Source of the DNA: a virus | Reading direction: 5' to 3' (one strand) | Virus record (IMG/VR): IMGVR_UViG_3300021067_000001 | Coordinates: 1 to 64,000 of that record | Length of the DNA stretch: 64,000 nucleotides | Shown here: in pieces, positions 1 to 64,000 of the stretch | Layout: each line of letters begins with the position of its first letter | Numbering within the stretch: position 1 is the stretch's first letter | Made by a program: the position numbers and the translations under genes | The notes under the pieces: generated by a model | The model's database searches: none | Told to the model about the DNA's origin: nothing | The model's input: the letters and a program-made list of their open reading frames with translations, nothing else

Positions 1-138
1 ATCCGACGTGGAGATGATATGTTTGATGAATCAGATGTCAAGAAGGTGGTGAAACTTAAGTTGGCTAGAGGCAAGCCTAGCAAGGGCACCAAGAAGGATA
101 TGCGTTTGAAGAAGAACCGCAAGCGCAAGAAGAGGTGA
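1..138 (+). CDS. 3' end of a CDS truncated by the window start (Lys/Arg-rich tail)
   Basis: Frame 1 is open from base 1 to TGA 136-138 (...KGTKKDMRLKKNRKRKKR*). The next gene starts 4 nt later. Identity (portal or another head protein) cannot be determined. Confidence 0.4.
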   Translation: MRRGDDMFDESDVKKVVKLKLARGKPSKGTKKDMRLKKNRKRKKR

Positions 139-141
139 GAA

Positions 142-405
142 ATGGCTGTCTCGCGGATGCCAAAGCAATTGCGACAAAGTTATTTGCGTGGCAAGGTTGC
201 GGCGAGAATTCGTTGGGGCACTGGCGGAGATTATGGGCGTTGCACTAAGCAAGCTACGAAACATGGTATGACTCCAGGGCAAGCCCATGGAGTTTGTCAA
301 ACTTTGCATAAAGCTGCAACTGGGATGTATACAGGAGACAAGCGCCACAGAAAAGGTAGAAACTCTACTGCTGGCGCTAGGATTAGGCGAAAGCTGGGAC
401 GCTAA
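142..405 (+). CDS. small basic phage protein with RIRWGTGGDYGRC motif
   Basis: ATG preceded by AGAGGTGAG; 87 aa. The motif RIRWGTGGDYGRC...GVCQTLHKAATG resembles small proteins I recall from actinophage head modules. Function unknown. Confidence 0.55.
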   Translation: MAVSRMPKQLRQSYLRGKVAARIRWGTGGDYGRCTKQATKHGMTPGQAHGVCQTLHKAATGMYTGDKRHRKGRNSTAGARIRRKLGR

Positions 406-1088
406 TGGCCATGGAGGTTGGCGTACTTGTTTGCGAATATCGACGTGTGGATGGTACGCCAGCCACCGGAAAGATAATTGTACAGCCAGTAAATAACTAT
501 GATGATGGGTCAATTGTCGTAGTTCCCTCGGCTGTATCTTATGACATTGAGCCGGATGGAAGTTTCGCTGCTTCTGTTTACGTGGACAATGTGGATATTA
601 CGCCTGATTTGTATCTGAAGATCACAGAGAAGATTGACGGCGTATTGAATCCAAAGCCATACATAATCAAGCCTGAAGGACAGGAGACAAATCTTGCTAC
701 CGCTGTTCGCTATACTCTTGGACCTTTGCTACCGAGCGGCGATGGAACTCAAGGACCACCCGGAGAAGCTGCAACAATCACAGTCGGAAGTACCACGACC
801 GGAGCAGCCGGAACAAATGCTTCTGTGGTAAATGCCGGCACAACATCTCAGGCTGTTTTGAATTTCACTATCCCGCGCGGTGCGCAGGGAGTGCAAGGCG
901 TGCAGGGGAATCCTGGCGTAGATGGCGAAGATGGAGCTGATGGTCAAGACACAAATTACCTTTGGGTAAATGTTGTCACCGGGAATGAAGCTAGACCTGC
1001 TGTGGATAATGTTCTCTGGATTGGAGGGTCCACAGAGCCGATTAATATCGCAATTGGCGATGTATGGCTTAAGGAAGCTGCGCCCTGA
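405..1088 (+). CDS. collagen-like (Gly-X-Y) repeat structural protein
   Basis: TAATG start/stop overlap. Gly-X-Y runs GDGTQGPPGEA and GAQGVQGVQGNPGVDGEDGADGQD. Sits in the virion module. Confidence 0.6.
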   Translation: MAMEVGVLVCEYRRVDGTPATGKIIVQPVNNYDDGSIVVVPSAVSYDIEPDGSFAASVYVDNVDITPDLYLKITEKIDGVLNPKPYIIKPEGQETNLATAVRYTLGPLLPSGDGTQGPPGEAATITVGSTTTGAAGTNASVVNAGTTSQAVLNFTIPRGAQGVQGVQGNPGVDGEDGADGQDTNYLWVNVVTGNEARPAVDNVLWIGGSTEPINIAIGDVWLKEAAP

Positions 1089-1834
1089 TGGCAGTCATTC
1101 TTAATGGAACCAATCAGGGCGTAAATTGCGGATTGAGCGAAATGCTTCTTTCGCAAGCCGGATCTGTATTTGTATATTTCGAGGTAGTTTCAACTCAGAA
1201 TTCTGATAGTGATTATGTGTGTATGGGAATGGGAGATGGAACAAGAGCTGTAGAAATCGTTGGGCTAGCCTCTGGAGTAACCTTCCAGGCGATGTCTATC
1301 AGCGGCAGTATTATCAGCGTGCAAATCACTGGCTCTATTAAAAATGGCGCACTTCGCCGAGTTTTTGTTGGGTGGAGTCAACAAACAGATCGGAGATTTG
1401 CATACGTTGATGGATCGCAGACGAGCCAATCTATTTTCGGTGGTTTCCCTGACCCCGACAATCTATCTCTTGGGATGACTACGCTGGGATATCGTCCTTG
1501 GACGGGAAATAATCGATATCTCGCAGGGCAGCTTTCAAATATAGCAATTTGGACGGGCAATACATTCGGAACAGAGGTTGCAGAGAATGCTGCGGCTTTG
1601 GCGTTGACGACAAATGCTGCGATTCCGCTAGAATATTCCCCCGATGCATTTTGGCCGCTGGACTATGATGCAAGGGACATGGGGCCAAACGGACTTCACG
1701 GTACCCTTGTCGGAGCCCCCGCATTCACTGAAGAGCCACCTGATCCTGCGTTTGAAAGTCGTTGGGTCAGAGGTGATGGTATTGGACTTCAACCCTTTTT
1801 GAAAACAGCTGACGGACTTGTGGAGATGGAGTAG
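1088..1834 (+). CDS. LamG/concanavalin-like lectin-fold protein (tentative)
   Basis: Coupled start (TGATG); 248 aa. The ...NRYLAGQLSNIAIWTGN... pattern resembles LamG jelly-roll domains. Recognised from memory only. Confidence 0.5.
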   Translation: MAVILNGTNQGVNCGLSEMLLSQAGSVFVYFEVVSTQNSDSDYVCMGMGDGTRAVEIVGLASGVTFQAMSISGSIISVQITGSIKNGALRRVFVGWSQQTDRRFAYVDGSQTSQSIFGGFPDPDNLSLGMTTLGYRPWTGNNRYLAGQLSNIAIWTGNTFGTEVAENAAALALTTNAAIPLEYSPDAFWPLDYDARDMGPNGLHGTLVGAPAFTEEPPDPAFESRWVRGDGIGLQPFLKTADGLVEME

Positions 1835-1836
1835 TT

Positions 1837-2316
1837 ATGGCAGGACGTTGGGTTGAAGCCCTTCATCCCCGTGACAGCCGGGGTCGTTTTCGCCGCAAGG
1901 GCAAGGTTTCCTTTCGCCTGGGAACGCGCAGCGCTAGCGTTTCTTATGGACGTACTATTGCAATTATTCCTGGTAAGGTTGGGTTACACCTTGGTGTTTT
2001 GGCTCGCATCGAAAGTTTGAGTGAGCGCCGGGGTTACCTCGCGCGACTCACAGATCGGATGCTGGGACAGCTAGCCAAGCGTGTTCCCGAGAAGCAGCGA
2101 AGCACTGTTCTTGACGTTCTTAAGCGTCGCAAGGCTCAGGTCGGTGGCGTACAGATTCATCAGATTGGCGGCCAGCGTAGAGCCGCCTCGCTGAAGATTA
2201 GCAAAGCAATTGCACCGGCAAAGCGTGCACAGGCCGGTGTACGCGCGCCAAACCGCAAGCCACGAACCAGATCGCTTGCTCGCAACTCCGCGCGGGGGAA
2301 GAGGATTGCTGCATGA
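1837..2316 (+). CDS. basic protein with N-terminal LHPRDSRGRF motif
   Basis: MAGRWVEALHPRDSRGRFRRKG. The HPRDxxGRF-type motif recurs in phage head-module and MuF-associated proteins. The rest is Arg/Lys-rich. Confidence 0.55.
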   Translation: MAGRWVEALHPRDSRGRFRRKGKVSFRLGTRSASVSYGRTIAIIPGKVGLHLGVLARIESLSERRGYLARLTDRMLGQLAKRVPEKQRSTVLDVLKRRKAQVGGVQIHQIGGQRRAASLKISKAIAPAKRAQAGVRAPNRKPRTRSLARNSARGKRIAA

Positions 2317-2624
2317 ATGAGATGGAACGACCAGAAGACACTGTTCGCAGATTTGCGCAGAAGATTGTAGAGCTGGAAGCTTGGCAAGCAAAGTATCGCG
2401 AAGCAGCGGATCTTTGGGAAGAGTTGCAGCCCGAGGAAGGACAGCAAATTGTTTCTGCTGTTCTAATTGGAAAGTTGGTAAACTTTGGAGGTGATACCAA
2501 AGAGGATCGCGCACCCTATGTTTCCGTGTCTCGAACAGATGATATGGACTGGATGGATCAAATGGGAATAATCGATGCAGCCCATGACTTTATTCATGCT
2601 GAGCCTTGGGGCAGGCAGGCGTGA
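2313..2624 (+). CDS. hypothetical protein
   Basis: ATGA coupling to the upstream gene; 103-aa acidic ORF in the operon frame pattern. Confidence 0.5.
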   Translation: MNEMERPEDTVRRFAQKIVELEAWQAKYREAADLWEELQPEEGQQIVSAVLIGKLVNFGGDTKEDRAPYVSVSRTDDMDWMDQMGIIDAAHDFIHAEPWGRQA

Positions 2625-2992
2625 ATGGGTCTATGCCAATTTGGTGCAAGGAAGAGTTGCAGCGAATGGCTGCGTCATCGCCAACGCGTGAAATTTGCGG
2701 ATTCATTATGCGTGAATGGAGAATCCACTTAATTGATAACATAGCTCCTGTTGATAGAGAATTCTACATGGATGAGAGTCAGCAATTAGATGCGATGCTT
2801 GAATGGCGAGGAGAAATCCTTGGGGTTTATCACAGCCATCCAAGTGGAAATCCAACGCCAAGTTGTAAAGACATCGAGAATGCTCCACGCGGGATGCGGT
2901 ACTGGATCATTACAATGTCTGAAGTAGTTGAGTGGGAGATTAAGAATGGCATCGCTCAAGCCAGAGAAGTTGACGCAGAAATCGTGGCTTGA
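2621..2992 (+). CDS. JAB/MPN+ (JAMM) metalloprotease-like protein
   Basis: REICGF...VYHSHPSGNPTPSCKD fits the E...HxHx7Sx2D JAMM signature. GTGA coupling at 2621 (alternative starts TTG 2606, ATG 2633). Confidence 0.75.
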   Translation: MNGSMPIWCKEELQRMAASSPTREICGFIMREWRIHLIDNIAPVDREFYMDESQQLDAMLEWRGEILGVYHSHPSGNPTPSCKDIENAPRGMRYWIITMSEVVEWEIKNGIAQAREVDAEIVA

Positions 2993-3884
2993 TCGATACA
3001 TTAAAGTGCAAAAGACTTATGACAGTGATCTGGTAAGGATTCTGCAAAAAGCTGCATCTGACGTTGAGCGCGAAATTCGAAAGCAGCAGATGAAGCAAGG
3101 CATCGGGGCTGCGACAAGGGCTGCTCAGCTTATGAGTGCTCGGGGATCGATTGGACGAACCCTTGCATATGTATGGAAGCAGATTGGGGATTTGGTGCGC
3201 TCTGGGCGAGCAGATGCGCAGGCTGCTGCAGTTATGCAAAGTTTCAGTTGGGAAGAATATTTGCTGTCTCGGGCAATCCCTGATGCCGCAGAGAGAAATT
3301 CCATTCTTCAATATTTGCTTGATAGTTCTGACAAGAACATTGATGCGATGCTGGCGAGAGTATTTAAGACACAACAGACTTTGAGCCAGCGAGTTTATCG
3401 CTCACAGAATTTGAGCAATGGATGGGTTTCTGATACTGTGAACTCAGCATTGGCTCGTGGAGCTACAGCAGCGGAACTAGCGGCTGAAGTCAGAGATATG
3501 ATTCGGCCAGATACGCAAGGTGGAGTTAGCTTTGCGGCGAAGAGGTTGGCTCGTACTGAAATCAACAATGCATACCATGCTCAAGCAGTTGACTCCGCGC
3601 GGGATAAGCCGTGGATTAATGGCATGCGCTGGAAGCTCAGTGATACGCATAAGATTCCTGATGATTGCAATAAATATGCTTTACAGGAAAATGGTCTGGG
3701 TGCAGGCATTTGGCCTGTGAACATGGTTCCAAATAAGCCGCATCCTCAATGTCTTTGTTATGTAATTCCTGAACTACCAAGTGTTGCGGAATTCAACCAG
3801 AATCTCCGACTTGGGCTGTATGACGCGTACTTTGACAGCAATTTTTCTGCAGATATTGCTTCTGCCGGAAAATTGGCCGGATAG
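2946..3884 (+). CDS. head morphogenesis protein, Mu F / SPP1 gp7-like
   Basis: AAKRLARTEINNAYHAQAV core typical of MuF-family minor head proteins. ATG 2946 with GGGAG RBS (the ORF opens at TTG 2928). Confidence 0.75.
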   Translation: MASLKPEKLTQKSWLDRYIKVQKTYDSDLVRILQKAASDVEREIRKQQMKQGIGAATRAAQLMSARGSIGRTLAYVWKQIGDLVRSGRADAQAAAVMQSFSWEEYLLSRAIPDAAERNSILQYLLDSSDKNIDAMLARVFKTQQTLSQRVYRSQNLSNGWVSDTVNSALARGATAAELAAEVRDMIRPDTQGGVSFAAKRLARTEINNAYHAQAVDSARDKPWINGMRWKLSDTHKIPDDCNKYALQENGLGAGIWPVNMVPNKPHPQCLCYVIPELPSVAEFNQNLRLGLYDAYFDSNFSADIASAGKLAG

Positions 3885-3966
3885 GCTATTCACAACAGCA
3901 ATTTTTGTTTTACGCTATGCTTCCGGGGATACGGTAGACTTACCCTGAACCCGGAGGTTCACTCTG

Positions 3967-4695
3967 ATGCGGCAGCGTCGCATAGCTCGCATGCCATGGC
4001 TGGGCCAGGCAATGCTTCTGAGGAAGACGCCCATCGCTTTCATTGACGGAGAGCCAATCTATCCGATTTTCGGATCTGATGGAGAAGGCAATTCTGGCGG
4101 TGAAAATGACGATAAGGACGCCGGTGGCTCCGGTTCGGGCGCAGATGACGATGCAGATGATGAAGGTGATTCCAAGGAGGAACCACCCACTAATCCCAAG
4201 GAGTACAAGGCTTGGTTGAAGAACCAAGAGTTGTCTCGGGAGAATGCAAGTCGTCGTCGCAAGAACCGTGAATTGCTAGATGCGCTTGAAGCTCGGGACA
4301 AAGAACTTGAGGCTATCAGGCAAAAGGATTTGACTGAGCTGCAGAAGGCGCAAACTGCAGCCACAAAGGCAGAGAAGACAATTTTAGAGTTGACAGCAAG
4401 GTTGAGAGATCAGCAGGTCGAGCTTGCTTTTCTCAAGCTGCCGAGGGAGAAGTATGATTGGGAATCTCCTGCTGCAGCCCTTACGCTCCTTATAGCAGAG
4501 CATGGTTCAGATTTGGAATTGTCCGATGATGGATCGGTTGAAGGATTGGATAAGGCAGTAAAAGCTTTGGCTAGCAAGCACAAGTTTCTTCTGAAGCAGC
4601 CCGCAGCCAGCAAGAATGGATCTACTGGAGGCAACTTCAGCGGTGATAGCGGCGGCGCACAGAAGGAAGATGCTGCGAAGCGTTTTCGGTTCTAG
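3967..4695 (+). CDS. scaffolding protein (by composition and position)
   Basis: GGAGG RBS. Acidic low-complexity N-part (GADDDADDEGD) followed by a long K/E/L/A coiled-coil-like region. Immediately upstream of the capsid genes. Confidence 0.6.
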   Translation: MRQRRIARMPWLGQAMLLRKTPIAFIDGEPIYPIFGSDGEGNSGGENDDKDAGGSGSGADDDADDEGDSKEEPPTNPKEYKAWLKNQELSRENASRRRKNRELLDALEARDKELEAIRQKDLTELQKAQTAATKAEKTILELTARLRDQQVELAFLKLPREKYDWESPAAALTLLIAEHGSDLELSDDGSVEGLDKAVKALASKHKFLLKQPAASKNGSTGGNFSGDSGGAQKEDAAKRFRF

Positions 4696-4710
4696 GAGAG
4701 GACATCACTG

Positions 4711-5169
4711 GTGGCGAGATACGACAAGTATGAGCCGTATGCGAATGGCTTTCGGGCCGTACTCGCTGCGGACTTCGGTTACACGGGCGGTTTGCCCGAC
4801 AGGAACCATGCTGACCTTGGACAGCCTTTTGCCGTTGGTTTGAATGCCAGCGGCCAGGTTGTCAAGGGCGCTGGGGTGACTGGTATCAAGGGCGTGATGA
4901 TTCTTACCATGCCAAAGGCCGCAGGTCAGGTCGTAGATGTCATGACCAGTGGTGAGATTCTTGAGTGGGAAACCACTGCAGGTGTTGCCGGTGTTGCTGG
5001 CACCAATTACTATGGCACAGCATCCTCGGGCGCTGTTGTTGTGGGAACGGGTGCCGGTGGTGTAACGCAACCCGCAGGAACGGTGCCTCTCGGCTTCACT
5101 GCAGAGGTTTCAACAACCAAGGGTGCTCGATTCATCATGCGCTATGTTGGCGCAACGGCGAGCGCGTGA
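4711..5169 (+). CDS. Gly/Val/Ala-rich head protein (decoration/DUF2190-like, tentative)
   Basis: GTG start with AGGAGAGG RBS; 152 aa. Lies between the scaffold and major capsid genes. Confidence 0.5.
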   Translation: MARYDKYEPYANGFRAVLAADFGYTGGLPDRNHADLGQPFAVGLNASGQVVKGAGVTGIKGVMILTMPKAAGQVVDVMTSGEILEWETTAGVAGVAGTNYYGTASSGAVVVGTGAGGVTQPAGTVPLGFTAEVSTTKGARFIMRYVGATASA

Positions 5170-5183
5170 GAGGGGGCGAAAAC

Positions 5184-6470
5184 ATGGCTTCGAGTACTTT
5201 GGTCAATCCGCTTTTCAAGCCAGGAATCATTGCGGCTCCATTCTCCGCTGATCCGGTGGCAGGCCATCGCCTTGTAGATTGGACTGAGTTCAATCTATTC
5301 CAGGCAATCGTGGGCGGCGAGGGTGGCTACCATGATGAGTCTGACATTCTGCCGGTTAGGACTACTGATGGCGTTGATATCAATGCTTTGTGGGCCGACT
5401 ACCAGGCGGTTCTGGAAGCATACAACCAGCGTCGACAGACTCTGGTGGATATTCTCACCTACCCGGTGCAGCAGCTGATCGAGAACGTTCCTGTCGTCGG
5501 CGATGCTGAGTTCGAGATTGCCTCCGAGTATGGCATCCCGAAGGCAAGCCGTATCGGCGTCGATTACGTTCAGATGGCGTATGACTTCGAGGACTACGAC
5601 GCTGCAATCCGATACACGTGGCGATTCCTCCGTGATGCGGATCAGCGTCAGGTCGACGCGGTTCACCAGGCAATGTTGGATGCAGACCGTCGCCTTGTGT
5701 TCCGCAAGGTGATGGAAGCGATTTTCGATAATCGCAACCGTGTCACAGACATCAATCACCAGAATTACCGTGTGTATCCGCTGTACAACGCGGATGGCAT
5801 GATTCCGCCGCCATACAAGAATAACACATTCTTGGGAACGCACTCTCATTACCTCACCAGCAACACTGCTGCTGGTGGTGGTGGTTACACGCTGATTGAC
5901 TCAGGCGACCTTGAGGACGCGTACGAGCACATTGCCCATCACGGTTACAACCGCGAGAATGGCACCACCTTTGTTGCCATTCTGAATGCGCGTGAGATGA
6001 AGGAAGTTCGGAAGTTTCGCGCGGGCGCTGTGAATAACAACAGCGTCACTGCGAATTACGACTTCATTCCTGCCCCAACGCAGCCGACCATGATTGTGCC
6101 GAACGAGGCTGGTTTGCTTGGCTCTCGGCCTCCGGCGACTTGGAATGGTCTGCCGGTGACGGGTTCCTACATGGACATCCTTCTGATTGAGGAAGATTAC
6201 ATCCCTGCTGGATACTTCCTCATGTTCGGAACTGGCGGTACCGGAAACCTGCAAAACCTCGTTGGCTTGCGAGAGCATGCAAATCCTGCCTACCGTGGCC
6301 TGCGCCTGCTTCCTGGCAACCAGCAGCGTTATCCTCTGGTTGACTCTTACTACAGCCGTGGATTCGGAACTGGCGTAAGACAGCGTGGTGGTGGTGTAGT
6401 TATGCAGCTCGTGGCTGGCACCACATATACGGTTCCGGCTGCCTACACTCGGGGCGGAGGTCTGATCTGA
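5184..6470 (+). CDS. major capsid protein (by position and size)
   Basis: ATG 5184 with AGAGGGGG RBS inside the longer ORF 4965..6470; 428 aa. Follows the scaffold gene. A strong terminator follows the next gene. Confidence 0.75.
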   Translation: MASSTLVNPLFKPGIIAAPFSADPVAGHRLVDWTEFNLFQAIVGGEGGYHDESDILPVRTTDGVDINALWADYQAVLEAYNQRRQTLVDILTYPVQQLIENVPVVGDAEFEIASEYGIPKASRIGVDYVQMAYDFEDYDAAIRYTWRFLRDADQRQVDAVHQAMLDADRRLVFRKVMEAIFDNRNRVTDINHQNYRVYPLYNADGMIPPPYKNNTFLGTHSHYLTSNTAAGGGGYTLIDSGDLEDAYEHIAHHGYNRENGTTFVAILNAREMKEVRKFRAGAVNNNSVTANYDFIPAPTQPTMIVPNEAGLLGSRPPATWNGLPVTGSYMDILLIEEDYIPAGYFLMFGTGGTGNLQNLVGLREHANPAYRGLRLLPGNQQRYPLVDSYYSRGFGTGVRQRGGGVVMQLVAGTTYTVPAAYTRGGGLI

Positions 6471-6895
6471 TGAGTCGGGAAGTTGATCTCACACAACCGC
6501 TGTCCGATGAGGATCGCAATTATCTTGAGGCGCGTGGTCGGCACGGCGAAGTTGCATACGCTGACTCGCGTTCACAGGCAGAGTTGAGCGATGACGAGCG
6601 TTATGAAATCGAGCAGCGAATGATCGCAGAGCAGAAGGGCAAGAGAATCCCTCTGCAGATGGACCCAGATGCTGTTCGTGATAATGTTTATGAAGAAGAC
6701 GAAGAGGAGCCAGAGCCCATTGAGCAGCAGGAGGGTGATGACCCTGACGATGTTGCTTATGTGGAGAAGGCTACGGTTGCTGATCTGCGAGAGCAGCTGT
6801 CTGCTCGGAGCCTCTCGACTTCTGGTAACAAGCCTGAACTTCAGCGCCGTATGCTGGATGCGCTGAAGCGGGAAACGCAGGAGTCTGAAGAATAA
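6470..6895 (+). CDS. acidic protein with C-terminal SAP/HeH-like motif
   Basis: TGATG coupling. Asp/Glu-rich centre. C-terminal ATVADLREQLSARSLSTSGNKPELQRRMLDAL matches a helix-extended-helix (SAP/Rho-N-like) pattern. Confidence 0.6.
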   Translation: MSREVDLTQPLSDEDRNYLEARGRHGEVAYADSRSQAELSDDERYEIEQRMIAEQKGKRIPLQMDPDAVRDNVYEEDEEEPEPIEQQEGDDPDDVAYVEKATVADLREQLSARSLSTSGNKPELQRRMLDALKRETQESEE

Positions 6896-6905
6896 GGTCG
6901 GTCAA

Positions 6906-6941
6906 GGCGGGTCTGAGGCAGACCCTCAGACCCGCCTTTTT
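6906..6941 (+). terminator. rho-independent terminator after the capsid operon
   Basis: GGCGGGTCTGAGG-cagac-CCTCAGACCCGCC gives a 13-bp perfect stem, followed by TTTTT. Confidence 0.8.
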
Positions 6942-6953
6942 GGCAGGAGAATA

Positions 6954-7277
6954 ATGGCAACCCAAGATGAAATTAGTGCCTTTAAGAATCTGCTGCCAAA
7001 GAATGCAGCCGATTATGGATGGACCGACGAACTCATCGGTCAGTTGATTGATGATGGAATTTCTCAGAACGCAATGCTTTTGCGGTACTGGGATAAGGTC
7101 GCTGCTGACACTTCAGAATATGTCGATATGAGCGAGTCTGGATCTTCCAGGGCTTTGTCTCAGATCCACAAGAGCGCTCTTGAGATGGCCAAGTTGTTCC
7201 AAGGGAGAATTGAGCAAGAGGAGAATCCGCCCGCGACAACTGCGGGAATTCGATCAAGGCCGATTGCGAGAGTGTAA
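6954..7277 (+). CDS. head-tail connector/adaptor (by position)
   Basis: First gene after the capsid terminator, with GGAGA RBS; 107 aa. Called by synteny only. Confidence 0.45.
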   Translation: MATQDEISAFKNLLPKNAADYGWTDELIGQLIDDGISQNAMLLRYWDKVAADTSEYVDMSESGSSRALSQIHKSALEMAKLFQGRIEQEENPPATTAGIRSRPIARV

Positions 7278-7678
7278 TGGTACAGCGAGGTCTAGATGTC
7301 AACAGAAGACTTACCAAAGCCTTCATTGACGATGACCCGCACACAATTACGCCGCATCGCCGCACCAAAATTGAATTGCCTGGAAATCAGTTTGAGTATG
7401 TTGATGGCCCAGCTTTACCCTCGCAAGTGGTAAAATTGGTGTATAAGGGAAGTGCCAGCAGCTTCGCTGGCGCTGAGGGATTGCAACTAACTTCAGATGG
7501 GCAAGAAACCAGATTCGATTTCACCATTGTATCCGAATGGGATGCAGATATTGAAGAGGGCGACTGGTTTCAAGACGAACAGGGTCAGCGATGGGAGATC
7601 AAGAAGGAAATTCCTCGCAATGACTATGAACGTAGGTTTGGCGTATCCGCGTATGGCGATAAGGTGAAAGGGGGTTGA
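7277..7678 (+). CDS. head-tail joining protein (by position)
   Basis: TAATG coupling; 133 aa. Called by synteny only. Confidence 0.4.
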   Translation: MVQRGLDVNRRLTKAFIDDDPHTITPHRRTKIELPGNQFEYVDGPALPSQVVKLVYKGSASSFAGAEGLQLTSDGQETRFDFTIVSEWDADIEEGDWFQDEQGQRWEIKKEIPRNDYERRFGVSAYGDKVKGG

Positions 7679-7679
7679 G

Positions 7680-8030
7680 ATGCCATTCTATTGGAATTCA
7701 GGGCAAATTCCCCGTCGGCTCGGCCAGCTGAGCCAACAGGTCGATCAGCGCATTGACATTATAATGGTGTCACAATCCCAGCGCGGGGAAGCTTACATGA
7801 AGTTGAATGCTCCTTGGACTGATAGGACTGGGGCTGCTCGCAACGGATTGTATTCTAGATTCTCTCGAAACAAATCGCAACGTGAGATTTTGCTATCTCA
7901 CAGCGTTGCTTATGGCATTTGGCTTGAAATAGCCAATTCCGGGGATTACCAGATTATTCTACCAACGCTGCGGATTATTGGGCGAGAAACTATGAAGCAG
8001 TTGGAAGATTTGTTTGGTGATTTGCGATGA
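7680..8030 (+). CDS. neck/tail-completion protein (by position)
   Basis: 116 aa, tightly packed. Called by synteny only. Confidence 0.4.
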   Translation: MPFYWNSGQIPRRLGQLSQQVDQRIDIIMVSQSQRGEAYMKLNAPWTDRTGAARNGLYSRFSRNKSQREILLSHSVAYGIWLEIANSGDYQIILPTLRIIGRETMKQLEDLFGDLR

Positions 8031-8464
8031 GTCGGGCTGCTGTAATTGAGATGCTTGGCAACGATTCTGTACTTGGTGATGCGCCATTCAATATCACTGA
8101 GAAGCATATATTTCCAACATATGCAATGCAAGGATCTCGTCGTCCCCCGATTGAAGCTGATGGGTATTTCTTTGTGTTGCGATGGGAAGAGACTTTGGAT
8201 GTCTTGGGAGACATCCAAGTTTTGACTGTTTGGGCGCATCGCAGCAGATCTGCTGGAGTAAATTTCAATGCTCTGCGAACTATGTTATTTAGAGCAAAGC
8301 ATATTTTAGAAGAAGCTGCATTTGTTACCGGGGGCGACGGTGATATTTTTGTGCAGGCAAAATATAAGGGTATGGGGCCTGATGCCAGCGACGAGGGTTA
8401 TGATACCCTCACGAAGTATGCCATTTTTGAAGTGAATACCAAAGTTGGGAGTACCAATGGCTAA
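8027..8464 (+). CDS. tail terminator-like protein (by position)
   Basis: ATGA coupling; 145 aa. Called by synteny only. Confidence 0.4.
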   Translation: MSRAAVIEMLGNDSVLGDAPFNITEKHIFPTYAMQGSRRPPIEADGYFFVLRWEETLDVLGDIQVLTVWAHRSRSAGVNFNALRTMLFRAKHILEEAAFVTGGDGDIFVQAKYKGMGPDASDEGYDTLTKYAIFEVNTKVGSTNG

Positions 8465-8819
8465 TCGCCAGCAGCCAGCTTCAGACGGAAGCACTGCACC
8501 TCAGGATGCTCCGCCCATTGACCAAAAGGCCGAAATTGTCGAGGAGGATATTACCAGCAAGCCGGGTGCGTTGCAGGCAGTTCGCCCACGTGAATCTGTT
8601 GAAGAATTGGAATCTGATGCAGATTACATCGAGTACAAGGGTCGGGCCACTGAGAGGCGAATTACAGCCGAACAGTGGGAGATGGCGCGAGTTAAGGATC
8701 AGTCTGAAGTCGTATGGAACGCAGCCAATGAATACAGGGTGCCTCTCAGCGACTTGAATTCCGCTGCAATTACTGCACTCCGTAGAGACGGGGCATTTGC
8801 AATTCCTGAAGGAAAGTGA
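8457..8819 (+). CDS. hypothetical virion-module protein
   Basis: ATG 8457 with TTGGGAG upstream (the ORF opens at TTG 8445). Acidic, 120 aa. Confidence 0.4.
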   Translation: MANRQQPASDGSTAPQDAPPIDQKAEIVEEDITSKPGALQAVRPRESVEELESDADYIEYKGRATERRITAEQWEMARVKDQSEVVWNAANEYRVPLSDLNSAAITALRRDGAFAIPEGK

Positions 8820-9010
8820 TGCAGGAAGACTTGAGATGCACAGGGAATAAACTCCATGGTGTTATCGGGCCCGGATGGATTGAATTCAAGTGCAACTCAG
8901 TCTTTTGCAAAGAGTCTCCTGAAATTGTTGTGATACACAGATGGTATTTCGACAAATTCAAGGAAGGCCCTGAAACCAGGCGGTATAAAGATCCAGGGAG
9001 GGAACGATGA
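8816..9010 (+). CDS. small Cys-containing protein
   Basis: GTGATG start overlapping the upstream stop; 64 aa with LRCTGNKLHG...EFKCNSVFC. Loosely Com-like, but the first Cys knuckle is incomplete. Confidence 0.4.
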   Translation: MMQEDLRCTGNKLHGVIGPGWIEFKCNSVFCKESPEIVVIHRWYFDKFKEGPETRRYKDPGRER

Positions 9011-9870
9011 GCAGTCCTCTGGCAACAGCTCTGCCTTATGGCATTCGAGACTGCAAGCTTACTCCATACGCTGATGAAGGCGGAACTGTTCTTGGGGACG
9101 TTTCTTATGACCTCCCGAACATGCAAACTTTCGCTTTCTCTGAGACGGAGGAATTCCAAGAGCTTCGAGGAGATGACCGCACAGTAACCACGCGCGGGCG
9201 AGGCTCGCAGGTTGAGTGGTCTTTGGAAGCCGGTGGATATGATATCGTCATTTGGTCGATTTTGACCGGTGGCGTAGTTATTGAAGAAGGCTTGACGCCG
9301 AACCGACGCGTTATCATGCGAAAGTTTAGCACGGCTTCTCGCAAATTCTTTCGGATGGAAGGGCAGGCATATTCAGACAGCGGCGGCGATGTGCATAGCA
9401 TCGTTTATCGTTGTCGTGCGAATGACACGGTCGAGGGCACATTCTCTGATGGTGAATTCTTCGTGACTTCTGCAAGCGGTGTTGGCCTTCCGCTTTTGGA
9501 TGCCAATTTCGATTTGCTTTATGATCACATCCAGAATGAGACTGCTGTTGCAATTCCGACTTCGCCGGTGCCGAATCCTTCGCTGATTGCTGCCCCCGTT
9601 GTCACCAAGGGGGCAACTACGGTGGATTCCCAGGTTCTCAACTGGGTGGATGTTTCAGATGCAACTGGATATCAAGTTTACGAGCGAGTTGAGGCTGGCG
9701 CTTGGTCTCCGGTAACTTCTGGAAGAGGTGGACAGCCTGGAGATGTGACCACTACCACGATTACCGGGTTGACTGCGAGCACTGATTATGAGTGGCGGAT
9801 GGTTTCCAAGAAGACTGGGTCCATTTCCTCCTACTCAAACACTGTAACAGCCACTACTCCAGCTTCCTGA
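9007..9870 (+). CDS. major tail protein with C-terminal FN3/Ig-like domain
   Basis: Lies upstream of the chaperone pair. C-terminal LNWVDVSDATGYQVYERVEAGAWSPV...ITGLTASTDYEWRMVS is a fibronectin type III pattern. Confidence 0.7.
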   Translation: MSSPLATALPYGIRDCKLTPYADEGGTVLGDVSYDLPNMQTFAFSETEEFQELRGDDRTVTTRGRGSQVEWSLEAGGYDIVIWSILTGGVVIEEGLTPNRRVIMRKFSTASRKFFRMEGQAYSDSGGDVHSIVYRCRANDTVEGTFSDGEFFVTSASGVGLPLLDANFDLLYDHIQNETAVAIPTSPVPNPSLIAAPVVTKGATTVDSQVLNWVDVSDATGYQVYERVEAGAWSPVTSGRGGQPGDVTTTTITGLTASTDYEWRMVSKKTGSISSYSNTVTATTPAS

Positions 9871-9899
9871 TTTAGGAATACGGCAAAAGGAGCACCAGG

Positions 9900-10511
9900 A
9901 TGCCTGCCGATTACAATATTTCTGCATGGACCCCGAAGAATGCCACTCGGGAGTTCACCACTTCTTCTGGCGCAAAATGTTTGCTCCGAGAGCTTGATAT
10001 GGAAGACCTCGTTGAGCTTGACATTGTAGACCAAATTGACTCCCTCACCGCCTTGGTGCAGACAGAGCATATCGAGCGCGTTTCAGGTAAGAAGTCCAAG
10101 CGTGAACGCGAGCGTGCTGCCATCGCTTCTGCAGAAGCTGAGCGCAAGTCGATGCTCGGATTGATGCGGGACAAGAATCGATTCAGACAAATCACTGAAT
10201 TGCTTGACAAGGTCGTCATGCGCTGCGTGATTTCCCCTGCTTTGCTCGACCCATACATTGTTGATCCGAATAACGTCAGCGCAGAAAATCCAACTGGGCG
10301 ACGGAAGCTTTTGCCTGAAGAGCGCGATGCTCGGGGGCACTATGTTGATCTTGTTCCCATGCGAGACAAGATGGGGATCTTTGGGGAGGTGTTCCAGAGC
10401 ATGGAGGGTCTGGAAAAATTTCGTGAAGAGTCCGAGGAAGATTTGGGAGATTTGGCAGACAAGCCAGAGTCTCCGGAAGACGCCAGCGGATCTGTTGGGT
10501 CTGCAGAATAA
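9900..10511 (+). CDS. tail assembly chaperone (G-like)
   Basis: AAAGGAG RBS; acidic, 203 aa. Immediately upstream of the tape measure gene, with an overlapping downstream ORF. Confidence 0.65.
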   Translation: MPADYNISAWTPKNATREFTTSSGAKCLLRELDMEDLVELDIVDQIDSLTALVQTEHIERVSGKKSKRERERAAIASAEAERKSMLGLMRDKNRFRQITELLDKVVMRCVISPALLDPYIVDPNNVSAENPTGRRKLLPEERDARGHYVDLVPMRDKMGIFGEVFQSMEGLEKFREESEEDLGDLADKPESPEDASGSVGSAE

Positions 10512-10701
10512 AATTCACGCTTATTGCTTCAACAGGGCCATTTGGCTATTTGGCTCAACCTTGGAGCGGCAACTTGAAGAGGTTGCCAACAAGGCTAAAA
10601 AGCCTGGCAGCGCCAAGGCAAAGCAAAGCTTGATTCTAACGCAGTGGCTTTGGGAACCTGGCGCAAAGGGGATGTTTAAAGATCCAGCTGCTTCTCTGTA
10701 G
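10258..10701 (+). CDS. overlapping ORF in the +1 frame of the chaperone (putative G-T frameshift extension)
   Basis: Open frame overlaps the 3' 250 nt of 9900..10511 and runs to 5 nt before the tape measure start. No plausible independent start or RBS after 10511. Confidence 0.45.
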   Translation: MLIRITSAQKIQLGDGSFCLKSAMLGGTMLILFPCETRWGSLGRCSRAWRVWKNFVKSPRKIWEIWQTSQSLRKTPADLLGLQNKIHAYCFNRAIWLFGSTLERQLEEVANKAKKPGSAKAKQSLILTQWLWEPGAKGMFKDPAASL

Positions 10702-10706
10702 ATGGG

Positions 10707-13700
10707 GTGAGTCCGATCACGGATTATGACCTTGGACGGGCCAGGGGCCACATCGTCATTGATTATGATGACAGAGGTACGCAGCAGGCGCAAGAAAGTT
10801 TTAGCGAGCTGGAGCAGCTCGTCGATGATCTTATTGGAATGTTTCACAAGCTAGCGTCTGCAGCAAGAAGCTTTGCTACAGATTTTGGAGACAATGCAAA
10901 AAGAATTGTTTCCTTCACGGGTTTACTCGCCGGTGGAGCGGCTATTCTGCTTGGGTTTAGCCGCTCTATTGGTTTCTTGACGCGAAGTTCATTGCAGCTC
11001 CGTGGCGTCATGGGAATTTTTGGATCCCTGGGACTATTGCTGGGAGGACTTCCCAGGAGTGTTCAGGGATTCCCAAGAATCATCAAGCAAATTATTACTT
11101 TGTCTGCAGCTATTACTCTTTTCACAAATCTTACACCGTTGATTAGCAGAGTAATAGTGCAAATCGGGCGACTCATCGGAAGCACTGCAATCATAAGGCG
11201 TTTTGCTGCAGCGTTTCCATTCTTGGCAAATGGGATGAAGGCTGTTGCAGGATTCATTCCCAGCCTTACCACTATTGGCAAAACAATCAATGGCTGGAGT
11301 AGGCCCATACATGTTATTGCAAACATGGCCCTGTCTCTTGGCGCATTAATTGCATTTTTCAGAACTGGCACCAAAGCGGCTCTGGCATTGACTCGGGGAA
11401 TTCTCAAGCTGGGTGCTGGAGCCGCTGTAATCCAGGGTCTGATCTTATTGGTGGCAGGACTGGGCGATGCAGTAACTCAGCTTTCGGGATTGCTTGGGTT
11501 GATTCCCGGCGCGCTTTCGGTTATTGGCGTATCAGCAGCAGCCGTGACAATTGGTCTTCAGGGATTTTCTGATGCTCTGAAGAATATGGGTGACGACGCA
11601 AAATTTGAAGAGGCATTAAAGAACCTTGCACCGAATGCGCAGGCTGCCGCGCGGGAGATTCGAGGGCTGCGCGACAACTGGGATAGACTCCGACGAGCTG
11701 TGCAGGATAGACTCTTTGCCGGATCTGCAGAAGAGATTCGTGATCTTGCTAGAATTTGGATGCCTCTGCTGCAGACTAGGCTTGGCAATGTCGCTTCTCT
11801 GCTTAATGGGATGGCAAAAGAGGTTTCCAACTTCTTTAAGCAGGTTTCGACAATTCAAGACGTGAATTTGATTTTCGATGCAATTGAGCAGACGTTAACA
11901 AATTTGCGACCTTTGGTTCAGCCCATTCTTTCCATTCTTATGGATATCTTTGTGGTATCCGCGCAAGTGTTTGCAGAATTCTCCGGCCAGCTAAATTCGG
12001 CAACTATTGGATTTGCAAAATTCATCCATGAAGCTCGCGAATCAGGGGCTTTGGCAGACTGGATTCGCAATGGTGTCGCTGGTTTAAAAAGCTTGATTGA
12101 AATTATTTGGAGCATCGGACAAATCTTCAATATTGTCTTTGATGCTTTTGATAGCAACTCTGATGGCTTCCTTGCATCTGTGGAGGCCATGACACAGCAA
12201 ATCAAGATTTTCTTGATGTCTGCAGAGGGACAGGAAATTCTGCAGACTTTTGTGGATCTACTACAAACTCTAAGCAGCGTCACTCAGGCTGTCCTCGGCG
12301 CCGGGATCTCTGAGCTTGGCCCAATTATCAAAGCGTTGCTGCCATTCTTGAAAGAGATGGCGACTACAATCAGCGCTGTTTTGGTTGTTGCGATTAAAAT
12401 TCTGGGGCCAATTTTAGAGGCAGTGGCAAGCACGCTTTCTGCGATGGCACCAGTTTTGGGACCTTTGGTTGGATTCTTTTTGGCATGGTCGATTACTATG
12501 TCGGCTCTGTCAGCTGGCATTGGACTTTTAGTAACTGTACTTGGGACTCTGATTACAGCTATAGGATCTGTAATCAAAGTTATTCGAGTTTTGTTTTTCT
12601 TAGTCAGTACATTCCCCTTGACAGCCATCGTAATTGCTATTGCAGCATTGGCCTGGATTATTGTTGAGAATTGGGACAAAATCGCTCCAGCTCTCAAAGC
12701 TACTTGGGAATGGATTAAGAGCGTTGCAGAAACGGTATGGGGTGCTATTTCAGATTTCTTTGTTAGAACTTGGAATAGCATTGCTAGTTTCTTTACGCGC
12801 ATTTGGAATGATATTGTTTCGGATGCAAAGGCCATTTGGGACGGAGTTTCAAATTTCTTTGTTGAAATCTGGGAGGACATTGAACGCACAACTAAGGCTA
12901 TTTGGAATTCAATTTCTGGTTTCCTAGAGGATAGCTGGAATTGGCTGGTTGAGACTTTCCGATTCATCTGGGAGCCTCTTGTCGATATTGCTAAATCTAT
13001 TGCCCAAATTATTTATGATGTTCTTACGATTATTTTTGGTGGCCTGGCAATTGTTCTTATTGCCATATGGAATGGAATTGTCGCAGGAGTAACTGCAGCC
13101 TGGAACTGGATTCTCGGGCATCTCAAGAGAATCTGGGGCGAGATTTTGATGACATTCCATGCATTCTGGGACCCGATTTCTGGATTCTTCCAGATGATTT
13201 GGGATGCTGTTGTTGCGGGGGTGACTACGGCTTGGAATTGGATTCTGGCAGAGTTAACCAGAATCTGGGGTGAAATTGTTGTTACATTCCATGCAATTTG
13301 GGACCCAATTGCAGGAGCATTCCAGGCGGTATGGGATGCGATTTCTACTGGTGTAAGCAACACATGGAATGCAATTGTAAACTTTATCAAGACCACGTGG
13401 ACTGGTGTAACTAATTGGTGGCGTGAGAATATTCAGCCCTGGGTAACTGCTATCAGCGATGTTTGGAATAGAATCAATGATGCGGTAAAGCGGGGCGTCA
13501 ACAATGTAGTTGACTGGGTTAGAGGTTTGCCGGGTAGAATTTGGGATTTGGTGAAGGATGCTGGTCGCTGGCTCTGGAATGCTGGTAAAGCAGTGATTAC
13601 GGGATTCCTGAATGGACTTAAGGATGCTTTCCGCGCCGTCCGTGACTGGGTGGGTGGAGTGGCGGATTGGGTTCGGAATAACAAGGGCCCGCTGGAGAAG

Positions 13701-14138
13701 GACCGGAGGCTGCTTATCCCAGCGGGTGAAGCAATTATGCTGGGTCTCTTGCAAGGTCTGCAGTCTAAGCAAAGCATTATTGAATCATTTCTTGGCGGGT
13801 TGACCACAGATATTCAGAATGGTCTTGGTAGCGCGAATGTGGCGCTTAGCAATTCCGCTAATAGCTTGGCGGCTTCCGCTACGCTTGGCATCGTTAGTTC
13901 CTTCCCGTCGAACGCGGAAGCCCTGGCAAGCTCTGTCACGCCTTTACAGGGGCCAGCAAACGGTATCTCCCGCGCGGCGGAGGTCGGAGCCCCGGCGACC
14001 GCGTCGATCACAATCGGAACTCTAGAGCTTCACATTGCCGGAAACCTTGATCCAACCAATCCAGCGGCTTGGAACGAAGCAATTAAAAATATCAAGGAAG
14101 GTATTCGCAGAGTCGAGCGAGGATATCCAAATGGCTAG
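10707..14138 (+). CDS. tape measure protein
   Basis: 1143 aa. Hydrophobic/Gly-Ala-rich N-half and periodic Trp repeats (...IWNxI...W...) in the C-half. Canonical position after the chaperone pair. GTG start. Confidence 0.9.
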   Translation: MSPITDYDLGRARGHIVIDYDDRGTQQAQESFSELEQLVDDLIGMFHKLASAARSFATDFGDNAKRIVSFTGLLAGGAAILLGFSRSIGFLTRSSLQLRGVMGIFGSLGLLLGGLPRSVQGFPRIIKQIITLSAAITLFTNLTPLISRVIVQIGRLIGSTAIIRRFAAAFPFLANGMKAVAGFIPSLTTIGKTINGWSRPIHVIANMALSLGALIAFFRTGTKAALALTRGILKLGAGAAVIQGLILLVAGLGDAVTQLSGLLGLIPGALSVIGVSAAAVTIGLQGFSDALKNMGDDAKFEEALKNLAPNAQAAAREIRGLRDNWDRLRRAVQDRLFAGSAEEIRDLARIWMPLLQTRLGNVASLLNGMAKEVSNFFKQVSTIQDVNLIFDAIEQTLTNLRPLVQPILSILMDIFVVSAQVFAEFSGQLNSATIGFAKFIHEARESGALADWIRNGVAGLKSLIEIIWSIGQIFNIVFDAFDSNSDGFLASVEAMTQQIKIFLMSAEGQEILQTFVDLLQTLSSVTQAVLGAGISELGPIIKALLPFLKEMATTISAVLVVAIKILGPILEAVASTLSAMAPVLGPLVGFFLAWSITMSALSAGIGLLVTVLGTLITAIGSVIKVIRVLFFLVSTFPLTAIVIAIAALAWIIVENWDKIAPALKATWEWIKSVAETVWGAISDFFVRTWNSIASFFTRIWNDIVSDAKAIWDGVSNFFVEIWEDIERTTKAIWNSISGFLEDSWNWLVETFRFIWEPLVDIAKSIAQIIYDVLTIIFGGLAIVLIAIWNGIVAGVTAAWNWILGHLKRIWGEILMTFHAFWDPISGFFQMIWDAVVAGVTTAWNWILAELTRIWGEIVVTFHAIWDPIAGAFQAVWDAISTGVSNTWNAIVNFIKTTWTGVTNWWRENIQPWVTAISDVWNRINDAVKRGVNNVVDWVRGLPGRIWDLVKDAGRWLWNAGKAVITGFLNGLKDAFRAVRDWVGGVADWVRNNKGPLEKDRRLLIPAGEAIMLGLLQGLQSKQSIIESFLGGLTTDIQNGLGSANVALSNSANSLAASATLGIVSSFPSNAEALASSVTPLQGPANGISRAAEVGAPATASITIGTLELHIAGNLDPTNPAAWNEAIKNIKEGIRRVERGYPNG
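13080..13343 (+). repeat. 132-bp in-frame tandem duplication inside the tape measure gene
   Basis: VAGVTAAWNWILGHLKRIWGEILMTFHAFWDPISGFFQMIWDAV is followed directly by VAGVTTAWNWILAELTRIWGEIVVTFHAIWDPIAGAFQAVWDAI (44 aa each). Confidence 0.9.
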
Positions 14139-15333
14139 TTCTACAGTTCGTGTGGGACGAATGATTCTGCGAGAAGATGACTTTGTTTCTGAGTCAATTG
14201 ATGCCGCAGGCAATCGAACCCTTGGATTCTCTGGACAAGAATCCATTCCTCGGCTAACTGCCATTCAAGTTGAACGCCAGCGCGAAGATTTGTTTGGCAT
14301 GAATGGTAAGTTTGTGCAAGTCGTATTCGATACCAAAACTTATTTGGATGGATTCTATCGCGTAACAGCTGCCAATGGATCCATTGAGGACTGGAATCAT
14401 GGGATGAAGGTTTTCCCCTGGTCTTTGACTTTGGATCGAATCGGCACAGAATCTGAAATTGACATTGAATCGCGGTTGAGCGGATCTGTTACGCGCCAAA
14501 ACAATTTTGCTGTTACGGGCGAACGCGTACATGCACCTGCGATCGGACATATCGCTTACTGGTCAGATGCAACGGTTAGCGGGGCTGTAAGTCGTGTTTC
14601 AGTTGATGGTGCAATAACTGTTTATAGAGGTATTGGCTCCACAATTTCGCCCCGATGGATGGTATCTCCAGCAAACTATCTGAAGGGGCGCGTTCGTTTC
14701 CTTGATGACGAAGGGCTTGAGAGATCCGGGACATATGTAAATTGCTCGGCCTCTGATTGGGAATTGAACAATGGATTAATCCGGGTGCGTCCATTGGCTG
14801 TTGGGGGAGCAATAGAAATTGCATCGTGGTCGGGCAGCGCCTGGCAGGGCAAGAATTGGGACCTCCGCGCGGGGATCGGGAGTCTTGCTCCATTCGACCA
14901 GTGCAGCTTGATTCAAAATGAATTTGAAGAAGTTACGATTAGATTGATGAAGTCTCTTTTGATCGGCAGGGTTTATGTAGATATCAAGTTACGACGCGGT
15001 TACAGATTTGCAGATGTTTATATTCAGAGCGAATTGGGAAGCACCCTCAAGATTGTCCGAGGAGTTGCAGAGGCAGGATCTTCTGCAACTGCTGGAATGG
15101 TAGTAGCTTCTGAAAATGATGCAGATGGGAATAAGTACGTAGTGGGATCTGCAAAAACATTCTCTGCAGATATAGTTAACGGCGGAATTGAGAAGGTATC
15201 AACGGCTACACTAGATGCATTTATCGGTGTAGTAGTTGGCGGGACTTCAGCTGTTTCGGGCGACGCTGCCGTTGATTTGCAAAAGCAATATATTGGGGCA
15301 CCTTCAGAGTTGGTGCAGGGAGTGCGGAGATAA
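14131..15333 (+). CDS. distal tail protein (by position)
   Basis: ATGGCTAG start overlaps the tape measure stop; 400 aa. First gene after the tape measure. Confidence 0.6.
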   Translation: MASSTVRVGRMILREDDFVSESIDAAGNRTLGFSGQESIPRLTAIQVERQREDLFGMNGKFVQVVFDTKTYLDGFYRVTAANGSIEDWNHGMKVFPWSLTLDRIGTESEIDIESRLSGSVTRQNNFAVTGERVHAPAIGHIAYWSDATVSGAVSRVSVDGAITVYRGIGSTISPRWMVSPANYLKGRVRFLDDEGLERSGTYVNCSASDWELNNGLIRVRPLAVGGAIEIASWSGSAWQGKNWDLRAGIGSLAPFDQCSLIQNEFEEVTIRLMKSLLIGRVYVDIKLRRGYRFADVYIQSELGSTLKIVRGVAEAGSSATAGMVVASENDADGNKYVVGSAKTFSADIVNGGIEKVSTATLDAFIGVVVGGTSAVSGDAAVDLQKQYIGAPSELVQGVRR

Positions 15334-18155
15334 TGGCTGTAACAGAGATTTTGCGAGGATTGGGGCAATGGTCTGTACAAATTGATATAAGCAGAATGGA
15401 TGAGCAAAGCTGGAGAAGAGTTGCTGATTCGTATTTTGGACACATCTGCATCCACGTAGGACGTCCAGATGTTAGAGTATCTGGCGATTCTTTATTGCGC
15501 AGCTCGCGTTATACCGGCGTGTATATTGGAACGGGCGATGCGGGGGATGTTGGTGCACTTGACGGTTTTGGCATGGCTTATTGGCTAGGTGACGCTGAGA
15601 ATAAGGGCGATATTCGCGAAACCTTGCTGACTTTTCCAGCGGCCACTCCCTTTGATGATGTTATTAGGGCATTGCTTCCTGCTTCAGGATCAGTTGTTGA
15701 AGGTACCATCCATGACATTCCTGAAACTTGGGAAGGTACACATCAATATCAAACGCCGCTGCAAGATATTGATTATGTATGCCAGACCAAAGGTGCTGCT
15801 TGGCGAGTAAATGGAGATGCCACTTTAGATGCGGGATATGAATCCCATCTATTTGCGGTCAATCCAAAGACCGTTGTTATGCGAAAGTTGCAGAATGGTT
15901 TCGATGAAGTTACTGCATATGATATGTTTATGCGGGGCTTGAACGGTACTTCGCAAACTTCAAGAGATACAGAAGATTTTACCACGCGCGTGGTACTTTT
16001 GGCGCAAAATGCTGAGGGTACCACTTCAACTGCAACAGCAGATATTCTGCCGGGTCTGAATCCATACAAGGATATGCATGGCAATTCGGTGAAGATTACT
16101 CGAATTGTGCAGGAATCAGACACTGATCCGACGAATGCCGAAGCTCGGGCACAGCTACAGCTAAATCGTTTTACCGGCACCCGCGATGCATTAACGCTGA
16201 GTACCGCTAATTATGATGTAAAGGGGCATCTCAGCGTAGGCGATTACATTTGGGTTTGCGATCCATTGATGGATCTTGTGGATCCAAGTAATGAAGTGAT
16301 GTTTCGTGGCAAGCTCATCAATCCCTTGAAACTACAACTTACTGAAACTACTTGGCCAATTGTTCAGGGTCATGCAGTGCTTTTCAGGACTTATGATGGT
16401 GAATGGATTGATTTAACTGACTTTGTAATTTGGGAGGGTGGGGAAACTAGTCTCGTTGTGGGAGGCTATAACAGATCTCTCACATCCGGTGGCGTTGGTG
16501 TATTTCCCGTTACTCCTCCTGAAGTTGACACTACGATTCCCGGTGAAGTTGAATGGGATTTGCCTTGGGTTCAATCTCAATATCAATCGCCAATTACTGG
16601 CGAGTCACGAGCTGAAGTTGAGTTGAAATGGCAGCAACCGCTTAATACCGATGGCAGTAGTATTACTGATGGACTGTATTACGAGATTCGTTATCGGCAA
16701 TCTGCTATTCCATTGGCTGAATTTACTGTTGCTGAGCTGGAAAATTATCAGCTCGATGAACTAAATACAGTGGAAAATCCGATTGCTCTGGATATTGCAG
16801 AGGAATGGCAGTATACCCGCGCGCCCTTTGAGGTGCTAAAATTTCGCTTGCAAGAGCTTACTCCGGGCATGACTTACGAGGCGCAAATTCGAGCTGTTGA
16901 TACCGCACGTCCACCGAATCTTGGCGCCTGGTCCGATGAAATTCAATGGCAGGCAAGTCGTGACATATTTCCCCCATTTACGCCAGCGGCACCGTTTATC
17001 GCCGCTGGACCTTTGGCAGTATTGTTTCGACACAACCTGGGGCGGGCCGACGGGGGCGAGTTCAATCTTGACCGGGATTTAGGCCACTTGGAATTGCATG
17101 GATCTTTGGATCCATTATTCATTCCGTCGAATGAAACGTTGATTGGGAAGGCTCCTGCGGATTGGGGCATGATTACCGGTGAGGTGCCGGTAGTAGCAAG
17201 CTTTCAGGTCACACAAGTTCTGCCAATGTATTACAAAATTGTCGCTGTGGATAAAAGCGGTAACAAATCTTTGCCAAGTGCAGGAGTTGTGGCAACTGCT
17301 GAGTTAATTGGAAATCAATACATCCAGAGTCTTACGGTAGACAAAGTTACGGCTGGAACTATTCAAGCCGATTGGTTGATTGGTTCGTATATCCGAACGG
17401 CCCGAACTGGCGCACGGGTTGAGCTGAGCTACGAAGGCATTCATGGTTATAACCATCTCAATCAACGTTTGTTAGATTGGCAGAGCAGTGATGGTTCTTT
17501 GAATGTCATTGGCGATGGTGGAATTAAGGTTCGTGGTGGCGGAAATGTAGAAATCACCGATGGAGCGTTGATTGTTTACAATGCTAATGGAAACAAGATT
17601 GTTGAACTTGGCGAGTGTGCCGATGGTCGCCACGGTTTGCAGGTCTACAAGGATAACGGTACCCGGACCACCCGTGTCGGAGAGCTTCAGTCAGGTAGTG
17701 AAGGCATTGAGACCATTAGCGATCTGGGTGCATTAGTACGTATCGATACTCTTGCGTTCGGCACCAAAGCGGCCAGCGTTGTCACCAAGCAAGGGCGAAT
17801 CGGTGGCTGGGGGGATCTAGCTACGGTGGGTCCGTTGCTGAACGTAGACATTGGAAATAGTGGACGCTGCATTGTCATTGTTTCCGCTGGAATTGAGTAC
17901 AACACCCTGGGTGGTGGAAACGCAGCAGTTGGATTCGATATGGCCGGGACCGGAGGATACTTTCGCGGAGCCAATGTGTTCGAAAGTATTTGGATGGCTT
18001 TACAGGCAGACAACTCCGTTAGCACCCTTTCTGTTACGAAGGCCATTTATGTATCCGGAATTACGCCTGGAAATCTCACAATTGCTATGAAATATTGGAC
18101 TGGTGGACAATCCCATAACTTTTTCGACCGCCATCTCATTGCTATTCCATTCTAG
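15333..18155 (+). CDS. large minor tail protein (Tal-like, with FN3-like segment)
   Basis: TAATG coupling; 940 aa. Second gene after the tape measure. The segment AEVELKWQQPLNTDGSSITDGLYYEIRYRQ looks FN3-like. Confidence 0.65.
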   Translation: MAVTEILRGLGQWSVQIDISRMDEQSWRRVADSYFGHICIHVGRPDVRVSGDSLLRSSRYTGVYIGTGDAGDVGALDGFGMAYWLGDAENKGDIRETLLTFPAATPFDDVIRALLPASGSVVEGTIHDIPETWEGTHQYQTPLQDIDYVCQTKGAAWRVNGDATLDAGYESHLFAVNPKTVVMRKLQNGFDEVTAYDMFMRGLNGTSQTSRDTEDFTTRVVLLAQNAEGTTSTATADILPGLNPYKDMHGNSVKITRIVQESDTDPTNAEARAQLQLNRFTGTRDALTLSTANYDVKGHLSVGDYIWVCDPLMDLVDPSNEVMFRGKLINPLKLQLTETTWPIVQGHAVLFRTYDGEWIDLTDFVIWEGGETSLVVGGYNRSLTSGGVGVFPVTPPEVDTTIPGEVEWDLPWVQSQYQSPITGESRAEVELKWQQPLNTDGSSITDGLYYEIRYRQSAIPLAEFTVAELENYQLDELNTVENPIALDIAEEWQYTRAPFEVLKFRLQELTPGMTYEAQIRAVDTARPPNLGAWSDEIQWQASRDIFPPFTPAAPFIAAGPLAVLFRHNLGRADGGEFNLDRDLGHLELHGSLDPLFIPSNETLIGKAPADWGMITGEVPVVASFQVTQVLPMYYKIVAVDKSGNKSLPSAGVVATAELIGNQYIQSLTVDKVTAGTIQADWLIGSYIRTARTGARVELSYEGIHGYNHLNQRLLDWQSSDGSLNVIGDGGIKVRGGGNVEITDGALIVYNANGNKIVELGECADGRHGLQVYKDNGTRTTRVGELQSGSEGIETISDLGALVRIDTLAFGTKAASVVTKQGRIGGWGDLATVGPLLNVDIGNSGRCIVIVSAGIEYNTLGGGNAAVGFDMAGTGGYFRGANVFESIWMALQADNSVSTLSVTKAIYVSGITPGNLTIAMKYWTGGQSHNFFDRHLIAIPF

Positions 18156-18165
18156 GGAGATTGCG

Positions 18166-18393
18166 ATGTATGAGGAAACGGGCGACGAAAGTCGAGTGAC
18201 TTTTGAGCGAGATGGCGATGTATTTACTGTGCATATGGATGATGAATCCTTGGCCAATTTGATGAATGATTCTTCCTGTAAAGTATTGGAAATTGAATTT
18301 GGATTTAAGCGCGAACCAACTACAGCTGAAATGTTTCAGCAAGTTGGGTCCGATGAAAATCCTGTTAAAGCAAATGAAGACGAGGTGAAATGA
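18166..18393 (+). CDS. small acidic tail-module protein
   Basis: ATG 18166 with AGGGAGA RBS (the ORF opens at 18103); 75 aa. Confidence 0.45.
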   Translation: MYEETGDESRVTFERDGDVFTVHMDDESLANLMNDSSCKVLEIEFGFKREPTTAEMFQQVGSDENPVKANEDEVK

Positions 18394-20258
18394 TGGTTGA
18401 TACTGATCGTCTGGACCTTACTCTGGTGGAGGGCACCGACACTATTGGCGGTACGGGTGGCTTCAAGGACAAAGTGAACGCAGCCCTGAGCAAGCTGGAT
18501 ACTGCTGTGGGATATGTTCTTTGCACTTCTACCACACGTCCGGGTGTTGGAGTTCGTTTCCCTGGAATGCAAATCAGAGAAAGTGATACTGGGCGACGTT
18601 ATATTTTGAGTGCGAATGATAAATGGACTCGAATTGGCGGAGATACTTTCGACTCCACTGGAAGCGGAAGTGTTCGGTCCATTCGTCCAGCTCGTCCGCT
18701 TGGGATGGATACTAATCACAGCGCTTTTCCCGCAGTTCTATATAAGCAAGATGGCGAAATCATATGCGTATACCGCCAAGGTAGTGACCATATTACAGCC
18801 CGCGACGGATATTTGCGGGTAACCCGCAGTAGTGATATGGGACGAACTTGGACTACCCCCTCCACTCTCTTGCAGATTGGTGGAATTGATCTACGAGATC
18901 CTGGACTTTCAGAGAGTCGGGATGGCACTAAAGTTTGGTTGACATATTGCAAGACAACTTCAGCAGTGCCTTTTGGTGGTGCTTATTTCCGAGTTTCCAC
19001 TGATGGTGGCGTAACTTTTGGTGCAGAGACTCGAATTGATCACGGAACTACGGCGGCTTGCGTTGCTCCAATCATCGAGACACTGAATGGCAATCTCCTG
19101 ATGCCTTGGTATGGAACCTTGGCAGGAGAAACAAACCGTTCTTCTTGGGTAAGTCGTTCCACAAATGGCGGCACAAGCTGGACGCATACGCGAATTGTGA
19201 ATGGTCATGTTGATGGGCGGATGTATGACGAGCCGTACCTGGCAATGCTGCCGGGAACAAATAAAATTGCATGTATGTTTCGCTGGGGCGCTATTCAGTC
19301 AATCGGATTCGCTCTGTCCACGGATGGGGGAACCATTTGGTCGGCTGCTGCAGAGAAGTTCCCTGGAACGGGCAAGCCGAATTGTTTTTGGGTCAATGAC
19401 AATACTCTTGCTGTTATCTTCCGAAAGTTGAACACGACGCAAGCCGTGGTTCGTTACACGCGGAACGACGGAGTAACGTGGTTCGCAGAAAAGCTCATTG
19501 AGCCCAAGCGATCCTCCGGTGGCTGGATGTCCTATTCGGATACCACACAGGTTCAGCGAGGCGTGTTCTTTTTCGCACTTGGACAAGAAACTCTGAGTAC
19601 TGCTTCTCGCATTTACTTTGGATATGTTGGAGAGGCTGGTTCTGCTACGCCCTTCGGAAACATTCCAAGCGAAGCCTTGGCTGCGGCGGAGAATAGTGAC
19701 AATGTTCTTCTTGCCACCAACTTTGATCAACCGGATGGATTACTTACGGACCCGTGGACTGTTTACGCAGGTAGTCTGACAGTTACCAATGGAGAAGTTG
19801 CCTCTACCACCGCTGATGCCACGCAAGATTTTGCGCGTGCCTATGTCGGCACAGGAGAGGTGGATGTCGAGGCTGAGTTTGTTGCACTTTCTACGGGAAC
19901 CAATACGGGATATGCGATTATTTTTCGCCATACCGATGCTAATACGCATCTTATGTTCACGAATGAAACGCTTGGGACTCGCCTACGGCTGTACAAATTT
20001 TTTGCGGGATCTCCGACAATGTTAGCCGAGGTAATTGCAGATCATCTTCCGGATACTTATCACAAGCTCCGAGTGGTGGCTCGCAACAGAATCATTCGTT
20101 GTTATTGGGATGACAATGTGGTGATTAGCCATCTTCTTTCCACTGGAGATTACGCAACATATGGAAGTGGTCTCACTCCTGGGTGGGTTGGATTCAGTGT
20201 ATGGAGTCGCACCGATAACTCTGTGACTAAGTGTCGACGATTTATTGCGAGGGGATGA
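18390..20258 (+). CDS. BNR/Asp-box sialidase-fold plus ConA-like lectin-domain tail protein (putative receptor-binding/depolymerase)
   Basis: Five Asp-box-like repeats: SSDMGRTW, STDGGVTF, STNGGTSW, STDGGTIW, RNDGVTW. The C-terminal ~190 aa look like a jelly roll. Last gene of the tail module. Confidence 0.7.
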   Translation: MMVDTDRLDLTLVEGTDTIGGTGGFKDKVNAALSKLDTAVGYVLCTSTTRPGVGVRFPGMQIRESDTGRRYILSANDKWTRIGGDTFDSTGSGSVRSIRPARPLGMDTNHSAFPAVLYKQDGEIICVYRQGSDHITARDGYLRVTRSSDMGRTWTTPSTLLQIGGIDLRDPGLSESRDGTKVWLTYCKTTSAVPFGGAYFRVSTDGGVTFGAETRIDHGTTAACVAPIIETLNGNLLMPWYGTLAGETNRSSWVSRSTNGGTSWTHTRIVNGHVDGRMYDEPYLAMLPGTNKIACMFRWGAIQSIGFALSTDGGTIWSAAAEKFPGTGKPNCFWVNDNTLAVIFRKLNTTQAVVRYTRNDGVTWFAEKLIEPKRSSGGWMSYSDTTQVQRGVFFFALGQETLSTASRIYFGYVGEAGSATPFGNIPSEALAAAENSDNVLLATNFDQPDGLLTDPWTVYAGSLTVTNGEVASTTADATQDFARAYVGTGEVDVEAEFVALSTGTNTGYAIIFRHTDANTHLMFTNETLGTRLRLYKFFAGSPTMLAEVIADHLPDTYHKLRVVARNRIIRCYWDDNVVISHLLSTGDYATYGSGLTPGWVGFSVWSRTDNSVTKCRRFIARG

Positions 20259-20267
20259 GGGGAAATA

Positions 20268-20672
20268 ATGCCTTGGCGAAGAAATAAAATTCAAAGGTGG
20301 GTCTATGGAATAAACTATGCTTTATTTTCTGTAGCAGGGGTATTTGCTTTTTTCTTCCCTTCCCAGGCACTAGAAAATGCTTTGCAAAGTTTTCTGGTAT
20401 TTGTTTGGGCAGGCTTTTTGGTTGCCGGGGGATTGGCATCTCTATACAGCCCATTGCGCAATACTTGGAAAGGAGAAATGGTAGGTTTACCTCTGCTAAT
20501 TACTTCCAGCTGGATTTTCGGCATTGCTTTGTTAGGATACGCGACGACACCGGCTGCTTTCGCCATAGCGTATATATTCTGTGGCATAGGATGCGGATTC
20601 CTAGGTCGTTGGCTGGACATCCGAAGATTTGCAGTCATATCTCAGGAGGTGGGGCGCGATGGAGCCGGTTAG
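20268..20672 (+). CDS. integral membrane protein (about 4 TM; holin-like candidate)
   Basis: 134 aa dominated by hydrophobic helices (YALFSVAGVFAFFF, FLVFVWAGFLVAGGLASL, LLITSSWIFGIALLGY, AFAIAYIFCGIGCGFLG). Confidence 0.6.
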   Translation: MPWRRNKIQRWVYGINYALFSVAGVFAFFFPSQALENALQSFLVFVWAGFLVAGGLASLYSPLRNTWKGEMVGLPLLITSSWIFGIALLGYATTPAAFAIAYIFCGIGCGFLGRWLDIRRFAVISQEVGRDGAG

Positions 20673-21000
20673 CGGCCTACTTGTTGCGTTGTTTGGGGCA
20701 GGCGGTGCCGGGGCTGTTTCCGGAATTATTGCGCTTATCCGTTTGATTCGACAAGGCAAAGTAGAAAATGAAGAAACTCTGATAAAACGATTGGATGCTG
20801 ATAATAAGAGGCATGCTGAACGAGCAAACAATGCAGAAGAACGCGCCGATAGAGCTGAGCGAGAGGCTGAGGAGTATCGTAGAGCGCGAGATCGGGCGCA
20901 GGATAATGCGGCGATATTACGTCGTGCGCTAATTGAAAGTGGAATTCCATTACCTAAATTGGAGACAGAGCGGAGCAGGTCGGATGACGACGGAAGTTGA
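20659..21000 (+). CDS. N-terminal TM plus Arg/Glu-rich coiled-coil protein
   Basis: ATG 20659 with CAGGAGGTGG RBS. LLVALFGAGGAGAVSGIIALI is followed by a charged helix (RADRAEREAEEYRRARDRA). Confidence 0.5.
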   Translation: MEPVSGLLVALFGAGGAGAVSGIIALIRLIRQGKVENEETLIKRLDADNKRHAERANNAEERADRAEREAEEYRRARDRAQDNAAILRRALIESGIPLPKLETERSRSDDDGS

Positions 21001-21652
21001 ACAATATATTGCAGAACATAAACGGCGTCATCTATCGCAAATTTTCGGTAATATTGCTGTGCTTCTCGGAATCGCCTGTCTTTCCATAGCAGTTGTAATT
21101 CTTTATATGCGGGATGAACAAAGTCAGTATGTAATCCAAGGGCAACAGCAAACTGTAAAGTATACTTGTGAAGCAGCCGAGGGCGAGCCACTTCCTGAGG
21201 ATATTCAGGAGGACTGTGAGGCTGCTAAGCGCAATGAATTGCCACAACGTATCATTGACGACCCTGATCCGAATGATCCTGAAATGCAGGATTTAGAAGA
21301 TCAGGAGCCTGAGCGCCAGGATCCAGAAATCCAGGAGAGTGAAACGCAAGATCCAGAAGCCCCTGACATTGAATCTAACGATCCAGATCCGCTTGATGAT
21401 CCCGATCCGCTTGACGACCCAGATCCAGATGATCCAGATCCTGATGACCCTGAAGAGCAAGACGAAGAGATCCAGGATGAAGAGATTCAGGAATCTGAGC
21501 AGCAAGAGGCTGAAGAGCAGGGTCGACCGGTTTGTAGAGATGGATATGTGGAAGCTGATTTTCATTACTTTGGGCCAAATGGAGTTGATGACGTAGAAGG
21601 ATCGCCTGGGGATGATGATGAAGATTGGCTAATCTGCAAGAGAGTTGGGTGA
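20984..21652 (+). CDS. membrane-anchored acidic Pro/Asp-repeat protein
   Basis: One TM helix (IAVLLGIACLSIAVVILY), then DPDPNDPEMQD...DPDPLDDPDPLDDPDPDDPDPDDPEEQDEEIQDEEIQ. Confidence 0.55.
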   Translation: MTTEVEQYIAEHKRRHLSQIFGNIAVLLGIACLSIAVVILYMRDEQSQYVIQGQQQTVKYTCEAAEGEPLPEDIQEDCEAAKRNELPQRIIDDPDPNDPEMQDLEDQEPERQDPEIQESETQDPEAPDIESNDPDPLDDPDPLDDPDPDDPDPDDPEEQDEEIQDEEIQESEQQEAEEQGRPVCRDGYVEADFHYFGPNGVDDVEGSPGDDDEDWLICKRVG

Positions 21653-21656
21653 GATT

Positions 21657-21830
21657 ATGACGCATGAACACACGATTGGATCGCCCGTTGATTTGCAGGC
21701 TTTCCATGGTCACGGCGAGGTAGGCGGTCCGGAACATGACCGTGATTTGCCAAACGCCTGGGAATTGCCGGAGTATGACAATGTAGAGGATTCCTTGGCT
21801 CCCCCGCTGGATGGCGATTTGGAGGACTAA
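21657..21830 (+). CDS. small acidic protein
   Basis: ATG 21657 (the ORF opens at TTG 21645); 57 aa, Asp/Glu-rich. TAATG coupling to the endolysin gene. Confidence 0.4.
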   Translation: MTHEHTIGSPVDLQAFHGHGEVGGPEHDRDLPNAWELPEYDNVEDSLAPPLDGDLED

Positions 21831-22714
21831 TGCCTTTGCTTTTGGTGCAAAAAGGGCATTGTTATAGAACAACCGGGGCTACAGGCACGACCGGTGAACA
21901 GCAATATGCAACGCAGGTTGCAGATGCTTGCGTTCGTTTGCTAGATGGTAAGAACGGTTGGGATGTCAAGGCGGTTCTGGCAGACATTTCTTTGGATTCT
22001 TACCGCGCTGACGCTTTTGCTGCAGTACATTGCGATGGATCTACCAATCCCACCGCGCGGGGATCTTCAGTTGGCTATAAGACTCCTGAAGGACAAAGAC
22101 TTGCGCAAGCCTGGGAGAGAGCTTATGCAGCTCGGGGTTGGCCAATTTTTCGCGATGACAATTACACGGCAGCTTTGAAGAATTACTACGGCGTTAGCAA
22201 TGCAATTTCAGCTGGCTGTCGCCGAGCATTCATCATGGAATGCGGATTCATGACGAATCCTGAAGATCGTCTATTGATGACGGAGCCTGGCGGCGTGGAT
22301 CGCGTCGCCCTGGCGTTGGGCGATGCACTTGGAATCCAAATGGAGGGTGACGTGGCTGAATCGCGGACGGATGTAACGCATGCGTATCGTTGGTGGTCAT
22401 TTCAGAAGGCTGAAGAGCGAATTCCTGCTGCTCATCGAGCTGCTGTTCCAGAGCTTTTCAATCCTCAAGGGCTTGGCGAAGAGTTGCCGATGGTATCGCA
22501 TCTTCTTTCTGAAATGGGAAGAGTTCAGGCCATGGTGCGGATGCAGGAACGCGTTAGCTTTGGTCCTGCGGGAAGAGTGACTGATGAAGGTCGCACAGGT
22601 GAAGTCAATCTACTCGCTCGTAAGTTGAACAAGATGGAAAAGGACATCGAGGAAATCAAGTCAATTCTTCTTGGAAGCGGTGGGCCGCTTCCTGGCGGCA
22701 GAGGGAGCGAGTGA
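21830..22714 (+). CDS. endolysin, N-acetylmuramoyl-L-alanine amidase (Amidase_3-like)
   Basis: AFAAVHCDGS and RRAFIMECGFMTNPEDRLLM fit the His...Glu zinc-amidase pattern. Adjacent to the holin gene. Confidence 0.8.
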   Translation: MPLLLVQKGHCYRTTGATGTTGEQQYATQVADACVRLLDGKNGWDVKAVLADISLDSYRADAFAAVHCDGSTNPTARGSSVGYKTPEGQRLAQAWERAYAARGWPIFRDDNYTAALKNYYGVSNAISAGCRRAFIMECGFMTNPEDRLLMTEPGGVDRVALALGDALGIQMEGDVAESRTDVTHAYRWWSFQKAEERIPAAHRAAVPELFNPQGLGEELPMVSHLLSEMGRVQAMVRMQERVSFGPAGRVTDEGRTGEVNLLARKLNKMEKDIEEIKSILLGSGGPLPGGRGSE

Positions 22715-22715
22715 A

Positions 22716-23195
22716 ATGATAAGCAATAGCGAGCGAATTACAAAGAACTGGGCTGGAAACACTTTTGACAGAGTTTGGCGAACTGGTCTCCAAGTGTTTC
22801 TTGCATATTTGAGTGTCGCTCAACTTTTTCACATGGTTCAATGGATTCCCGCAATTTCCTCTGCACTATTCGCAATGCTTCTTTCCGCGCTTACCAGTTT
22901 GGTTGCGATGCCGAGCTTTGGCGAGGCTTGGTATTTTCAAGTTGCTGAACGGGCAGTCAAGACATTTGCACAGTCTTTGCTGACTTTTATTGGCGCTGCC
23001 GCTGCATTCGATGAAGTTGATTGGAGAATGGGATTTTCCGCTGCAATTGTGGCGACAATCTACAGCGTTGGTACCAGCATCTTGACAACGCGCGTTGGCG
23101 AGCAAATTGCCAAGGGTAACGTTGATCTTACCATTCCAGATTCATATCGTCGTCCTACAGCTGCCAATGGTAGTTCAGGCGGAACGGGATTTTGA
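22716..23195 (+). CDS. holin (r1t/LL-H-like, tentative)
   Basis: ATG 22716. Hydrophobic helices and an ERAVKTFAQSLLTFIG motif. Last gene before a strong terminator. Confidence 0.65.
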   Translation: MISNSERITKNWAGNTFDRVWRTGLQVFLAYLSVAQLFHMVQWIPAISSALFAMLLSALTSLVAMPSFGEAWYFQVAERAVKTFAQSLLTFIGAAAAFDEVDWRMGFSAAIVATIYSVGTSILTTRVGEQIAKGNVDLTIPDSYRRPTAANGSSGGTGF

Positions 23196-23247
23196 AATTC
23201 GCGCATAGGGTAGGATAGAGTTAGCGACCATGCTGGCTCGCAAATTG

Positions 23248-23280
23248 GCCCCAGAGGTATGCAGCAGATACCTCTGGGGC
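23248..23280 (+). terminator. terminator hairpin ending the late (lysis) operon
   Basis: GCCCCAGAGGTAT-gcagcag-ATACCTCTGGGGC gives a 13-bp perfect stem. The downstream U tract is weak (tgattcgtattc). Confidence 0.6.
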
Positions 23281-23389
23281 TGATTCGTATTCGCGCGCTG
23301 GGTGACCTAGACCATCTTCCCTCCCAGGGGAGGTGGTCACCCTCCCTGGTGCAAATGCTACGCATTTGCCAAGGTGCGCGTCTAGGCTA

Positions 23390-23640
23390 CGCTGTACCTT
23401 ATCGCGTATCCGCGCCAGGAACAATCGCGGGGTAAACACATTCGCGCGCAAAAACGCGCGTGTGGCGACGCTGGCGCGATATCGCGCTGGCGCGGCAAAA
23501 CTACGGGCGCATATGCGCGCGCGTAGTATCATCGCGTACTGGCGCGCGAAAACACAATCGCTCGCGTATTTCATGTCTCGCGCGAATCCAGAGGAAGCGC
23601 GCGCGTTCATTTGTTTCTCGCGCGTGGGCGTCACTTTTAC
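23390..23640. repeat. CpG-dense palindrome/iteron-like block
   Basis: Perfect palindromes GCGCGATATCGCGC (23474-23487) and GCGCATATGCGC (23507-23518). CGCGCGcaaaaaCGCGCG at 23443-23460. Recurring CTGGCGCG x3, TCGCGTA x3, TCTCGCGCG x2. About 45 CpG in 240 nt by hand count. Confidence 0.8.
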
Positions 23641-23653
23641 AGATCGTCTTCCA

Positions 23654-23701
23654 CCCCCACCCCCACCCCTACCCCATAACCCCTTCCCCTCCCCCTCCCC
23701 C
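23654..23701. repeat. C-rich tract with eight runs of C4-5 (G-quadruplex/i-motif potential)
   Basis: CCCCCaCCCCCaCCCCtaCCCCataaCCCCttCCCCtCCCCCtCCCCC. The complement carries eight G4-5 runs. Confidence 0.85.
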
Positions 23702-23927
23702 TGCTTCGCGCCCGCGATCCTTATGCGCTTTCGCGCGTCGAGCCGCTAGGCCGAACGGAGTAGCCGCAAGTTACGCCATTCGGGGGATACCGCCGCCCAG
23801 GGGCCGTGGGGTAGCGTTCTCCTCGTTGGGCCGAACGGAGCGGAAGCCCCCGAAAGCCCCTCAAGGCTCCAGGGCCAGCGAGAAGGCGTAAGGCGCGCTC
23901 CAGCCAGGAACCTGCCGAAAGAGAAGC

Positions 23928-23956
23928 TAGACTTTTCCACGCAAGTCGGGTAAGGT
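23928..23956 (+). promoter_or_regulatory. promoter-like element P1 (TAGACT-N17-TAAGGT)
   Basis: cTAGACT, then 17 nt ending in GGG, then TAAGGTAC. The same architecture recurs at 24016 and 35941. Confidence 0.4.
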
Positions 23957-24015
23957 ACGAGTTAGCGCAAGGGTAAGGCCGGCAGAGGCTCCGAGCGCTA
24001 GGGCAAGACCCGGAC

Positions 24016-24044
24016 TAGACGCCCGGGGTAAGGTACGGTAAGGT
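24016..24044 (+). promoter_or_regulatory. promoter-like element P2 (TAGACG-N17-TAAGGT)
   Basis: cTAGACG, then 17 nt, then TAAGGTAC. The spacer contains a tandem copy of GTAAGGTACG (24028-24047). Confidence 0.4.
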
Positions 24045-24049
24045 ACGCG

Positions 24050-24533
24050 GTAGCGGGTCCGACCCCCGCATCGCAGAAGGAGTCGCCACAGCGGCTCGTA
24101 ACGAGGTCACGACAGGGTAACCCCTGAAGGCTGCGGCAGCATCAGCTGCCCGACGCAGCACGCAGGGCTCCGGTGATCACTGTGGATATGTGAATAGAGA
24201 GAGCGCGAGCCATACTCGCCGACGGCCAGTCCAAGATCCTCCGTAGGAGGGGAGACCGCCAGGGAACCGGATTAGCAACCCGGGAAGTCGAGCCGAGCAG
24301 ACGCAGAGGGAACCGGTGCGCACCATCGCAGCCGGAAAACTAGCCAAGAAGGGCGAAAACTCTGCAGGAACCGTAGCGCCGCTGGAAGAGCCGGAGAACC
24401 AGTAATAGGCCGGTAAGTCAGATGCCGCCAAGAGAACCTTAGCTTGTGATCGGCAGCCTACCCCTAGCCATTTAAATCGGCATGGAGTAGGCTGCCCTCC
24501 AGAGGTTAGGGATCAAGAACTTAGGGAGACGAG
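24050..24533 (+). ncRNA. candidate ~480-nt untranslated leader or structured ncRNA (unclassified)
   Basis: No ORF with an RBS. Purine-rich. AGGGAACCGG occurs twice (24261, 24307), with further GGAACC copies. A 10-bp stem GGCAGCCTAC/GTAGGCTGCC spans 24452-24496. Lies downstream of P1/P2. Confidence 0.3.
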
Positions 24534-24701
24534 ATGTTATTTTCGATTATGAACGGAACGTTGAAGGTAGCGGTTCGAGTGTTGCCGCCTAAGGTTGGAG
24601 AGGAAGTTATCGCATTCGTTTTTCCGGAACTTCCTTGGCGCTTCAAGGTAGTTTCGGTGAACGAGAAGGAGCGCACGGCTCACGTGCACCGCATCTACTA
24701 G
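24534..24701 (+). CDS. small hypothetical protein (55 aa)
   Basis: ATG with GGGAGAC RBS. MLFSIMNGTLKVAVRVLPPKVGEEVIAFVFPELPWRFKVVSVNEKERTAHVHRIY. Below the ORF-track cutoff. Confidence 0.5.
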   Translation: MLFSIMNGTLKVAVRVLPPKVGEEVIAFVFPELPWRFKVVSVNEKERTAHVHRIY

Positions 24702-24767
24702 CCGGTCGAAACGCCGCAAGGCGTCGGACGCAAGGCAGCGTCCCTGAAGATGACCTGAGGAGTAGAA

Positions 24768-25208
24768 ATGACCGAGATCACGGCCAACGAGACCACCGCG
24801 ACTGACGCCAAGACCGCGAAGGCCAAGGACTTCACCGCCTACGTCGCCAAGAAGCCGACCAGCCTTCACGAGCACTACGCGGCGTGGATGCTGGAGAAGA
24901 CCGGCCTGGAGCTGAACGTGCAGTCCGATGACGTGACGAAGATCGTGCAGCTGGCCGTCAGCCTCTACCACGACTACCAGGCCAGCCCGGAGAACAAGGC
25001 GCGGCGTGAGGCGGAGCAGGCCAGCAAGCCGGCCAAGACGCCATCCAAGGTCAAGCAGGAGCTGGCCAACAAGGATGCCGAAATCCAGCGCCTGAAGGCT
25101 GAACTGGAGGCTGCGAAGGCGACGCCGGCCAACGGTGCTCCGGCGGCTACGGCTACCGGTGAGGCATCGGCGAAGCCGGTCGGCCGGCGCACCGTCGCCA
25201 AGAAGTGA
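24768..25208 (+). CDS. Ala/Lys/Pro-rich-tailed protein, paralog A (putative nucleoid/DNA-associated)
   Basis: GAGGAG RBS. Conserved core DFTAYVAKKPTSLHEHY..W...KTGLEL...KIVQLAVSLY..YQASPENKARR, then an A/K/E/P low-complexity tail. About 60% identical in the core to 36014..36508. Confidence 0.75.
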   Translation: MTEITANETTATDAKTAKAKDFTAYVAKKPTSLHEHYAAWMLEKTGLELNVQSDDVTKIVQLAVSLYHDYQASPENKARREAEQASKPAKTPSKVKQELANKDAEIQRLKAELEAAKATPANGAPAATATGEASAKPVGRRTVAKK

Positions 25209-25286
25209 CATGATTCTCAAAAAACTGAATAGGAGGCCCGACCCCGAAATGGGGCAGTAAGCCAGAGTCGAATCTGGACGGGCCAC

Positions 25287-25394
25287 GTGAACCTCAAGAC
25301 AAAGGTTACCATCGGGGCTTTTCTCGGTGGCGCCATGATCGGTCTGGCAATTTGGATGATGCTCGGGTGCCCCGACTTCATCCCCGGAATTTGA
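25287..25394 (+). CDS. possible 35-aa membrane peptide
   Basis: GTG start. VNLKTKVTIGAFLGGAMIGLAIWMMLGCPDFIPGI. The RBS is weak and the ORF fills an otherwise empty 200-nt gap. Confidence 0.3.
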   Translation: MNLKTKVTIGAFLGGAMIGLAIWMMLGCPDFIPGI

Positions 25395-25409
25395 GTAAAG
25401 GAAAGCAAA

Positions 25410-25814
25410 ATGCGCAACACCACCATCGCGGACCTGATCCAGGACATCAAGGACATGGACAGCAAGCTCGGCATGGAGCCCCGCCCGGGGCTGAGCAAGC
25501 TGCGCAAGGCGGACCTGCTGGCCGAACTGGAGGACGCCGAGCGGTACCTGGAGCAGCAGCGTAGGCGGCTGGCCCACGTCTTCAACCCCTTCCGGCGACC
25601 GGGTCCGGCCACGGGGCGCATCGTCGAGCGCAAGGCCACCGGACCGACGATCACCGTGGTGGTGCAGGTCGGCGGCAAGCTCGTCTTCGCGGAGGTCATC
25701 GGCACGGTGACTCGACCGTCCGCCGTCAGCAAGAACTTGGTGATGGTCCGCCATCTCACCGACCTCGGCTACCCTCGTGTGACCCTTCACAGTCCAAAGG
25801 AGATCGCTGCATGA
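25410..25814 (+). CDS. hypothetical protein with N-terminal SAP/Rho-N-like helix
   Basis: AAAGGAAAG RBS. LSKLRKADLLAELEDAE motif. High-GC codon usage. Confidence 0.6.
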   Translation: MRNTTIADLIQDIKDMDSKLGMEPRPGLSKLRKADLLAELEDAERYLEQQRRRLAHVFNPFRRPGPATGRIVERKATGPTITVVVQVGGKLVFAEVIGTVTRPSAVSKNLVMVRHLTDLGYPRVTLHSPKEIAA

Positions 25815-26014
25815 CAAACAAATTCTGCCCGCTGAACGAAGTGCCAGATGAGCAGGTTCACATGAACCTGCACCACGGCAGCTGGCCGATCGCTACTGTT
25901 GGCGCCTACACGGGGGAGTTGGTTGTGACCAACTACCGTTGGTGCAGCTGCTCGTCGACTGGCAAGCCCTTCGTGCAAGGGAAGGAAGTGCTAATCTTCC
26001 ACTGGGAAGTCTGA
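25811..26014 (+). CDS. hypothetical protein
   Basis: ATGA coupling; 67 aa. Confidence 0.55.
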   Translation: MTNKFCPLNEVPDEQVHMNLHHGSWPIATVGAYTGELVVTNYRWCSCSSTGKPFVQGKEVLIFHWEV

Positions 26015-26088
26015 TCCAGTTGCGGGGTGCATAGACGGGGCTATGCATCTCCGCTGCTCGTTCAGGATCACATTTGAGAGGAAAGCAC

Positions 26089-26277
26089 ATGGGAAGCAAC
26101 CCCTACCCCAAGGGGACACCGGAGTGGCAGCAATGGATGAACGAGGAGATCGCTCGTCACGACGCCGAGCAGAAGAAGCGTGACGAGGCAATCGACGCGC
26201 AGCTGAAGAAGCAGGCGCAGGAGGCAGCTCGCAAGGCTGCTGAGGAAGAGGCCCGTCGCAAGAAGAACGGCAAGTAA
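26089..26277 (+). CDS. small charged helical protein
   Basis: ATG 26089 with GAGAGGAAAG RBS (the track starts at TTG 26074). K/E/A-rich helix. Confidence 0.55.
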   Translation: MGSNPYPKGTPEWQQWMNEEIARHDAEQKKRDEAIDAQLKKQAQEAARKAAEEEARRKKNGK

Positions 26278-26408
26278 TGGGCAGCAGCGGTAACGGTCAG
26301 GACCCGAGCAGCTACTGCACCACGTGCAAGCAGAGAATCAGGACCACTGACTCTGGCAACGAAGTCGGACACGCTGACTGGTGTGAGTGGAACCCGAAGA
26401 ACTCGTAA
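26277..26408 (+). CDS. 43-aa zinc-ribbon-like protein, paralog 1
   Basis: TAATG coupling. MGSSGNGQDPSSYCTTCKQRIRTTDSGNEVGHADWCEWNPKNS. Shares CxxCKQ.I...D.G.EVGH...C with 31046..31183. Confidence 0.55.
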   Translation: MGSSGNGQDPSSYCTTCKQRIRTTDSGNEVGHADWCEWNPKNS

Positions 26409-26518
26409 TTGAATAGGTAGTCCTGCAACAGCGCGTTCATAGCGCTGCTGGTAAGCGAGCAACGTCGGACCTCGCCAGGACACGCAAGCGGTAAACTTAC
26501 CTCCTGAAAGGGGCCAGG

Positions 26519-26968
26519 ATGACCGAAAGCAAGATTCCGAAGCAGGTGTTGGCTGTTGTGGAGATTTGTGATGCGGATGCGAGCAGCGGCAAGTCACAGT
26601 TCATCGGCAAGCGCGACACGATCCACGGAGAGATGTACATCTTTCAGGATGTGAATCATGGTGATGTCCAGTTCGGCGTGCGAGAGGGTGACTGGACGGT
26701 GTACAGCGGCCTGGACATGCAGCCTCCACCCCGAATCAACGGCATCTACTGGTCCACATATTGGAGCGCTGACGGGGAGCACGAAATCGGCGAAAACTTC
26801 GCTGACGAGACGCAGCGCTCAGTTAAGGCCCTGGAGATGCTTGGCAAGGGCTGGACGGTGGCCTACGGTGATTTCGCCGGGCTGCAGGAGAAGATGATTC
26901 AGGCCGCCAAGAAGCATGACAAGGGTGTCTGGGAACATCTTACCGATGAAAGCATGCCGGGCAAGTAA
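26519..26968 (+). CDS. hypothetical protein
   Basis: 149-aa ORF with an AAAGGGG purine-rich stretch upstream. Confidence 0.6.
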   Translation: MTESKIPKQVLAVVEICDADASSGKSQFIGKRDTIHGEMYIFQDVNHGDVQFGVREGDWTVYSGLDMQPPPRINGIYWSTYWSADGEHEIGENFADETQRSVKALEMLGKGWTVAYGDFAGLQEKMIQAAKKHDKGVWEHLTDESMPGK

Positions 26969-26975
26969 TCTTCAA

Positions 26976-27039
26976 TTGAGTCCGCCAGGAAGGTGGCGCT
27001 CCCCCGCGCGGGAGTCTGGTTCGAATCCAGAGACTCAGC
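26976..27039 (+). ncRNA. tRNA-like element (7-bp acceptor plus canonical T arm; non-canonical other arms; 64 nt)
   Basis: TTGAGTC/GACTCAG acceptor stem and TCTGG-TTCGAAT-CCAGA T arm. The other two arms are CGCCA-GGAAGG-TGGCG and CTCCC-CCGCGC-GGGAG, with 6-nt loops and no linker nucleotides. Confidence 0.4.
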
Positions 27040-27062
27040 AAAACCAAAATAGGAGGAAGAAA

Positions 27063-27458
27063 ATGAAAAGCTTCATGAAGAAATTGGCATTCGTTCTCAT
27101 CGCTGCGACGTTTGCGACAATCGGCGAAAGCTACCCCGATTCGGCAAGCGTGGAGCGGCCGTTGGGCGCGGCAGGGAACGGGCTTCAGCCGGAGCAGCAT
27201 CGGATCTACGATGTGCCGCAGTACGTCAAGGATGCTCGTGAACAGTGCTATCGCAGCGAAGAGAGACGCATCGAGCAGGAGTTTGCGGTTTACATTCCTG
27301 CAGATCCTGCCGTTTACGCTGCCTGGCACAAGCAGGGCGGTCCGGCTGTGGAGGCTTGGGCGCAGGCTACGTTGAGCTGTGTTCAAGAGAACACACAGGT
27401 TGGAGGTATGTGGAACTTGGACGGGCTGATTTTCATCGGCTACGGGCTGATGAGTTAG
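27063..27458 (+). CDS. secreted protein (signal peptide)
   Basis: AGGAGGAAGA RBS. MKSFMKKLAFVLIAATFATIGESY signal-like N-terminus. Confidence 0.6.
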   Translation: MKSFMKKLAFVLIAATFATIGESYPDSASVERPLGAAGNGLQPEQHRIYDVPQYVKDAREQCYRSEERRIEQEFAVYIPADPAVYAAWHKQGGPAVEAWAQATLSCVQENTQVGGMWNLDGLIFIGYGLMS

Positions 27459-27492
27459 GGGATCTGTGAACGGCTTTCGCAATTTTGTTGTC

Positions 27493-27612
27493 ATGGCAAT
27501 TCTTTGCATTCTATTAGTTTTCATTCTGAATGCTGCGGGATGCCAATTCAATCCGGTGCCAGATTGCAATCCTCTGGAAGAGGGCTGCGAATGGCGTCCA
27601 TTCGAAGGGTGA
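27493..27612 (+). CDS. 39-aa putative lipoprotein
   Basis: MAILCILLVFILNAAGCQFNPVPDCNPLEEGCEWRPFEG with lipobox LNAAGC. Alternative GTG start at 27466. Confidence 0.45.
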   Translation: MAILCILLVFILNAAGCQFNPVPDCNPLEEGCEWRPFEG

Positions 27613-27619
27613 CCTTGAA

Positions 27620-27886
27620 ATGAGCAGAATTCGCAAGCAGCGTCGCCCCCGTCGGTCGCGTTTCAGCGACGCGCCGTTCGCTGAGCAGCGAGCCAGCAGT
27701 ATGGCTGGACGGGACGGCCAGAGTCGGCGACAGCGCCGGGAGAGCACGAAGTCGCGAATTCGCAACAAGCGCAAGCATGGCAGTCCGGGCCGCGAGAAGC
27801 GGACGCAGAAGCGGATGCCGCTGGCAGCGGGTCTGTCCGTGTTCAGCCCCATCGATCTGGAGACGGGGAAGCCCGTTCAGGAGTGA
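27620..27886 (+). CDS. extremely Arg-rich basic protein (88 aa)
   Basis: MSRIRKQRRPRRSRFSD...QSRRQRRESTKSRIRNKRKHGSPGREKRTQKR. The ATG lies inside track ORF 27530..27886. Confidence 0.5.
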   Translation: MSRIRKQRRPRRSRFSDAPFAEQRASSMAGRDGQSRRQRRESTKSRIRNKRKHGSPGREKRTQKRMPLAAGLSVFSPIDLETGKPVQE

Positions 27887-27982
27887 CTCGCGAGAGGAGG
27901 TGATCGCTGTGGAATTCGATAACCACTGGCGTGACCGCGATCTTTGCTGATAAACGTCGTCTGTGTCGGGGCAGACGACTAA

Positions 27983-28055
27983 GCCTCATTAGCTCAGTGG
28001 ATAGAGCAGCAGCCTTCTAAGCTGCGAGTCGCTGGTTCGAATCCAGCATGGGGCA
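27983..28055 (+). tRNA. tRNA-Arg (anticodon UCU)
   Basis: Full cloverleaf. Acceptor GCCTCAT/ATGGGGC, D arm GCTC-AGTGGATA-GAGC, anticodon arm GCAGC-CTTCTAA-GCTGC, 5-nt variable loop, T arm GCTGG-TTCGAAT-CCAGC, discriminator A. Confidence 0.85.
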
Positions 28056-28086
28056 CGCCAACAATGGCAGATTTAAGGGAGCCAGC

Positions 28087-28377
28087 ATGGGCAATGATTT
28101 CGGACTCGACAGGAAGCGGCGAACGATTCTCAGCGTGGTAGCTGTGATCGCTCTTGGCGGCACCCTGGGTGCATGTACCAGTTACGCCAAGGGCGAGATC
28201 ATCGAAGTGGAGCAGGACCAGGGTGAAAACGGCGCCGTTTTGGAGCTGGAGGTGGTGCGAGATGCTTACGAGGGCACCGGCGCACCGAACAGCTACGAAG
28301 CGGACATCCCTGATGTGCCGGCGAACAATGGTTGCAAGGTTGGCGCAATTTATCCCGACTGCGTCGGCCAGAGGTAA
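28087..28377 (+). CDS. putative lipoprotein
   Basis: ATG 28087 (the track start 28048 would overlap the tRNA). ...ILSVVAVIALGGTLGACTSY lipobox. Confidence 0.6.
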   Translation: MGNDFGLDRKRRTILSVVAVIALGGTLGACTSYAKGEIIEVEQDQGENGAVLELEVVRDAYEGTGAPNSYEADIPDVPANNGCKVGAIYPDCVGQR

Positions 28378-28382
28378 CATCT

Positions 28383-28414
28383 GAAAGGGGCCGGTTTCAA
28401 CCCCGGCCCCTTTC
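28383..28414 (+). terminator. terminator-like hairpin
   Basis: GAAAGGGGCCGG-tttcaacc-CCGGCCCCTTTC gives a 12-bp perfect stem. Confidence 0.6.
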
Positions 28415-28428
28415 GATTGGAGAATTAG

Positions 28429-28707
28429 ATGGACGAGTTCCACAGCAAGTTTAATCCGACAGAACGCGCACATCGCGCGCAGATGCTGCAGATCATATAT
28501 GCTCTCAGCACGGAGCTGAAAAGCGAGCTGAGACATAAGATAAATTTCTTTGCGCATGCCAAGAAGCTTGGTTGGCTGCCAAAGTCCATTCGCATCAAAA
28601 AGCAGGCCTTGCCGTTTCTTGTTGCAGAGGCAACAGAGGGCTTTGGTTATAAACCTGGAACAACTGTCAAGCAAGCCTTGGCGATTTGCAAGAGGGAGGA
28701 GACGTGA
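28429..28707 (+). CDS. hypothetical protein
   Basis: 92-aa ORF with GGAGAA upstream. Confidence 0.5.
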   Translation: MDEFHSKFNPTERAHRAQMLQIIYALSTELKSELRHKINFFAHAKKLGWLPKSIRIKKQALPFLVAEATEGFGYKPGTTVKQALAICKREET

Positions 28708-28886
28708 TGGGCACGCGTGAGGCATTGCAGATGGCCTTGCAATTTCTGAGCGCAGCTTCTTTGACAACAGGAGCAGATGACGCTGCGCAGACCATCAGGA
28801 TGCTACTGGACCAGCGCGGCTGCGGCGAGATTCCTCCGGGCGACCAGACGCTGACCGACGCCATCGACATGGCGGTTTTCGGCTGA
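28707..28886 (+). CDS. hypothetical protein
   Basis: TGATG coupling with AGGGAGGAG RBS (the track start TTG 28686 is less likely). Confidence 0.5.
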   Translation: MGTREALQMALQFLSAASLTTGADDAAQTIRMLLDQRGCGEIPPGDQTLTDAIDMAVFG

Positions 28887-28896
28887 GGAGAAAAGC

Positions 28897-29163
28897 GTGA
28901 CATCGAATGATGAATCCAGGCAATTAGAAGTTAAGGTTTCTGCACTGGAATTGCAGATTCGCGATTTGCAATCTGCGCTGAAAGCGCAGGAGGATGCCTT
29001 TTGTGATCTGGCAAAAAATCTTGAAAGGATGCAGATAAATTTCGCAAATTTTCTGCAGAGCAATTACACCCCATTCGTGATTGCTTTCAATCAGCATGGG
29101 CATCAAGCACCCACAACGGTTGGGTATATGCCCACTAGCAGACCTATCAAGGTCGATGGCTAG
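28897..29163 (+). CDS. hypothetical coiled-coil protein
   Basis: GTG start with GAGGAGAAAAG RBS; 88 aa. Confidence 0.5.
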   Translation: MTSNDESRQLEVKVSALELQIRDLQSALKAQEDAFCDLAKNLERMQINFANFLQSNYTPFVIAFNQHGHQAPTTVGYMPTSRPIKVDG

Positions 29164-30067
29164 CATCAGATGCGCGCACTGCAAGAATACGCACAATTCC
29201 GTGCAGGAAGTGCGGGAGTGCGCGCAAGGAGTTGTCAGCCGTGCTCGCTGGGACTTATACTGGAAAGCTCACGAGGACATCTGGGGCGAGGATGATCACC
29301 CTGATGACGAACACACGCCCGAACGTCAAGAAGACTTCCAAAATTGGTTGACAAAGGTCCTGTCGAACCCCGATTTCTTTATCGCGCCAGGGGCTACGGA
29401 TGCAGATCGGAGAAAAGCTCATCTCGCCGTCAAGCCAGGCACCCTTCAGTCTCGCATGGAGGAGATGCGCCGCGAGATTGAGGGGCCACTGTTCTGCGGC
29501 CACATCGACAAGGCGGGCGACCTGTGCGCAGAGTCTCTTGAATTGACTGCGGATAACGAGCCCACGCACGAGGACAGATTAATCAACCTGGAACACAATC
29601 CACTTGCGGTCTCGCATGGTCAGCTCGACAGACTCCGCGCGGGGGAGTTTGTGAATGGCGCACAGCTGCAGAAGACGCAAGAGCGTCGGCAGCAGCGTAT
29701 GGAGCCAGTTGCCGAAGGATGGTATAAAGTCGGGGAAACCATCTACAAAGTGCAGCGCGCCGTGCATGGGAGCGGTAATCTGTATGCCAAAGAACTGGTT
29801 GTGGAGCCGCTAGCAAAAGAAGAGTTCACTCCGGCTCAATTTGCTTGGCTTGAGCGTGAACCAGAAAAACTTTTCCATCAGGCCAGGTGGGAATATGTTC
29901 CTGGTGCTATTCGTCAGATTCGTGGTGAACACAAGCTCTCCATTGAGGAGTGTCTGCAGTTCGGGAAACTCTATGGAGTGTGCGTTCGCTGTGCGCGAAC
30001 GTTAACCAAGGAAGAGAGCATTGCGCGAGGCATGGGCGATGTCTGCGCAGGGAAAGGGCTGATATAA
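29156..30067 (+). CDS. hypothetical protein with N-terminal CxxC and C-terminal CxxC...GMGDVC motif (DUF6011-like, from memory)
   Basis: ATGGCTAG overlap start. IRCAHCKNTHNSVQEVREC ... GVCVRCARTLTKEESIARGMGDVCAGK. Confidence 0.6.
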   Translation: MASIRCAHCKNTHNSVQEVRECAQGVVSRARWDLYWKAHEDIWGEDDHPDDEHTPERQEDFQNWLTKVLSNPDFFIAPGATDADRRKAHLAVKPGTLQSRMEEMRREIEGPLFCGHIDKAGDLCAESLELTADNEPTHEDRLINLEHNPLAVSHGQLDRLRAGEFVNGAQLQKTQERRQQRMEPVAEGWYKVGETIYKVQRAVHGSGNLYAKELVVEPLAKEEFTPAQFAWLEREPEKLFHQARWEYVPGAIRQIRGEHKLSIEECLQFGKLYGVCVRCARTLTKEESIARGMGDVCAGKGLI

Positions 30068-30486
30068 TGGGTGGACAGAGAATTTCACCGCAAATCATCG
30101 CGTATTTCCGTGAGCGGCCCAACAGGGTGCTGGCTTTGGATGTTATTGCCCGAGCACTGCGCCTGGAGCAGAAGCAGACGCAGAAGGCTATTCACCGTTT
30201 GGCATCCAGCGTGCAACCGGCTGACGGAATTTTGGCAGTTGTTCAGCGAGGCAAGTCCTGGAAATGGATTCCAACAGAAGTCACAGCAAACAATGCTGAT
30301 ATCATCAAGGACGATGGTATCAAGGTGGAGGTTCAGCATCCGCCGATTGTTCCGGGTCAGGAATTCGATGGCAGTTTTCACATCACCGGTTCATTGGTTG
30401 GGATTGACCAGCGTTTCAAGGGCACGGTTGTGCAGATTACTGGTCCCGGTTTTAGCAACAGACCCTACCTTCTGACGGAGATGTGA
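30067..30486 (+). CDS. hypothetical protein (possible winged-helix DNA binding)
   Basis: TAATG coupling. The N-terminal RVLALDVIARALRLEQKQTQKAIHRLAS is weakly wHTH-like. Confidence 0.45.
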   Translation: MGGQRISPQIIAYFRERPNRVLALDVIARALRLEQKQTQKAIHRLASSVQPADGILAVVQRGKSWKWIPTEVTANNADIIKDDGIKVEVQHPPIVPGQEFDGSFHITGSLVGIDQRFKGTVVQITGPGFSNRPYLLTEM

Positions 30487-30893
30487 TGGCCGGAAACGGA
30501 TTTCCCAGAGTGGATTTAAGTGACCTTGTGGACCTTTGGGCGCTCGGTAACATGGCTCAGCGATGGGCCAGGCAACCGGTGGCTTTGGGGCCGGATGAGT
30601 TCGACCGATTCCAGACTTTGGCGCATCGCTATGGCATGGAACCGGCGGAAGTTCTGATGAAATTCCAGAAGATCGAATTTGGCGACCGATGGGGCAGCGG
30701 GCCACACGAGATGCCAGAGGTTTCCGGGGCCGGAGTCCCCTATCCCTCTCCGCATCCTCGTCACGACGCTGCCGGGATGGAGCAATCGCCTCTTCTCGAC
30801 TACGCTCCTTCGCATCTCGCCCCATCCTCTCCAGAGGATGGATATCCGCCTCCTGACCAGGAGTACTTGGAAAATCTGCACGGGAGGGTTTGA
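30483..30893 (+). CDS. hypothetical protein
   Basis: ATGA coupling; 136 aa. Confidence 0.5.
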   Translation: MMAGNGFPRVDLSDLVDLWALGNMAQRWARQPVALGPDEFDRFQTLAHRYGMEPAEVLMKFQKIEFGDRWGSGPHEMPEVSGAGVPYPSPHPRHDAAGMEQSPLLDYAPSHLAPSSPEDGYPPPDQEYLENLHGRV

Positions 30894-31042
30894 TGGGGAA
30901 GAAGAATTTGGATCAACGTCTGCAGGAAATCGAGGACAAACGGGCCAAGGGCGAAATCACAGCCGCAGAACAGCGTGAGCTGAATGCAATCGCTGTGGAA
31001 AACGCTACACCGCCGCAGCTGCCGCCAAACACGTCAGGGTGA
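30893..31042 (+). CDS. 49-aa hypothetical protein
   Basis: TGATG coupling. MGKKNLDQRLQEIEDKRAKGEITAAEQRELNAIAVENATPPQLPPNTSG. Confidence 0.45.
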   Translation: MGKKNLDQRLQEIEDKRAKGEITAAEQRELNAIAVENATPPQLPPNTSG

Positions 31043-31045
31043 AAT

Positions 31046-31183
31046 ATGGCAAAGAACCCTCCTCCCAAGGACCCAAACACCGGCAATCGTCAGTACACCT
31101 GTCCAATCTGTAAGCAGAAGATTTTGGTGATTCACGATACCGGCAAGGAAGTTGGGCACGATGTTACTTGTCCCAATCTCTAG
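31046..31183 (+). CDS. 45-aa zinc-ribbon-like protein, paralog 2
   Basis: MAKNPPPKDPNTGNRQYTCPICKQKILVIHDTGKEVGHDVTCPNL. Same CxxCKQ.I...D.G.EVGH...C pattern as 26277..26408. Confidence 0.55.
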   Translation: MAKNPPPKDPNTGNRQYTCPICKQKILVIHDTGKEVGHDVTCPNL

Positions 31184-31186
31184 TTT

Positions 31187-31207
31187 CTGCTAGTTGGATC
31201 CTAGCAG
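31187..31207 (+). terminator. hairpin after the zinc-ribbon gene
   Basis: CTGCTAG-ttggatc-CTAGCAG gives a 7-bp stem. There is no U tract, so a terminator function is uncertain. Confidence 0.35.
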
Positions 31208-31212
31208 AATGG

Positions 31213-31301
31213 ATCGCTGTGACCACGGCATGGGGTCAGTTGGTCTGGAGCACCAAGCAGAATGGAGTTTGGTGTGGTTGGTTCGAATCCAACCAGCGAG
31301 C
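31213..31301 (+). tRNA. possible type II tRNA (Ser-like, anticodon GGA) with irregular geometry
   Basis: T arm GTTGG-TTCGAAT-CCAAC. Acceptor ATCGCTG/CAGCGAG with a 1:72 mismatch. D arm GACC...GGTC. Anticodon arm TTGGT-CTGGAGC-ACCAA. 20-nt variable region. Linker lengths are atypical. Confidence 0.4.
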
Positions 31302-31327
31302 GCATTAACACTACTCAGGAGGTAGTC

Positions 31328-31732
31328 ATGAGCAATTTTGAAAACGGTTGGAACATCGAAACTTCCGGGAATCCGAATTGGGATCGGCAATTCGATGCTA
31401 CAGATGCTAGATTGAATGTGCTTCTGCAGCGCGACTTCGAGGTCGTGCGGGATTCACTCAAGAAGCGTGCTGCAGAAGCGTTTGCCAAGGCGCACGAGGA
31501 GTGGACGGCGGAGCAAGAGCAGCTGGCCGGCAAGTACATTTGGATCCGTGCGGAGCAGATTGATGGTCGTACCACGATCTGTGAACAGGGTCACGGGCGC
31601 AAGATCATGCGGTATCGAGTCACCGAGATCCACCCTGCGCGGAGCCGTTTTGACCGCAAGGTTGTGGTAACAGTCGACAAGACAAGGCGCTGGGTTTACG
31701 ATCCCAAGGACCTTGTGATGGTGCTGGCGTGA
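31328..31732 (+). CDS. hypothetical protein
   Basis: ATG 31328 with CAGGAGG RBS (the track start 31262 would overlap the tRNA-like element). Confidence 0.6.
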   Translation: MSNFENGWNIETSGNPNWDRQFDATDARLNVLLQRDFEVVRDSLKKRAAEAFAKAHEEWTAEQEQLAGKYIWIRAEQIDGRTTICEQGHGRKIMRYRVTEIHPARSRFDRKVVVTVDKTRRWVYDPKDLVMVLA

Positions 31733-32211
31733 GCGAAGACGTTACTGTTCTGATTAGAGGCGTGCAGCACCATGGCACGCTTGTGAATGGATTTGTTCAT
31801 TTGGGAAAACGGCGAACTACGTATGGCTACCGTGGCCCTGATGGTAAATCCATTCGCGAAAGAATTTGGGATGAACTTGACGATGTCATGGATCTCATGA
31901 TGGCGTGCGGTGATCCTAATCCTTTGGATTACTCGTTTTTGGGGCATATGAAGGATGACGCGAAGCAATTTGGTAAATGGCAGGGCATCGCGGAAGCGAT
32001 GTGTTATGTCATTTGCATGTTCGAGGACCCAACCCACCCAGATATTGAAAGTGTGAAGGGCGAAGCGGTATTGCGCTGGCGCAGAAGACAGGAAGAAATG
32101 GAGACTTCTTATGGGGAGGCATCACAAAAAACGGTCCTCAGAGGTACGTTATCAAGCGTTCCCGATCGCTTGGGGAATCGGCTTGACGGGGATGCTGCTG
32201 CTTCAGGGTAG
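31729..32211 (+). CDS. hypothetical protein
   Basis: GTGA coupling; 160 aa. Confidence 0.5.
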   Translation: MSEDVTVLIRGVQHHGTLVNGFVHLGKRRTTYGYRGPDGKSIRERIWDELDDVMDLMMACGDPNPLDYSFLGHMKDDAKQFGKWQGIAEAMCYVICMFEDPTHPDIESVKGEAVLRWRRRQEEMETSYGEASQKTVLRGTLSSVPDRLGNRLDGDAAASG

Positions 32212-32285
32212 CGTGCTACCTTTGGGGCTGGCACTGGTCTTTGGATTGATCATTGAGCTTTGGGCGAATCAGGAGGTAAAGCAAG

Positions 32286-33071
32286 ATGGTCGATGCGCTT
32301 ACGCATATGTTGCGGGAAGCTGGCAAGCTGCAGAAAGCGGGCGAAGCCCATGGATGGGACGTCAAAGTAACGGACACCACCGATGGCCAGCATGGGACAG
32401 AGACTCTGCGAGTTGATTGCGTAGCGACTCGCGGGCAGGAGGTAATTTCCATTTGGTGGGAGGACAAGAAGCTTCTTGAAGCCCCCACCTACCAGCTGGC
32501 CGGCCGCGAAATCAAACTGCGTAATGCCAGCGCTTGCGTGCAGCAAATGTCCAAGAAGCCGGATTTCGAGAAGGCAGCACGTAAAGCCAAGGTCCGTCGC
32601 CGGCGCGGGCGCGACGATTTTGAGGATGTCAAGGCGGATGACAACACTTTGCCTTGGAAGTACTTTCAAGATGAAAACCACCCGGATTACATTGATCCGG
32701 AATTGCTAGAGGATCTGGGAGGACTTGACAAGCAGATTCTGCGAGCATGTTACGCCAGAACGATCGTGTATCGCAACAGCCTGACAAACGAAGTTTGTAC
32801 TGATGTTGTGTTGCGATCTTCCGATGCCTCTTTGCGAAAGGGGAATTTCAACTCTACGAATTATCACATTAGTCGTAGTTCGTCCGGGAGAGAGATCCTC
32901 AATTTCATCGGGGTGTTCGGATTCCGTTCTGTGGCTCTGGATTCTATTTTGCGAGTGGGAACCAGCGATGAGGCAGCGGAGAGAACCCGGAAGCATCTGC
33001 TTGCAGTAGCTGCAGGCGACGAGAAGGATCAGCGGAAAGACTCCAAGAAGTTCTGGAAGAAGCACGGGTGA
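32286..33071 (+). CDS. hypothetical protein
   Basis: AGGAGG RBS; 261 aa. Confidence 0.55.
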   Translation: MVDALTHMLREAGKLQKAGEAHGWDVKVTDTTDGQHGTETLRVDCVATRGQEVISIWWEDKKLLEAPTYQLAGREIKLRNASACVQQMSKKPDFEKAARKAKVRRRRGRDDFEDVKADDNTLPWKYFQDENHPDYIDPELLEDLGGLDKQILRACYARTIVYRNSLTNEVCTDVVLRSSDASLRKGNFNSTNYHISRSSSGREILNFIGVFGFRSVALDSILRVGTSDEAAERTRKHLLAVAAGDEKDQRKDSKKFWKKHG

Positions 33072-33074
33072 TGA

Positions 33075-33233
33075 ATGCCAGAGAATGAGCTGAAGACTTG
33101 GTTCATAGTTGGACTAATTCTTTTTGTGTTGCTCCTGAGCTTGGCCTTTTGGATCAACAACAAGATTCAGGAGCGCCGAATGCGGAAGAATTATGTCTGC
33201 CACGACGAAGCTGAATGGGAAAGACATGAATGA
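33075..33233 (+). CDS. possible 52-aa single-TM protein
   Basis: MPENELKTWFIVGLILFVLLLSLAFWINNK... Overlaps the start of 33193..33423, so one of the two starts may be wrong. Confidence 0.35.
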   Translation: MPENELKTWFIVGLILFVLLLSLAFWINNKIQERRMRKNYVCHDEAEWERHE

Positions 33234-33423
33234 GGACACCCATCTGGAGATGGACTACGAGGACCGAAACGGGTCGGCACTGCCAGAGCATCTGATGCAC
33301 GAGGAGTCTGAGGACATCTATGCAGGAACTGCAGCCAATGACGATCCTGAAGGTATGGAGAGTCTTGCGGACGTGGAATACGACCGTGAGGCCGACTCCT
33401 GGATGTGGAGTGATCGGTTGTGA
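33193..33423 (+). CDS. strongly acidic small protein
   Basis: 76 aa, rich in D/E (EMDYEDRNG...HEESEDIY...DDPEGMESLADVEYDREADSW). Confidence 0.45.
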   Translation: MSATTKLNGKDMNEDTHLEMDYEDRNGSALPEHLMHEESEDIYAGTAANDDPEGMESLADVEYDREADSWMWSDRL

Positions 33424-33671
33424 AGATTCCTCGCAATATCGAGCAGATCGACAAGATGCTTGATGAACTGATGGCCCCCAGATTCACCTACCTGATGGCC
33501 AGGGGTCGGATGGCAGCGTGCCTACGCGTGGGGAAGCAGAGCGATGCTATGCATAGAGGCGCACATGCGGCCATGATCAGTTCTGCCAAGGAGATTCACC
33601 GCATCGTCATGGAGTATCGAGCGCTGCCAATGGCGGCCATTGACGCAAAAGTGGTGCACGAGGAGGAGTGA
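33420..33671 (+). CDS. hypothetical protein
   Basis: GTGA coupling; 83 aa. Confidence 0.5.
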   Translation: MKIPRNIEQIDKMLDELMAPRFTYLMARGRMAACLRVGKQSDAMHRGAHAAMISSAKEIHRIVMEYRALPMAAIDAKVVHEEE

Positions 33672-35560
33672 TGGATATTCGAGTGGAGAGGATCGGCAAT
33701 CGAATTCATCTCAAGAGTCCGTACCGGCCTGATTTGCCAGAAAAATGTAGAAAAATCAACGGATATAGCTGGCTCAAAGAGAAGAAAGTCTGGTCTTTTC
33801 CGCTTGATTTCGGCACCTGTCTGAAGTTGCGGGAGTTGTTTCAACATGAACTCAAGATTGGTCCGGAACTTGGTGCATGGGCGCGCAAAGAAAAGAAGAT
33901 CCATGAAGAGCTTATGGCGCTTACTTCTGAGGTCCGGGCAGATCTTGGGCGTCTTGCCGAGGTTTCCCCCGCGCTCGCCAACGCGATGGCTAATCGTCCG
34001 TACCAACAAATTGGTTCGGCTTGGCTGGCTCGTGCCCGGCAGGCGCTATTGGGTGACCACCCGGGCCTTGGCAAGACTCTGCAAGCAATGGGTGCTATTG
34101 TAGAGGCAGAAATCACCGGCCCAATTTTGGTTTTTGCACCCAAGACGGCCGCCATCATTACATGGACCGAAGAGTTGTCCAAATGGCTGCCGAATGACAT
34201 GGTATACTGCGTCACAGCGCTAAACGGCAAAAAGCGTAATGAGGCATTGTCAAGTGTCATTGCATATTTTCAGGAGTGGGACACACGCGGACCTGCATCA
34301 GATCGCCCAGAGCCCCGCATGTGGATTCTCTGCAATATCGAGATGGCCCGGGTCAAGGTCTTGCAGAAGAAAGAGGCAGAGCTAGAAGGTGCCGAGGTAT
34401 TTGACCCCAAATACCCAGAGATATTCTCGATGCCCTGGTCTGCAGTTATTGTGGATGAGAGCCACAACGGCTTGATTACGCAATATTCAAAGCTGTCTCG
34501 GATGTCACAGACCCGCGCGGGGATGGCTAAATTGCCTCTGCGAGAAGGCAGTTTGAAGATTGCCATGTCAGGTACGCCGATGCGGGGAAAGCCCCAGAAT
34601 CTTTGGGGGACTCTGAATTGGCTTCGACCGGATTTGTACCCTGCCTTTTGGCGATGGGTTGGCAAGTACTTTGACGTATTCGACAATGGGTATGGCGTGA
34701 TCATCGGTGGTTTCAAAGAGGGCATGGAAGAGGAATTCAACCGTGACCTTGAGACCATTATGCTTCGTCGAACGAAGGCAGAGGTTTTGGCAGATCTGCC
34801 GCCGAAAATGTATGCTGGAACCAGGCTGGAGAACCAAAATCCCGCAGCAGCTCCTGGGCATTGGATTCCGATTGAGGGTCCCCAGCTGAAGACATATCGG
34901 GATGTAGGCAAAGATGCCGCCATCAAGCTTCAAGGCGGTACATTAACTCCAAATGGACATCTCGCTTTGGCAACACGACAGAAGCAATTTGCTTCAGCGT
35001 CAGCCAGAATTGATGAAAACGGCGAATACCAGCCTTGCTTACCAAGCAACAAATTCGATTGGCTCGTGCAATTCCTTGCCGAGCGAGGGATTTCAGCTGA
35101 GGATGAATATGGTGATGCCAAAGTCATTGTGGCAACGCAATTTACCAGGCTTGCCAATATGTTCCATCGTGAGCTTGAGTCAATTGGAATAAAAGCACAT
35201 CTTTTGACTGGTGAGGTTCGACCGCAAAAGCGAAAGGAAATCAAGGAGGAGTTTCAGGGGATTGGTGGTCCTCGGGTATTCATTTTGAATATCAAGGCTG
35301 GCGGCGTCTCTCTGACGCTGGATGCGGCAGATGATGTTGTAATTTTGGATGAAACCTGGAACCCTGATGATCAGGAGCAGGTTGAGGATCGCGCGCATCG
35401 TGCGAGCCGCATGCACCAAGTCACAATTCACTATGTGCGATCTATCGGCACAATCGAAGAGGAAATCGCTCTGGATTTGGGTGATCGTGAAGAGGCACAG
35501 AAACAAATTCTTGATGGCAGACGCGGCGTAGATTTCGTCAAGCAACTTTTGGGAGTGTAA
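33668..35560 (+). CDS. SNF2/RAD54-family helicase-like ATPase
   Basis: Motif I GDHPGLGKTLQA, motif II AVIVDESHN, and C-terminal LTLDAADDVVILDETWNPDDQEQVEDRAHRASR (motifs V-VI). Confidence 0.85.
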   Translation: MMDIRVERIGNRIHLKSPYRPDLPEKCRKINGYSWLKEKKVWSFPLDFGTCLKLRELFQHELKIGPELGAWARKEKKIHEELMALTSEVRADLGRLAEVSPALANAMANRPYQQIGSAWLARARQALLGDHPGLGKTLQAMGAIVEAEITGPILVFAPKTAAIITWTEELSKWLPNDMVYCVTALNGKKRNEALSSVIAYFQEWDTRGPASDRPEPRMWILCNIEMARVKVLQKKEAELEGAEVFDPKYPEIFSMPWSAVIVDESHNGLITQYSKLSRMSQTRAGMAKLPLREGSLKIAMSGTPMRGKPQNLWGTLNWLRPDLYPAFWRWVGKYFDVFDNGYGVIIGGFKEGMEEEFNRDLETIMLRRTKAEVLADLPPKMYAGTRLENQNPAAAPGHWIPIEGPQLKTYRDVGKDAAIKLQGGTLTPNGHLALATRQKQFASASARIDENGEYQPCLPSNKFDWLVQFLAERGISAEDEYGDAKVIVATQFTRLANMFHRELESIGIKAHLLTGEVRPQKRKEIKEEFQGIGGPRVFILNIKAGGVSLTLDAADDVVILDETWNPDDQEQVEDRAHRASRMHQVTIHYVRSIGTIEEEIALDLGDREEAQKQILDGRRGVDFVKQLLGV

Positions 35561-35908
35561 ATGGATTGGTCGTTGATCTGGATTGGAATTGCAGTTGCAG
35601 CGTTCGTGGGATTGCTTTTGTGCGCCACTTGGGCTGTGGCGCGTGATATCGGCTGGAACAAAGGGTTTATGGATGGATTTGAAGATGGTGAAAGATATGG
35701 TCGCGAAGAAGAAAAACAAGTTCAGCTAGCAAATCCATTCCACAAACAAAATCTACGAGCCAACCGAAGCGCTATGCCTCGCCCAGATTCTGCAGGGCCA
35801 ATTAGGGTGCATCAAGCCAAGATTAGAGGTGACTACATGCTGCCACAAAACCAACCAGGATTCCCGAATCCTACCAAGTTCAACATAAATCCAGCTGATC
35901 CGGATTAG
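35561..35908 (+). CDS. membrane protein (N-terminal TM)
   Basis: TAAATG junction. MDWSLIWIGIAVAAFVGLLLCATWAV. Confidence 0.5.
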   Translation: MDWSLIWIGIAVAAFVGLLLCATWAVARDIGWNKGFMDGFEDGERYGREEEKQVQLANPFHKQNLRANRSAMPRPDSAGPIRVHQAKIRGDYMLPQNQPGFPNPTKFNINPADPD

Positions 35909-35940
35909 ATTGCATTGCAATCAAGGCCGGAAAGATCGAC

Positions 35941-35969
35941 TAGCCATGGCCGGTCGAATAGGGTAAGGT
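35941..35969 (+). promoter_or_regulatory. promoter-like element P3 (TAGCCA-N17-TAAGGT)
   Basis: cTAGCCA, then 17 nt ending in GGG, then TAAGGTAA. Lies about 45 nt upstream of ATG 36014. Same architecture as P1/P2. Confidence 0.45.
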
Positions 35970-36013
35970 AATAAAAGTATCAGGCCAGCATGGTCCCAAA
36001 TTCGAGGAGAAGC

Positions 36014-36508
36014 ATGACTACCACCGAAGCCAACGAGGCTGTCGAGACTCCGGCAGAGGTTGTGCCGACGGAGGAGACGCCCAAGGCTGAGAAGTCCAAG
36101 GGCGAGGATTACACCAAGTACGTGGAGAAGGAGCCGACCAACCTTCACGTCCACTACTGGGACTGGATCAAGTCCAAGACGGGCCTGGAGCTTGCGGTGG
36201 CGGATGACGTTGCCGTCAAGATCGTGCAGATCGCTGTGAGTGCGTACCAGAAGTATCAGGCTTCGCCGGAGAACAAGCAGCGTCGTGTCGATGAGGCCCA
36301 GGCGCGCGAGGAGGCTGTCGAGGCAGCCAAGGCAGAAAAGGCCAAGAAGGCCGCAGCGAAGGCTGCGGAGAAGGCCAAGGCTGCTGAGGATGCCAAGACT
36401 GAGGCTGCTGCTGCCGGTGATGGCGAGGCCGCGAAGCGCCAGCCGCCGCCGCGCAAGGGCGCCAAGGCTTCTGCGACCAAGGCCGCTGCAGGCGAAGCTC
36501 CGTTCTGA
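36014..36508 (+). CDS. Ala/Lys-rich-tailed protein, paralog B (putative nucleoid/DNA-associated)
   Basis: GAGGAGAAGC RBS. Core DYTKYVEKEPTNLHVHY..W...KTGLEL...KIVQIAVSAY..YQASPENKQRR. Tail AAKAEKAKKAAAKAAEKAKAAEDAKTEAAAA resembles histone H1 or actinobacterial HU tails. Confidence 0.75.
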   Translation: MTTTEANEAVETPAEVVPTEETPKAEKSKGEDYTKYVEKEPTNLHVHYWDWIKSKTGLELAVADDVAVKIVQIAVSAYQKYQASPENKQRRVDEAQAREEAVEAAKAEKAKKAAAKAAEKAKAAEDAKTEAAAAGDGEAAKRQPPPRKGAKASATKAAAGEAPF

Positions 36509-37059
36509 TCTTCCGGGGGTACCTGGCGAGTTAGGTCACCAGGCTAAGTCGCGTGGACAGCATAGAAGCACGCAGCCCCATCCAAGCAGGGAGGTTCAGG
36601 GGTGACGACCTGAACATGTCAACCGGACCGGACAGTCTATGACTTATCCGGAACGTCACCGCTTGACACTCCCTTTTGTTGGCAGATGTGCTCCGGCACT
36701 ATCTGTCTTTTTACTCAGTGGGGATTGAGCCACACGGTCGGTCTGCCGGGGAAGGGTGGACCGGCCGCTGTGGTGGAGAATGAGTGGCCAAGGGCCATAG
36801 AAATAGAGTATCCTGCGTGTATCGCCCTGATTTTTAAGATACGCAGTGCCGCCTCTCATTCTCCTCCAGAGCGGTTTGTTGTGGTGGATAGTCAAGGTGC
36901 ATAAGTGTACACGGCTGGCTTATGCAGCAAGGTACGGCCAGAGGTGACAGCCTGCGACGTGACTACTGCTGGAACTCACAGCTGGTGAGCGCACGGTAGC
37001 CTGCGATCGTGACTGGTGAACTCTAAACAGTCCGCCTTGACTATCCTTCAGAGCGAAGT
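36509..37059 (+). ncRNA. candidate structured non-coding region (unclassified)
   Basis: 551 nt with no RBS-supported ORF. Stems GTTCAGG/CCTGAAC (36594-36615), 36813-36846 and GCATAAG/CTTATGC (36899-36926). Direct repeat AGCCTGCGA(T)CGTGACT at 36949 and 36998. Confidence 0.25.
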
Positions 37060-37074
37060 GTGGGAGGAGGGTCA

Positions 37075-37329
37075 GTGCCAAATAGTACAGAAAAGAATAG
37101 GCAACGTCGAGAGTTGCGCAAATGGGTCGCTGACCCAAATCACCGAAATAAGGGATACTGGAAGGCTCCATTACCAGAAGAAAAGCACGGACGATTTAGC
37201 ACTTATAGCAATTGGGGCTGCTTGTGCCCGCCTTGTGAAGAGGCAAATGAGGAGCATAGCAGAATTCAACGCAAGAGGGTTGCGAAGATTTTCCGCCGGA
37301 CATTGGATTACATTTCCGGTAATCGCTAA
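37075..37329 (+). CDS. basic protein with GCxCxxC motif (putative Zn/DNA binding)
   Basis: GTG 37075 lies 6 nt after GGGAGGAGGG (the ORF opens at GTG 37060). GRFSTYSNWGCLCPPCEEA motif. Confidence 0.55.
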   Translation: MPNSTEKNRQRRELRKWVADPNHRNKGYWKAPLPEEKHGRFSTYSNWGCLCPPCEEANEEHSRIQRKRVAKIFRRTLDYISGNR

Positions 37330-37368
37330 AATTGAATAGCATAAATTGGCACTAGCCCTCTATGGAGG

Positions 37369-38133
37369 ATGGCTATGCAGGGAAATCCCAAGAATGCAGG
37401 GCGTAGCAAGAAAGCGCTCTGCATTTCCTGTGCACGGAATAAGCACAGACAGTGTGATTTGCACGTGAATGACGGCGCATTCGATGCCGAAGACTTCATC
37501 AACGTTCGCTGTGATTGTTTCTGTGAGGGTCGAATTGGTACAGAATTCGATAGCCTCGTAGCAATGGCCGAACACTACGCCGAGCAAGTGCAGGAATTTC
37601 AGGAGGAGACTCGACAGGTTCGCATGCTTGCCGCGCGGGCTGCCGGTGTGGCTGATGAGGTGATGGAAATCATCAGAGCCCTTGATGCCCGCGCGAGGGA
37701 TGATGAGGGAAACCTGCTAATTTTGGATCACCGTGAGCACGTGGACCGTGTGCTGGACGAGTTCTTCCTGCAGATGAAAACGGTCGCTAACAAGAGCGAG
37801 GCTGTTCTGGCGCTGCTCGCCGAGGACAGCGGATTCACTGTGAAAAATCTTGTTAACAGACTTGTTGAAGTGCAAAGCTCTGATCCCTATGATGCCTGTG
37901 ACGACGATTTTGATGGACCCATCGGCGACGGTCCGCAGGGCGTGCAGAAGCGTGGTCCTGGCGTCCTTCAGGAAGGCCCGTATGCCGGGCGAGTAACTGA
38001 GCCTGGCGGTAGGCAGCGAGACGCCACATCTGACGAGATTGCCATGGTAGAGCAGTATCGGAAGGCGCAAGCTGTCCTCGCCGAACGTGCTAAGCAGCAG
38101 ATCAACGAGGATACAGGGTGGCCCGTTGATTGA
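37369..38133 (+). CDS. hypothetical protein with Cys-rich N-terminus
   Basis: ATGGAGGATGG upstream. CISCARNKHRQCDLH...VRCDCFCEG. 254 aa. Confidence 0.55.
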   Translation: MAMQGNPKNAGRSKKALCISCARNKHRQCDLHVNDGAFDAEDFINVRCDCFCEGRIGTEFDSLVAMAEHYAEQVQEFQEETRQVRMLAARAAGVADEVMEIIRALDARARDDEGNLLILDHREHVDRVLDEFFLQMKTVANKSEAVLALLAEDSGFTVKNLVNRLVEVQSSDPYDACDDDFDGPIGDGPQGVQKRGPGVLQEGPYAGRVTEPGGRQRDATSDEIAMVEQYRKAQAVLAERAKQQINEDTGWPVD

Positions 38134-39118
38134 GCTGCCTCTGCTCCGTACGTCGGAGCGCAAAGACTTTAAGCGCTGCCCGCAACGGTGGTGGTGGGCT
38201 TGGCGCGATGGCCTGCGGCCACAAGGTCCAGATCCCCTAAACCTTTGGTTCGGCACCGGAATTCATTTGGCTTTGGCTAAGTGGTATATTCCTGGCAAGA
38301 CACGCGGAGTTGACCCACGCGAGACATTCGAGGCTTTTGTAAAATCAGAGACTCGAATGATGAAGTTGACGCACAAGGATGAATTCGGCGAAGTTGAGAA
38401 AGACTTCGTTGAAGCCGGTGTCTTGGGCGAAGACATGCTTACCGGTTATCTCAATTTCTATGGATGGGATGAAGCCTGGGAGTTCATTGCTCCCGAACAA
38501 ACATTCTCTGTAGTTCTTCGGCATCCGGTGCACGGCAAGATTGTGCGATATGTCGGGACATTTGATGGCGTATTCATCGACCATGAGCAAGACGGTTCAT
38601 ATCGCTTGCTAGAAACGAAGACTGCCAAGGACATCAGCACAGCGCATCTTTCGCTTGATGATCAAGCCGGTGGTTATTGGGCGATTGCCACAAACACACT
38701 TCGTGCTCAGAATTTAATTCCCTCTGATGCGAACATTGATTACATTGTGTATAATTTTCTTCGCAAAGCCTTGGAGGATGACCGCCCCAAGGACCCGGAA
38801 GGCTTTGCGCTGAACAAAGACGGAACGCGCAGCAAAAGGCAGCCAAAGCCTCGGTTTGAGCGTTTTCCGATTGATAGAAATCCGCGTGAGCGAAATGTGC
38901 AGCTTAAGCGAATTATGGCTGAATCCATGGCTATGCGTCGCTTTGAAACGGGCGAGCAAGAAATGTACAAAACCTCCAGCTGGAATTGTTCATGGGATTG
39001 CCAGTTCTTTCAGATGTGCGAGCTGCACGAGCAAACTCCAGATTGGGAGGAATACCGCAACATGTCGATGCGTCGTCGTGATCCGTACGCAGATCACAGG
39101 AAGAGTGCGGCAGAATGA
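38087..39118 (+). CDS. PD-(D/E)XK nuclease, Cas4/RecB-like exonuclease
   Basis: N-terminal Cys (FKRCPQRWWW). GTFDGVFID...YRLLETKTAK catalytic core. C-terminal CSWDCQFFQMC Fe-S-type cysteines. The start is uncertain (alternative TTG 38126). Confidence 0.75.
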   Translation: MLSSRSTRIQGGPLIELPLLRTSERKDFKRCPQRWWWAWRDGLRPQGPDPLNLWFGTGIHLALAKWYIPGKTRGVDPRETFEAFVKSETRMMKLTHKDEFGEVEKDFVEAGVLGEDMLTGYLNFYGWDEAWEFIAPEQTFSVVLRHPVHGKIVRYVGTFDGVFIDHEQDGSYRLLETKTAKDISTAHLSLDDQAGGYWAIATNTLRAQNLIPSDANIDYIVYNFLRKALEDDRPKDPEGFALNKDGTRSKRQPKPRFERFPIDRNPRERNVQLKRIMAESMAMRRFETGEQEMYKTSSWNCSWDCQFFQMCELHEQTPDWEEYRNMSMRRRDPYADHRKSAAE

Positions 39119-39348
39119 GTGAGGATGCGCAGAAGATTGATGCTGATGTTTGGCTGCAGAACGACGAAATTCTCCCCTCCAGTCCGGGGTGGGTGTATCG
39201 AGATGTAGATGGGACCGACTATCCTGTGGTTGGATGGAAAACAAAGGGGATTTCGCTGGAAGATGAGGGATACATGATGGTCCCAATTCTCGGCGAACCT
39301 CATCCGGGCGGAAAGTTGTTTTTCCAAGGAACGGAGTTCACTCAGTGA
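39115..39348 (+). CDS. hypothetical protein
   Basis: ATGA coupling; 77 aa. Confidence 0.45.
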   Translation: MSEDAQKIDADVWLQNDEILPSSPGWVYRDVDGTDYPVVGWKTKGISLEDEGYMMVPILGEPHPGGKLFFQGTEFTQ

Positions 39349-40256
39349 CAGCGACAGTTGAGCTCCCCTCTGATATCATTGATCTCTCGGATTATGATGA
39401 GAGTATCAATCTGCTGCTTTATGCAGATTCTGGCGTTGGAAAGACAGTTTTCAGCGGCGGCGCCGGCTTGATTCTCGGCGTTGAGAAGGGCACAGTCTCC
39501 GCAAAGCGCCAGGGTAGCAATGCCAAGCTTTGGAAGATCAATTCCTGGAATGATCTGCAGAAGGCTTACTCTTGGCTCAGGAAGAATCCCAAGGTATTCT
39601 CTTGGGTTGCTATTGATTCTGCCACTGAGATGCAGCAGCTTGCGCTGAAATGGATTTTGGAAAAGGAGTACCGAGAGGCTGGCGGCGCACAAAGCAAACG
39701 GGATATTGATATCCCGCAGATTCAGGATCATCAAAAGTGGCAGAACATGTTCAAGAGGTTCATCAAGGGCTTTTGCGATCTGCCAATTAATGTTGTGTTT
39801 ACAGCGCTGCCTCTTCACGTTGAAGATGAAGAGGGAATGGCGCTGGTGCTCCCTGACTTTTCCGGCAAGGGATACCAAATTGCGCAGTGGGTTTGCGCGC
39901 AAATGTCCGTCGTCGGATACATGAAGAAGATCCGCAGGAAGACTGGCGAAGACGGCAAGGGCGAGGCAACCTACAAAGAAGTACGTAGAGTATACTTCCA
40001 GTATAAGGCGCCACACTTCGCCAAAGATCGATATAATGTTCTTGGTCCGTACTGGGACGACCCTACGTTAGCCGCTATCGATGCGCGCATCAAGGGTACG
40101 GATAAGCCGTCGGGGGACCCCGGCAACGTCGCAACGGCGAAGGGAGAGGCCAGCAAAGCCCGTCGTCCGGCCGACGACGCGGTTACCGAGGAGCCGTCTG
40201 ACACAACAGACGAATCGGATGATGTCGAAGACATCAATTTGGATGATGAGGAATAA
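39345..40256 (+). CDS. RecA-fold ATPase, AAA_24/Sak4-like recombination protein
   Basis: Walker A LLLYADSGVGKT. Walker B-like WVAIDSATE. Acidic C-terminal tail. Confidence 0.7.
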   Translation: MTATVELPSDIIDLSDYDESINLLLYADSGVGKTVFSGGAGLILGVEKGTVSAKRQGSNAKLWKINSWNDLQKAYSWLRKNPKVFSWVAIDSATEMQQLALKWILEKEYREAGGAQSKRDIDIPQIQDHQKWQNMFKRFIKGFCDLPINVVFTALPLHVEDEEGMALVLPDFSGKGYQIAQWVCAQMSVVGYMKKIRRKTGEDGKGEATYKEVRRVYFQYKAPHFAKDRYNVLGPYWDDPTLAAIDARIKGTDKPSGDPGNVATAKGEASKARRPADDAVTEEPSDTTDESDDVEDINLDDEE

Positions 40257-40258
40257 AA

Positions 40259-40939
40259 TTGCCTAATATCAAGTTCAAGGTTGGCGCTGATGCCAAGGAC
40301 GCCAAACCGTCCCAGGTTGGCTATGTTGGCTCTCGACCTCCCAAGGGCGTTTATCGAGTTTTGGTGAAGCGCCTGACTCTCACCATCAACAAGAACGGCG
40401 ACTACATGTTGAACGCGGTTCTTGAGATCAATGAACCTGAGAGTTCGCCCAAGGCGCGTTACAACAAGTACGGCTTCTGGTGGAATGGTAACGTCACCGA
40501 CGAAGGGGCTGGCTATATCAACCAGTTCCTTGACGCTATCAGCAACGGTAAGAGCGCGGTGAAGGACGCATTCTATGCGGGTAAACTGCGCACCTTTGAA
40601 GCTCCCAAGAAGGGGCACAAGGCTGCGGTAATGGCAATCGGCCCGCTGCGAATTCAGCAGGAGGGTATGCCCGCTATCGTCAATACCCGACTTGGCAAGC
40701 CCTACAACGGCGAGACGAACCTGGCTGTTGCTGATTGGCTGCTTCCGAGTCAGCTGGAAGAGCTTGAAGCTTCTGGATCACTTGATGGCGATGACGATGT
40801 CGCCGAAGATGATGTTGAGGTTGACATCGATGAGTCCGCTGACGGTGAGTCTGCTGACGGTGCTGCTGATGACGATGTTGCTGATGACGACAGCATCGAG
40901 TACACCGAGGAGGATGAAGACAATGAACCTCCCTTCTGA
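40259..40939 (+). CDS. putative ssDNA-binding protein with acidic C-terminal tail
   Basis: TTG start. Follows the Sak4-like ATPase. The C-terminus ...DDSIEYTEEDEDNEPPF resembles the SSB acidic tip (DDDIPF type). Confidence 0.5.
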   Translation: MPNIKFKVGADAKDAKPSQVGYVGSRPPKGVYRVLVKRLTLTINKNGDYMLNAVLEINEPESSPKARYNKYGFWWNGNVTDEGAGYINQFLDAISNGKSAVKDAFYAGKLRTFEAPKKGHKAAVMAIGPLRIQQEGMPAIVNTRLGKPYNGETNLAVADWLLPSQLEELEASGSLDGDDDVAEDDVEVDIDESADGESADGAADDDVADDDSIEYTEEDEDNEPPF

Positions 40940-41153
40940 TTTGAAGCCAGTATATCTGGCTGATTACGAGGGTTACGAGGATGGCCCTGTCATCGTCAAG
41001 ATCGAAATCACAGAGGTTCTTGATTACCCTGAGGGCGAAGATCTGACGGAATATCTTGGCACTCTGCTTTCAGACGCATTTGGATCAGCCGGATTCAACA
41101 TCGTAGTTGCGAATACGGCTGAAGCTGCGCAGGAGTCTCGCGGCGTACACTGA
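40923..41153 (+). CDS. small acidic protein
   Basis: ATG 40923 inside track ORF 40692..41153; 76 aa. Confidence 0.45.
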   Translation: MNLPSDLKPVYLADYEGYEDGPVIVKIEITEVLDYPEGEDLTEYLGTLLSDAFGSAGFNIVVANTAEAAQESRGVH

Positions 41154-41218
41154 GAACGTCCCCCGGTCAGTCGGTGAAACATCCGGCTGGCCGGGGCGAC
41201 CTTGCGACAAGGATTCAT

Positions 41219-41800
41219 ATGCAGACATTCCTTCCCTATATTGGGTGGAACAAGTCGTTGCAATGTCTGGATAATTTACGGCTCTCCAAACAGCGCGTTG
41301 AGGCAAAGCAGATTCTCATGATTTTGGCTGGCGAGAGTCAGGGATATCAACACCATCCGGCCATTCAAATGTGGCGAGGCTATGAGCGTGCGCTTTGTAT
41401 GTATGGCGCAGCGGCTTGCTATCAATGGAGAATAGTTAGAAATCGAAATTGCGACATGTGGCCTTGGTTCCCCGCCCGGGACAAGGCGTATGCTGATGGT
41501 ATTATGCCATGGGCTGCAGAACCGCAAATTGCTGCCGTGCCCCCTTGGGTAACAGATGCATGGCTTATGCGATCACACCGAAGTAATTTGATTCGCAAGA
41601 ATGCGGAGCATTACGGACCGCTGTTTCCGAATACGCCAGAGAATATGCCATACCTTTGGCCGGTTAATGACCCGGAAGAGACCAAGGGATATCGCTTGCT
41701 AGTTAGCATGGCCGATTATGGTAGAATTTGTCGTGGTGAACGAGTTATCCCATCTGGGCTTAGTTTTGATGAAATTAATCGGAATGTGACGGTGCGATGA
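41219..41800 (+). CDS. endonuclease V / pyrimidine-dimer glycosylase (Pyr_excise)-like protein (tentative)
   Basis: MQTFLPYIGW..SLQCLDNLRLSKQRVEAKQIL...GYQHHPAIQMWRGY resembles that superfamily from memory. ATG 41219 with AAGGA RBS. Confidence 0.45.
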   Translation: MQTFLPYIGWNKSLQCLDNLRLSKQRVEAKQILMILAGESQGYQHHPAIQMWRGYERALCMYGAAACYQWRIVRNRNCDMWPWFPARDKAYADGIMPWAAEPQIAAVPPWVTDAWLMRSHRSNLIRKNAEHYGPLFPNTPENMPYLWPVNDPEETKGYRLLVSMADYGRICRGERVIPSGLSFDEINRNVTVR

Positions 41801-42618
41801 GGGTCGCCATTTTCGGGTCTGGACCAAGCGGATTGCTTGCTGCACACGCTCTGGTTGTTTATGGTCACGCCGAGGTTTGGGATATTGATATATTTTCCAG
41901 AGGCGAGAAATCACCTCTTTATGGATGCCAGTATCTGCACCAGCCAATTCCTGCCATTAATTGCGGTGAGGACGTAACTGTCAAATACAATTTGATTGGC
42001 TCGCCGGAGCTTTATTACCGCAAGGTGTATGGATCCAAGCGCGTTACGGCTGTTAGTCCTGAAGAGTATGGTGGCGAACATCAAGCCTGGGACATTCGCA
42101 AGCTTTACGACCAGCTTTGGGATGCCTGGCAGCCTCGTGTAAAAGTTGCGATGGTTGATAAGCCAAATCCAGATGAATTTTGGGATATTTTTGCGCCAAC
42201 ATACGACAAGATTATCAGCACAATTCCTCGGAATAATTGGTGCTACAATGAAAAGCACAATTTTGAGGTGACTGAAATCTATGCGGTTGGCGATGCACCG
42301 GATCTCGGCGTTCGAGCGCCATTCCGACCAGCATTCGATAATGCGGTGATTTGCAATAGTGATCCTCATGTTGGCTGGTACCGAATGTCCCAAGTCTTCG
42401 GGTTTAGCACAATTGAATGGCCCGGGGATCGAAAGCCGCCTGTTGGTCGAGTAGCGCATGTCAAAAAGCCACTGCGAACTGATTGTAATTGCTGGACAGA
42501 GCACGAAGATGACGTTAGCTGGGGCGAGAGCATTTTGTTCGTCGGCCGATATGGCGAATGGAGGAAGGGTGTGCTTGCCCATGACGTCTTCTACCAAGTT
42601 AGAGATGCTTTCGCGTAA
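41797..42618 (+). CDS. Rossmann-fold FAD/NAD(P)-binding protein
   Basis: N-terminal MRVAIFGSGPSGLLAAHAL (GxGxxG). The C-terminal FVGRYGEWRKGVL recalls the tails of UDP-galactopyranose mutase / amine oxidase-type flavoenzymes. 273 aa. Confidence 0.6.
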   Translation: MRVAIFGSGPSGLLAAHALVVYGHAEVWDIDIFSRGEKSPLYGCQYLHQPIPAINCGEDVTVKYNLIGSPELYYRKVYGSKRVTAVSPEEYGGEHQAWDIRKLYDQLWDAWQPRVKVAMVDKPNPDEFWDIFAPTYDKIISTIPRNNWCYNEKHNFEVTEIYAVGDAPDLGVRAPFRPAFDNAVICNSDPHVGWYRMSQVFGFSTIEWPGDRKPPVGRVAHVKKPLRTDCNCWTEHEDDVSWGESILFVGRYGEWRKGVLAHDVFYQVRDAFA

Positions 42619-43255
42619 ACCCTGGGTTGGCATTGATATTGACGGTACCCTCGGCGATTATCACCGGCACTTCTTAATGTGCGCAGAAATGTTTTTGCAA
42701 CGGCCCATGCCAAAGCCAGAAGAAATCAACCCGTTGATGCCATTGCATAAATTCATCGGTGTAGACAAGCGCAAATATCGAGAAATCAAAATGGCATATC
42801 GGCAGGGTCGCTGGAAGCGATCTATGCCAGTCTTCCCGTACGCACGCCAGATGACCCTTGACCTTCGCCGCGCGGGGATATGTATAAGCATTTGTACGAC
42901 TCGACCATTCAATCAACTTGGCGAAGTTGATGCGGACACAAGATGGTGGCTCCGCCATCATGGAATTCAACACGACCTTCTCATTTGGGGGCCGCATAAG
43001 TATCGAGACCTGACAAGAGCTGCGGGAAAGAACAACATCGTTGCTGTAATTGATGATGAATTAGAGCAAATGGAGCGATGTTTCCGGATTGGCATTCCGT
43101 TCTATTTGCGTAATCAGCCGTATAACCAAACTCATCAATTGATAGCTCCACATCGGGGCTTGCGACATTCCAGCATTCGAGTGATTAGCCTGGAAGAAGC
43201 AACAAACCGAATTCTCAAAGATTTGGAAGGATGGAAAAGTGGACAACCCATTTGA
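42581..43255 (+). CDS. HAD-superfamily phosphatase (5'-nucleotidase-like)
   Basis: Motif I WVGIDIDGTLGD (DxDxT). Motif-IV-like AVIDDE. The start is uncertain (ATG 42581 or 42605; the track ORF opens at 42458). Confidence 0.65.
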   Translation: MTSSTKLEMLSRKPWVGIDIDGTLGDYHRHFLMCAEMFLQRPMPKPEEINPLMPLHKFIGVDKRKYREIKMAYRQGRWKRSMPVFPYARQMTLDLRRAGICISICTTRPFNQLGEVDADTRWWLRHHGIQHDLLIWGPHKYRDLTRAAGKNNIVAVIDDELEQMERCFRIGIPFYLRNQPYNQTHQLIAPHRGLRHSSIRVISLEEATNRILKDLEGWKSGQPI

Positions 43256-43652
43256 TAAAGATGCGCCGTTGATGGCGAAAACAAAAGATGGACAAAAGTG
43301 GGTTACTTATACGCTGGGTTTGGGTAGTGACAAGCCCCTTACGTGCACTGCATGGGATATCTTCTTGGGCGCAGGAGAGCCCAACGATTTGGGTGATTCT
43401 CTTTTGCAGGAATTCATGGAACGTTTCATGGAAAAACAGAGAGATTACGGCGACGCTGCCGATGATCTTGGTGCCCCAGGGCAGTATGCCGAAATTCACC
43501 GCAAGAAGGCAAAGCTCAAGAAGGCTTTGTGGGAAGGCGAGAAGCTGGTGGGTGAACCGGTTGATGAGGTTTTGATGGACCTTATTGGACACTGTTTCCT
43601 GGCGCTCCGGCATGTCAGACAAACCAACTACGGCGGGAGATTCAAGAAGTGA
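43239..43652 (+). CDS. DUF1599/Nmad1-like all-alpha (MazG-like) protein
   Basis: MEKQRDYGDAADDLG...EPVDEVLMDLIGHCFLAL fits my recollection of the DUF1599 (nucleotide-modification-associated domain 1) pattern. Confidence 0.55.
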   Translation: MDNPFDKDAPLMAKTKDGQKWVTYTLGLGSDKPLTCTAWDIFLGAGEPNDLGDSLLQEFMERFMEKQRDYGDAADDLGAPGQYAEIHRKKAKLKKALWEGEKLVGEPVDEVLMDLIGHCFLALRHVRQTNYGGRFKK

Positions 43653-43816
43653 GTGCCGAAGACGTCGCTTGGGATCTCAGCAACTTCCTCACCGAGAATC
43701 CTGATTATCGTTATCCTGGTTCGCCCTTGATGAGCACCGAGCTTGACGGAGCTTATGTCTTTGATATAACGCAAGAAGAAACCACCTACATCGTAACCGT
43801 GCAGGAGAAGCAGTGA
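43649..43816 (+). CDS. 55-aa hypothetical protein
   Basis: GTGA coupling at both ends. VSAEDVAWDLSNFLTENPDYRYPGSPLMSTELDGAYVFDITQEETTYIVTVQEKQ. Confidence 0.45.
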   Translation: MSAEDVAWDLSNFLTENPDYRYPGSPLMSTELDGAYVFDITQEETTYIVTVQEKQ

Positions 43817-44466
43817 ATTCGGAAAACATCGCAGATGCCGTAGATGAGATTGAAAGTGGGCGGTATTCTACTGTGTATAAAGCTGGCGACGGTGACAGTC
43901 CGCTGGCTTTTGCTGAATTTGGCCTAGACCGTATTCTCCCTGAATGGGTTATTCCAGATTGGGATTTCCCCGTCCTTGATCTTGGCCCAGGAAGTAAGCT
44001 GGTGCCCGGTGCTGTCCGATTGGACTGGCCAGAGTATGATTGGGAGTCGGAGTACACAAATGAATATGTGCATGATGGCAAAGGGTCCGTGCATCCCCGT
44101 GCAGTTCTCAGGCTCAAAAATAGCGGAAAGCTGCCGTACGAGGACAACTCTGTAGGCGGCATCTTCTGCGTGAACCTTTTGGAGCATCTGTGGGACCCTC
44201 GTCCGTTGATTTGGGAGATGGCGCGCGTTTTGCGACCTGGCTGTCCTATCAACGTATTCGTCCCACACGCAGATAGCATCATGTACAAGCAAGATTTGGA
44301 CCACAAGAAGCCATTCGTACTTGATACCTGGCGCAATCTGCTTGATCCGCACCCCTATTATGAGAAGGGGCATCAACCAACACACGGTTTGCGTCGAGGT
44401 GTTGAATTCAAGTTTGCAGTGAAGGAAGGAAATGAGGCATGTATCGCCCAGCTGATCAAGAACTGA
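43813..44466 (+). CDS. class I SAM-dependent methyltransferase
   Basis: Motif I VLDLGPGSK. Motif-II-like GGIFCVNLLEHL. 217 aa. Confidence 0.7.
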   Translation: MNSENIADAVDEIESGRYSTVYKAGDGDSPLAFAEFGLDRILPEWVIPDWDFPVLDLGPGSKLVPGAVRLDWPEYDWESEYTNEYVHDGKGSVHPRAVLRLKNSGKLPYEDNSVGGIFCVNLLEHLWDPRPLIWEMARVLRPGCPINVFVPHADSIMYKQDLDHKKPFVLDTWRNLLDPHPYYEKGHQPTHGLRRGVEFKFAVKEGNEACIAQLIKN

Positions 44467-44663
44467 AGCAAGCTGTTGAAGCCTTTCGCAAGGTCATGGA
44501 AAATTCAGCTCCTCTTTTCAGAGTCGTGGCAGAACAGTTCAAGATGGCAGCACAAAATCTTACACTGGCTCTTCAGGTATTTGGTGCAGAACTGAACAAA
44601 TCCATGGAGGAATGGTCGAATAATGATGGGGATGATGAGGAGAATACGGAAACAAGAAAGTGA
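44439..44663 (+). CDS. hypothetical helical protein
   Basis: 74-aa ORF overlapping the methyltransferase 3' end. Confidence 0.45.
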   Translation: MYRPADQELKQAVEAFRKVMENSAPLFRVVAEQFKMAAQNLTLALQVFGAELNKSMEEWSNNDGDDEENTETRK

Positions 44664-44818
44664 AAGAAGAAACAATTTCGACAATTATTTGTACTTGTCC
44701 TGCCAATGCGCCTGATTGGCCAGATGAACGTGAACATCTGCAGCAGGATGATTGTTTGTGTCAAGGTTGTGGCGAGCCCTTGAATGAAGGTCCACACGGA
44801 GGGAATATCTGCACATGA
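44660..44818 (+). CDS. 52-aa Cys-rich protein
   Basis: GTGA and ATGA coupling. VKEETISTIICTCPANAPDWPDEREHLQQDDCLCQGCGEPLNEGPHGGNICT. Confidence 0.45.
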   Translation: MKEETISTIICTCPANAPDWPDEREHLQQDDCLCQGCGEPLNEGPHGGNICT

Positions 44819-45582
44819 GTGTTTGGATTGTAGGTGGGACTAGCGGAATTGGCAAGGCCATCCATTCCAAGCTTCTGAGTGAAAATGATTCAGGATTTCT
44901 CTTTGTAACGGGCGAAGAAGTTGACGTAACGGATTCATCAGCGCTAGAGAACCAGCTGGTGCATATCAGCGACGCGACAACGGGTGAGATTGAGGACCCT
45001 CTGCGCACAGTGTATTTTTGTGCTGGGATCAACTACCTTGAGTGGTTGGGCAAGATGGGGGAACGCGGTCGGATCAACGCGCAAGAAGTAATTGACGTAA
45101 ATTTGATGGGATTCATTAATCTCATGGACGTTCTCGTCAAGGCATCTAGCGAGGATTTGCTTACCCCTCCAGAGTGGATTCGACCTAGAGTTGACGTAGT
45201 TGTCATCACCTCGGATGCAGCCGAACGCCCCATGCGAACATCTACGGCTTACTGCGCCTCAAAGGCCGGTCTCAACATGGCGATTCGTTGTGCTGCTAGA
45301 GAGCTTGGGCCAATCGGCTGGCGCGTATTCGGCATCGCTCCAGGGATGATCGAAGATACAAATAATTATCCCAGCAAGATGACACAGTATGTTGATGAAC
45401 GAGTATCCGAGGTTCGTGGATGGACTCGCGAGGAAGCTGGAGCATATGAGGCGCAGCAATCGGTTATTCGCAATCCATTGCGTATTCATCCGATGGACAT
45501 TGCCAATTTCGCGGTCAGTCTCGCTGACAGCGATACCGAGCATTTGAACGGAAACATCTTCACTGTGAATGGTGGTCGCTAA
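44815..45582 (+). CDS. short-chain dehydrogenase/reductase (SDR)
   Basis: VWIVGGTSGIGKAI (TGxxxGxG-type) and YCASKAGLNM (YxxxK). Confidence 0.75.
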   Translation: MSVWIVGGTSGIGKAIHSKLLSENDSGFLFVTGEEVDVTDSSALENQLVHISDATTGEIEDPLRTVYFCAGINYLEWLGKMGERGRINAQEVIDVNLMGFINLMDVLVKASSEDLLTPPEWIRPRVDVVVITSDAAERPMRTSTAYCASKAGLNMAIRCAARELGPIGWRVFGIAPGMIEDTNNYPSKMTQYVDERVSEVRGWTREEAGAYEAQQSVIRNPLRIHPMDIANFAVSLADSDTEHLNGNIFTVNGGR

Positions 45583-45752
45583 TGGAACTTCCGAAATTCA
45601 ATGCCTATCTCCTCCAAGAGGAGGCTAGGCACAACAAGGATCAACAGGCTTGGCCGCAGGTTTACATGCGAGCTGAAGGGGGCGAACCGCTGGAAGTCAA
45701 GTCAATCACTTTCGATGCCGTTCATAACCGAATCATCCTAGGAGCGTCATGA
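45582..45752 (+). CDS. 56-aa hypothetical protein
   Basis: TAATG and ATGA coupling. MELPKFNAYLLQEEARHNKDQQAWPQVYMRAEGGEPLEVKSITFDAVHNRIILGAS. Confidence 0.45.
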   Translation: MELPKFNAYLLQEEARHNKDQQAWPQVYMRAEGGEPLEVKSITFDAVHNRIILGAS

Positions 45753-45937
45753 CTCCAGAATACCACGTCGAAATTGCAGCAGAAATGCTGAAATCGATCG
45801 GAAGTAAGGACCAAATTCTCAAGCGTATCGGTCACGAAACAGATATCGCTTTGGCGACTGCGGCCTCAGCACATCTCAAGATGGCCGAGCTCAAGCTCAC
45901 TTGCCCGGAACTTTTCCTGAAAATGGAGTCTGCATAA
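45749..45937 (+). CDS. hypothetical protein
   Basis: 62-aa coupled ORF. Confidence 0.5.
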   Translation: MTPEYHVEIAAEMLKSIGSKDQILKRIGHETDIALATAASAHLKMAELKLTCPELFLKMESA

Positions 45938-45938
45938 C

Positions 45939-48900
45939 ATGAAGTACGTTTCCCTGCACCATCATTCTACATTCAGTTACATGGATGGGTATGGGATGCC
46001 AGATGCGCACCATGCCCGCGCGGCAGAGCTTGGCATGTCCGCTTTGGCATTGACGGAGCACGGAAACGTATCGAGCCATGTTAAGCACGAGCAGGCAGGT
46101 GCCAAGTATGGCGTCAAGCCAATATACGGATGCGAACTATATACCGCATCAGAAAGGACAAGATCAAAGTGGCACCTGACCTGCATCGCAGAGACGCAAG
46201 AGGGCTATCAGAATCTGAACCAGCTGGTGAGCAAAGCTTGGGCAGAAGGCTTCTACCAGTGGCCGACGGTCTTTGGGTACATGCTCAACGAACATCGTCA
46301 AGGCCTGATTCTGACCTCTGGCTGCGCCGATTCGCTCCTCAGCTGCACGCTGATGGGCGGCAAGAGCAACGGCCCGAAGCGGGAGACGATCACCAGCCAG
46401 GATCTGGACAATGCGGAGAAGGTGATCCGCAAGTTCCAGGAGGTGATGGGGAAGGACAACTACTTTCTGGAAGTTCAGCAGTTCCCTGGGCTTGCCCGCA
46501 CCTGCACACTAAATCCTGCGTTTGCGGAGTTGAGTATGCGGACAGGTGCGCCTTTGGTGGCCACATCTGACTGCCACTACCCTCTCCCGACTGATAATGA
46601 GATGCAGAAGATTCTACATGCGGCTGGACGTGGAACTGGGACGGTTGCGGCGGCTGAGGCGGGATGGGAATATGACATCCTGCTGACGCCGCCGACCTCG
46701 GACAAGGCCATTTATGAGAACTTGCGAGGAACCGGTCTAACCCGATTGCAGGCGCTTGAAGCAATTGATAACACAGCACTTATTGCATCTAGGTGTAACG
46801 TTCTTCTGCCAAAGAATGAATTGCTTCGCTTTCCATTGCCACAAGGCTTTGATACGCCAAAGGATTTGATTTGGCAGAAGTTGCGAGAAGGCTGGACGTA
46901 CCGCTGGGCACGTAATCCGCATATGCGCGCCAACAAAAAAATGTACGTTGAAAAGCTCAACTATGAGATGTCTGTGGTTGAACAGAAGGATGGATATCTG
47001 GACTACTTCTTGATGGTTTCAGATGCTGTCATTTTCGCTAAGGATTCAGGCATCGCTGTCGGCCCCGCGCGGGGGTCTGCGGCAGCTAGCTTGATTCTGT
47101 ATTTGTTGCGGGTAACCGAGGTTGACCCGTGTCAATTTCCCACAATGGTTTTCGAGAGGTTCATTGATGTTGCGCGTACAGATATGCCGGACATCGACCT
47201 CGACTTTGCTGATGACCGGCGAGATGAAGTCAGGCAACACCTCGTGCGAATTTACGGCAACGATCGAGTCGCAAACATTGGTAACTTTGTCCGATATCGG
47301 GGCAAGAATTCGATCGTTGACGTCGCACGCGTTTACACGATTCCAAAGTATGCGGCGGACCAGGTCAAAGACCTCATCATCGAACGGTCGGGCGGTGACT
47401 CGCGAATCAACGACAGTCTCGCAGACACCTTCGCGACCTTTGATGTTGCTCGCAAAATCTTAGATCAATTCCCTGATCTGAGCCGAGCAATTCAGCTCGA
47501 AGGCAATATGCGCGGCATGTCAGTGCACGCTGCAGGATTGGTTATTAGCAACCGCCCGATCACGGATACCTGTGCGATGTATACCAGAACTGTTGCTGGC
47601 GAGAGCAAGTCAGTTCTTGCATATGACAAAAAGGATGCCGAATACCTCGGCATGCTGAAGATGGACTTCCTTGGGCTTGCCGAGATGTCGGCGATTGACA
47701 TCGCGCTTCGTATGGTCGGTATGACACTTGATGAGCTTTACCAGGTTCCGCTAGACGATGCCGAGACTATCCAAGGCTTCCGGGAGACCGACGTCGTCGG
47801 CATTTTCCAATTCAAGGGCCGAGCCACCCGTCTGATTTGTCAGGATGTGGTACCCGATCATTTCATGCATCTTGCGGATATTAACGCTCTGGCTCGACCA
47901 GGGCCGCTGTTCTCCGGGATGACAGCACAGTATGTCGAGGTGAAGCACGGGCGAGCTGAGCCAGACCATTTGCATCCGCTAGTTTGGAAGTACACGCAGC
48001 ACACGTACGGACAAATCATCTACCAAGAGCAAGTGCTCAACATCATCCGTGAGATTGGCGGCTTCCCGGTTGCCAAGATTGGTGATATTCGCAAGATCAT
48101 TTCGCAGAAGCTTGGCGAGGCTTCATTCAATGCAATGAAAGAAACCTTCGTTGATGGAGCGAAGCGGCTGCACAATATTGATGCAGATTTGGCTGATCGC
48201 ATTTGGAAATTCATGGTGACATCAGCCACCTACTCATTCAACGTTGCGCACTGCATTAGCTACTCTATGCTGGCATTCTGGTCTATGTACCTGAAGCGCA
48301 AGCATCCGCTAGCATTTTATTCCGCATCGCTTCGCAAGACTTCCAAAGAAAATTGGCCCAAGCTACTCCGGGATGCCCGAAAGAAGAACATTGAAATTCT
48401 TCCGCCTAGCATGACGGAATCGGATTACAGTTGGTCTCCAGACCCAAGCGGCCACGCCGTCCGCGCGGGATTTGTACAGGTTGATGGCGTTGGCGATATC
48501 ACTGCAAAGAAGATTATCGATGCTCGTGCAGCCGACCCTCTCGGATACACTGAGTGGTCAGATCTGATGAAAATCTCAGGGATCGGGCCAAAGAAGATGG
48601 AGCGAATTCGTGAGTTTTGCGAATCCGATGATCCTTTCAATTTGGATCTTGTGGGTAAGACTCTGGGTATCTATCGGGAGGCCCTGGAGGCTGGAGAAGG
48701 TGATTGGGCTGGTCTACCTGTCCCTTCTCATACATCTGATGAGATTCCTCGCGATGCCATAAATCTGCCAGTAATCTGGATTGGCATTGTTGCCAAGAAG
48801 GAATACAAAGATCTCATTGAGGATGAAAGAGCGCGATCTGGCGATACCGTTGAAGAGATTTTGGCAAGGGTTAAGGACCCGGATTTGCGAAAATCTTGTA

Positions 48901-49106
48901 CTCTCAAGTGTTATGATGATGGTGATGAAGATGTGTATCTGCGTATCAATAGATGGGCATTCCCAGATTTCAAAGAGGCCATCGAAACGGTAAATTGTGA
49001 CAAGGACATTATCATCGTCCGTGGTTTCAAAAAGGGCGGATTTGGCGTCTCGCTGCACATCAAAGATATGATCGTGATCAACCCAGATGAGGATGAAGAT
49101 GATTGA
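45939..49106 (+). CDS. dnaE: DNA polymerase III alpha subunit (DnaE-type)
   Basis: 1055 aa. PHP-domain start VSLHHHSTFSYMDGYG. Pol III alpha core motifs (GPARGSAAASLILY, MPDIDLDF, LKMDFLGL). Confidence 0.9.
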   Translation: MKYVSLHHHSTFSYMDGYGMPDAHHARAAELGMSALALTEHGNVSSHVKHEQAGAKYGVKPIYGCELYTASERTRSKWHLTCIAETQEGYQNLNQLVSKAWAEGFYQWPTVFGYMLNEHRQGLILTSGCADSLLSCTLMGGKSNGPKRETITSQDLDNAEKVIRKFQEVMGKDNYFLEVQQFPGLARTCTLNPAFAELSMRTGAPLVATSDCHYPLPTDNEMQKILHAAGRGTGTVAAAEAGWEYDILLTPPTSDKAIYENLRGTGLTRLQALEAIDNTALIASRCNVLLPKNELLRFPLPQGFDTPKDLIWQKLREGWTYRWARNPHMRANKKMYVEKLNYEMSVVEQKDGYLDYFLMVSDAVIFAKDSGIAVGPARGSAAASLILYLLRVTEVDPCQFPTMVFERFIDVARTDMPDIDLDFADDRRDEVRQHLVRIYGNDRVANIGNFVRYRGKNSIVDVARVYTIPKYAADQVKDLIIERSGGDSRINDSLADTFATFDVARKILDQFPDLSRAIQLEGNMRGMSVHAAGLVISNRPITDTCAMYTRTVAGESKSVLAYDKKDAEYLGMLKMDFLGLAEMSAIDIALRMVGMTLDELYQVPLDDAETIQGFRETDVVGIFQFKGRATRLICQDVVPDHFMHLADINALARPGPLFSGMTAQYVEVKHGRAEPDHLHPLVWKYTQHTYGQIIYQEQVLNIIREIGGFPVAKIGDIRKIISQKLGEASFNAMKETFVDGAKRLHNIDADLADRIWKFMVTSATYSFNVAHCISYSMLAFWSMYLKRKHPLAFYSASLRKTSKENWPKLLRDARKKNIEILPPSMTESDYSWSPDPSGHAVRAGFVQVDGVGDITAKKIIDARAADPLGYTEWSDLMKISGIGPKKMERIREFCESDDPFNLDLVGKTLGIYREALEAGEGDWAGLPVPSHTSDEIPRDAINLPVIWIGIVAKKEYKDLIEDERARSGDTVEEILARVKDPDLRKSCTLKCYDDGDEDVYLRINRWAFPDFKEAIETVNCDKDIIIVRGFKKGGFGVSLHIKDMIVINPDEDEDD

Positions 49107-49332
49107 GGATCCAGATCGGCCGCCGCTGGCTGAAGACTCAGTTGCATTCCTTCCCGCAACGCTATCGCTGATTTTGGGATTACTTGCATTCTTTTCCCTG
49201 CAAGTTTATTCGTTGTTGGTTTGGGATTGGCGTTGGAGTGTTGTGGGTCTTATTGCATTGATTGCTGGTCTCTGTATCGGCGCGACTATGCAAGCACACG
49301 CAAACAAGCGAAAGCGAGCAGAAAATGTATAA
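49087..49332 (+). CDS. membrane protein (2 TM)
   Basis: LSLILGLLAFFSLQVYSLLVW and VVGLIALIAGLCIGATM. Confidence 0.5.
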   Translation: MRMKMIEDPDRPPLAEDSVAFLPATLSLILGLLAFFSLQVYSLLVWDWRWSVVGLIALIAGLCIGATMQAHANKRKRAENV

Positions 49333-49624
49333 TCCGATGGATCACAAAGTCTCGGATAACACTCTGAAAATCGTACAGGAGGCGACGGCAAAGGCCGTGC
49401 AAAAACATGGACACGCCGACACTCCGTTAAGCGATGGCATTCCGCGAGGCGACAAACTCGCAATCCTCATGGAGGAAGTTGGAGAAGTTGCCGAAGTTCT
49501 CTGTGATTATCGAATGGGAATTTGGACGCAAGAAGAAGCAATGGCGATGCTAAAGAAGGAACTGTCACAGGTTTCAGCGGTTGCTGCTATGTGGCTCGAA
49601 TGCGAAATCAACATCGGGGGATAG
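49325..49624 (+). CDS. MazG-like nucleotide pyrophosphohydrolase
   Basis: ATG 49325 within track ORF 49262..49624. KLAILMEEVGEVAEVL is an EExxE-type motif. Confidence 0.6.
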   Translation: MYNPMDHKVSDNTLKIVQEATAKAVQKHGHADTPLSDGIPRGDKLAILMEEVGEVAEVLCDYRMGIWTQEEAMAMLKKELSQVSAVAAMWLECEINIGG

Positions 49625-49625
49625 C

Positions 49626-49790
49626 GTGCATTTCGTTATTTTTGCCTTCGCTGTGTTTTTGTTTACAGCGCTCGGCATTGCTTCAGTATTTGTAAGGGGG
49701 TGGAAAAGTAGGCTAAAGATTTTGATTACAGGAGCATCTCTATTCACATTCTTCGTGATATTGAGCGGAGCAATATACTGGAGCGTTTAA
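49626..49790 (+). CDS. 54-aa membrane protein
   Basis: GTG start just after the upstream stop. VHFVIFAFAVFLFTALGIASVFV...LFTFFVILSGAIYW. Confidence 0.45.
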   Translation: MHFVIFAFAVFLFTALGIASVFVRGWKSRLKILITGASLFTFFVILSGAIYWSV

Positions 49791-49792
49791 TA

Positions 49793-49957
49793 ATGCTCAG
49801 AACGGTATGGCTTTATATTCAGCATCGCATCGCAGCTCGCAAAGAGTACCAAAGGTTTGCCGAGGAGCTGCAGCAAGAAGAGGATGAAAGATATGCCAAT
49901 GAAAGTTACTTCACTGGCATGAGATATGGAAAGCATAGGAGGAAAACTGATGGGTGA
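49793..49957 (+). CDS. 54-aa hypothetical protein
   Basis: ATG 2 nt after the upstream TAA. MLRTVWLYIQHRIAARKEYQRFAEELQQEEDERYANESYFTGMRYGKHRRKTDG. Confidence 0.4.
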   Translation: MLRTVWLYIQHRIAARKEYQRFAEELQQEEDERYANESYFTGMRYGKHRRKTDG

Positions 49958-50198
49958 GAGAATTCACTACAATATCCGCATCACCGTGGAAAAGGTGGAG
50001 CATGTGCCGGTGAAGGTCGAGCGAGGTCTGGCCCATGCGACAACCGGCGAAACCAAGCGCGTAGTCACTGAAGCTGGCAAGGTTGAGCTGAAGCACAGCG
50101 ATTTCGACACAGCAAAGAACTTGGCCGGGAAGCATTTGGAACTTTTGACAGAGTTCGATGGGGCTGATCCTCGAAAGGGCAATACGCGTGACTTCTGA
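49950..50198 (+). CDS. hypothetical protein
   Basis: ATG 49950 with AGGAGGAAAA RBS (the track opens at 49926). Confidence 0.5.
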   Translation: MGERIHYNIRITVEKVEHVPVKVERGLAHATTGETKRVVTEAGKVELKHSDFDTAKNLAGKHLELLTEFDGADPRKGNTRDF

Positions 50199-50709
50199 GA
50201 AGGCACCTTGCCCATATAGCGAAGAAATGCGTTGGGACTGGATTGACGAAGCGATTGAGTACGCAAAGCGATCTCTCTGCGATCGATCAAAAGTCGGCGC
50301 AGCCTTAATTCTCGCTGACGGAGATAAGTTCCTCGCGCACAACCAGGTGACACCTGGACATGGGAGTATCACCTGCAAATCCTTTTGCCCGCGCGGGGCG
50401 AAGACGTTTGCGGAACAACCGGCGTATGCTGAATACAATGACTGCAGCGCATTGCATGCGGAATTTGCTGTTGTGAACAAAGCTTTGTTTGCGGCAGGAC
50501 GCAACAATAGCGCTGAAGCGTTCGGTGAAATGGCTGATGGTTTGAAAACAAGTCAATCGACGTTGCGACAATTGTTTCGAAATTCGTGGATGTTCGTCAC
50601 TCGTGAACCCTGTGACGCATGCAAGATGTATCTGGAGGGCCTCGGCATTCGCTACCAGTGGGTTAACATCCGGAAGAGAAAGAGGGTAATCCATGTCAGC
50701 GATTTATGA
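50158..50709 (+). CDS. dCMP/CMP-type zinc deaminase
   Basis: CSALHAEFAVVNKAL (HAE) and TREPCDACKMYL (PCxxC). The start is uncertain (alternative GTG 50188). Confidence 0.75.
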   Translation: MGLILERAIRVTSEKAPCPYSEEMRWDWIDEAIEYAKRSLCDRSKVGAALILADGDKFLAHNQVTPGHGSITCKSFCPRGAKTFAEQPAYAEYNDCSALHAEFAVVNKALFAAGRNNSAEAFGEMADGLKTSQSTLRQLFRNSWMFVTREPCDACKMYLEGLGIRYQWVNIRKRKRVIHVSDL

Positions 50710-51139
50710 CGCTTACATCTGTGGGCCGATGGCCGGACACGATAAGCTGAACATTCATAAGTTCAGAGCGGTGAAGAATTACCTCAAATCTGCCCTGAAA
50801 ATGTCTGCAATCATTCCGCATGAGATTGCGCCGCATCCGCACGACCCGGATAATCCTCATTGTCCTGAAAGCTTTCGCAAGAATCCGAACAGCGAGCACG
50901 CAGAGTGTTGCTATCTTCGCGGCGACATTATCGTGATGCTACGCGATTGTAAATCGGTGTACATCCTTCCCGGCTGGAACGCTTCAAACGGTGGACGGCT
51001 TGAGCTTATGATTGCAGCTCAAGCCGGTTTGCCCACAGTGTTCATCGACCACAACCAGCTTGTGGAAATGATGTACAATTCGACTCGTAGCAATATTCTG
51101 AAGCCACCTTTGGGATGGAAAGCTTCTGTTGATGGTTGA
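50693..51139 (+). CDS. DUF4406 / nucleoside 2-deoxyribosyltransferase-like protein
   Basis: N-terminal AYICGPMAGHDKLNIHKFRAVKNYL is typical of DUF4406 as I recall it. Confidence 0.6.
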   Translation: MSAIYDAYICGPMAGHDKLNIHKFRAVKNYLKSALKMSAIIPHEIAPHPHDPDNPHCPESFRKNPNSEHAECCYLRGDIIVMLRDCKSVYILPGWNASNGGRLELMIAAQAGLPTVFIDHNQLVEMMYNSTRSNILKPPLGWKASVDG

Positions 51140-51383
51140 CAAATCATATGTCAATGCAAATGAATTGGGGCAACTTCGGGTGACTACTTTTCCCAATGAA
51201 GATGAATTGCGAATTCGCGCGATAGTCTGCATTCATCGGAATCTTGGGGCAAGTAAGGATATGCTTGAAATTGCAGAAATGCTAGGTTTGATCGATGGCA
51301 ATGCCGAGTACATCAAGGCTGATGAGGTTATGGGTCACACGAATAACCCGCATCGCCGAGGCATAGGGAATTGGATTGACTGA
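51129..51383 (+). CDS. hypothetical protein
   Basis: 84-aa coupled ORF. Confidence 0.45.
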   Translation: MMVDKSYVNANELGQLRVTTFPNEDELRIRAIVCIHRNLGASKDMLEIAEMLGLIDGNAEYIKADEVMGHTNNPHRRGIGNWID

Positions 51384-52519
51384 TGATCAGAGAATGTACT
51401 TGCGATAACCTCGCCTACCCATGTGACATCCACGACACAGAAAGTCCCGATGTAGTGCGCCCTGGTAATTCTATCCAGAAGTGGTCTGATGAGGCTATGT
51501 TCACAGCGGAGCCTAGCGATGCCACGAACGGACCGCGCGTCTACCTCTTGGCAGCACCGGCAGACCCGCTAGGGGCCGTAGCGGCGGCTGCAAAGATGTA
51601 CAAGGGCGAGGTCGTTCGGGATCTCGCGACAGTCACCGATGCGGATCGACGCTATTATCTGGGCGAGATGAAGAAGACCAAGTTGAAGATGCCGCTGGAG
51701 GCGGTGCAGCTGCATTTTCTCCTTGATGGCGTAACCCGCGCGTTCACCCATCAGCTTGTGCGTCAGCGAACCGCTGCATATGCGCAGGAATCCATGCGCT
51801 TTGCCGTGATTGAAGACAGCTTTGTGAATCGCGTAGCATTGCCCCCATCACTGGCTGGTACGCGTAGCTGGTCTGAGCGTGTATCGCAGACTATGGATGA
51901 CCTGCCTAATTCAACCTATGACCAGGCTGCGGATGCAACCGACCGTGCCTCAACCAAGCAAGAGCGTTGGCGCAGACGTTGGGATGAAGTTCTGGATGTA
52001 ATTCAGGAGAATTACAAGATTCTGGTGGATGCCGGCATGCCCGCCGAAGACGCGCGGGGATTGTTGCCAACTAACATAACCACCCGAGTGCACTACATCA
52101 CCAATCTTCGCTCGCTTCTGGACCATGCCGGGAACCGACTCTGCACACAGGCCCAGTTTGAGTGGCGCCAGGTTTTCGCGCAGATTTCGCAGGTGCTGCG
52201 TAATTACGAGCCTGTGTATTCCAGAACCTGGACATCTGGCCCCAACAATGAATGCGTCTCGCTCCAACACGGTTGCCGAGGCAATTGGCAGTATTTCGAG
52301 TTGTCACAGCTGCTACAGCCCGCTTGCTACCAAGTCGGCAAATGCGTGTTCGGCGCAGAATTTGACCGAAAGTGCAGTATTCGCAATCGAGTACAGATGT
52401 ACGCATCCGCTGGAGTTTCTAGCGATAGATGGGGTGATGGCTGCCAGGTGACCAAGGAATTTTCAATTGCGCCTATTTTCCCGGCTGAGTGGTTGTTGGA
52501 TCCAGGAGCTGCGCGATGA
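51383..52519 (+). CDS. thyX: ThyX-family (flavin-dependent thymidylate synthase-like) protein with variant motif and Cys-rich C-terminal extension
   Basis: FTHQLVRQRTAAYAQESMRF aligns to the ThyX motif RHRxxSxxxxSxRY but reads RQRxxA. ARGLLPTNITT...NLRSLLDH...RLCTQAQFEWRQV matches the second ThyX block. Confidence 0.7.
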   Translation: MIRECTCDNLAYPCDIHDTESPDVVRPGNSIQKWSDEAMFTAEPSDATNGPRVYLLAAPADPLGAVAAAAKMYKGEVVRDLATVTDADRRYYLGEMKKTKLKMPLEAVQLHFLLDGVTRAFTHQLVRQRTAAYAQESMRFAVIEDSFVNRVALPPSLAGTRSWSERVSQTMDDLPNSTYDQAADATDRASTKQERWRRRWDEVLDVIQENYKILVDAGMPAEDARGLLPTNITTRVHYITNLRSLLDHAGNRLCTQAQFEWRQVFAQISQVLRNYEPVYSRTWTSGPNNECVSLQHGCRGNWQYFELSQLLQPACYQVGKCVFGAEFDRKCSIRNRVQMYASAGVSSDRWGDGCQVTKEFSIAPIFPAEWLLDPGAAR

Positions 52520-52767
52520 CTGAAACGCCAATCTATGACCAGATTCGAAAAGAAATGCAGTTCAACTCAACTCCAGGTGTTCGGTTCTTCACGGACGAGA
52601 ATGGGCCGCCTGAGGGCGAATCCATTCTGATGGAAAATGTGCATGGCATGCAGATTTTCTGGAGTGGCAAGCGCTGGGTTGAAGCGGACCAGGCCGTGTA
52701 TTCGCAAAATTACGATTCTTGGCCACCCCGTGATTACGATGGGCCTTGGCGAGAGGTGCCGGAATGA
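52516..52767 (+). CDS. hypothetical protein
   Basis: ATGA coupling at 52516 (the track opens at 52489). Confidence 0.5.
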   Translation: MTETPIYDQIRKEMQFNSTPGVRFFTDENGPPEGESILMENVHGMQIFWSGKRWVEADQAVYSQNYDSWPPRDYDGPWREVPE

Positions 52768-52907
52768 TTTTCAGACTTTTGGTGACAGTTTCGATGCTGG
52801 TTGCCTTGGCATCCTGCAAACCAAGCGATGAAACTGAATTGCCAATTATTACTCCATCTACAGTAGTTCCAGTTCCAACCGGTCCTACGATTACCCTGGA
52901 GGATTAA
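52764..52907 (+). CDS. 47-aa putative lipoprotein
   Basis: ATGA coupling. MIFRLLVTVSMLVALASCKPSDETELPIITPSTVVPVPTGPTITLED with lipobox LASC. Confidence 0.45.
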   Translation: MIFRLLVTVSMLVALASCKPSDETELPIITPSTVVPVPTGPTITLED

Positions 52908-52908
52908 A

Positions 52909-53163
52909 ATGGCTGGCAGAATTTACAAACCTCTGATGGCCACTATGGCTGATGATATTGTCAAGCACTGTGCAGAAATGACGTTGCGGCAATATTCAAT
53001 GGAATGGCATGAATCCTGTGGAGCGGCTGCTCGAATTGCCTCTGCCACATTGGCTGCTATTATTGAAGATGCCGAATTTTGCGGCGACGAACAAATCAAT
53101 TTGAATCGGTTGAGGCAAATCCGAAACTTGCTGGATGAGAGGGCAGCTCTGACACATGTCTGA
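52909..53163 (+). CDS. hypothetical protein
   Basis: 84-aa ORF with GGAGGA upstream. Confidence 0.5.
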   Translation: MAGRIYKPLMATMADDIVKHCAEMTLRQYSMEWHESCGAAARIASATLAAIIEDAEFCGDEQINLNRLRQIRNLLDERAALTHV

Positions 53164-53365
53164 AATCATTTCAGTCGAAAAGGATTGGCGATTATTGTTG
53201 CAAGCTGCCGTAATCGAGGCAGCTTTCAATGGCGTTGAAGCGCTGGAAATTCAGCAACAGTTCGAAAATGAATTGGAGCTGTATTACGTTGGAAATGGCG
53301 ATCCAGAAAACCCCGACCCGGACAACGTGTATGACATGCTCAAGGACAAGGAGCTGGGAATCTAA
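53156..53365 (+). CDS. hypothetical protein
   Basis: 69-aa overlapping ORF. Confidence 0.5.
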   Translation: MSEIISVEKDWRLLLQAAVIEAAFNGVEALEIQQQFENELELYYVGNGDPENPDPDNVYDMLKDKELGI

Positions 53366-53679
53366 TGCGGAGTCGCGCTGAATTGCAATTGGCAGCGCAC
53401 CTTGGGTTCTGGGTGACCACGCCCGGAAATCGCAAGGTAGAGCTGCTTGACATCAAAAGACTGCAAGATGCGATTCGCACCAGAGTTCGCACTACCAGAC
53501 CTGCTACGCAGCAGGAGTGCGAGATGTGGGACCACATGGTCGGATTGGCAGAGATGCTAGAGGCGCAAGGCGGATATAATGGCGGCACGGCGGATTTGAA
53601 GGGAATGCCAGCCGAGGAGGCCCGCAATCCTTTGGGCGACAAGAAAACCGAACCTTTGGGAAATGAGCCGTGTGACTAA
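53365..53679 (+). CDS. hypothetical protein
   Basis: TAATG coupling; 104 aa. Confidence 0.5.
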   Translation: MRSRAELQLAAHLGFWVTTPGNRKVELLDIKRLQDAIRTRVRTTRPATQQECEMWDHMVGLAEMLEAQGGYNGGTADLKGMPAEEARNPLGDKKTEPLGNEPCD

Positions 53680-54425
53680 TGGGGAAATGGCGCGATTTCT
53701 TCAAGGCTGATGGCGGTGTCCCGTTAACTACTACAGTTAACCAACCTACTATCGGAGTTACAGTAAATTCAGATGTCAGCTCTCAAGCTCTCAAGAAGAG
53801 GCTGGATGAATTTGCTGTACTAAGCGAAGGGATCGATGTGGACAATCGACACCGTGGACGCGTAATCGGCGGCTGGCATGGTGCTGTTCCACTAGGGCAC
53901 ATGTGTTTGCCTCCCGACATCTATGAAGATGGCTGGGGGCCAGGTAGCCAATACGTTTGTCCCGCGTGTGGTTGCCCTTGGCTTGCAGAAGGCATTCGTA
54001 TGCGAGCTGAAACCTACCGATGGTTTGGGCATGGAGCCAAGATGGCTTATGGGCCCAAACGCTGGACGTACAACGGTCCGGCTGAAGCAAAGTATCACGA
54101 TCCTAGCGGCGAGGCAGCGGCAAGTCTTTCTGTGCAGGAAGGCTTATACGATTGGCGTGATTCTGGAGAGGGCCTTGCAGAGCGTTTGGATGAAGTCATT
54201 CGCATTCTTGCCCGGATGGGAGTCGTGGCGCATTCTCTTCTGGAAAATGCACACGATGCCGCTGCGCGGGGATCGCATGCAGCGACCAAAATTGTCCCTG
54301 CGGCAAATTACCCGCAAGGGGGTGTTGTCAGCGGCACAATCGGCGATGTGAATCGGGCGAAGCATCCAAAGCATTCTAAGCCAGCTGGGGGCAACGAATA
54401 TGGCGGAAAGGAAGGTGGTAGGTGA
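53679..54425 (+). CDS. hypothetical protein with CPACGC motif
   Basis: TAATG coupling; 248 aa. ...YVCPACGCPWLAEG... Confidence 0.5.
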   Translation: MGKWRDFFKADGGVPLTTTVNQPTIGVTVNSDVSSQALKKRLDEFAVLSEGIDVDNRHRGRVIGGWHGAVPLGHMCLPPDIYEDGWGPGSQYVCPACGCPWLAEGIRMRAETYRWFGHGAKMAYGPKRWTYNGPAEAKYHDPSGEAAASLSVQEGLYDWRDSGEGLAERLDEVIRILARMGVVAHSLLENAHDAAARGSHAATKIVPAANYPQGGVVSGTIGDVNRAKHPKHSKPAGGNEYGGKEGGR

Positions 54426-55240
54426 GTGCAAAATCAGGGAGATTTTTGCATGAGTCTTTTCGACCACCAAAACACAAACTCCCGATTAGCTCGCTGTGCA
54501 GCAGCGCCGTAGTAATCGCTGTTGATCCTGGGTCAACCACTGGTTGGGCTGTTTGGCAAGTGCATCCAGAAGCTTTGTCAAATCCAGAAATTCTCATTCT
54601 GGAGAATGTGCAGTACTGGGCGCATGGTCAAATAGATTGCGGTGCTACCAAAGGTAATGCCGGGAATTCGGCTGCTATTTCTGCAGTGGAAATTCTTGAG
54701 GCTGAAGCCGGACAATTGATGGATGGTGAACGCATTGAGGAAATCGATGTATTCGCAGATGGCACCCTAACGCCAATCAGAGGGGCAGATTCTCTTGGGA
54801 TCAGCACAACAGGAGAATCCGCAGGGGCGTCAGAAATCTTGCAGTTAGTTGAAGGCTGGCCCGGTGCTGCGATAGTGGTTGAGGATTTCATTCTCAGAAA
54901 ATTTGACCAGGGTCGAGATATCCTGTCGCCTGTACGAGTCATGGAGAAGTTTGAGTTTGGTCTCTGGGTCCTTGGGCGAGATGGGCAAGCCTTTCGGCAA
55001 CAGCCAGCATTAGCCAAGACAACCGCAACAGACGATCGTCTGCAGCGTTGGGGCTTTTATCGCAGAGAAGGAGGTTTGAAGCACGCTCGCGATGCCGATC
55101 GACATGCGATTACTTTCCTCAGAAGGTGCTCGCAGGGTAAGCAGGGTCGGCTGTTGCGGGAAAAGGCCTGGCCGCATTTGTATGGAATCATCCAGACAAA
55201 AGACGGGCCAGTTGAAGGGCCATATTACGTCGCGGCCTAG
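54422..55240 (+). CDS. RuvC-like Holliday junction resolvase
   Basis: VVIAVDPGSTTGWAVW (first catalytic Asp), VVEDF, and C-terminal HARDADRHAITFL. GTGA start. Confidence 0.7.
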   Translation: MSAKSGRFLHESFRPPKHKLPISSLCSSAVVIAVDPGSTTGWAVWQVHPEALSNPEILILENVQYWAHGQIDCGATKGNAGNSAAISAVEILEAEAGQLMDGERIEEIDVFADGTLTPIRGADSLGISTTGESAGASEILQLVEGWPGAAIVVEDFILRKFDQGRDILSPVRVMEKFEFGLWVLGRDGQAFRQQPALAKTTATDDRLQRWGFYRREGGLKHARDADRHAITFLRRCSQGKQGRLLREKAWPHLYGIIQTKDGPVEGPYYVAA

Positions 55241-55277
55241 TTTCTGCAAGATTGCCAAAGGCGTAGAATAGGGACAG

Positions 55278-55316
55278 CCCCTGTACCAGCTTGCCACGTT
55301 CTTGCTGGTGCAGGGG
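55278..55316 (+). terminator. terminator-like hairpin after the resolvase gene
   Basis: CCCCTGTACCAGC-13 nt-GCTGGTGCAGGGG gives a 13-bp stem with one G-U pair. No U tract. Confidence 0.5.
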
Positions 55317-55403
55317 CGACCCGAATTGAATATGTTATGGGCAGGGTTTCAAGTTAGCCGGGCAGCTAGACTTGAGTATACCTTGTCAGACCTCGCTGTC
55401 GCT

Positions 55404-55544
55404 AGTCGGCAAAAGGTATCGCATATTAAACCTGGAACATTGCGTATTTAGGTGCCAACTTCACTTGAATCCGTAATGGGTGCAGAAGCAGGAGAACTCT
55501 GCAAACCTGTGGAGCACGCTAATATGCGATACCTCTTATCGACT
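55404..55544. promoter_or_regulatory. long-range 25-nt inverted repeat upstream of the primase-helicase gene
   Basis: AGTCGGCAAAAGGTATCGCATATTA (55404-55428) pairs with TAATATGCGATACCTCTTATCGACT (55520-55544). 22 of 25 positions are complementary, with an uninterrupted 15-bp core and a 91-nt spacer. Confidence 0.7.
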
Positions 55545-55608
55545 GGCGCCAGCCTTCTCGTGGTTTGCGATATGGCGATTCGCAAATTAGGGCTGACGGG
55601 AGCTACGT

Positions 55609-58422
55609 GTGACAGTGCTTGAATTTCCCTTTGCTTATCAAGAAGGTGATATTGATCCTTTTCACCAGAACTATGTAAATGCCTATCGTAGATCTGGTTG
55701 GATCCATCTCATCGCGCTTCCGTATGGAAAGCAAGATCCGCCTCCATCTGGTTTCACTGGTCGAAATGGCAAGATTCCCGGCGTTGAGAAATACAAGGAA
55801 TGGATCAGAGATTCCCGCGCGGGGGTGAAGGCTGCTGTTGGCGGGGATAAAACTGCGGGACCTTTAAATATCGCAATCGTACACGGCCCTGATACGATTT
55901 CGATTGATGTTGACGATTATGATGCCGTCGACAAGAAGACAGGCGAGGTTAAGCGCAAGACCGGCGGCAAGACCCTGCGCGACCTTGAAAAGAAGTTGGG
56001 AAAACTTCCTGCAGCATGGATTAGTTCGGCTCGCGGTGAACCCGGCGACTATGGCAGCGGCCAACGTTGGTTTAGGCTTAAGCCCGAGCACCAAGGTCTA
56101 GCATACAACGACAAGCCTGGCCCAAGTATCGAAATCGTGCGGCATGGGCATCGTTATAGCGTTGTCTGGCCCAGTATGAATGCCAGATCTGGGACGCGGT
56201 ACGTTTGGTACAAAAAGGATGCATTCCAAAGCGATGTATGGCATTCGCACGATGGCGTTCCCAATAAAAAAGAATTGCCTTATCTACCAGACCGCTGGGT
56301 TGAATTCTTAACTAATGGCTTCTCAGAGGCGAGGAACGTCAAGAAATTTGCAGCCGGAACGTTCAATGATAGTGATATAGCGGAATGGCTGGAAGATCGC
56401 GCCAAAAATGGCAGCTACGATGACGCTGCGTCTATTGGCGAAGGTGTCGAGCTGCCGCCGTGTCGCAAGATGTTTATTGCCCTGCAAACCGCTACAGATG
56501 AGTTGCCAAATGGCGCGCATGATTCGTTGACTAAGAATCTCTATCACGCGATGAGTTTGGCGCATGAGGGCCATTCCGGCATTAATACCTTCCTGAAGGA
56601 ATTTCGCGATGCATTTGTGGAAGAAGTGCAAGGCCGGCGCGATGGCGGCCGTGTAACAGCTGAACAGGAATGGTTCCGGAGCTTCAGAGGCTCGTTTGAG
56701 CGTATCGCTGCCCGTGAGGACCCCGTTGGTTCGTCCTGTCCGTGTTTCCGGGGCGATGGCAGCGGTTTTGCGGGGATCGCGCTTGCTAAAGACCCCGCAG
56801 AGTATGACCGAAGCGATGACGGTAATGCGGAACATTTGGTTGACCTTGCGGCCGGTAGAATGCGTTGGGTGCCAGATTGGGGCACTTGGGCAGTTTGGGA
56901 TAACGAGCGGCGTATTTGGGTTGAGGACGCTGACAATGTATCAGTAGCATATGCTAGAATGGTTGGCCCAAATTACCAAGCGCGGGCCAAAGATCTGCTG
57001 GAGTATGCGCGTGAAATGCCGGAAGGCTCTGAACGCGACGACATTGTTGATACAGCAAAGGCATTGTTGAAGTGGGGAACGGCTTCGCGAAACAGCTCCA
57101 AAATTACTGGCATGATTCGGGTTGCGAAGTCTTATCCAGACATCACCAAGTTTGCTACAGAATTTGATTTGGATCCAGCTATCCTGGCTGTTGGCAATGG
57201 GACTGTTGAATTCTCCCCAAAGCGCTTGGACGGACAAAATACTAGCAGCGTAATTCTGCGTGAGACTCGCATGGAGGATTTCAATACACTTTGTACCGGA
57301 GTGGATTACATTCCCTGGGAGCAAATTAAGTCTGGCGGCAGTGGAGCCGGCTTAATGCGCGCCAAGAAGATGGTTGACGAATACCTCGGCATATTCTTGC
57401 CAGATCTATCTGTGCGCTTTTATGCACAGAAGGCTCTGGGATATGGAATGTTTGGCGCTAATCCAGATCGCAAAATCTTCTTCCTACAGGGCAAGACATC
57501 AACGGGTAAGTCAACCATTCTTTCTGCCATTAGTGGTGCGTTAGGCAGTTATGCGAGCACCTTCAATCTTTCATTGCTACGTGAAAAACAGGATGAGGGT
57601 CCCCGCGCGGAGCTGGTGCATACCTTGCAGAAGCGGATTATCCATGCCACTGAAGGAGGCAATGAATGGCATCTGCATGCAGATATGATCAAGCGTGTCA
57701 CTGGCGGTAGTGATGCGATCTCGGCACGGAAGTTGTATTCAAATGCCATGATCGAGCGAGTGCCAGCGTTCACGCCCTACATCGCATCTAACAGCCCGCC
57801 GACTATTGATGGGGCGGATGCAGCATTGTGGCGCCGGTTGATCGTCATTCCATTTGATGTGCAAGTTGGCATTGAGGGTGGTGCGATCGGTCCCGAAGAG
57901 GCAGTGCAAAAGTCTGGCATTGATGCTTTCATGGCCACTGATATTGGTTGTCGAATGGTTTGGCTCAGCTGGTTGATTGAAGGCTACAAGCATTGGGCAA
58001 ATGAAGGTCTGGAGAATCTCCCAGATCCTGTTCGCAAGCGGACCGATGAATTTAAGACAGGCGTTAGCGATCTGCATATGTTTATCAATGAATGCTTGCT
58101 TTCTGGGCCTGGCGCGCAAGGAAAGTCTGTTTCCATTAAGGCCGCTTACAGCGTGTATGAAATCTGGTGTCATGAGAACCGCGTGGCGGATAGATACAAG
58201 ATTTCTATGCATACATTTACGCGGCGCCTGAAGGCGAATGGTCTGGAAGTGTTTCCGAGATATGCTCGCAAGGGCGAGGATGGATACAGCCCGACGAACC
58301 GAAACCCTGCGATGTACTTAGCTAATGTGCAAATTCGCACTGCTACAAAACCCAAGAAGTTTGATATGGCTCAGTTTGAGAAGCAATTCGAAAACAAGGA
58401 TGGTGGCAACAATGAAGGGTGA
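55609..58422 (+). CDS. bifunctional primase-polymerase / D5-type (SF3) helicase
   Basis: N-terminal prim-pol-like region with a DTISIDVDDYD acidic motif. Central D5_N-like region. Walker A FLQGKTSTGKST. 937 aa, GTG start. Confidence 0.85.
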   Translation: MTVLEFPFAYQEGDIDPFHQNYVNAYRRSGWIHLIALPYGKQDPPPSGFTGRNGKIPGVEKYKEWIRDSRAGVKAAVGGDKTAGPLNIAIVHGPDTISIDVDDYDAVDKKTGEVKRKTGGKTLRDLEKKLGKLPAAWISSARGEPGDYGSGQRWFRLKPEHQGLAYNDKPGPSIEIVRHGHRYSVVWPSMNARSGTRYVWYKKDAFQSDVWHSHDGVPNKKELPYLPDRWVEFLTNGFSEARNVKKFAAGTFNDSDIAEWLEDRAKNGSYDDAASIGEGVELPPCRKMFIALQTATDELPNGAHDSLTKNLYHAMSLAHEGHSGINTFLKEFRDAFVEEVQGRRDGGRVTAEQEWFRSFRGSFERIAAREDPVGSSCPCFRGDGSGFAGIALAKDPAEYDRSDDGNAEHLVDLAAGRMRWVPDWGTWAVWDNERRIWVEDADNVSVAYARMVGPNYQARAKDLLEYAREMPEGSERDDIVDTAKALLKWGTASRNSSKITGMIRVAKSYPDITKFATEFDLDPAILAVGNGTVEFSPKRLDGQNTSSVILRETRMEDFNTLCTGVDYIPWEQIKSGGSGAGLMRAKKMVDEYLGIFLPDLSVRFYAQKALGYGMFGANPDRKIFFLQGKTSTGKSTILSAISGALGSYASTFNLSLLREKQDEGPRAELVHTLQKRIIHATEGGNEWHLHADMIKRVTGGSDAISARKLYSNAMIERVPAFTPYIASNSPPTIDGADAALWRRLIVIPFDVQVGIEGGAIGPEEAVQKSGIDAFMATDIGCRMVWLSWLIEGYKHWANEGLENLPDPVRKRTDEFKTGVSDLHMFINECLLSGPGAQGKSVSIKAAYSVYEIWCHENRVADRYKISMHTFTRRLKANGLEVFPRYARKGEDGYSPTNRNPAMYLANVQIRTATKPKKFDMAQFEKQFENKDGGNNEG

Positions 58423-59017
58423 TGAGCCTACGCCCGGTCGCTCGGACGGCCCGGCGCGCCCGGAAGGCGCTTTGTCGGCCGCTAGCTCGGCCGTAGCTAG
58501 CTTGCGCGGTACCCCGGGCGTTCCGCTTCCGTTTACCCTCGGGCAAGACTTCTGGCCGGGCTTGGAGGAGCTGACAGAGGCTGCAGCCGAGCTGTTGCAA
58601 ACTCTGCTTAAGCTCAGGTCTTCTGGTGGACATGTGGGCTTGCGCCAGGTTATTCTGCTTGGAAGAAAGCCTGATGGTGCTGCGGTGGAAATTAAAACCG
58701 ATGTGCAGGAACCAGTGTTGTATTATAAAAACACTGAGTATATTGGCCAAACCCGCGCGGCGTTGATCGGCTTGATTGCAAGCATTGACTTCTTCATTAT
58801 TTACAACGAAGACAACCTTGGCCCCAATTTGGAAGGTCTGTATGACCCAGAGGCTGCGGTTCCTCGCGACGTACCCGAGTTGATCGAGCAGGAGAAGTTT
58901 CGTACGCTTCGAGCCATGATCGAAAAGCATTCAACCTTGCTTGCAGAGCATGCGAAGGGTGAATCTGAAGTAGAACAGGGTGAATCTGAAGTAGAACAGG
59001 GGAAAAACGATGGCTGA
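58412..59017 (+). CDS. hypothetical protein (contains GESEVEQ x2)
   Basis: ATG 58412 overlaps the primase stop (the track opens at 58325). Confidence 0.5.
   Translation: MKGDEPTPGRSDGPARPEGALSAASSAVASLRGTPGVPLPFTLGQDFWPGLEELTEAAAELLQTLLKLRSSGGHVGLRQVILLGRKPDGAAVEIKTDVQEPVLYYKNTEYIGQTRAALIGLIASIDFFIIYNEDNLGPNLEGLYDPEAAVPRDVPELIEQEKFRTLRAMIEKHSTLLAEHAKGESEVEQGESEVEQGKNDG
58958..58999 (+). repeat. perfect 21-bp x2 tandem repeat (in-frame)
   Basis: ggtgaatctgaagtagaacag occurs twice in a row and encodes GESEVEQGESEVEQ. Confidence 0.95.
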
Positions 59018-59453
59018 TTATGTTTGGTCAGAGCGCGAAATTGCTCGAATGTCTGGTGAGGAATTTGCGCGGTTAGTGGAGAGGCCCCGGGAGAGGCCGA
59101 TGCCGATCCATTTTTGGACGGACCAGGAAATTCAAAAGCAGAGTCAAGTTATACAGCGTTTGCTGAAGGTTTTGCAGGAGAAATTGGCGCAGCCAGAGCC
59201 TGACTTCACATGGCTGAAATCTGGAATTGCTCCATCTATGGTGGGATGTAACGAGAGCTATTGTCGATGTGCAGTTGAGGTTTATCCCGCGCGGCGAGGG
59301 GATCGGCAAGATGAGGTATCGCCTTTTGTGCGTAGTTTGCAGCTTGCTGCTATGCGCAGACGTCGGGATCAGCAGGGGGATGCGGATGATGCTTCGCAAA
59401 TCTCTGCACATATTGATGCGGATGATGCGTTTTGGGAAGACTGGATGAGATGA
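59010..59453 (+). CDS. hypothetical protein
   Basis: 147-aa ORF overlapping the upstream stop. Confidence 0.5.
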   Translation: MADYVWSEREIARMSGEEFARLVERPRERPMPIHFWTDQEIQKQSQVIQRLLKVLQEKLAQPEPDFTWLKSGIAPSMVGCNESYCRCAVEVYPARRGDRQDEVSPFVRSLQLAAMRRRRDQQGDADDASQISAHIDADDAFWEDWMR

Positions 59454-59566
59454 GAATCTACAGAGTGCAAAAAGGATTCAAGGCTTTTGGTTTCGTGCGC
59501 TTGCCTGGCGATGGTTGGTCATTTGGGTTAATATTTTGGATCTTTACCAATGAACCTGGCGAATAA
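59450..59566 (+). CDS. 38-aa hypothetical protein
   Basis: ATGA coupling. MRIYRVQKGFKAFGFVRLPGDGWSFGLIFWIFTNEPGE. Confidence 0.4.
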   Translation: MRIYRVQKGFKAFGFVRLPGDGWSFGLIFWIFTNEPGE

Positions 59567-59591
59567 ACGATTTGAATCAGTAACGCAAGCG

Positions 59592-59930
59592 TTAATAGCT
59601 TTGTTCTAGTAGGTATTCGTTTGCGGTATGTTTTCCGTCCGATTCGTCCCTTTCGTACTTGTTGATCCTTTTCGAGGAAAGTAGTCGAGCGATTACGGAA
59701 GGTAGGTTTTTTCTTATATTACGGAGAGTAGTCGAGGCGAACGGCGTGAATTCTATATTGAATTTGAGCAGAAAGGGATCTAAAGGAACCTTTAGAAGGA
59801 CCGATATATCGGTTACTGTCAGTAACCATAAGAAGATTCTACTTAGGACTAAACCCACCCGAAAAACCGGAAACACACATGTTAACCCACGGCTAACTAA
59901 GTTATCTTGATGATTGACGGAGAGTAGCAT
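59592..59930 (-). CDS. only minus-strand ORF with a credible start (112 aa, hydrophobic); may be non-coding
   Basis: ATG preceded by AAGAGGAAGAAG (GAGG 6 nt upstream). However, the ORF spans the palindrome/repeat cluster of an AT-rich intergenic region. Confidence 0.3.
   Translation of the reverse strand: MLLSVNHQDNLVSRGLTCVFPVFRVGLVLSRIFLWLLTVTDISVLLKVPLDPFLLKFNIEFTPFASTTLRNIRKNLPSVIARLLSSKRINKYERDESDGKHTANEYLLEQSY
59680..59927. repeat. dispersed direct repeats (iteron-like)
   Basis: AGTAGTCGAG at 59680 and 59727. ATTACGGA at 59692 and 59718. ACGGAGAGTAG at 59721 and 59917. Confidence 0.7.
59780..59827. promoter_or_regulatory. cluster of three palindromes (operator/origin-like)
   Basis: CTAAAGGaaCCTTTAG (59780-59795), ACCGATATATCGGT (59800-59813) and GGTTACTGtCAGTAACC (59811-59827). 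Confidence 0.7.
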
Positions 59931-60046
59931 CTTCTTCCTCTTATCCTAGAAAAGCTGGGATTATTTGCACGAGCCATCGGTATTTATTTTAAATAGCGAG
60001 GGAAAGCGTTTAAATTTCGTAACAAGGGCGCGCTACCCCCGGGCGG

Positions 60047-60071
60047 TACGCGTTACGCGTAGGGATTTTTT
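60047..60071 (+). terminator. weak terminator-like hairpin plus T run
   Basis: TACGCG-tta-CGCGTA (6-bp stem), then GGGA and TTTTTT. Confidence 0.35.
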
Positions 60072-60110
60072 ATGCACTATTTTAGTTGCTATGCAATTAA
60101 TTTCTGTGAT

Positions 60111-60139
60111 TTTAGCCCAATCGTTTGGCAGGGTAAGAT
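60111..60139 (+). promoter_or_regulatory. promoter-like element upstream of the late small-gene block
   Basis: TTTAGC-N17-TAAGAT preceded by GGG (GGGTAAGAT; compare GGGTAAGGT in P1-P3). About 34 nt upstream of ATG 60173. Confidence 0.3.
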
Positions 60140-60172
60140 TTAATTAAAGTTTGATTAGGCGAATGGGCGATC

Positions 60173-60700
60173 ATGGATATCCTGTCTGATAGCAATTCAT
60201 TTGGACGCGAGTACGAACCTGTGTTCGTTCGGCGCAATGTTACTGGTAAGCCCAGTTTCAAGAACAAGCCATTCAGCAGATTCAAAAGCGAATTCACCAA
60301 CACTAACTTTTATGACGACTGTCACGAGATTTACCGCCAACTGCTTACTGCAGAACGGCGCACTCGTGACATCGACAAGCGTTTGCTGATTACGGGCAAT
60401 AGCCTTTCACAAGCCTTCGCTGAAATCCACCCAATCCTGCTCCGCGCGGGAAAGGTGGCTGATGCGCTGTATGAAGAGGCAGTGTTGGTTCCTGTGATTT
60501 GGCAGAGATTTGTTGATGGGAAGTATGCGCTTACTCCGATTTTGCGGGGATATTACACACTTGATCAAATTCAATATAGGCCATTGTTTATTCCGGGCGA
60601 GGCGCTGGAGACTGAGCGACCATTCATGACGCCCAGTGAGCGCAAGGAAGATGATGTTGTTCGGGCTGAACAAATTGCGTCAAGTCTTGAGGTGAGGTAG
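60173..60700 (+). CDS. hypothetical protein
   Basis: First gene after the 0.6-kb intergenic region; 175 aa. Confidence 0.55.
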   Translation: MDILSDSNSFGREYEPVFVRRNVTGKPSFKNKPFSRFKSEFTNTNFYDDCHEIYRQLLTAERRTRDIDKRLLITGNSLSQAFAEIHPILLRAGKVADALYEEAVLVPVIWQRFVDGKYALTPILRGYYTLDQIQYRPLFIPGEALETERPFMTPSERKEDDVVRAEQIASSLEVR

Positions 60701-60702
60701 TA

Positions 60703-60891
60703 GTGCGAATGGTTAAATCTATTGCAGGCATTTTGGCAATCGCAGCATTTTTGTTTCTAATGTATTTCGCTGTAAATGATGTGAGACGAGGGCAGCGAAG
60801 AACTAGTGCGAGGGTAATTGCTGAAGTTGTAGGAAGTTTGCTTGCATTGTTTCTGGGAATTGCTCTACTTGGCGAGGACGATGACGACTAA
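60703..60891 (+). CDS. small membrane protein
   Basis: GTG start. IAGILAIAAFLFLMYFAV and VVGSLLALFLGIALLG. Confidence 0.5.
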   Translation: MRMVKSIAGILAIAAFLFLMYFAVNDVRRGQRRTSARVIAEVVGSLLALFLGIALLGEDDDD

Positions 60892-61112
60892 TGTGGGTTG
60901 GCCAGAGAGACAAAATCTTTGTTCGCTGTGATTGCTGTAAGGCGGCAGAAGTGGTGATGCTGCGCAGAGAATTCACAGACGAAGAGTGGCAAGGCTTTGA
61001 GCCAGAAAAGGCTGTTTGGGAAAAGGCAGAGAAGCTACGCTGGACTGGTTGGCCCATGGACTCACGTTGCGGCAATTGTCCGCCATGGACGCCTTCTGGG
61101 CAATATCACTAG
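60891..61112 (+). CDS. small Cys-containing (zinc-ribbon-like) protein
   Basis: TAATG coupling. FVRCDCCKAAE...DSRCGNCPPW. Confidence 0.5.
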   Translation: MWVGQRDKIFVRCDCCKAAEVVMLRREFTDEEWQGFEPEKAVWEKAEKLRWTGWPMDSRCGNCPPWTPSGQYH

Positions 61113-61120
61113 GAGTTGTG

Positions 61121-61387
61121 ATGACGGGAATTCTGAACCCAAACATTGAACCTGGAGAAAGCGAGTACAGCCATGGAAAGGGAATTCTTGCTTCTCCAGC
61201 TCAACGAGCCCAGTACAGTGACCCCAATGATCCCGAAGGTCCTTGGGAGCCTGATGTTTATACTCAGGGCAAAGCCGCCATGCGCACTAACCCAGCTGAT
61301 CCTGCAGCTGTGGCTGACCCCACGTACACTACAGCTCCCGGCGAGCCAGCCAACTACAACCATGGATCAACTTGGGTCCGCGAATGA
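61121..61387 (+). CDS. hypothetical Pro/Asp-rich protein
   Basis: ATG 61121 with AGGAG RBS (the track opens at 61016). Confidence 0.5.
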   Translation: MTGILNPNIEPGESEYSHGKGILASPAQRAQYSDPNDPEGPWEPDVYTQGKAAMRTNPADPAAVADPTYTTAPGEPANYNHGSTWVRE

Positions 61388-61544
61388 ACTGTGTCCTAGC
61401 TGTGGCGCATTGACTCCTGTAGCGCGCGGGTGTCGTTCAATTTGGCATATGCGACGTTCACCAGGGAAATTTGAATTCTCAGTAAAGCAAGAAAGAAGCG
61501 CGCCAAATCTCTTTGATATGTGGAAGTCGGAAAAGGATGGTTGA
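61362..61544 (+). CDS. 60-aa protein with CPSCG motif
   Basis: ATG 61362 inside track ORF 61146..61544. MDQLGSANELCPSCGALTPVARGC... Confidence 0.4.
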   Translation: MDQLGSANELCPSCGALTPVARGCRSIWHMRRSPGKFEFSVKQERSAPNLFDMWKSEKDG

Positions 61545-61665
61545 AATACTTTTTCAGTCATTGATTACTTCATCTGCAATTACTTGCAGTATACTCACAG
61601 CATTCCTGCGAGAATGGCAGGGCGATGAAGAAGGCGAATGCAGTAACGGTGATCAGGTAGACTAG
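61537..61665 (+). CDS. 42-aa hypothetical protein
   Basis: ATG overlaps the upstream stop and is preceded by GGAAAAGG. MVEILFQSLITSSAITCSILTAFLREWQGDEEGECSNGDQVD. Confidence 0.35.
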   Translation: MVEILFQSLITSSAITCSILTAFLREWQGDEEGECSNGDQVD

Positions 61666-61699
61666 CTGGCAAAGGACGGGCGCAGACTTAGGGGACAAT

Positions 61700-62311
61700 A
61701 TGCTGATCCAGACACACGACCACCCATCGCTGAATGAGATGGACTGGGAAGACAACGAACTCGTCTCTGTGTATAATGGACAGCGCATTCCCACTGGCCG
61801 CAAATTTCGCAAGCGACGTTTGGGAGACGACCCTTGGGGTGACATCGACCCACCCAACACGAAGCTCAACCTGCTTTTACAGGGGCGCTTGAATCTTGCT
61901 GAACTTAGCAATGATGAAGTAAAGTATGGAATCCCACGTTGCGATGATGGGAAGTTCTCTGCCAAGGCTGCCTTTCAGGCCGCCAATCTTCCCAAGGCTG
62001 TACGTAACAGGCTCGCCAAAGAGTTGTATCGCCGCGCCAACCAGAAGATGGAAGGTGCGCTACTCGACTCTGTTGATTCAATCGTTGAGTTGGCTACCCA
62101 GCCTTGGGTCGATGACAACATTCGTTTTCAAGCGGCAAAATACATTTTCGAACGTTTGCAGGGAAAGACTCCGGAGCGCATCGTACACTCGCAGGAGGCT
62201 CCTTGGGAGATGGTATTCTCGAACATCCAAAGAGGGCCAAGGCCCGCGCGGGCAGAGCGACTTGAAGTTGAAGATGGTAATACACAAGACGCGGAAGTGG
62301 TAGATGACTGA
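61700..62311 (+). CDS. terminase small subunit-like protein (tentative)
   Basis: ...LDSVDSIVELATQPWVDDNIRFQAAKYIFERLQGKTPE resembles the C-terminal helix pair of small-terminase families. Lies upstream of TerL. Confidence 0.5.
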   Translation: MLIQTHDHPSLNEMDWEDNELVSVYNGQRIPTGRKFRKRRLGDDPWGDIDPPNTKLNLLLQGRLNLAELSNDEVKYGIPRCDDGKFSAKAAFQAANLPKAVRNRLAKELYRRANQKMEGALLDSVDSIVELATQPWVDDNIRFQAAKYIFERLQGKTPERIVHSQEAPWEMVFSNIQRGPRPARAERLEVEDGNTQDAEVVDD

Positions 62312-62622
62312 TGCAGACAATTTATAAGTATGAATTGGGAAGAAAGAATAACGCCGTCATCCCAGTTAATATGTTACATGGCGCTATTGTTTTGCATGTT
62401 GATTTCGATCCTGCTGTTGAGAAGTTTTGTGTCTGGGCAATTGTAGATACTGAAGAAGAGGCTACAGAGCAGCGGAAATTTTACATTGCAGATACAGGCA
62501 AAGACTTGTCTCGTGATTTGATGGGAACCGAGGAATTGCTCCAAATCAATAGTTTTGGATTCAACGATGGAATGCAATTTTGGTTCCACGGATTCGAGGT
62601 CGTATTTGCAGAGCCTGAGTAG
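62311..62622 (+). CDS. hypothetical protein
   Basis: TGATG coupling; 103 aa. Confidence 0.5.
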   Translation: MQTIYKYELGRKNNAVIPVNMLHGAIVLHVDFDPAVEKFCVWAIVDTEEEATEQRKFYIADTGKDLSRDLMGTEELLQINSFGFNDGMQFWFHGFEVVFAEPE

Positions 62623-62653
62623 GGTAGACTCGACCTCGAACGGGAGGTGCCAG

Positions 62654-62875
62654 ATGCCATTGTTTCAGAAGCCGGCGTATTACCCGCCAACTACTGCGGA
62701 TCGCGAGGCTGCCAGGGTACTCGCCATTAGGGTGCGAGTGCGCCAGCCAGTAGGCGGTGGCGCACCAAACCAGTTCCTTTCTGCAACTCCTGCTACAGCC
62801 GGAACTCGTATTGCTGGTGGAGCGAGCATTCGGGGCGGGTCTGTTGGCCCTACCAACAACGCGAAGTTCAAGTAA
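62654..62875 (+). CDS. hypothetical Gly/Ala/Pro-rich protein
   Basis: ATG 62654 with GGGAGGTG RBS (the track opens at 62555). Confidence 0.45.
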   Translation: MPLFQKPAYYPPTTADREAARVLAIRVRVRQPVGGGAPNQFLSATPATAGTRIAGGASIRGGSVGPTNNAKFK

Positions 62876-62910
62876 AGACTTCAGCAGTTAGCCGACGATG
62901 GCTGCTGGAG

Positions 62911-62941
62911 ATTCTGATCCTGCCGTGTTCTGGATCAGAAT
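62911..62941 (+). other. 10-bp stem-loop
   Basis: ATTCTGATCC-11 nt-GGATCAGAAT. Confidence 0.7.
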
Positions 62942-62979
62942 TGGTGTTCCTTCGGTGATTCAGTTGACCGCTGTGAGAT

Positions 62980-63010
62980 GGTCCCTGGACGGTCCCCCGG
63001 TCCAGGGACC
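62980..63010 (+). other. 11-bp GC-rich stem-loop
   Basis: GGTCCCTGGAC-ggtcccccg-GTCCAGGGACC. Confidence 0.75.
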
Positions 63011-63040
63011 GCAAGGGCGAGGTTGGATCCAGTTCCACTG

Positions 63041-63094
63041 CAGCAGAATTTAGATTCTGGGAACTATGCAGGTTCGATTCCTGCAAGCCCGCCA
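63041..63094 (+). other. tRNA 3'-half-like fragment (hairpin plus T arm plus acceptor 3' strand ending GCCA)
   Basis: CAGAAT-ttag-ATTCTG hairpin, then GCAGG-TTCGATT-CCTGC T arm, then AAGCCCGCCA. I found no complementary 5' acceptor strand upstream. Confidence 0.45.
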
Positions 63095-63181
63095 ACAAAT
63101 TTAATAGCATCCGATAAGTCTGGCTGCTCTTCGGTTCACTCGCCCGTTCACGATGTGTGCGCCGACGAAATCGGATACAAT

Positions 63182-63217
63182 GATCAACCCCGGCGCGTGA
63201 TCCCGCCGGGGTTGATC
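63182..63217 (+). promoter_or_regulatory. 14-bp perfect stem-loop immediately upstream of the TerL RBS
   Basis: GATCAACCCCGGCG-8 nt-CGCCGGGGTTGATC. It ends 5 nt before the AGGAGG of the terminase gene. Confidence 0.7.
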
Positions 63218-63232
63218 TGTACAGGAGGAAAT

Positions 63233-64000
63233 ATGACTGCGGCAGTTCCTTTGAGCGTCTGGGATGTGTATGACCAGATCGGGTACAAGCCGCATTCAGG
63301 CCAAGAAAAGATTTTGGCTAGTACTGCAAGACATCGAGTAGTTGCTGCTGGGCGACGCTTTGGCAAATCTGATGTTGGTGGACATGAACTTGTTCCAGAA
63401 GCTCTGTTTACCAGAGGATTGCGCCATACTCTGAAGGATGAGGGCAAGCGCCGCGAGTTTTGGATTGTTGGGCCAGAGTATTCCGATGCTGAAAAGGAAT
63501 TCCGCGTTGCCTGGAACGTCTTGAATAGACTTGAAGTTCCATTTGACAGGCCAGGCTCTTATAACAGTCCGCTCGATGGAAATATGCATATTTCTCTTTG
63601 GGATGGTACCTTTCAAATTCATGCGAAAAGCGCCAAGTATCCCGATACTCTTGTGGGCGAGGGTCTACATGGCGTTATCATGTCTGAGGCCGCAAAGATC
63701 AAAGAGCGCGTCTGGATCAAGCACATTCGACCCACTTTGAATGACTTTCGGGGTTGGTCAATTCACAGCTCGACACCCGAGGGCCGCAATTGGTTTTACG
63801 AGAATTACCAACGAGGCCAAGACCCTACTAAGCCAGATTGGGAAAGCTGGCGAATGCCAGCTTGGCGCAACCCTTATGTGTATCGATCTCCCACCAAGGA
63901 TCGCGATGTTGCGCTGTTGTTGGAAATGCTACGAGTGCAGCGTCGCTCAAGGACCTCCTGGCAACTTGTGCAGCGCTATGGTTTGCAGATCGATGAAGAG
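63233..64000 (+). CDS. terminase large subunit (5' part, runs off the window end)
   Basis: AGGAGG RBS. Walker A VVAAGRRFGKSD. Walker B-like LHGVIMSEA. The frame stays open to base 64000. Confidence 0.85.
   Translation, partial: MTAAVPLSVWDVYDQIGYKPHSGQEKILASTARHRVVAAGRRFGKSDVGGHELVPEALFTRGLRHTLKDEGKRREFWIVGPEYSDAEKEFRVAWNVLNRLEVPFDRPGSYNSPLDGNMHISLWDGTFQIHAKSAKYPDTLVGEGLHGVIMSEAAKIKERVWIKHIRPTLNDFRGWSIHSSTPEGRNWFYENYQRGQDPTKPDWESWRMPAWRNPYVYRSPTKDRDVALLLEMLRVQRRSRTSWQLVQRYGLQIDEE

Follow-up and report, generated by a model that had tools for sequence, protein, structure and literature searches.

Large noncoding RNAs of the ornate kind, such as GOLLD and ROOL, are often found on phages and prophages and are marked by many covarying helices, pseudoknots, invariant unpaired stretches, and an unknown function. 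The cis-acting leaders of phage early operons, lambda nut and HK022 put, are one or two stem-loops of about 15 to 75 nt. ColE1 RNA II, ~550 nt long, is structured and promoter driven, and its folding determines events at the 3′ end. In the cluster A parABS mycobacteriophages, a non-RepA, ORF-free region of ~600 bp downstream of the virion genes expresses a noncoding RNA and suffices for autonomous replication; this RNA, transcribed leftward beside parA, is required to maintain the prophage, with no structural conservation reported for it (Wetzel et al. 2020, PMC7157519).

Here, we analyze a 64,000-nt stretch of viral DNA (the window) that contains an ORF-free block of 1,338 nt. Our best reading is that this block is a conserved noncoding region with a control function, lying where the late (lysis) operon gives way to the early genes in a clade of uncultured actinophage-like siphoviruses. 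We put at roughly 0.6 the probability of this reading as a whole, in which the block mainly yields a new structured RNA under the control of two promoter-like units, P1 and P2. This leader RNA shares with GOLLD and ROOL all of the traits listed above, but it has no sequence or structure match to their Rfam models, lies directly 3′ of tandem promoter-like units and directly 5′ of an RBS, and belongs to a phage whose host range appears to be actinobacterial, as judged from a capsid protein that shares 51 to 59% identity with its Gordonia and Mycobacterium phage counterparts. It is also not located beside tRNAs. The first-pass annotation had drawn the analogy with GOLLD and ROOL through tRNA or tRNA-like elements 2.4 to 3.5 kb downstream, of which a tRNA-Arg is indeed present (27983, 3.45 kb from the block, the nearest tRNA), whereas no tRNA-like element was found at 2.4 kb and a tRNA-Ser (31212) lies 6.7 kb away; at that distance, and with no model matching, the analogy is weak.

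The other systems compare in part as well. Like the cluster A origins, the block is an ORF-free actinophage region just 3′ of virion/lysis genes with a noncoding RNA, but its RNA points rightward into the early genes; the analogy is positional only. The leader RNA resembles nut and put in being the predicted first RNA from early promoters, 5′ of early genes, yet it contains a pseudoknot and 14 or more helices in ~480 nt, and no excess of terminators lies downstream (19 found in the early region versus 19 expected). It is similar to RNA II in size and in being structured and putatively promoter driven; there is, however, no homology, no antisense promoter like that of RNA I was identified, and the phage has replication proteins of its own. 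Finally, the cultured Streptomyces phages ShakeNBake, Gibson, Wentworth, and relatives such as Yara and Dryad have an unannotated 855-nt gap upstream of genes 91/90 in which promoter-like units recur and a stretch of ~410 nt is purine rich; their gene 90 is distantly homologous to the first conserved early gene in the window. This gap matches neither the leader covariance model nor the nhmmer profile, a profile of the module E hairpins (Table 1) gives only weak, scattered intergenic matches in these phages, and we treat the likeness as an analogy only.

Architecture and relatives of the block

The block extends from the stop of an r1t-type holin (Pfam PF16945, ending at 23195) to the next RBS-supported ORF (23196 to 24533), in a phage whose genes are all on one strand. 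Just two + strand ORFs occur within it (23333 to 23749 and 23460 to 23891); their translations are Arg/Ala rich, and neither these nor the longest − strand ORF of the gap matches Pfam. From 23891 to 24533, the ORF list contains no + strand ORF of at least 40 amino acids. These results agree with the first-pass annotation, which had described the block as free of genuine ORFs, with no open + frame in its last part, and as modular in build, and we recover its terminator, hairpins, CGCG array, C tract, promoter-like units, and purine-rich stretch at or near the places given there (Table 1). The 3′ stretch is 59% purine with an AT skew of 0.30 to 0.39, and GC skew shows no signal at the block. By sequence comparison, the 55-amino-acid ORF that follows lies outside the conserved element.

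Table 1. Features of the block and its right flank (window coordinates)
Feature	Position	Strand	Description
Promoter-like site at holin stop	23192..23241	+	TTGAAA-18 nt-TAGAGT; promoter scan (E. coli type)
Late-operon intrinsic terminator hairpin, predicted	23243..23285	+	Inverted repeat I2
CGCG-rich alternating purine-pyrimidine array	23286..23742	.	Flanks C tract, includes hairpins 23301..23372
Conserved hairpins	23301..23372	.	GGGTGACC..CCTCC-CAGG-GGAGG..GGTCACCC, then GCAAATGC/GCATTTGC
C tract	23654..23701	+	G free on +, G-quadruplex-type motif on −
Module E	23743..23925	+	Several G+C-rich local hairpins; invariant AAGGCGTNAGGCGC at 23883-23896
P1, putative promoter	23928..23956	+	−35 TAGACT 23928-23933, 17-nt spacer, −10 TAAGGT 23951-23956
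P2, putative promoter	24016..24044	+	−35 TAGACG 24016-24021, 17-nt spacer, −10 TAAGGT 24039-24044
Structured leader RNA	24050..24533	+	Covariation; most conserved core 24105-24421
Helix	24053-57 / 24065-69	+	Leader RNA, 5′ hairpin at predicted start
Helix	24105-10 / 24173-78	+	Leader RNA
Helices nested in the preceding one	24115-17 / 24169-71, 24123-26 / 24163-66, 24130-34 / 24155-59	+	
Helix	24266-70 / 24280-84	+	Leader RNA
Helix	24303-08 / 24360-65	+	Leader RNA
Helix	24313-19 / 24328-35	+	Leader RNA
H-type pseudoknot	24381..24414	+	GCUGG 24381-85:CCAGU 24399-24403; GCCGG 24390-94:CCGGU 24410-14
3′-terminal long hairpin	24452..24496	+	GGCAGCCTAC / GTAGGCTGCC; variable sequence, always paired
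55-aa ORF	24534..24701	+	GGGAG RBS; known solely from this phage's own lineage, missing in relatives
First conserved early gene, 146 aa	24768..25208	+	phrog_20596 / phrog_34140

With the 146-amino-acid early gene as anchor, we identified nine other distinct metagenomic relatives that carry the block, or the part of it within reach of the contig, upstream of the homologous gene. The family is thus small (n = 10 sequences, including the window), and the window's own source contig (L001), which is identical to it, stands apart from the nine. Over most of its length, the block is 70 to 75% identical in DNA sequence among relatives, versus only about 56 to 70% identity for the neighboring early protein in the same relatives, which indicates conservation beyond chance.

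Outside this set, the block and a 25-kb stretch had no BLASTN match in 50,697 phage records, and no DNA similarity of the block to any record of that collection was found. Neither the two flanking proteins nor either of two invariant DNA words retrieved any relative from IMG/VR. A word specifying 18 bases had 11 chance matches in GTDB genomes, none of them homologous by nhmmer, and there is consequently no sign of a prophage copy. In metagenomes, the 20-mer GGTAAGGTACGGTAAGGTAC occurred at 39 loci. Two of these were related, a homologue not seen before and another copy of L006, and the others were unrelated simple repeats. Covariance model R1 detected no further copies in the rest of the window, in the more distant relative L054, or in the Streptomyces phage locus L067.

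At the left edge of the block, a TAGGGTA motif (23206 to 23212) and the conserved 20-mer TAGCGACCATGCTGGCTCGC (23222 to 23241) are present in 6/6 relatives reaching the region (L002, L003, L047, L050, L052, and L068), and the site at the holin stop that contains them is a candidate promoter. The predicted terminator that follows has arms at 23243 to 23260 and 23268 to 23285, with a 14-bp G+C-rich stem that differs in sequence among relatives yet stays complementary, and thus covaries. Its tail is U rich in L003 and L050 but only to some extent in L047 and the window, and a loop containing CCUCC is common to five relatives. A likeness of 23275 to 23293 to the 5′ end of tmRNA was discarded, as it is not conserved in relatives and ARAGORN reports no tmRNA. 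The next hairpins are nearly invariant in the window, L002, L003, and L047, and a leftward −10-like TAAGGTA lies at 23395 to 23401.

The CGCG array contains the recurrent motifs TTCGCGCG, CGCGCGTT, and GCGCGCGTTCCTT. Between 23196 and 23745, CGCG occurs 32 times versus 4.5 expected, a seven-fold enrichment, whereas the rest of the window shows about the expected number; CGCGCG reaches 20 per kb in the array versus 0.6 per kb elsewhere. These words recur in five to six relatives despite poor alignment, and L068 displays ~70 nt of almost perfect purine-pyrimidine alternation. The C tract is the only G-quadruplex-type regex match on either strand of the window, is conserved in six relatives reaching it (L002, L003, L047, L050, L006, and L068), and includes ~55 G-free nt whose composition would fit a Rho-utilization (rut) site, an unstructured RNA stretch of ~60 to 80 nt rich in C and poor in G; the L005 contig begins inside it. 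No leftward promoter facing the tract was found. A conserved −10 element was sought by eye within it, but none is consistent, the candidate being TATAAT in L002 and L068 and CATAAC or CATAGC in others. The doubled repeat GGCCGAACGGAG (family D7) reported in the first-pass annotation does occur twice in the block (23749 and 23829), but it is not kept in most relatives, and we regard it as incidental.

Within module E, seven sequences gave 88% of cells paired versus 35 to 50% in slid controls, with double changes at 10 pairs. With nine sequences, only the local hairpins survive, and the long-range closing helix TTACGCC/GGCGTAA proposed from the first seven is broken in L068, L070, and L047. Tallies of G-U against A-C, counted by hand from the listed pair types, are 16:4 and about 25:11, and this excess together with the hairpin covariation suggests some rightward transcript starting further upstream. 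By eye, no consistent promoter is seen upstream of the module.

P1 and P2 follow the pattern TAGACN-17 nt-TAAGGT. Wherever such units occur in the relatives, their spacing is exactly 17 nt while the spacers vary, as expected of sigma-70/SigA-type promoters, with conserved hexamers 17 ± 1 nt apart and a variable spacer. The geometry of P1 is fixed in eight relatives, with −10 variants (TAGAGT, TACAGT, or TACACT in L002, L070, L053, and L068) that all still read TANNNT. Copy number ranges from 1 to 3: L050 has no P1, and L003 has two, of which the one next to P2 precedes a small RBS-preceded ORF. P2 includes a tandem second copy of GGTAAGGTAC (24027 to 24036), GGGTAAGGTACGGTAAGGTACG at P2 is invariant in 10/10 sequences, and the predicted transcription start is at ~24050 to 24052. 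None of the eight TA[AG]GGTA sites in the window falls inside coding sequence, with one located in the 81-nt gap before gene 35990, and in relatives the motif is found again in the early regions, at gene boundaries or close to them. An E. coli-type promoter scan did not flag P1 or P2. The proposal of an early-transcription hub made in the first-pass annotation gains support from the conserved tandem units and from the confinement of their −10 motif to noncoding sites.

Covariation and fold of the leader RNA

We consider it very likely that a conserved structured RNA is encoded to the right of P2, and covariation among the aligned sequences shows it to be a noncoding + strand RNA with conserved secondary structure. 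Across 10 sequences, the 84 predicted pairs show 95.9% pairing versus 33 to 41% in slid controls, with changes on both sides at 43 pairs versus 7 to 10, and none of 500 shuffles reaches the observed value. In 8 sequences, 93 pairs are 92.6% paired versus 32 to 42%, with 47 compensatory pairs versus 8 to 12 (0/500 shuffles). On the + strand of the 8-sequence structure, G-U/U-G combinations outnumber A-C/C-A combinations 72 to 13, so that compensatory pairs above controls are joined by a strand-specific tolerance of G-U. The 8-sequence covariance model recovers two later sequences with 199 to 212 bits, and the helices are kept in both. Many invariant unpaired stretches lie between the covarying helices. 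Single-sequence folding z-scores (−2.5 for +, −2.9 for −) do not discriminate between the strands. The large structured RNA that the first-pass annotation had listed among the possible roles of the block is thereby established in both sequence sets.

The pseudoknot is supported by covariation in each of its helices, with CUGG/CCAG replaced by CCGC/GCGG and CUGC/GCAG in the first and CCGG/CCGG by CUGG/CCAG in the second, also in the two later sequences. These helices (13 and 14) contain two covarying pairs each and are 100% and 94% paired, as expected of an H-type pseudoknot. In the 3′ hairpin (helix 16), 9/9 pairs have changed on both sides, and structure ends only ~30 nt short of the RBS. We found no U-tail or recognizable terminator or processing signal at the 3′ end of the RNA. 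In riboswitch-like leaders, a conserved sensor domain is joined to competing pairings that open or close a terminator or RBS; here, in seven relatives, GCUAAGGG at the base of the 3′ hairpin can pair either upstream (CCCUUAGC) or downstream (UUAGCC), beside the RBS; single-sequence folds are split between the two, one covarying pair favors the upstream form, and neither sequesters the RBS. RNAalifold also pairs the second GGUAAGGUAC copy (24037 to 24048) with the invariant GCGAGCCAUAC (24205 to 24216) in a helix that never covaries; if this pairing were real, the RNA would have to start upstream of P2. The predicted ends give an RNA of ~480 nt, perhaps up to ~760 nt with module E.

At gathering thresholds, an Rfam 15 scan of the whole window returns one tRNA only, and a permissive scan of 23100 to 24800 gives only chance-level matches (E of at least 0.25), far below gathering. 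Seven homologous loci likewise have nothing in the conserved region. The models in Rfam 15 include GOLLD, ROOL, HEARO, OLE, raiA, and group I/II introns, as well as RNase P, tmRNA, 6S, and riboswitches. Judged by these scans, the leader RNA is a new RNA family without a match in Rfam 15, as the first-pass annotation, which could assign the block to no known family, had left it.

Roles of the block and alternative readings

In the reading we prefer, the hairpin terminator would end the late transcript and would be followed by the CGCG array, the G-free C tract, and the G+C-rich hairpin cluster, which may insulate late transcription and the early promoters from each other. The tandem units, of housekeeping-sigma type, would then fire rightward, with the pseudoknotted ~480-nt RNA as first product, running terminator-free into the first early genes. 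The block may thus be an early-transcription hub whose RNA serves as a cis regulator, a free-standing ornate RNA, or part of an RNA-primed origin. We lean, at somewhat less than even odds, toward an RNA that acts in cis, is made at the very start of infection, and is not freely diffusible. Control of the early operon would come about either because such an RNA binds a host factor or the polymerase that transcribes it, or through the alternative 3′ pairings beside the RBS. A terminator excess, which would call for antitermination, was looked for in the early region and was not seen (the 19-versus-19 count given above), a point against this mechanism. A bolder reading, possible though doubtful, is that actinophage-like viruses have a new class of large ornate RNA of their own, to which this RNA belongs and which is transcribed before anything else in infection. 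It would reprogram or bind the host transcription or translation machinery or a defense system, or prime an origin that would be built from the neighboring G-quadruplex tract and Z-DNA-prone array.

The alternative that fares best, though we think it rather unlikely, is a free-standing, trans-acting ornate RNA of the GOLLD/ROOL kind but of a different family, which would be cut or terminated from the early transcript and form a stable particle or bind a host factor. Size, pseudoknot, and invariant stretches between covarying helices are typical of ornate RNAs, and the hairpins at the two ends of the leader RNA, one exactly where it is predicted to start and a long, stable one on the 3′ side, would suit a discrete molecule. 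The window's lineage can also accommodate an additional ORF that separates the RNA from the conserved early gene, and the 814 nt that the L054 contig holds ahead of its homologous gene do not match the RNA core. The missing termination or processing signal at the 3′ end argues against this alternative, as does the lack of a match to any GOLLD, ROOL, HEARO, or OLE model. So does the constant position of the RNA directly 5′ of an RBS, a linkage that is partly built into the search because the relatives were found through that gene.

An RNA-primed replication origin, a role that the first-pass annotation had also listed, is distinctly less probable. By analogy with ColE1 RNA II or the ~600-bp cluster A origins, a persistent RNA-DNA hybrid would prime phage DNA synthesis, the primer being either the structured, purine-rich P1/P2 transcript or a G-rich one read leftward across the C tract. 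The leader RNA is about the size of RNA II, and the unique G-quadruplex and R-loop-prone tract, the repeated CGCG words, and the strong (predicted) promoters would fit an origin. There is also an actinophage precedent in ORF-free replicating regions of ~600 bp with a noncoding RNA, whose genomic position is broadly that of the block (PMC7157519). However, the published RNA is leftward, lies beside parABS, and serves prophage maintenance. No ParA/ParB domain was seen in the ten larger early-region ORFs scanned in the window. The absence of a leftward promoter facing the C tract and of a GC skew signal also speaks against an origin, as do the DnaE-type polymerase and primase-polymerase/D5 helicase encoded by the phage itself.

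A purely DNA-level element, made up of protein-binding site arrays or cruciforms with no functional RNA, is very improbable: the CGCG words, the C tract, and the GCGCGCGTTCCTT repeats of the left half do look like DNA signals, and the TAAGGTA motif is present in both orientations, but the 72:13 ratio of G-U over A-C and the pseudoknot in 24050 to 24533 would be unexpected for DNA hairpins.

Weakest of all, with a chance close to nil, is a missed protein-coding gene, or one read with frameshifts, on either strand, for which only the pyrimidine-rich − strand, stop free for 84 to 230 codons in several relatives, speaks, whereas variation is without codon periodicity (variable-site fractions by phase of 0.62, 0.71, and 0.66), most indels are not multiples of three (at most 7 of the 6 to 20 per pairwise comparison are), neither the two + strand ORFs nor the longest − strand ORF of the gap matches Pfam, and compensatory base-pair changes account for the conservation. 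The open frames differ among relatives, with no + frame common to them and none conserved with three-base periodicity, and gene callers leave the region empty or call differing spurious ORFs. Codon-periodic conservation, which the first-pass annotation had named as the sign of a missed gene, was thus looked for in the relatives and came out negative. A leader peptide was also rejected, since the few ATGs in 24050 to 24533 meet stops within 0 to 6 codons and are not conserved.

All ten members of the family are metagenomic, and no host is in hand. Bacterial and phage RNAs above ~400 nt with strong covariation are rare, and GOLLD, ROOL, OLE, HEARO, and raiA each opened structural or mechanistic work. 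As the leader RNA would be the RNA first transcribed from the early promoters of a one-strand phage, its role can be tied to host takeover, early-gene control, or the start of replication. The left half joins the only G-quadruplex tract of the window with a Z-DNA-prone CGCG array and a terminator, and it may show, in a small natural setting, non-B DNA beside strong (predicted) promoters. If the reading as a new class of ornate RNA were true, the early region would carry an RNA-borne function without a dedicated protein, of a kind undescribed for phage early regions.

Setting and relatives of the block

The phage genome is siphovirus-like, with all genes of the window on the + strand and a major capsid protein sharing 51-59% identity with Gordonia and Mycobacterium phage counterparts. 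The first-pass annotation described a 1338-nt gap without a credible gene (the block, 23196-24533) ahead of the early/replication region, which encodes an SNF2 helicase, a Cas4-like nuclease, a DnaE-type polymerase, ThyX, and a primase-polymerase/D5 helicase. The ORF listing agrees: the two + strand ORFs of the left half are Arg/Ala strings matching no family, and 23891-24533 contains no + strand ORF of at least 40 aa. The block sits where G+C rises from ~0.44-0.54 in late and lysis genes to ~0.56-0.67 in early genes (window 20000-28000), and AT skew is strongly positive (0.3-0.4) across the leader and first early genes. The first pass placed tRNA or tRNA-like elements 2.4-3.5 kb downstream; the tRNAs lie at 3.45 and 6.7 kb, and seven relatives scanned each have one or two early-region tRNA genes.

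The phage database, IMG/VR, and GTDB genomes yielded no relatives. These came from 18 homologues of the early protein at 24768-25208, the first that is conserved, and from the contigs encoding them; a word scan of metagenomes contributed one further copy of a locus recovered earlier by this route. The source contig of the window (L001; ENA assembly ERZ27257325, contig k141_711483, 66,686 bp) is identical across the block. The element is carried by 10 distinct sequences, namely the window and contigs L002, L003, L005, L006, L047, L050, L053, L068, and L070. Where contigs reach (L002, L003, L047, L050, and L068), 1.2-1.6 kb separate the last lysis gene from the homologous early gene, and gene callers return nothing or inconsistent small calls there. 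DNA identity across the block is 70-75%, versus only ~56-70% for the flanking protein. Contigs L004, L005, L006, L049, L051, L052, L053, L069, and L070 end inside the block, L005 exactly in the C tract; difficulty in sequencing or assembling the G-quadruplex and CGCG sequences may explain such breaks, as may local strain variation.

Features of the window and of a Streptomyces phage gap
Feature	Coordinates	Strand	Description
Amidase_3 endolysin	21830-22714	+	lysis cassette
r1t-type holin	22671-23195	+	lysis cassette
TA(A/G)GGTA word and invariant GCGACC.TGCTGGCTCGC			first left-half part; directly 3' of holin stop
Terminator hairpin			second part; stem covaries; loop with CCUCC in five relatives
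GGGTGAC..CCUCC/GGAGG..GTCACCC hairpin			third part; conserved
CGCG-rich array			fourth part; words shared, alignment poor
C tract	23654-23701		fifth part; sole G4-type motif in 64 kb
Second GCGCGCGTTCCTT word			sixth part; after C tract
Module E	23743-23925		seventh part; invariant AAGGCGTNAGGCGC and several local hairpins
P1	23928-23956	+	TAGACT-17 nt-TAAGGT; upstream of RNA
P2	24016-24044	+	TAGACG-17 nt-TAAGGT; upstream of RNA
tRNA-Arg(TCT)	27983-28056		early region
tRNA-Ser(GGA)	31212-31303		early region
Third promoter-like site	35936-35971		TCGACT-17 nt-TAGGGT, overlapping TAAGGTA; 81-nt gap before gene 35990-36508
ShakeNBake gap	L067 2751-3605 (record 59614-60468)		repeated promoter-like units

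A conserved, pseudoknotted RNA directly upstream of the early genes

In its right half the block encodes, on the + strand, a conserved RNA domain that is non-coding, contains a pseudoknot, and lies directly upstream of the early genes. In the alignments, invariant blocks (among them GGGTAAGGTACGGTAAGGTACG; AGAGAGAGCGCGA.C.ATAC; ACTAGCC...AAGGGCGA.AAC; and TAGCG.CGC.G.AAGA.C.GGAGA..C.GTAA) alternate with variable, length-polymorphic but still self-complementary segments. RNAalifold predicted 91 pairs from 8 sequences, 45 of them with compensatory changes. We edited this structure by replacing an invariant long-range GGC/GCC pairing with a covarying CCGG/CCGG helix (CUGG/CCAG in three relatives); the CCGG/CCGG and CUGG/CCAG helices together make an H-type pseudoknot. 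Across the resulting 93 pairs, 92.6% of cells are paired, versus 32-42% in slid controls, and 47 pairs are changed on both sides, versus 8-12. With 10 sequences the corresponding values are 84 pairs, 95.9% versus 33-41%, and 43 versus 7-10, and 0/500 shuffles matched the observed values in either set. A core covariance model built from the 8 sequences recovers the two later ones at 199-212 bits, and these preserve the predicted helices with new compensatory pairs, e.g., CUAG/CUAG in L068.

In the 8-sequence structure, G-U/U-G cells exceed A-C/C-A cells by 72 to 13, so the folded molecule is + strand RNA and not DNA; with the compensatory changes, this bears out the earlier suggestion of a large structured RNA. 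Codon-periodic conservation, named at first pass as the sign of a missed gene, is absent: variable-site fractions by phase are 0.62, 0.71, and 0.66, multiples of three account for at most seven of the 6-20 indels in any pairwise comparison, and the relatives have no frame in common, so that a protein-coding reading was rejected. The Rfam covariance search proposed at first pass returned no family in the window or relatives, consistent with the failure to assign one by eye. In the early region of L053 (1496-1558) we observe a sub-threshold type II hammerhead ribozyme match (30.2 bits versus a gathering threshold of 37; E = 0.037).

Promoter-like units and the left half

We read P1 and P2 as putative housekeeping-sigma-type promoters, from which the leader RNA would be transcribed, because of their fixed spacing, TANNNT-type -10 variation, variable copy number, and a -10 word confined to non-coding DNA. 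The hexamers are exactly 17 nt apart in both units despite unrelated spacers, and this distance holds in every relative, with a P1 spacer of variable sequence. The P1 -10 is TAGAGT, TACAGT, or TACACT in four relatives, retaining T-A---T, the actinobacterial -10 consensus. P1 is absent from L050 and present as two P1-type copies in L003, where an RBS and a 51-codon, acidic, Cys-rich ORF (L003 ~4240-4400; MEIFETDEMFEDNSDCVEACGD...) come within ~25 nt after the copy beside P2. This ORF, an insertion that separates the second P1-type promoter from P2, stops just short of P2 and is absent in other relatives. The window has 8 occurrences of the extended -10 word TA[AG]GGTA, roughly half as many as shuffling predicts, and none falls within coding sequence: five sites lie in the block, an overlapping pair in the 81-nt gap preceding gene 35990, and one at a stop codon. 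In L005, L006, and L053, additional copies are found at or close to the boundaries of early-region genes. A scan with the E. coli consensus did not flag P1 or P2.

The predicted P2 start (~24050-24052) falls just ahead of 24053-24069, where the RNA has its first conserved hairpin. RNAalifold also predicts a helix between the second GGUAAGGUAC and the invariant GCGAGCCAUAC, in which covariation was never seen; if real, it would form only in transcripts starting at P1 or further upstream. An unrelated metagenomic contig (L021 11380-11447 and L035 1-180) has a hairpin and, after it, TTGACTTTGGTAAGGTACGGTAAGGTACGGGG, so that the tandem decamer recurs in a different promoter-like context.

The modular make-up noted at first pass is recovered, including the terminator hairpin, the hairpins at 23301-23372, the CGCG array, the C tract, and the purine-rich 3' part; all relatives reaching the left half show its parts in the tabulated order. 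Both reported copies of GGCCGAACGGAG are real, but most relatives have not kept the repeat, and we therefore treat it as incidental. The array contains 32 CGCG versus 4.5 expected, late and early coding regions being close to expectation, and that of L068 has ~70 nt of nearly perfect purine-pyrimidine alternation. Local hairpins of module E show compensatory changes (88% of cells paired versus 35-50% in slid controls), and a search for a promoter serving it found none. Judging only from composition and position, the left half would combine a terminator with an insulator, and it might also encode small RNAs or have a role as an origin.

Within 23192-23285 come, in this order, a promoter-like site at the holin stop, the invariant 20-mer TAGCGACC.TGCTGGCTCGC, and the terminator hairpin, whose loop in five relatives contains the anti-Shine-Dalgarno-like CCUCC; a ~70-nt small RNA is one possibility for this segment, an operator another. 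At 23301-23401 lies a nearly invariant hairpin with CCUCC-GGAGG pairing within the GGGTGACC/GGTCACCC stem. Facing it is a leftward -10-like TAAGGTA (23395-23401) that is conserved in L002 and L047, suggesting a possible leftward small RNA ending at a bidirectional terminator.

Possible function and relation to known systems

The structure reaches to ~30 nt from the RBS with no recognisable terminator between them, and in seven relatives the 3' segment GCUAAGGG has alternative pairing partners, one upstream and one downstream, which might conceivably form a switch. On these two grounds we favor, at a probability of about 40%, a leader RNA that would act in cis, controlling early-operon expression. 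In how it would work the element resembles a very large leader or an ornate RNA, and it belongs to no curated family. A free ornate RNA appears rather unlikely. An RNA-primed origin is more doubtful still; this reading has an actinophage precedent (PMC7157519). By position, the closest functional analogue is the RNA-based origin, devoid of ORFs, that cluster A mycobacteriophages carry; it differs in RNA direction, neighbours, and documented role.

Beyond metagenomes, the window's first conserved early gene has a distant homologue in the cultured Streptomyces phage ShakeNBake and its relatives, and upstream of that homologue lies an unannotated gap of 855 nt, of which ~410 nt are purine-rich. 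Conservation of this gap in 8 other Streptomyces phages is 82-100%. Neither sequence nor model similarity to the leader RNA was detected; the gap may hold a leader of analogous kind in phages that are in culture. We rate the element itself as a new RNA family among the large structured phage RNAs, a known kind.

Follow-up and report, generated by a model that had tools for sequence, protein, structure and literature searches.

A conserved, highly structured RNA downstream of the early promoters in a small group of uncultivated actinophage-like viruses

Introduction

Non-coding RNAs of very high abundance are among the early transcripts of several actinophages, including L5, D29, Kampy and WC1, and their function has been unknown since RNA-seq first revealed them. 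No conserved structure has so far been available for these RNAs to steer experiments. In L5, the Pleft RNA is a non-coding transcript of ~500 nt that is very abundant, stable and processed; about 90% of the transcripts from Pleft stop short of gene 89, and the region has a toxic effect on the host (PMC5712189). Similar RNAs are made by the Rhodococcus phage WC1 (PMC10986025). GOLLD and ROOL, large ornate RNAs of bacteria and phages, have been studied by cryo-EM (PMC12286853).

Here we describe an RNA family whose position is that of the actinophage RNAs and whose size is similar. The window, i.e., the whole stretch of DNA analysed (64,000 nt), comes from a ~66.7-kb metagenomic siphovirus genome that is actinophage-like and carries every gene on the + strand. 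An earlier note on this DNA had put forward positions 24050-24533 as a candidate long leader or novel non-coding RNA, a reading supported by conservation in 10 phage loci and by covariation; neither of two outcomes that would have spoken against it, a conserved translated ORF and a lack of conservation, was seen. Positions 24047-24511 of the window encode a + strand RNA that is conserved and highly structured. Its core of ~370 nt (24047-24414) contains at least 10 helices and a pseudoknot, and a long terminal hairpin lies beyond. The RNA starts at the tandem early promoters of this actinophage-like siphovirus and is a previously uncatalogued non-coding RNA of a small clade of uncultivated actinophage-like viruses. 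RNAs of such size and complexity without an Rfam relative are rare, and large complex RNAs without relatives have often turned out to be ribozymes or scaffolds. The covariation-backed fold, with its helices, pseudoknot and invariant junction nucleotides, offers concrete targets for mutagenesis, pull-downs and structure determination.

Results

The RNA lies at a late-to-early boundary

In the window, a 1.34-kb gap without genes separates the holin gene from the early genes. The gap can be aligned in 10 distinct related phage contigs at 65-89% nucleotide identity, whereas the protein encoded next to it shows just 53-68% identity across the relatives. After the last late gene comes a covarying hairpin (23249-23279), followed by a 55-nt tract (65% C, 3% G) that looks like a Rho loading site; together they form an unusually strong stop module. 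The locus is a clean example of how a phage organises this boundary, in the order terminator hairpin, Rho-loading-like C tract, promoter array and structured leader, the last being Rho-resistant in our reading. The C tract and a CG-rich repeat region (23400-23640) adjoin the RNA locus, and the contigs L007, L008, L011, L015 and L030 start at or near 23400-23640, where the assemblies break.

These surroundings would suit a replication pre-primer resembling ColE1 RNA II, in which a structured transcript of ~500 nt stays hybridised to the DNA and so primes or activates an origin close by, and the size, strong promoters and purine-rich composition of the locus favour R-loops. We nevertheless consider a pre-primer very improbable. 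No AT-rich unwinding element was seen, the GC-skew profile shows no switch at the RNA locus, and translated early genes directly follow the RNA. A consensus scan of 24050-24533, of a kind that misses actinobacterial promoters such as P1 and P2 below, found no sigma-70-like promoter of the RNA I type on the − strand.

Tandem promoters precede the RNA

Two promoters, P1 and P2, had been proposed upstream of the stretch, and promoter-like sequences are present there (TAGACT-17-TAAGGT at 23928-23956 and TAGACG-17-TAAGGT at 24016-24044). Judged by sequence, they are tandem sigma-A-type promoters.

23928-23956, + strand: promoter P1, with −35 TAGACT, a 17-nt spacer and −10 TAAGGT with GGG just before it (pattern match)
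24016-24046, + strand: promoter P2, with −35 TAGACG, a 17-nt spacer and −10 TAAGGT at 24039-24044

Among the relatives, the −10 element of P1 reads TAAGGT, TAGAGT, TACACT or TACAGT; only TAnnnT is constant, and the spacing to TAGAC is unchanged. At P2, the 20-mer GTAAGGTACGGTAAGGTACG is invariant in 10/10 distinct loci (11 aligned rows). A second identical copy of GGTAAGGTAC (24027-24036) lies 10 nt upstream of the copy at the P2 −10 element, and TAGAC stands exactly 23 nt before the second TAAGGT in 9/10 loci. The promoter element GGGTAAGGTA is also found upstream of other genes (window 35962, L011:2293 and L015:3042).

Part of the conserved sequence upstream of the RNA (23740-24046) is promoter-like and has little consensus structure. 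The segment 23809-23932 was rejected as part of the core fold, since RNAalifold gives just one invariant 4-bp hairpin there; we read it as promoters and leader. Because the first hairpin of the RNA, S1, covaries from 24047 on, just 3 nt past the −10 element of P2, a transcript from P2 cannot hold the whole lower stem of S1, and the start of at least some functional transcripts must lie further upstream than that of P2.

Covariation supports a + strand RNA

The covariation check suggested in the earlier note was carried out with RNAalifold and with a hand model, and compensatory changes were found on the + strand fold. RNAalifold, applied to 10 sequences that represent only ~5 lineages, gives 65 pairs, 27 of them with compensatory changes; here and below, covariation figures count cells, not evolutionary events. 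In the hand model of the 3' domain, pseudoknot included, 90.4% of the cells pair, compared with 27-42% in slid controls. Compensatory changes occur in 19/48 pairs of this domain, against 0-7 double-change pairs in the slid controls, and none of 500 shuffles reaches the observed covariation score. The 5' and terminal hairpins are present in 10/10 phages with differing sequences, and the invariant bases of the core lie nearly all in loops and junctions. G.U cells outnumber A.C cells by 54 to 24 and include invariant pairs, which favours the + strand. The + strand also has the lower folding z-score (−3.5, versus −2.3 for the − strand).

A protein-coding gene on either strand was rejected. Every + frame carries 3-13 stops in every phage (4, 7 and 11 per frame in the stretch itself, where frequent stops had been noticed before), and there is no conserved reading frame. 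In tblastn, the six frames have similar scores, and every frame is broken by 1-nt indels between the invariant blocks. The earlier note saw no RBS-supported ORF on either strand; an unconserved 84-aa ORF with a TTG start does lie on the − strand (24177-24431). It could be argued that the locus has no RNA function and that its conservation, seen in 10 distinct phage loci, reflects DNA-level signals (a promoter array, regulator sites or a packaging site) or an overlooked small protein gene. The partly promoter-like, weakly structured region 23740-24046 and the long stop-free runs on the − strand would agree with this. However, those runs are explained by the purine-rich + strand, and signals in duplex DNA would not be expected to show double substitutions that compensate each other in more than 30 base pairs, both pseudoknot helices included. 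Together with the frame-breaking indels and the equal scores of the six frames, this leaves such an explanation with hardly any probability.

The signal beyond chance is the conservation across phages and the covariation, not the repeat pointed out in the earlier note. The 10-mer AGGGAACCGG does occur exactly at 24261 and 24307 and is the sole repeated 10-mer in the stretch, but a lone repeated 10-mer in 484 nt is unremarkable (our chance estimate is about 0.1). Both copies occupy equivalent places, comprising junction purines and then the 5' strand of a CCGG...CCGG hairpin (S6 and S7 below). The GGAACC copy reported at 24367 is exact, as are those at 24263 and 24309, whereas the copies cited at 24395 and 24434 read AGAACC and lie at 24395 and 24433. 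The stretch is only moderately purine-rich (58.9% purine, the 97th percentile of 484-nt windows), and its low T content (13%) is the sharper compositional feature. GNRA-like segments had also been noticed, but GNRA loops are no feature of the conserved fold, whose hairpin loops are CACA, AUCA, GUA, a 7-nt UCCnAnC and a 9-nt AUUAGCAAC.

Architecture of the fold

The elements of the fold are as follows.

24047-24074, + strand: S1, two-tier 5' hairpin; lower stem 24047-51/24070-74, upper stem 24053-57/24065-69, 7-nt loop UCCGACC
24080-24097, + strand: S2, variable hairpin GAGUCGC-CACA-GCGGCUC (fold of the window)
24106-24177, + strand: S3, long irregular hairpin of ~70 nt; four stacked helices and an apical stem GGCAGC-AUCA-GCUGCC
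24196-24215, + strand: purine-rich invariant block AGAGAGAGCGCGAGCCAUAC, joining the 5' and 3' domains
24215-24297, + strand: multi-helix junction; J1a 24215-18/24294-97 and J1b 24220-23/24287-90 enclose S5 (24224-24260) and S6 (24267-24283)
24302-24378, + strand: central region; S7 (24313-24335), S9 GCC-AAGAAG-GGC (24343-24354) within ACUAGCC...GGGCGAAAAC, and a possible long-range helix
24302-04/24376-78 and 24308-09/24371-72, + strand: the possible long-range helix, with no covariation
24381-24414, + strand: H-type pseudoknot; PKA 24381-85/24399-403, PKB 24390-94/24410-14, invariant A-rich loops AAGA, AGAA and AAUAG
24437-24511, + strand: long terminal hairpin; outer stem CCUUAGCUU.../...AGGUUAGGG, with a 10-bp stem inside

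The two-tier shape of S1 was recovered by the per-sequence minimum-energy fold in 10/10 phages (−16 to −28 kcal/mol). Its lower stem takes at least 6 sequences, all of which pair (GCGGU/AUCGC, GCCU/AGGC, GCUCU/AGAGC, GCCUA/UAGGC, CCGU/ACGG and ACCGUA/UACGGU). S2 is enlarged by insertions of 40-60 nt in L004, L007, L009 and L030, and by eye its position in the relatives holds hairpins of unrelated sequence (GAGGUCC/GGACCUC, GUAACCU/AGGGUUAC and CGGCUC/GAGUCG). For S3, 96.9% of the cells pair, versus 36-48% in slid controls, with compensatory changes in 12/16 pairs and a covariation score reached by 0/500 shuffles.

In the block joining the two domains, AGAGAGAGCGCGA and AUAC are identical in 10/10 phages, with just two variable positions between them. 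RNAalifold predicts pairing of the AGAGAGAGCGCGAGCCAUAC block with the invariant GGUAAGGUACGC of the P2 region, which is unproven because neither side has a double change. This predicted pairing, GGUAAGGUACGC with GCGCGAGCCAUACC, also partly clashes with the covarying lower stem of S1.

Within the multi-helix junction, 62-78% of the J1a and J1b cells pair in MAFFT columns, with compensatory changes in 5/8 pairs; the pairing is better by eye (CUCG/CGAG, CCCUA/UAGGG and CUCC/GGAG). S5 is missing in L005 and L009 and covaries in the others. S6, whose 9-nt loop contains an invariant UAGC, pairs in 94% of the cells. S7 pairs in 98.6% of the cells, with compensatory changes in 4/7 pairs, and its variants include CCGG/CCGG, CUGG/CCAG and CUAG/CUAG as well as UGC/GCA, UAU/AUA and UAC/GUA. 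The S9 hairpin is invariant. Neither S9 nor the putative long-range helix is proven, because neither ever covaries. Both pseudoknot helices have 2 compensated pairs each: PKA pairs in 100% of the cells (GCUGG/CCAGU, GCCGC/GCGGU and GCUGC/GCAGU) and PKB in 94% (GCCGG/CCGGU, GCUGG/CCAGC, CCCGG/CCGGG and UCCGG/CCGGA).

The conserved core stops at about 24414, and a linker of ~25 nt separates it from the terminal hairpin, after which the first early gene follows. The 10-bp stem described earlier, GGCAGCCTAC (24452-24461) pairing with GTAGGCTGCC (24487-24496), was recovered as the heart of this separate, larger hairpin outside the core. The hairpin comprises 17-31 bp in every phage; its base (YUUAGC / GCUAARG) is conserved, whereas its interior varies. 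Its inner stem shows compensatory changes in L004 and L030 (GACAGCCUAC/GUAGGCUGUC). No U-tract was found 3' of it. The terminal hairpin is a candidate RNase III site or 3'-end-forming hairpin.

A compact H-type pseudoknot, invariant nucleotides concentrated in junctions and A-rich loops, covarying helices, and a conserved hairpin between such a sensor domain and the first gene are what a riboswitch-like or protein-responsive attenuator would display. In that case, the pseudoknot and junction would sense a metabolite or an early phage protein and gate transcription or processing beyond the long hairpin, towards the early genes. Yet inspection revealed no alternative, mutually exclusive pairing between sensor and hairpin, and the ribosome-binding site is unsequestered and differs between phages. 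Moreover, the hairpin is far longer than attenuator terminators and has no U-tract, the RNA matches no Rfam riboswitch class, and the ~370-nt core is several times the size of a typical aptamer. We regard attenuation as quite unlikely.

Searches for relatives and known families

The RNA was compared with the 4227 models of Rfam 15, including riboswitches, 6S/Ms1, tmRNA, RNase P, GOLLD, ROOL, OLE, HEARO and group I/II introns, and no match to it was obtained at the gathering threshold. In a permissive Rfam scan of 22800-25000, the best scores were 14-23 bits, compared with thresholds of 50-95 bits, and none lay in the conserved core. The only Rfam match in the window is a tRNA (27983-28055). 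A blastn search of 23200-24800 against 50,697 GenBank phage records returned no match. A covariance model restricted to the 3' 127 positions (R1) found nothing in L5 50500-52297 at E <= 10.

Protein-guided scans of IMG/VR with the 146-aa protein, the holin and alignment A1 yielded no relatives, and two conserved RNA motifs gave 0 matches there. Three IMG/VR contigs matched by the invariant 20-mer (L016-L018) were rejected, as they share only the tandem GGTAAGGTAC repeat and the RNA is absent. No GTDB genome matched the invariant promoter repeat in its 19-mer form, GTAAGGTACGGTAAGGTAC. The motif AGAGAGAGCGCGARCNATAC had 9 matches there, about the chance expectation by our estimate, and the remainder of the RNA accompanied 0/9 of them. 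A weak model match in L022 (18.6 bits) falls within the uppS coding sequence and was discarded. The distant relative L028 gave a partial model match of 11.5 bits, which is suggestive; it was left out of the counts. The RNA has 21 antisense matches in the genome of its own phage, about as many as expected by chance (20.7).

The RNA module is independent of the gene that follows

The 55-aa ORF named in the earlier note begins at 24534, behind a GGGAGA ribosome-binding site.

24534-24701, + strand: 55-aa ORF with GGGAGA ribosome-binding site; first gene after the RNA in this phage only

The ORF is missing from all relatives, where the homologue of the 146-aa gene comes right after the hairpin, and it matched no Pfam or PHROG family. 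It is an insertion specific to this phage. Since it follows the RNA here and is absent elsewhere, the RNA module is independent of the gene behind it. Pfam and PHROG searches with the neighbouring early proteins provided no functional clue.

Such indifference to the following gene would fit a cis-acting processive antitermination leader, in which the folded RNA stays on its own RNA polymerase and confers resistance to terminators and Rho, so that one early unit traverses the long co-oriented gene array. The RNA lies directly downstream of the early promoters, all genes of the ~66.7-kb genome are on one strand, and the strong stop module (hairpin 23249-23279 and C tract) is what a terminator-resistant polymerase would need. 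On the other hand, the ~370-nt core far exceeds the known RNA-only antiterminators, there is no sign of early-region terminators that need overriding, and a further GGGTAAGGTA promoter downstream (at 35962) makes a genome-long single transcript unnecessary. We judge antitermination to be an unlikely alternative.

Discussion

The reading that we favour, with confidence evenly balanced for and against, is that of a conserved structured early RNA whose most likely mode of action is in trans, on a host factor, while the phage takes over the cell. The trans mode is preferred because the similarly placed ~500-nt Pleft RNA of L5, D29 and StarStuff is abundant, stable and host-toxic. The early promoters would make the RNA first and in quantity. 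Although untranslated, the transcript should escape Rho, given its low U content, its purine richness and the pairing of most of its C residues. The 5' hairpin and the long 3' hairpin would set and protect both ends, so that a discrete stable RNA of about 450-470 nt may accumulate. Its 3' end would be generated either by an RNase III-type enzyme that cuts the long duplex or by a stop of transcription at this point. Cleavage of the terminal hairpin is suggested by the duplex length alone, and termination is doubtful because this long hairpin is without a U-tract. The conserved junctions could then form a pocket or surface that binds protein. In this model, the start, 3' end, abundance and stability of the RNA are all inferred.

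A bolder proposal, which we advance only tentatively, is that the RNA stands for a class of its own among large phage RNAs with complex folds, comparable to GOLLD, ROOL, OLE or a ribozyme. The invariant junctions and the pseudoknot might constitute a catalytic or protein-organising core that, as infection begins, seizes a host machine, be it RNA polymerase, Rho, a ribonuclease or the ribosome. The RNA would then be a first structural handle on the enigmatic abundant early non-coding RNAs of actinophages. Compared with GOLLD and ROOL, which occur mainly in other hosts (Firmicutes and others), the RNA described here is smaller, matches no Rfam model and shows nothing that suggests multimerisation.

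Early leaders of other phages share parts of this arrangement. In T7, promoters A1-A3 are followed by the RNase III site R0.3 and gene 0.3, and the lambda N leader contains nutL and an RNase III hairpin. In each case, strong early promoters arranged in tandem precede an untranslated leader of several hundred nt, and RNase III releases this leader by cutting a long imperfect hairpin just ahead of the first early gene. The RNA in the window shares the tandem early promoters, the untranslated leader and the long hairpin before the first gene. However, the RNase III cut is known in T7 and lambda, whereas here it would be inferred from a 17-31 bp duplex only. No conserved complex fold is known for the T7 leader, and the lambda leader acts through a short nut site and the N protein.

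RNA-only processive antiterminators are represented by put of HK022 (about 70 nt, two stem-loops), a phage early-leader element, and by EAR of the Bacillus eps operon (about 120 nt). Both are encoded in cis just downstream of the promoter of a long operon, and the promoter-proximal position of our RNA fits this pattern. However, these elements are compact, with 70-120 nt and two to five helices, in contrast to the ~370 nt, at least 10 helices and pseudoknot of the conserved core, and they bear no sequence resemblance to it.

The Pleft RNA, encoded at the right genome end in cluster A mycobacteriophages (L5, D29 and StarStuff), has more in common with the RNA described here: an actinophage or actinophage-like origin, a length of ~500 nt, a location after the early lytic promoter and before the first early gene, and no conserved ORF. 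The order in the window is the same, with promoters at 23928-24046, then the RNA (24047-24511) and the first ORF from 24534. Homology to the L5 RNA was rejected, as neither blastn nor R1, covering the 3' 127 positions, detected sequence or structure similarity. No conserved secondary structure or pseudoknot of the L5 RNA is described in PMC5712189, whereas the RNA in the window has a predicted fold. The Pleft RNA of L5 and D29 is the closest analogue, a likeness of position and size only.

A conserved gap before the early genes

The phage genome is a metagenome assembly of about 66.7 kb, most of which lies in the window, and its credible genes are all on the + strand. We call the phage an actinophage-like siphovirus because its major capsid protein matches those of Gordonia and Mycobacterium phages (51-59% identity) and also those of Microbacterium phages. 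The ENA contig ERZ27257325 k141_711483 encodes an identical 146-aa protein in the same surroundings, and relatives of this protein are found on other contigs of 65-67 kb. The genes around the gap are arranged as follows.

Upstream of the lysin gene, +: structural genes
21830-22714, +: Amidase_3 lysin
22671-23195, +: r1t-type holin
23196-24533: gap of 1.34 kb without a credible gene
24534-24701, +: 55-aa ORF
24768-25208, +: conserved hypothetical protein of 146 aa

Two phage tRNA genes were also found, Arg(TCT) at 27983-28056, within a second gene-poor stretch (about 27460-29080), and Ser(GGA) at 31212-31303. The predicted start of ORF 31262-31732 overlaps the latter and is therefore probably mis-called.

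The earlier note read 24050-24533 as a candidate long leader or novel ncRNA and tied this reading to conservation of the region. The gap is kept in nine further distinct phage loci (L004, L005, L007, L008, L009, L011, L012, L014, and L030). Among these relatives it shows 65-75% nucleotide identity over long stretches, with blocks reaching 82-96% (blastn, MAFFT); the adjacent 146-aa protein shows only 53-68% identity. Conservation is strongest at 24012-24420. The 55-aa ORF lies downstream as described, with a GGGAGA ribosome-binding site, and is missing in all nine further loci.

A covarying fold on the + strand

In the alignment of the ten phages, invariant single-stranded blocks alternate with helices of differing but still-pairing sequence, a pattern typical of folded RNAs. 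RNAalifold predicted 65 pairs over the full element, and compensatory double changes occur in 27 of these. In S3, a 70-nt hairpin (24106-24177), 96.9% of cells pair, compared with 36-48% for slid partners; compensatory changes occur in 12 of the 16 pairs, and none of 500 shuffles reached the observed score. These counts are of cells rather than evolutionary events, and the ten sequences represent about five lineages. The 3' domain was modelled as J1a and J1b enclosing S5 and S6, followed by hairpins S7 and S9 and an H-type pseudoknot (PKA and PKB). In this model, derived by hand from the same ten sequences on which pairing was scored, 90.4% of cells pair (27-42% in slid controls), double changes occur in 19/48 pairs (0-7 in slid controls), and again 0/500 shuffles reached the observed score. 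Both pseudoknot helices covary cleanly, PKA as CUGG/CCAG, CCGC/GCGG, and CUGC/GCAG, and PKB as CCGG/CCGG and CUGG/CCAG, its closing pair being variable. S9 and a proposed long-range helix never vary, so their pairing remains unproven.

All ten phages carry a two-tier 5' hairpin with a 7-nt loop (24047-24074 in the window), with at least six different lower-stem sequences, and a long hairpin of 17-31 bp 3' of the pseudoknot (24437-24511 in the window). The latter contains the 10-bp stem noticed earlier (24452-61/24487-96), which has compensatory changes in the L004 and L030 loci. The 10-mer at 24261 does recur exactly at 24307, though a single repeated 10-mer per 484 nt is not above chance by itself. 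GGAACC occurs at 24367, while the further copies cited at 24395 and 24434 are AGAACC, at 24395 and 24433. The stretch is moderately purine-rich (58.9%, 97th percentile of the window), and its composition is biased more strongly by a low T content (13%).

The RNA contains six copies of UAGC (24051, 24273, 24341, 24374, 24440, and 24465), with about 1.4 expected from composition by our estimate. None of the first four varies within the family, and each of them falls in a loop or junction; UAGC is possibly a repeated protein-binding motif. The L030 locus (581-1046) is mosaic, its 5' domain being of the L009 type, including an S2 insertion of about 60 nt, and its 3' domain nearly identical to that of the window, indicating recombination between modular domains.

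Wobble pairs possible only on the + strand outnumber those of the mirror image (54 versus 24), several G.U pairs are invariant, and the folding z-score is -3.5 for the + strand and -2.3 for the - strand, which supports a + strand RNA. The + frames are rich in stops, as the earlier note stated (4, 7, and 11 in the window; 3-13 per frame in every phage). Translated similarity is alike in all six frames, and 1-nt indels separate the invariant blocks, ruling against a protein-coding reading; the purine-rich + strand explains why long stretches of the - strand lack stops. We regard a DNA-level signal or coding function as very improbable. The finding is real and the leader or ncRNA interpretation holds: the comparison shows a conserved, complex + strand fold where the early region begins, whichever gene comes next.

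Candidate promoters and start of the RNA

The candidate promoters proposed upstream were recovered by pattern match.

23928-23956, +: P1, TAGACT-17 nt-TAAGGT
24016-24044, +: P2, TAGACG-17 nt-TAAGGT

Actinobacterial sigma-A promoters typically have TAnnnT with a weak -35. The promoter reading rests on three features: the P1 -10 varies among relatives (TAAGGT, TAGAGT, TACACT, TACAGT) with TAnnnT alone constant, TAGAC keeps its position 23 nt upstream of the -10, and the GGGTAAGGTA element recurs elsewhere about 50-60 nt 5' of start codons. The S1 lower stem covaries from 24047 on, 3 nt past the P2 -10 hexamer, so a P2 start at the usual distance (about 24050-24052) would cut off part of the stem. 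The functional RNA may start from P1 (about 23963) or from the upstream copy of a duplicated -10 (about 24041); alternatively, P2 transcripts may lack the S1 lower stem. RNAalifold also gave a possible pairing between invariant GGUAAGGUACGC and invariant GCGCGAGCCAUACC, with no supporting double change.

Further promoter-like elements were observed. P0, a third candidate (23809-23817, GGGTAGCGT), has the hexamer TAGCGT, TAACGT, TAGAGT, or TAGATT among relatives and is flanked by a variable-sequence hairpin before and invariant GGAAGGCGUAAGGCGCGC after; from P0 to P1, RNAalifold found next to no consensus structure. At 35962-35971, GGTAAGGTAA has TAGCCA 17 nt upstream and ORF 35990-36508 about 20-30 nt downstream, suggesting internal promoters of the P1/P2 type. 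The invariant 20-mer of the P2 region (GTAAGGTACGGTAAGGTACG), a tandem GGTAAGGTAC repeat, is also shared by three otherwise unrelated IMG/VR viral contigs (L016:5029-5048, L017:5004-5023, and L018:9644-9663), adjoining iteron-like GGACATCC / GGAATTTCC repeats in two of them. As only about 0.2 chance matches were estimated, the 10-bp unit GGTAAGGTAC may be a DNA motif of wider distribution, either regulatory or associated with origins.

Upstream signals in the gap

A 55-nt C-rich tract (23648-23702, CTTCCACCCCCACCCCCACCCCTACCCCATAACCCCTTCCCCTCCCCCTCCCCCT; 65% C and 3% G over 23640-23702) is kept almost base-for-base in related phages. It resembles a rut site, where Rho would load onto late transcripts that read through, and its complement could form a G-quadruplex. 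The tract may break assemblies, since the L007 and L015 contigs begin at or beside it. Directly after the holin stop codon, a conserved element (23208-23285) opens with a promoter-like GGGTAnnnT (a scan also gives TTGAAA-18-TAGAGT at 23192-23221), followed by an invariant small hairpin (GCGACCAUGCUGGCUCGC, 23224-23241) and a covarying 12-bp hairpin (23249-23279); it may be a late-operon terminator or a separate small RNA of about 70 nt. The CG-rich region at 23400-23640 is rich in short repeats, both direct and inverted (among them CGCGCG(A)AAAC and GCGCATATGCGCGC), and is partially conserved in relatives, and the L008 and L030 contigs start within its equivalent. It could hold regulator or terminase binding sites; alternatively, a genome end or an origin may be close by.

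A new RNA family and its possible role

No Rfam family and no GenBank phage (blastn) matched the RNA, IMG/VR held no copy of its conserved motifs, and motif matches in GTDB genomes were at chance level only. With a covariance model built on the 3' 127 positions, the ten members scored 118-142 bits and no other credible match emerged; mycobacteriophage L5 gave none at its right end, and L028, a more distant relative, gave a partial match of 11.5 bits. By these searches the RNA is a new family of a known general kind, phage early-leader non-coding RNA, whose modelled fold is unusually large and well supported.

We propose that the early promoters transcribe the RNA heavily. Given its composition and pairing, Rho would act on it poorly, unlike on the C-rich, Rho loading-like tract just upstream. 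The 5' hairpin and long 3' duplex would set and protect the ends, and the invariant junctions would bind a protein. Among the explanations, we rank highest a stable trans-acting early RNA, as for L5, at about even odds, a judgement that includes the well-supported structural claim. Cis-acting processive antitermination is a less likely alternative, a riboswitch-like attenuator appears rather unlikely, and an RNA II-like replication primer more doubtful still. Antisense targets in the phage's own genome did not exceed chance.

A similar layout is known from the lambda N leader and from the T7 early leader, in which R0.3, an RNase III site, follows the A1-A3 promoters. By analogy, the closest functional counterpart would be the Pleft RNA of L5, D29, and StarStuff, a non-coding region of about 500 nt that separates the early lytic promoter from the first early gene (PMC5712189). 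No other transcript is as abundant during infection, about 90% of Pleft transcripts end before the first gene, and the RNA is processed, stable, and host-toxic, with unknown function (PMC5712189). Similar RNAs are made by Rhodococcus phage WC1 (PMC10986025).

Follow-up and report, generated by a model that had tools for sequence, protein, structure and literature searches.

What do two related genes with histone-like tails do in the genome of an actinobacteriophage-like virus, and how far does their likeness to chromatin proteins go? The DNA analysed here, which we refer to as the window, is a stretch of 64,000 nucleotides that covers most of a genome of about 66.7 kb and is identical to the ENA contig ERZ27257325 k141_711483. 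Two of its genes had been singled out in a first-pass annotation as a duplicated pair with related upstream DNA, and were read there as possible nucleoid-associated or DNA-coating proteins of the phage.

The two genes and their genomic setting

The left side of the window holds structural and lysis genes, the latter including an Amidase_3 lysin (21830-22714) and an r1t-type holin (22671-23195), and the right side is taken up by a same-strand replication/recombination arm that encodes an SNF2 helicase, a PD-(D/E)XK exonuclease, a Sak4-like AAA_24 ATPase, a DnaE-like polymerase (45939-49106) and a primase (55609-58422). The DnaE-like polymerase shares 59% identity with that of Nocardia phage P3.1 and 56% with those of several mycobacteriophages, for instance PLot and PBI1; a megablast search of isolated phages with positions 24000-27000 gave no match and no close isolate.

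Paralog 1 (type 1, class A) is an ORF of 146 aa at 24768..25208 (+ strand), with the ribosome-binding site GAGGAG 8 nt before its ATG. In it, the N-terminal family domain (core residues 20-83, 24825..25016, + strand; hmmsearch E 9e-33) leads on to a predicted helix or coiled coil (residues 94-118) and then to a disordered stretch, and the protein closes with a basic C-terminal peptide, KPVGRRTVAKK (25173..25205, + strand). Paralog 2 (type 2, class B), an ORF of 164 aa at 36014..36508 (+ strand), has the same ribosome-binding site, and its relatives keep both this site and the protein start MTTTE. Its family domain (core residues 30-93, 36101..36292, + strand; hmmsearch E 1.8e-30) is followed by an Ala/Lys/Glu spacer and a basic patch, KRQPPPRKGAK, after which the protein ends in the tip GEAPF; the final EAPF-COOH of this tip (36494..36505, + strand) is invariant among close orthologs.

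The two proteins are 51% identical over 91 aa (BLASTP, E 1e-26). The initial hand alignment, which had given a shared core of about 60 aa at about 60% identity, is confirmed by these searches: the core spans 64 aa with 61% identity between the paralogs, and its DNA is 73-74% identical. A hmmsearch of the window with the core HMM, run for a third copy, found exactly the two known ones. The low-complexity character ascribed to both tails is likewise borne out by their composition, which is rich in Ala, Lys, Glu and Pro and reaches 41% Ala in type 2. The further claim that these tails resemble histone H1 or the extension of actinobacterial HU holds for composition only, because their net charges are just +7 over 63 aa (type 1) and +3 over 71 aa (type 2). 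In addition, the whole type 2 protein has a pI of 5.9, and the cores of both are slightly acidic.

Both overall GC and GC3 of the two genes greatly exceed those of the genes around them. GC3 is 0.88 in type 1 and 0.75 in type 2, against 0.40-0.60 in most genes of the window; the gene directly after type 1 also has a GC3 of 0.88. Across relatives (five related contigs and the Streptomyces phage ShakeNBake), the paralogs show values of 0.75-0.94 versus 0.4-0.75 for their neighbours, so that the excess over the surrounding genes noted at first in the window extends to its relatives. Since it recurs in the five relatives and in ShakeNBake, high GC3 can be regarded as a stable property of the paralog genes, and it fits selection for a presumed high expression. 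Each copy had also been described as abutting a GC-rich region devoid of ORFs. This description suits gap 1 (23196-24533), with 61% GC, but not gap 2, which has 53% GC and contains a conserved ORF of 89 aa at 37060-37329.

Extent of the family and predicted fold of its core

Searches of Pfam and NCBIfam with both proteins gave no match. In PHROGs, type 1 has its best match in phrog_20596 (1.4e-15) and type 2 in phrog_34140 (6e-15), both listed as 'unknown function'. ShakeNBake carries three family paralogs, all annotated as hypothetical, of which gp80 and gp90 belong to PHROG 20596 and gp68 to PHROG 34140. When 148 family members were compared with Pfam, none matched any model, so that no H1, HU or Lsr2 domain was found among them; one family member bears a precomputed Pfam match to the H1-like HC2 family PF07382.

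About 30 close homologs lie on phage contigs of 65-67.5 kb, where types 1 and 2 co-occur on the same contigs. At a larger scale, a core profile run against 1.84 billion representatives (E <=1e-3) retrieved 510 clusters at 50% identity, whose members are nearly all 110-230 aa long with the domain at the N-terminus. With regard to taxonomic spread beyond phage contigs, 185,579 species genomes were scanned twice with peptide patterns, which yielded 0 matches and then 1, on a 4.6-kb MAG contig; these scans demand exact peptide patterns and thus give a lower bound on cellular presence. As far as these searches reach, the family appears to be phage-restricted and nearly absent from cellular genomes.

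AlphaFold predicts a small, all-helical core with high confidence (pLDDT >90 across the core in the full-length model of paralog 1, and 96.4 for the paralog 2 core modelled by itself); the helices span core residues 7-10, 15-28, 36-55 and 57-68. Profile and sequence searches of PDB sequences returned no credible match. Foldseek searches of the PDB gave best E values of 1.3 for the full-length model and 2.4 for the core-only model, with a best query-normalised TM-score of 0.35, and in a viral library the matches were uncharacterised actinophage relatives and no others. The first-pass annotation had not recognised the core as a characterised family; neither Pfam, NCBIfam, PHROGs and the PDB nor the Foldseek comparison of the AlphaFold models has linked it to a well-characterised one. 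The modelled core is an orphan helical domain, with a predicted fold that has no known relative, and the family is so far without annotation, Pfam model or structural relative.

Gene position and C-terminal tips

Among 177 retrieved sequences, mostly family representatives, aromatic C-terminal ends dominate: 89 end in PF, 17 in AF, 7 in PY, 5 in DF and 3 in PW. The usual tip reads [D/E/A]-[D/E/A]-A-P-F and follows an Arg-rich patch; APF tips are often KAPF, AAPF or GAPF, and are less acidic than canonical SSB tips. The median net charge of the family tails is +5. AT-hook-like GRP or RGR occurs in 23 of 176 tails (for example P0150, P0126 and P0164), in some cases as a canonical hook (KRGRGRPRK in P0150); neither the GRP core nor RGR is present in the two window proteins. 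These Arg-rich and AT-hook-bearing tails, together with the HC2 match, make an association with DNA plausible for the family at large.

The tips differ according to where the gene lies. We compared complete copies located at most 1.2 kb downstream of an SNF2 gene (n=21) with about 30 copies located elsewhere. All 21 SNF2-adjacent copies end either in [AVP]PF (11) or in an acidic DDFDEDD-type sequence (10; DDFDEDDLG and close variants). None of the copies elsewhere has an SNF2-type tip, and all of them carry either a basic ..RRT(RRT)..KK end or a Cys-containing extra domain (..Y[DN]AKPCC..LD). Gene position thus predicts the C-terminal tip. The window proteins follow the same division: close type 2 orthologs all end in ..APF, type 1 orthologs end in ATGEAS.KPVGRRTAAKK, and the ..RRT..KK pattern is kept in copies not beside SNF2, including ShakeNBake gp80. 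By class, type 1 (KPVGRRTVAKK) corresponds to gp80 (ARRTRRTAATKK) and type 2 to gp68. Because the position and tip classes span both the window's own group, of about 50% GC, and the high-GC Streptomyces phages, the duplication is older than the split between them. The two genes are, on this comparison, ancient paralogs of a phage-restricted and uncharacterised family.

Upstream regions and a promoter-like motif

The 5' flanks of the two genes had been described as duplicated along with them. A short motif, ACTAGCC-N(0-6)-GGTCGAA, does occur exactly twice in the window, at 24697 and 35939, whereas shuffled sequences lead one to expect 0. The notion of an extended flank duplication was rejected, as MAFFT alignment and short-word BLAST of the flanks show nothing beyond 10-nt words. 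Moreover, the proximal copy (ACTAGCCGGTCGAA, 24697..24710, + strand) shares nucleotides with the stop codon of the 55-aa ORF at 24534-24701, and two relatives lack it in front of their orthologous gene. What remains of the claim is the short repeated motif, without longer homology and with a 24697 copy that is not conserved. The copy at 35939 sits in a block kept in relatives (TTGCATTG, GATCGACTAGCCATGGC, AATAGGGTAAGGTA and CAGGCCAGCATGGTC), the last element of which (35981..35995, + strand) lies between the promoter-like motif described below and the start of paralog 2, presumably in the 5' UTR.

The element truly common to both copies is CTAG[AC]C-N17-TAAGGT, with exactly three sites in the 64 kb against 0.01 expected. 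Two of the sites stand in tandem 720-810 nt before type 1, both as CTAGAC-N17-TAAGGT on the + strand: one at 23927..23956, and the other at 24015..24046 with a doubled GGTAAGGTAC, a form present in four of the four relatives examined. The third, CTAGCC-N17-(GG)GTAAGGT at 35940..35969 (+ strand), lies 45 nt before type 2 and includes the ACTAGCC...GGTCGAA sequence (35939-35958). Motif positions before both types are kept in relatives, the doubled GGTAAGGTACGGTAAGGTAC included, and each paralog is the first sizeable ORF behind its motif or motifs. These features suggest that CTAG[AC]C-N17-TAAGGT acts as a promoter; a scan with the sigma-70 consensus did not call the sites.

A conserved RNA structure upstream of paralog 1

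A conserved structured RNA of about 390 nt (24044..24430, + strand), which may be a leader or a separate ncRNA, follows the tandem promoter-like motifs and precedes paralog 1. The region aligns with its counterpart in four relatives, where long invariant blocks (AGAGAGAGCGCGA, AACTAGCC..GAAGGGCGAAAACTC and TAGCGCCGC) alternate with variable helices. Of the 65 pairs that RNAalifold predicts, 21 show compensatory double changes; the analysis comprises only five sequences and takes the structure from the same alignment that was scored. On that alignment, 93.7% of the cells are paired, compared with 32-44% when the partners are slid; the 21 covarying pairs compare with 1-4 in the slid controls, and none of 500 shuffles reached the observed score.

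Rfam, searched with the whole window at the gathering threshold and with both gaps at E <=1, returned just one tRNA and two chance-level matches. A covariance model of the RNA 3' domain, run against 30 sources, recovered just the five training sequences, all from this phage group. In relatives, the type 1 ATG lies about 110-125 nt past the 3' end of the RNA; in the window, this distance is enlarged by an insertion of about 235 nt, on which the 55-aa ORF lies. Conserved hairpins are also found downstream of class B.

The recombination block and an Asp-rich ORF

In the window, paralog 2 is flanked upstream by the SNF2-family helicase gene (33668..35560, + strand) and downstream by the genes for the PD-(D/E)XK (Cas4-like) exonuclease (38087..39118, + strand) and the Sak4-like/RecA-like ATPase of the AAA_24 family (39345..40256, + strand). 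A tblastn survey of 35 fetched loci with window proteins as queries recovered this order (SNF2 helicase, family gene, exonuclease, Sak4) at more than 20 loci at 27-50% identity. ShakeNBake has it as well, with gp70 as the helicase, gp68 as the family protein, gp66 as a Cas4 family exonuclease and gp64 as a RecA-like recombinase. A 933-aa fusion with an SNF2-family protein in another locus (L023) was left out as evidence: relatives start the family gene at an internal Met, and the fusion is therefore probably a read-through in a high-GC genome. Conserved gene order shows class B to be a fixed member of an SNF2 helicase/Cas4-like exonuclease/Sak4 block, and gives good support to a setting in DNA metabolism.

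The ORF directly after Sak4 (40259..40939, + strand) encodes an Asp-rich protein whose long acidic tail ends in ...EEDEDNEPPF. Its positional counterpart in ShakeNBake, gp63, ends in ...GDDEPPF, and its homologs are annotated as 'hypothetical', 'Asp-rich' and once as 'methyltransferase'; the ORF itself (40259-40939) had no match in Pfam or the PDB. A phmmer search of the window for an SSB, with three SSB sequences, found nothing. Hutinet et al. (2018; PMC5928155) report that sak4 usually has an ssb gene beside it, and that Sak4 binding and stimulation depend on NDYPPF, the final six residues of the HK620 SSB. Position and tail make the 40259 ORF a putative phage SSB-like protein and possible Sak4 partner. 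We had entertained the idea that class B is a non-OB stand-in for a missing SSB, an idea weakened by this Asp-rich, EPPF-tipped ORF right after Sak4.

Discussion

Among known systems, the C-terminal region of SSB offers a close parallel for type 2: a folded N-domain, a low-complexity linker and a conserved P-F end, here GEAPF. The acidic variant DDFDEDDLG resembles DFDDDIPF, the C-terminal sequence of E. coli SSB. SSB is likewise built as a core, a disordered linker and a tip (PMC7145534), and the class B gene lies in a block with Sak4, a recombinase that relies on the SSB tip (PMC5928155). Unlike SSB, however, the family core is small and all-helical, with no OB fold; its tips are often not acidic, and the phage appears to encode a separate Asp-rich, EPPF-tipped protein. 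A further parallel is found in phage T7, where gp2.5 and gp4 both have acidic C-terminal tails that end in Phe and dock on a common partner surface. Here, too, several proteins of one phage carry aromatic tips, namely type 2 (...EAPF) and the 40259 ORF (...NEPPF), although there is neither a sequence nor a fold relationship with the T7 proteins.

These similarities lead us to a model that we put forward tentatively, at somewhat below an even chance, in which both proteins serve phage DNA metabolism as modular adaptors made in abundance, and the SNF2-adjacent copy bears an SSB-like docking tip. High expression, peptide docking, the identity of the partners and nucleic-acid binding are what we infer from the features described above. 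Each protein would be composed of a helical N-domain of about 65 aa, a helical or disordered Ala/Lys/Glu/Pro spacer, a short basic patch and a class-specific C-terminal peptide. Within a module ordered as SNF2 helicase, class B, Cas4-like exonuclease, Sak4 recombinase and Asp-rich SSB-like protein, class B would take part in recombination-dependent replication or repair as an abundant adaptor. Its tip (...EAPF here; in other phages also the acidic ...DDFDEDDLG) would dock into a partner pocket in the fashion of an SSB tip, and the basic or AT-hook patch, the N-domain, or both, would keep it on DNA or on another protein of the module. We propose class B as an adaptor that docks through its tip on a module protein able to bind SSB tips, because GEAPF and the DDFDEDDLG of the Streptomyces phages resemble the SSB tips that stimulate Sak4, and because its gene lies in the Sak4 block. 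Within one phage, the family protein and the putative SSB do not match in their tips, as illustrated by ShakeNBake (DDFDEDDLG vs DDEPPF). Class A, with an N-domain common to class B, would presumably have the same target or oligomerisation partner; in place of the class B tip it bears a basic RRT..KK peptide, together with a coiled coil, and its ORF is the first sizeable one to follow the tandem promoter-like motifs and the structured leader RNA. The common N-domain is the one link of class A to the recombination module, and Foldseek and PDB sequence searches for a relative of this domain that would indicate its target returned none.

The reading from which this work started, a histone-like pair whose tails bind, compact or shield phage or host DNA in a non-specific manner, now seems unlikely to us. 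In its favour, Arg-rich patches occur family-wide, the median tail charge is +5, 23 of 176 tails hold canonical or near-canonical AT-hooks, one member matches HC2 (PF07382), and the codon bias suggests abundance. The Ala/Lys-rich low-complexity tails also recall those of H1 and the HupB C-terminal extension, but here Glu and Asp are interspersed, leaving the tails nearly neutral (+3, +7) where linker histones H1/H5 have a long, strongly basic, Lys-rich one. The H1/H5 winged helix had no Pfam match, and H1/H5-containing entries appeared in Foldseek at E 6.9 or worse; the DNABII fold of HU/IHF (Bac_DNA_binding) had no Pfam, PDB sequence or fold match. Lsr2 silencers, which are chromosomal in Actinobacteria, are also small proteins, in which a flexible linker lies between an N-terminal domain and a DNA-hook region rich in Arg and Gly. 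The family differs from them in its near absence from cellular genomes, in the lack of the C-terminal Lsr2 DNA-binding domain (0 of 148 members match Pfam Lsr2) and, for the window proteins, in the lack of an RGR hook. Lsr2-type silencers are, like the family, common in actinobacteriophages (PMC8612146). For the two window proteins, the missing GRP hook, the weakly charged tails, the pI of 5.9 of type 2 and the slightly acidic cores all argue against coating, as do the zero H1, HU or Lsr2 matches among 148 members. Conserved, class-specific terminal peptides, without counterpart in H1 or HupB, look like peptide docking rather than generic charge-driven coating and, together with fixed synteny, point to specific partners. 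Of the original proposal, a role in DNA transactions is retained, on the grounds of gene order and of the Arg-rich and AT-hook tails of the family; coating in the manner of H1 or HU finds little support in an orphan fold, weak charge and the absence of domain matches.

The placement of each gene as the first sizeable ORF after a dedicated promoter-like motif, the position of class A at the opening of the right arm behind the lysis genes and the restriction of the family to phages could also be explained if the pair were early host-takeover or transcription factors, with an N-domain that binds a host protein (RNA polymerase, a sigma factor, or Lsr2 or another nucleoid protein) and tails that modulate the bound protein. 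Host Lsr2 matters for mycobacteriophage replication zones (PMC10066036). We nevertheless hold this explanation to be improbable, as class B stays in tight synteny with SNF2, exonuclease and Sak4 genes even in highly divergent phages, which is more typical of a part of DNA metabolism than of a transcription factor, and Foldseek found no HTH or sigma-binding fold. The covarying RNA directly upstream of class A, the conserved hairpins downstream of class B and the basic RRT..KK tail, which could bind RNA, raise the further thought that the proteins bind or chaperone these RNAs; yet the RNA 3' domain is not found in distant phages that have all paralog classes, and no known RNA-binding fold emerged from Foldseek, which makes such a function very improbable.

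An extension of the adaptor model, which we regard as doubtful, is that the family represents a new kind of hub protein: an orphan three-helix domain, maybe forming hetero-oligomers between paralogs, would present class-specific docking peptides (APF or acidic, RRT..KK, Cys domain) and assemble the SNF2/Cas4-like/Sak4 machinery on phage DNA, with class A co-regulated with the new leader RNA of about 390 nt.

Taken together, our findings describe a large, phage-restricted and probably highly expressed family, placed in a recombination/replication block that is common to many actinobacteriophages, Streptomyces isolates included. They also point to two candidate regulatory elements in this phage group: a promoter-like motif specific to the phages and a structured RNA with covariation. 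Should the SNF2-adjacent copy indeed carry an SSB-like tip on a scaffold without an OB fold, phages would have in SSB-tip docking a module that they can transfer to other proteins, and the family would offer a handle on the organisation of Sak4-type recombination modules.

Structured RNA and promoter-like motifs upstream of paralog 1

A conserved structured RNA of ~390 nt (24044-24430, +) lies upstream of paralog 1 (24768-25208, +), with tandem promoter-like motifs directly on its 5' side. Counterparts occur in the related-phage loci L029 (383-783), L031 (1943-2329), L035 (1454-1880) and L036 (1462-1896). When these four sequences and that of the window are aligned and the structure is taken from the same alignment, compensatory changes are found in 21 of the 65 predicted pairs, and 93.7% of cells are paired, compared with 32-44% in slid controls. 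No match for this RNA was found in Rfam, and a covariance model search with its 3' domain places it in this phage group only.

The 64 kb contain exactly three instances of the promoter-like motif, CTAG[AC]C-N17-(GG)GTAAGGT (23927-23956, 24015-24046 and 35940-35969), against an expectation of 0.01. The relatives keep it at both positions, 5' of paralog 1 and 5' of paralog 2 (36014-36508, +), and in those compared the copy 5' of paralog 1 always carries the doubled GGTAAGGTAC. The window also holds a 55-aa ORF (24534-24701, +; GC3 0.62) and ~235 nt of extra sequence in the interval that separates the leader RNA from paralog 1; among the relatives examined, both are restricted to the window phage and an identical ENA contig.

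Region surrounding paralog 2

The first-pass annotation had regarded the gap 3' of paralog 2 as free of ORFs, a description that no longer holds, given that a conserved 89-aa ORF is located within it (37060-37329, +). Its product shares 62%, 56% and 37% identity with those of L030, L032 and L008, respectively, and shows a weak match to a PHROG of the HNH endonuclease family (E 2.8e-4). Also 3' of paralog 2 is a pair of long hairpins that resemble each other (TGTGGTGGA...TCCTCCAGAGCG; 36765-36874 and 36875-37057, +). Compensating changes separate their inner stems, and L030 and L032 keep one copy. On the 5' side, the conserved block immediately preceding paralog 2 includes the 12-mer GCCAGCATGGTC (35984-35995, +), a copy which is also present in L030 and L032; an exact inverted copy is located ~30 nt past the holin stop codon (23226-23237, -).

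In a separate part of the window, a T-arm-like sequence (GAGTCTGGTTCGAATCCA, 27012-27029) resembles the T-arms of the tRNAs called at 27983 and 31212; ARAGORN called no tRNA at 27012-27029.

The family gene in related phages

In L023, the frame of the SNF2 helicase runs on into the family gene, yielding a 933-aa ORF (276-3077). Because the family gene of the relatives begins at the internal Met, this ORF is probably a read-through in a high-GC genome rather than a true fusion of both genes. A third paralog class, absent from the window phage, comprises gp90 of Streptomyces phage ShakeNBake and the first copies in L002-L011, and bears an additional C-terminal domain of ~70 aa ending in ..NYMAYDAKPCCPALD.

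Candidate replication or packaging elements

Directly 3' of the Sak4-like gene lies a 226-aa ORF (40259-40939, +) with a long Asp/Glu tail that ends in EEDEDNEPPF. Its best PHROG is labelled 'methyltransferase', a label that is probably wrong, and the annotations of its Gordonia and Mycobacterium phage homologs read 'hypothetical' or 'Asp-rich'. We suspect that it encodes the putative SSB-like protein of the window phage.

The upstream part of gap 1, the GC-rich region preceding paralog 1, contains a block dense in short CGCG-containing palindromes (23390-23640). After this block comes a pyrimidine tract rich in C (CCACCCCCACCCCCACCCCTACCCC..., 23650-23705), and a similar C-tract is found in L035 (1095-1119). 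Together, the palindrome block and the C-rich tract could constitute an origin or packaging region.
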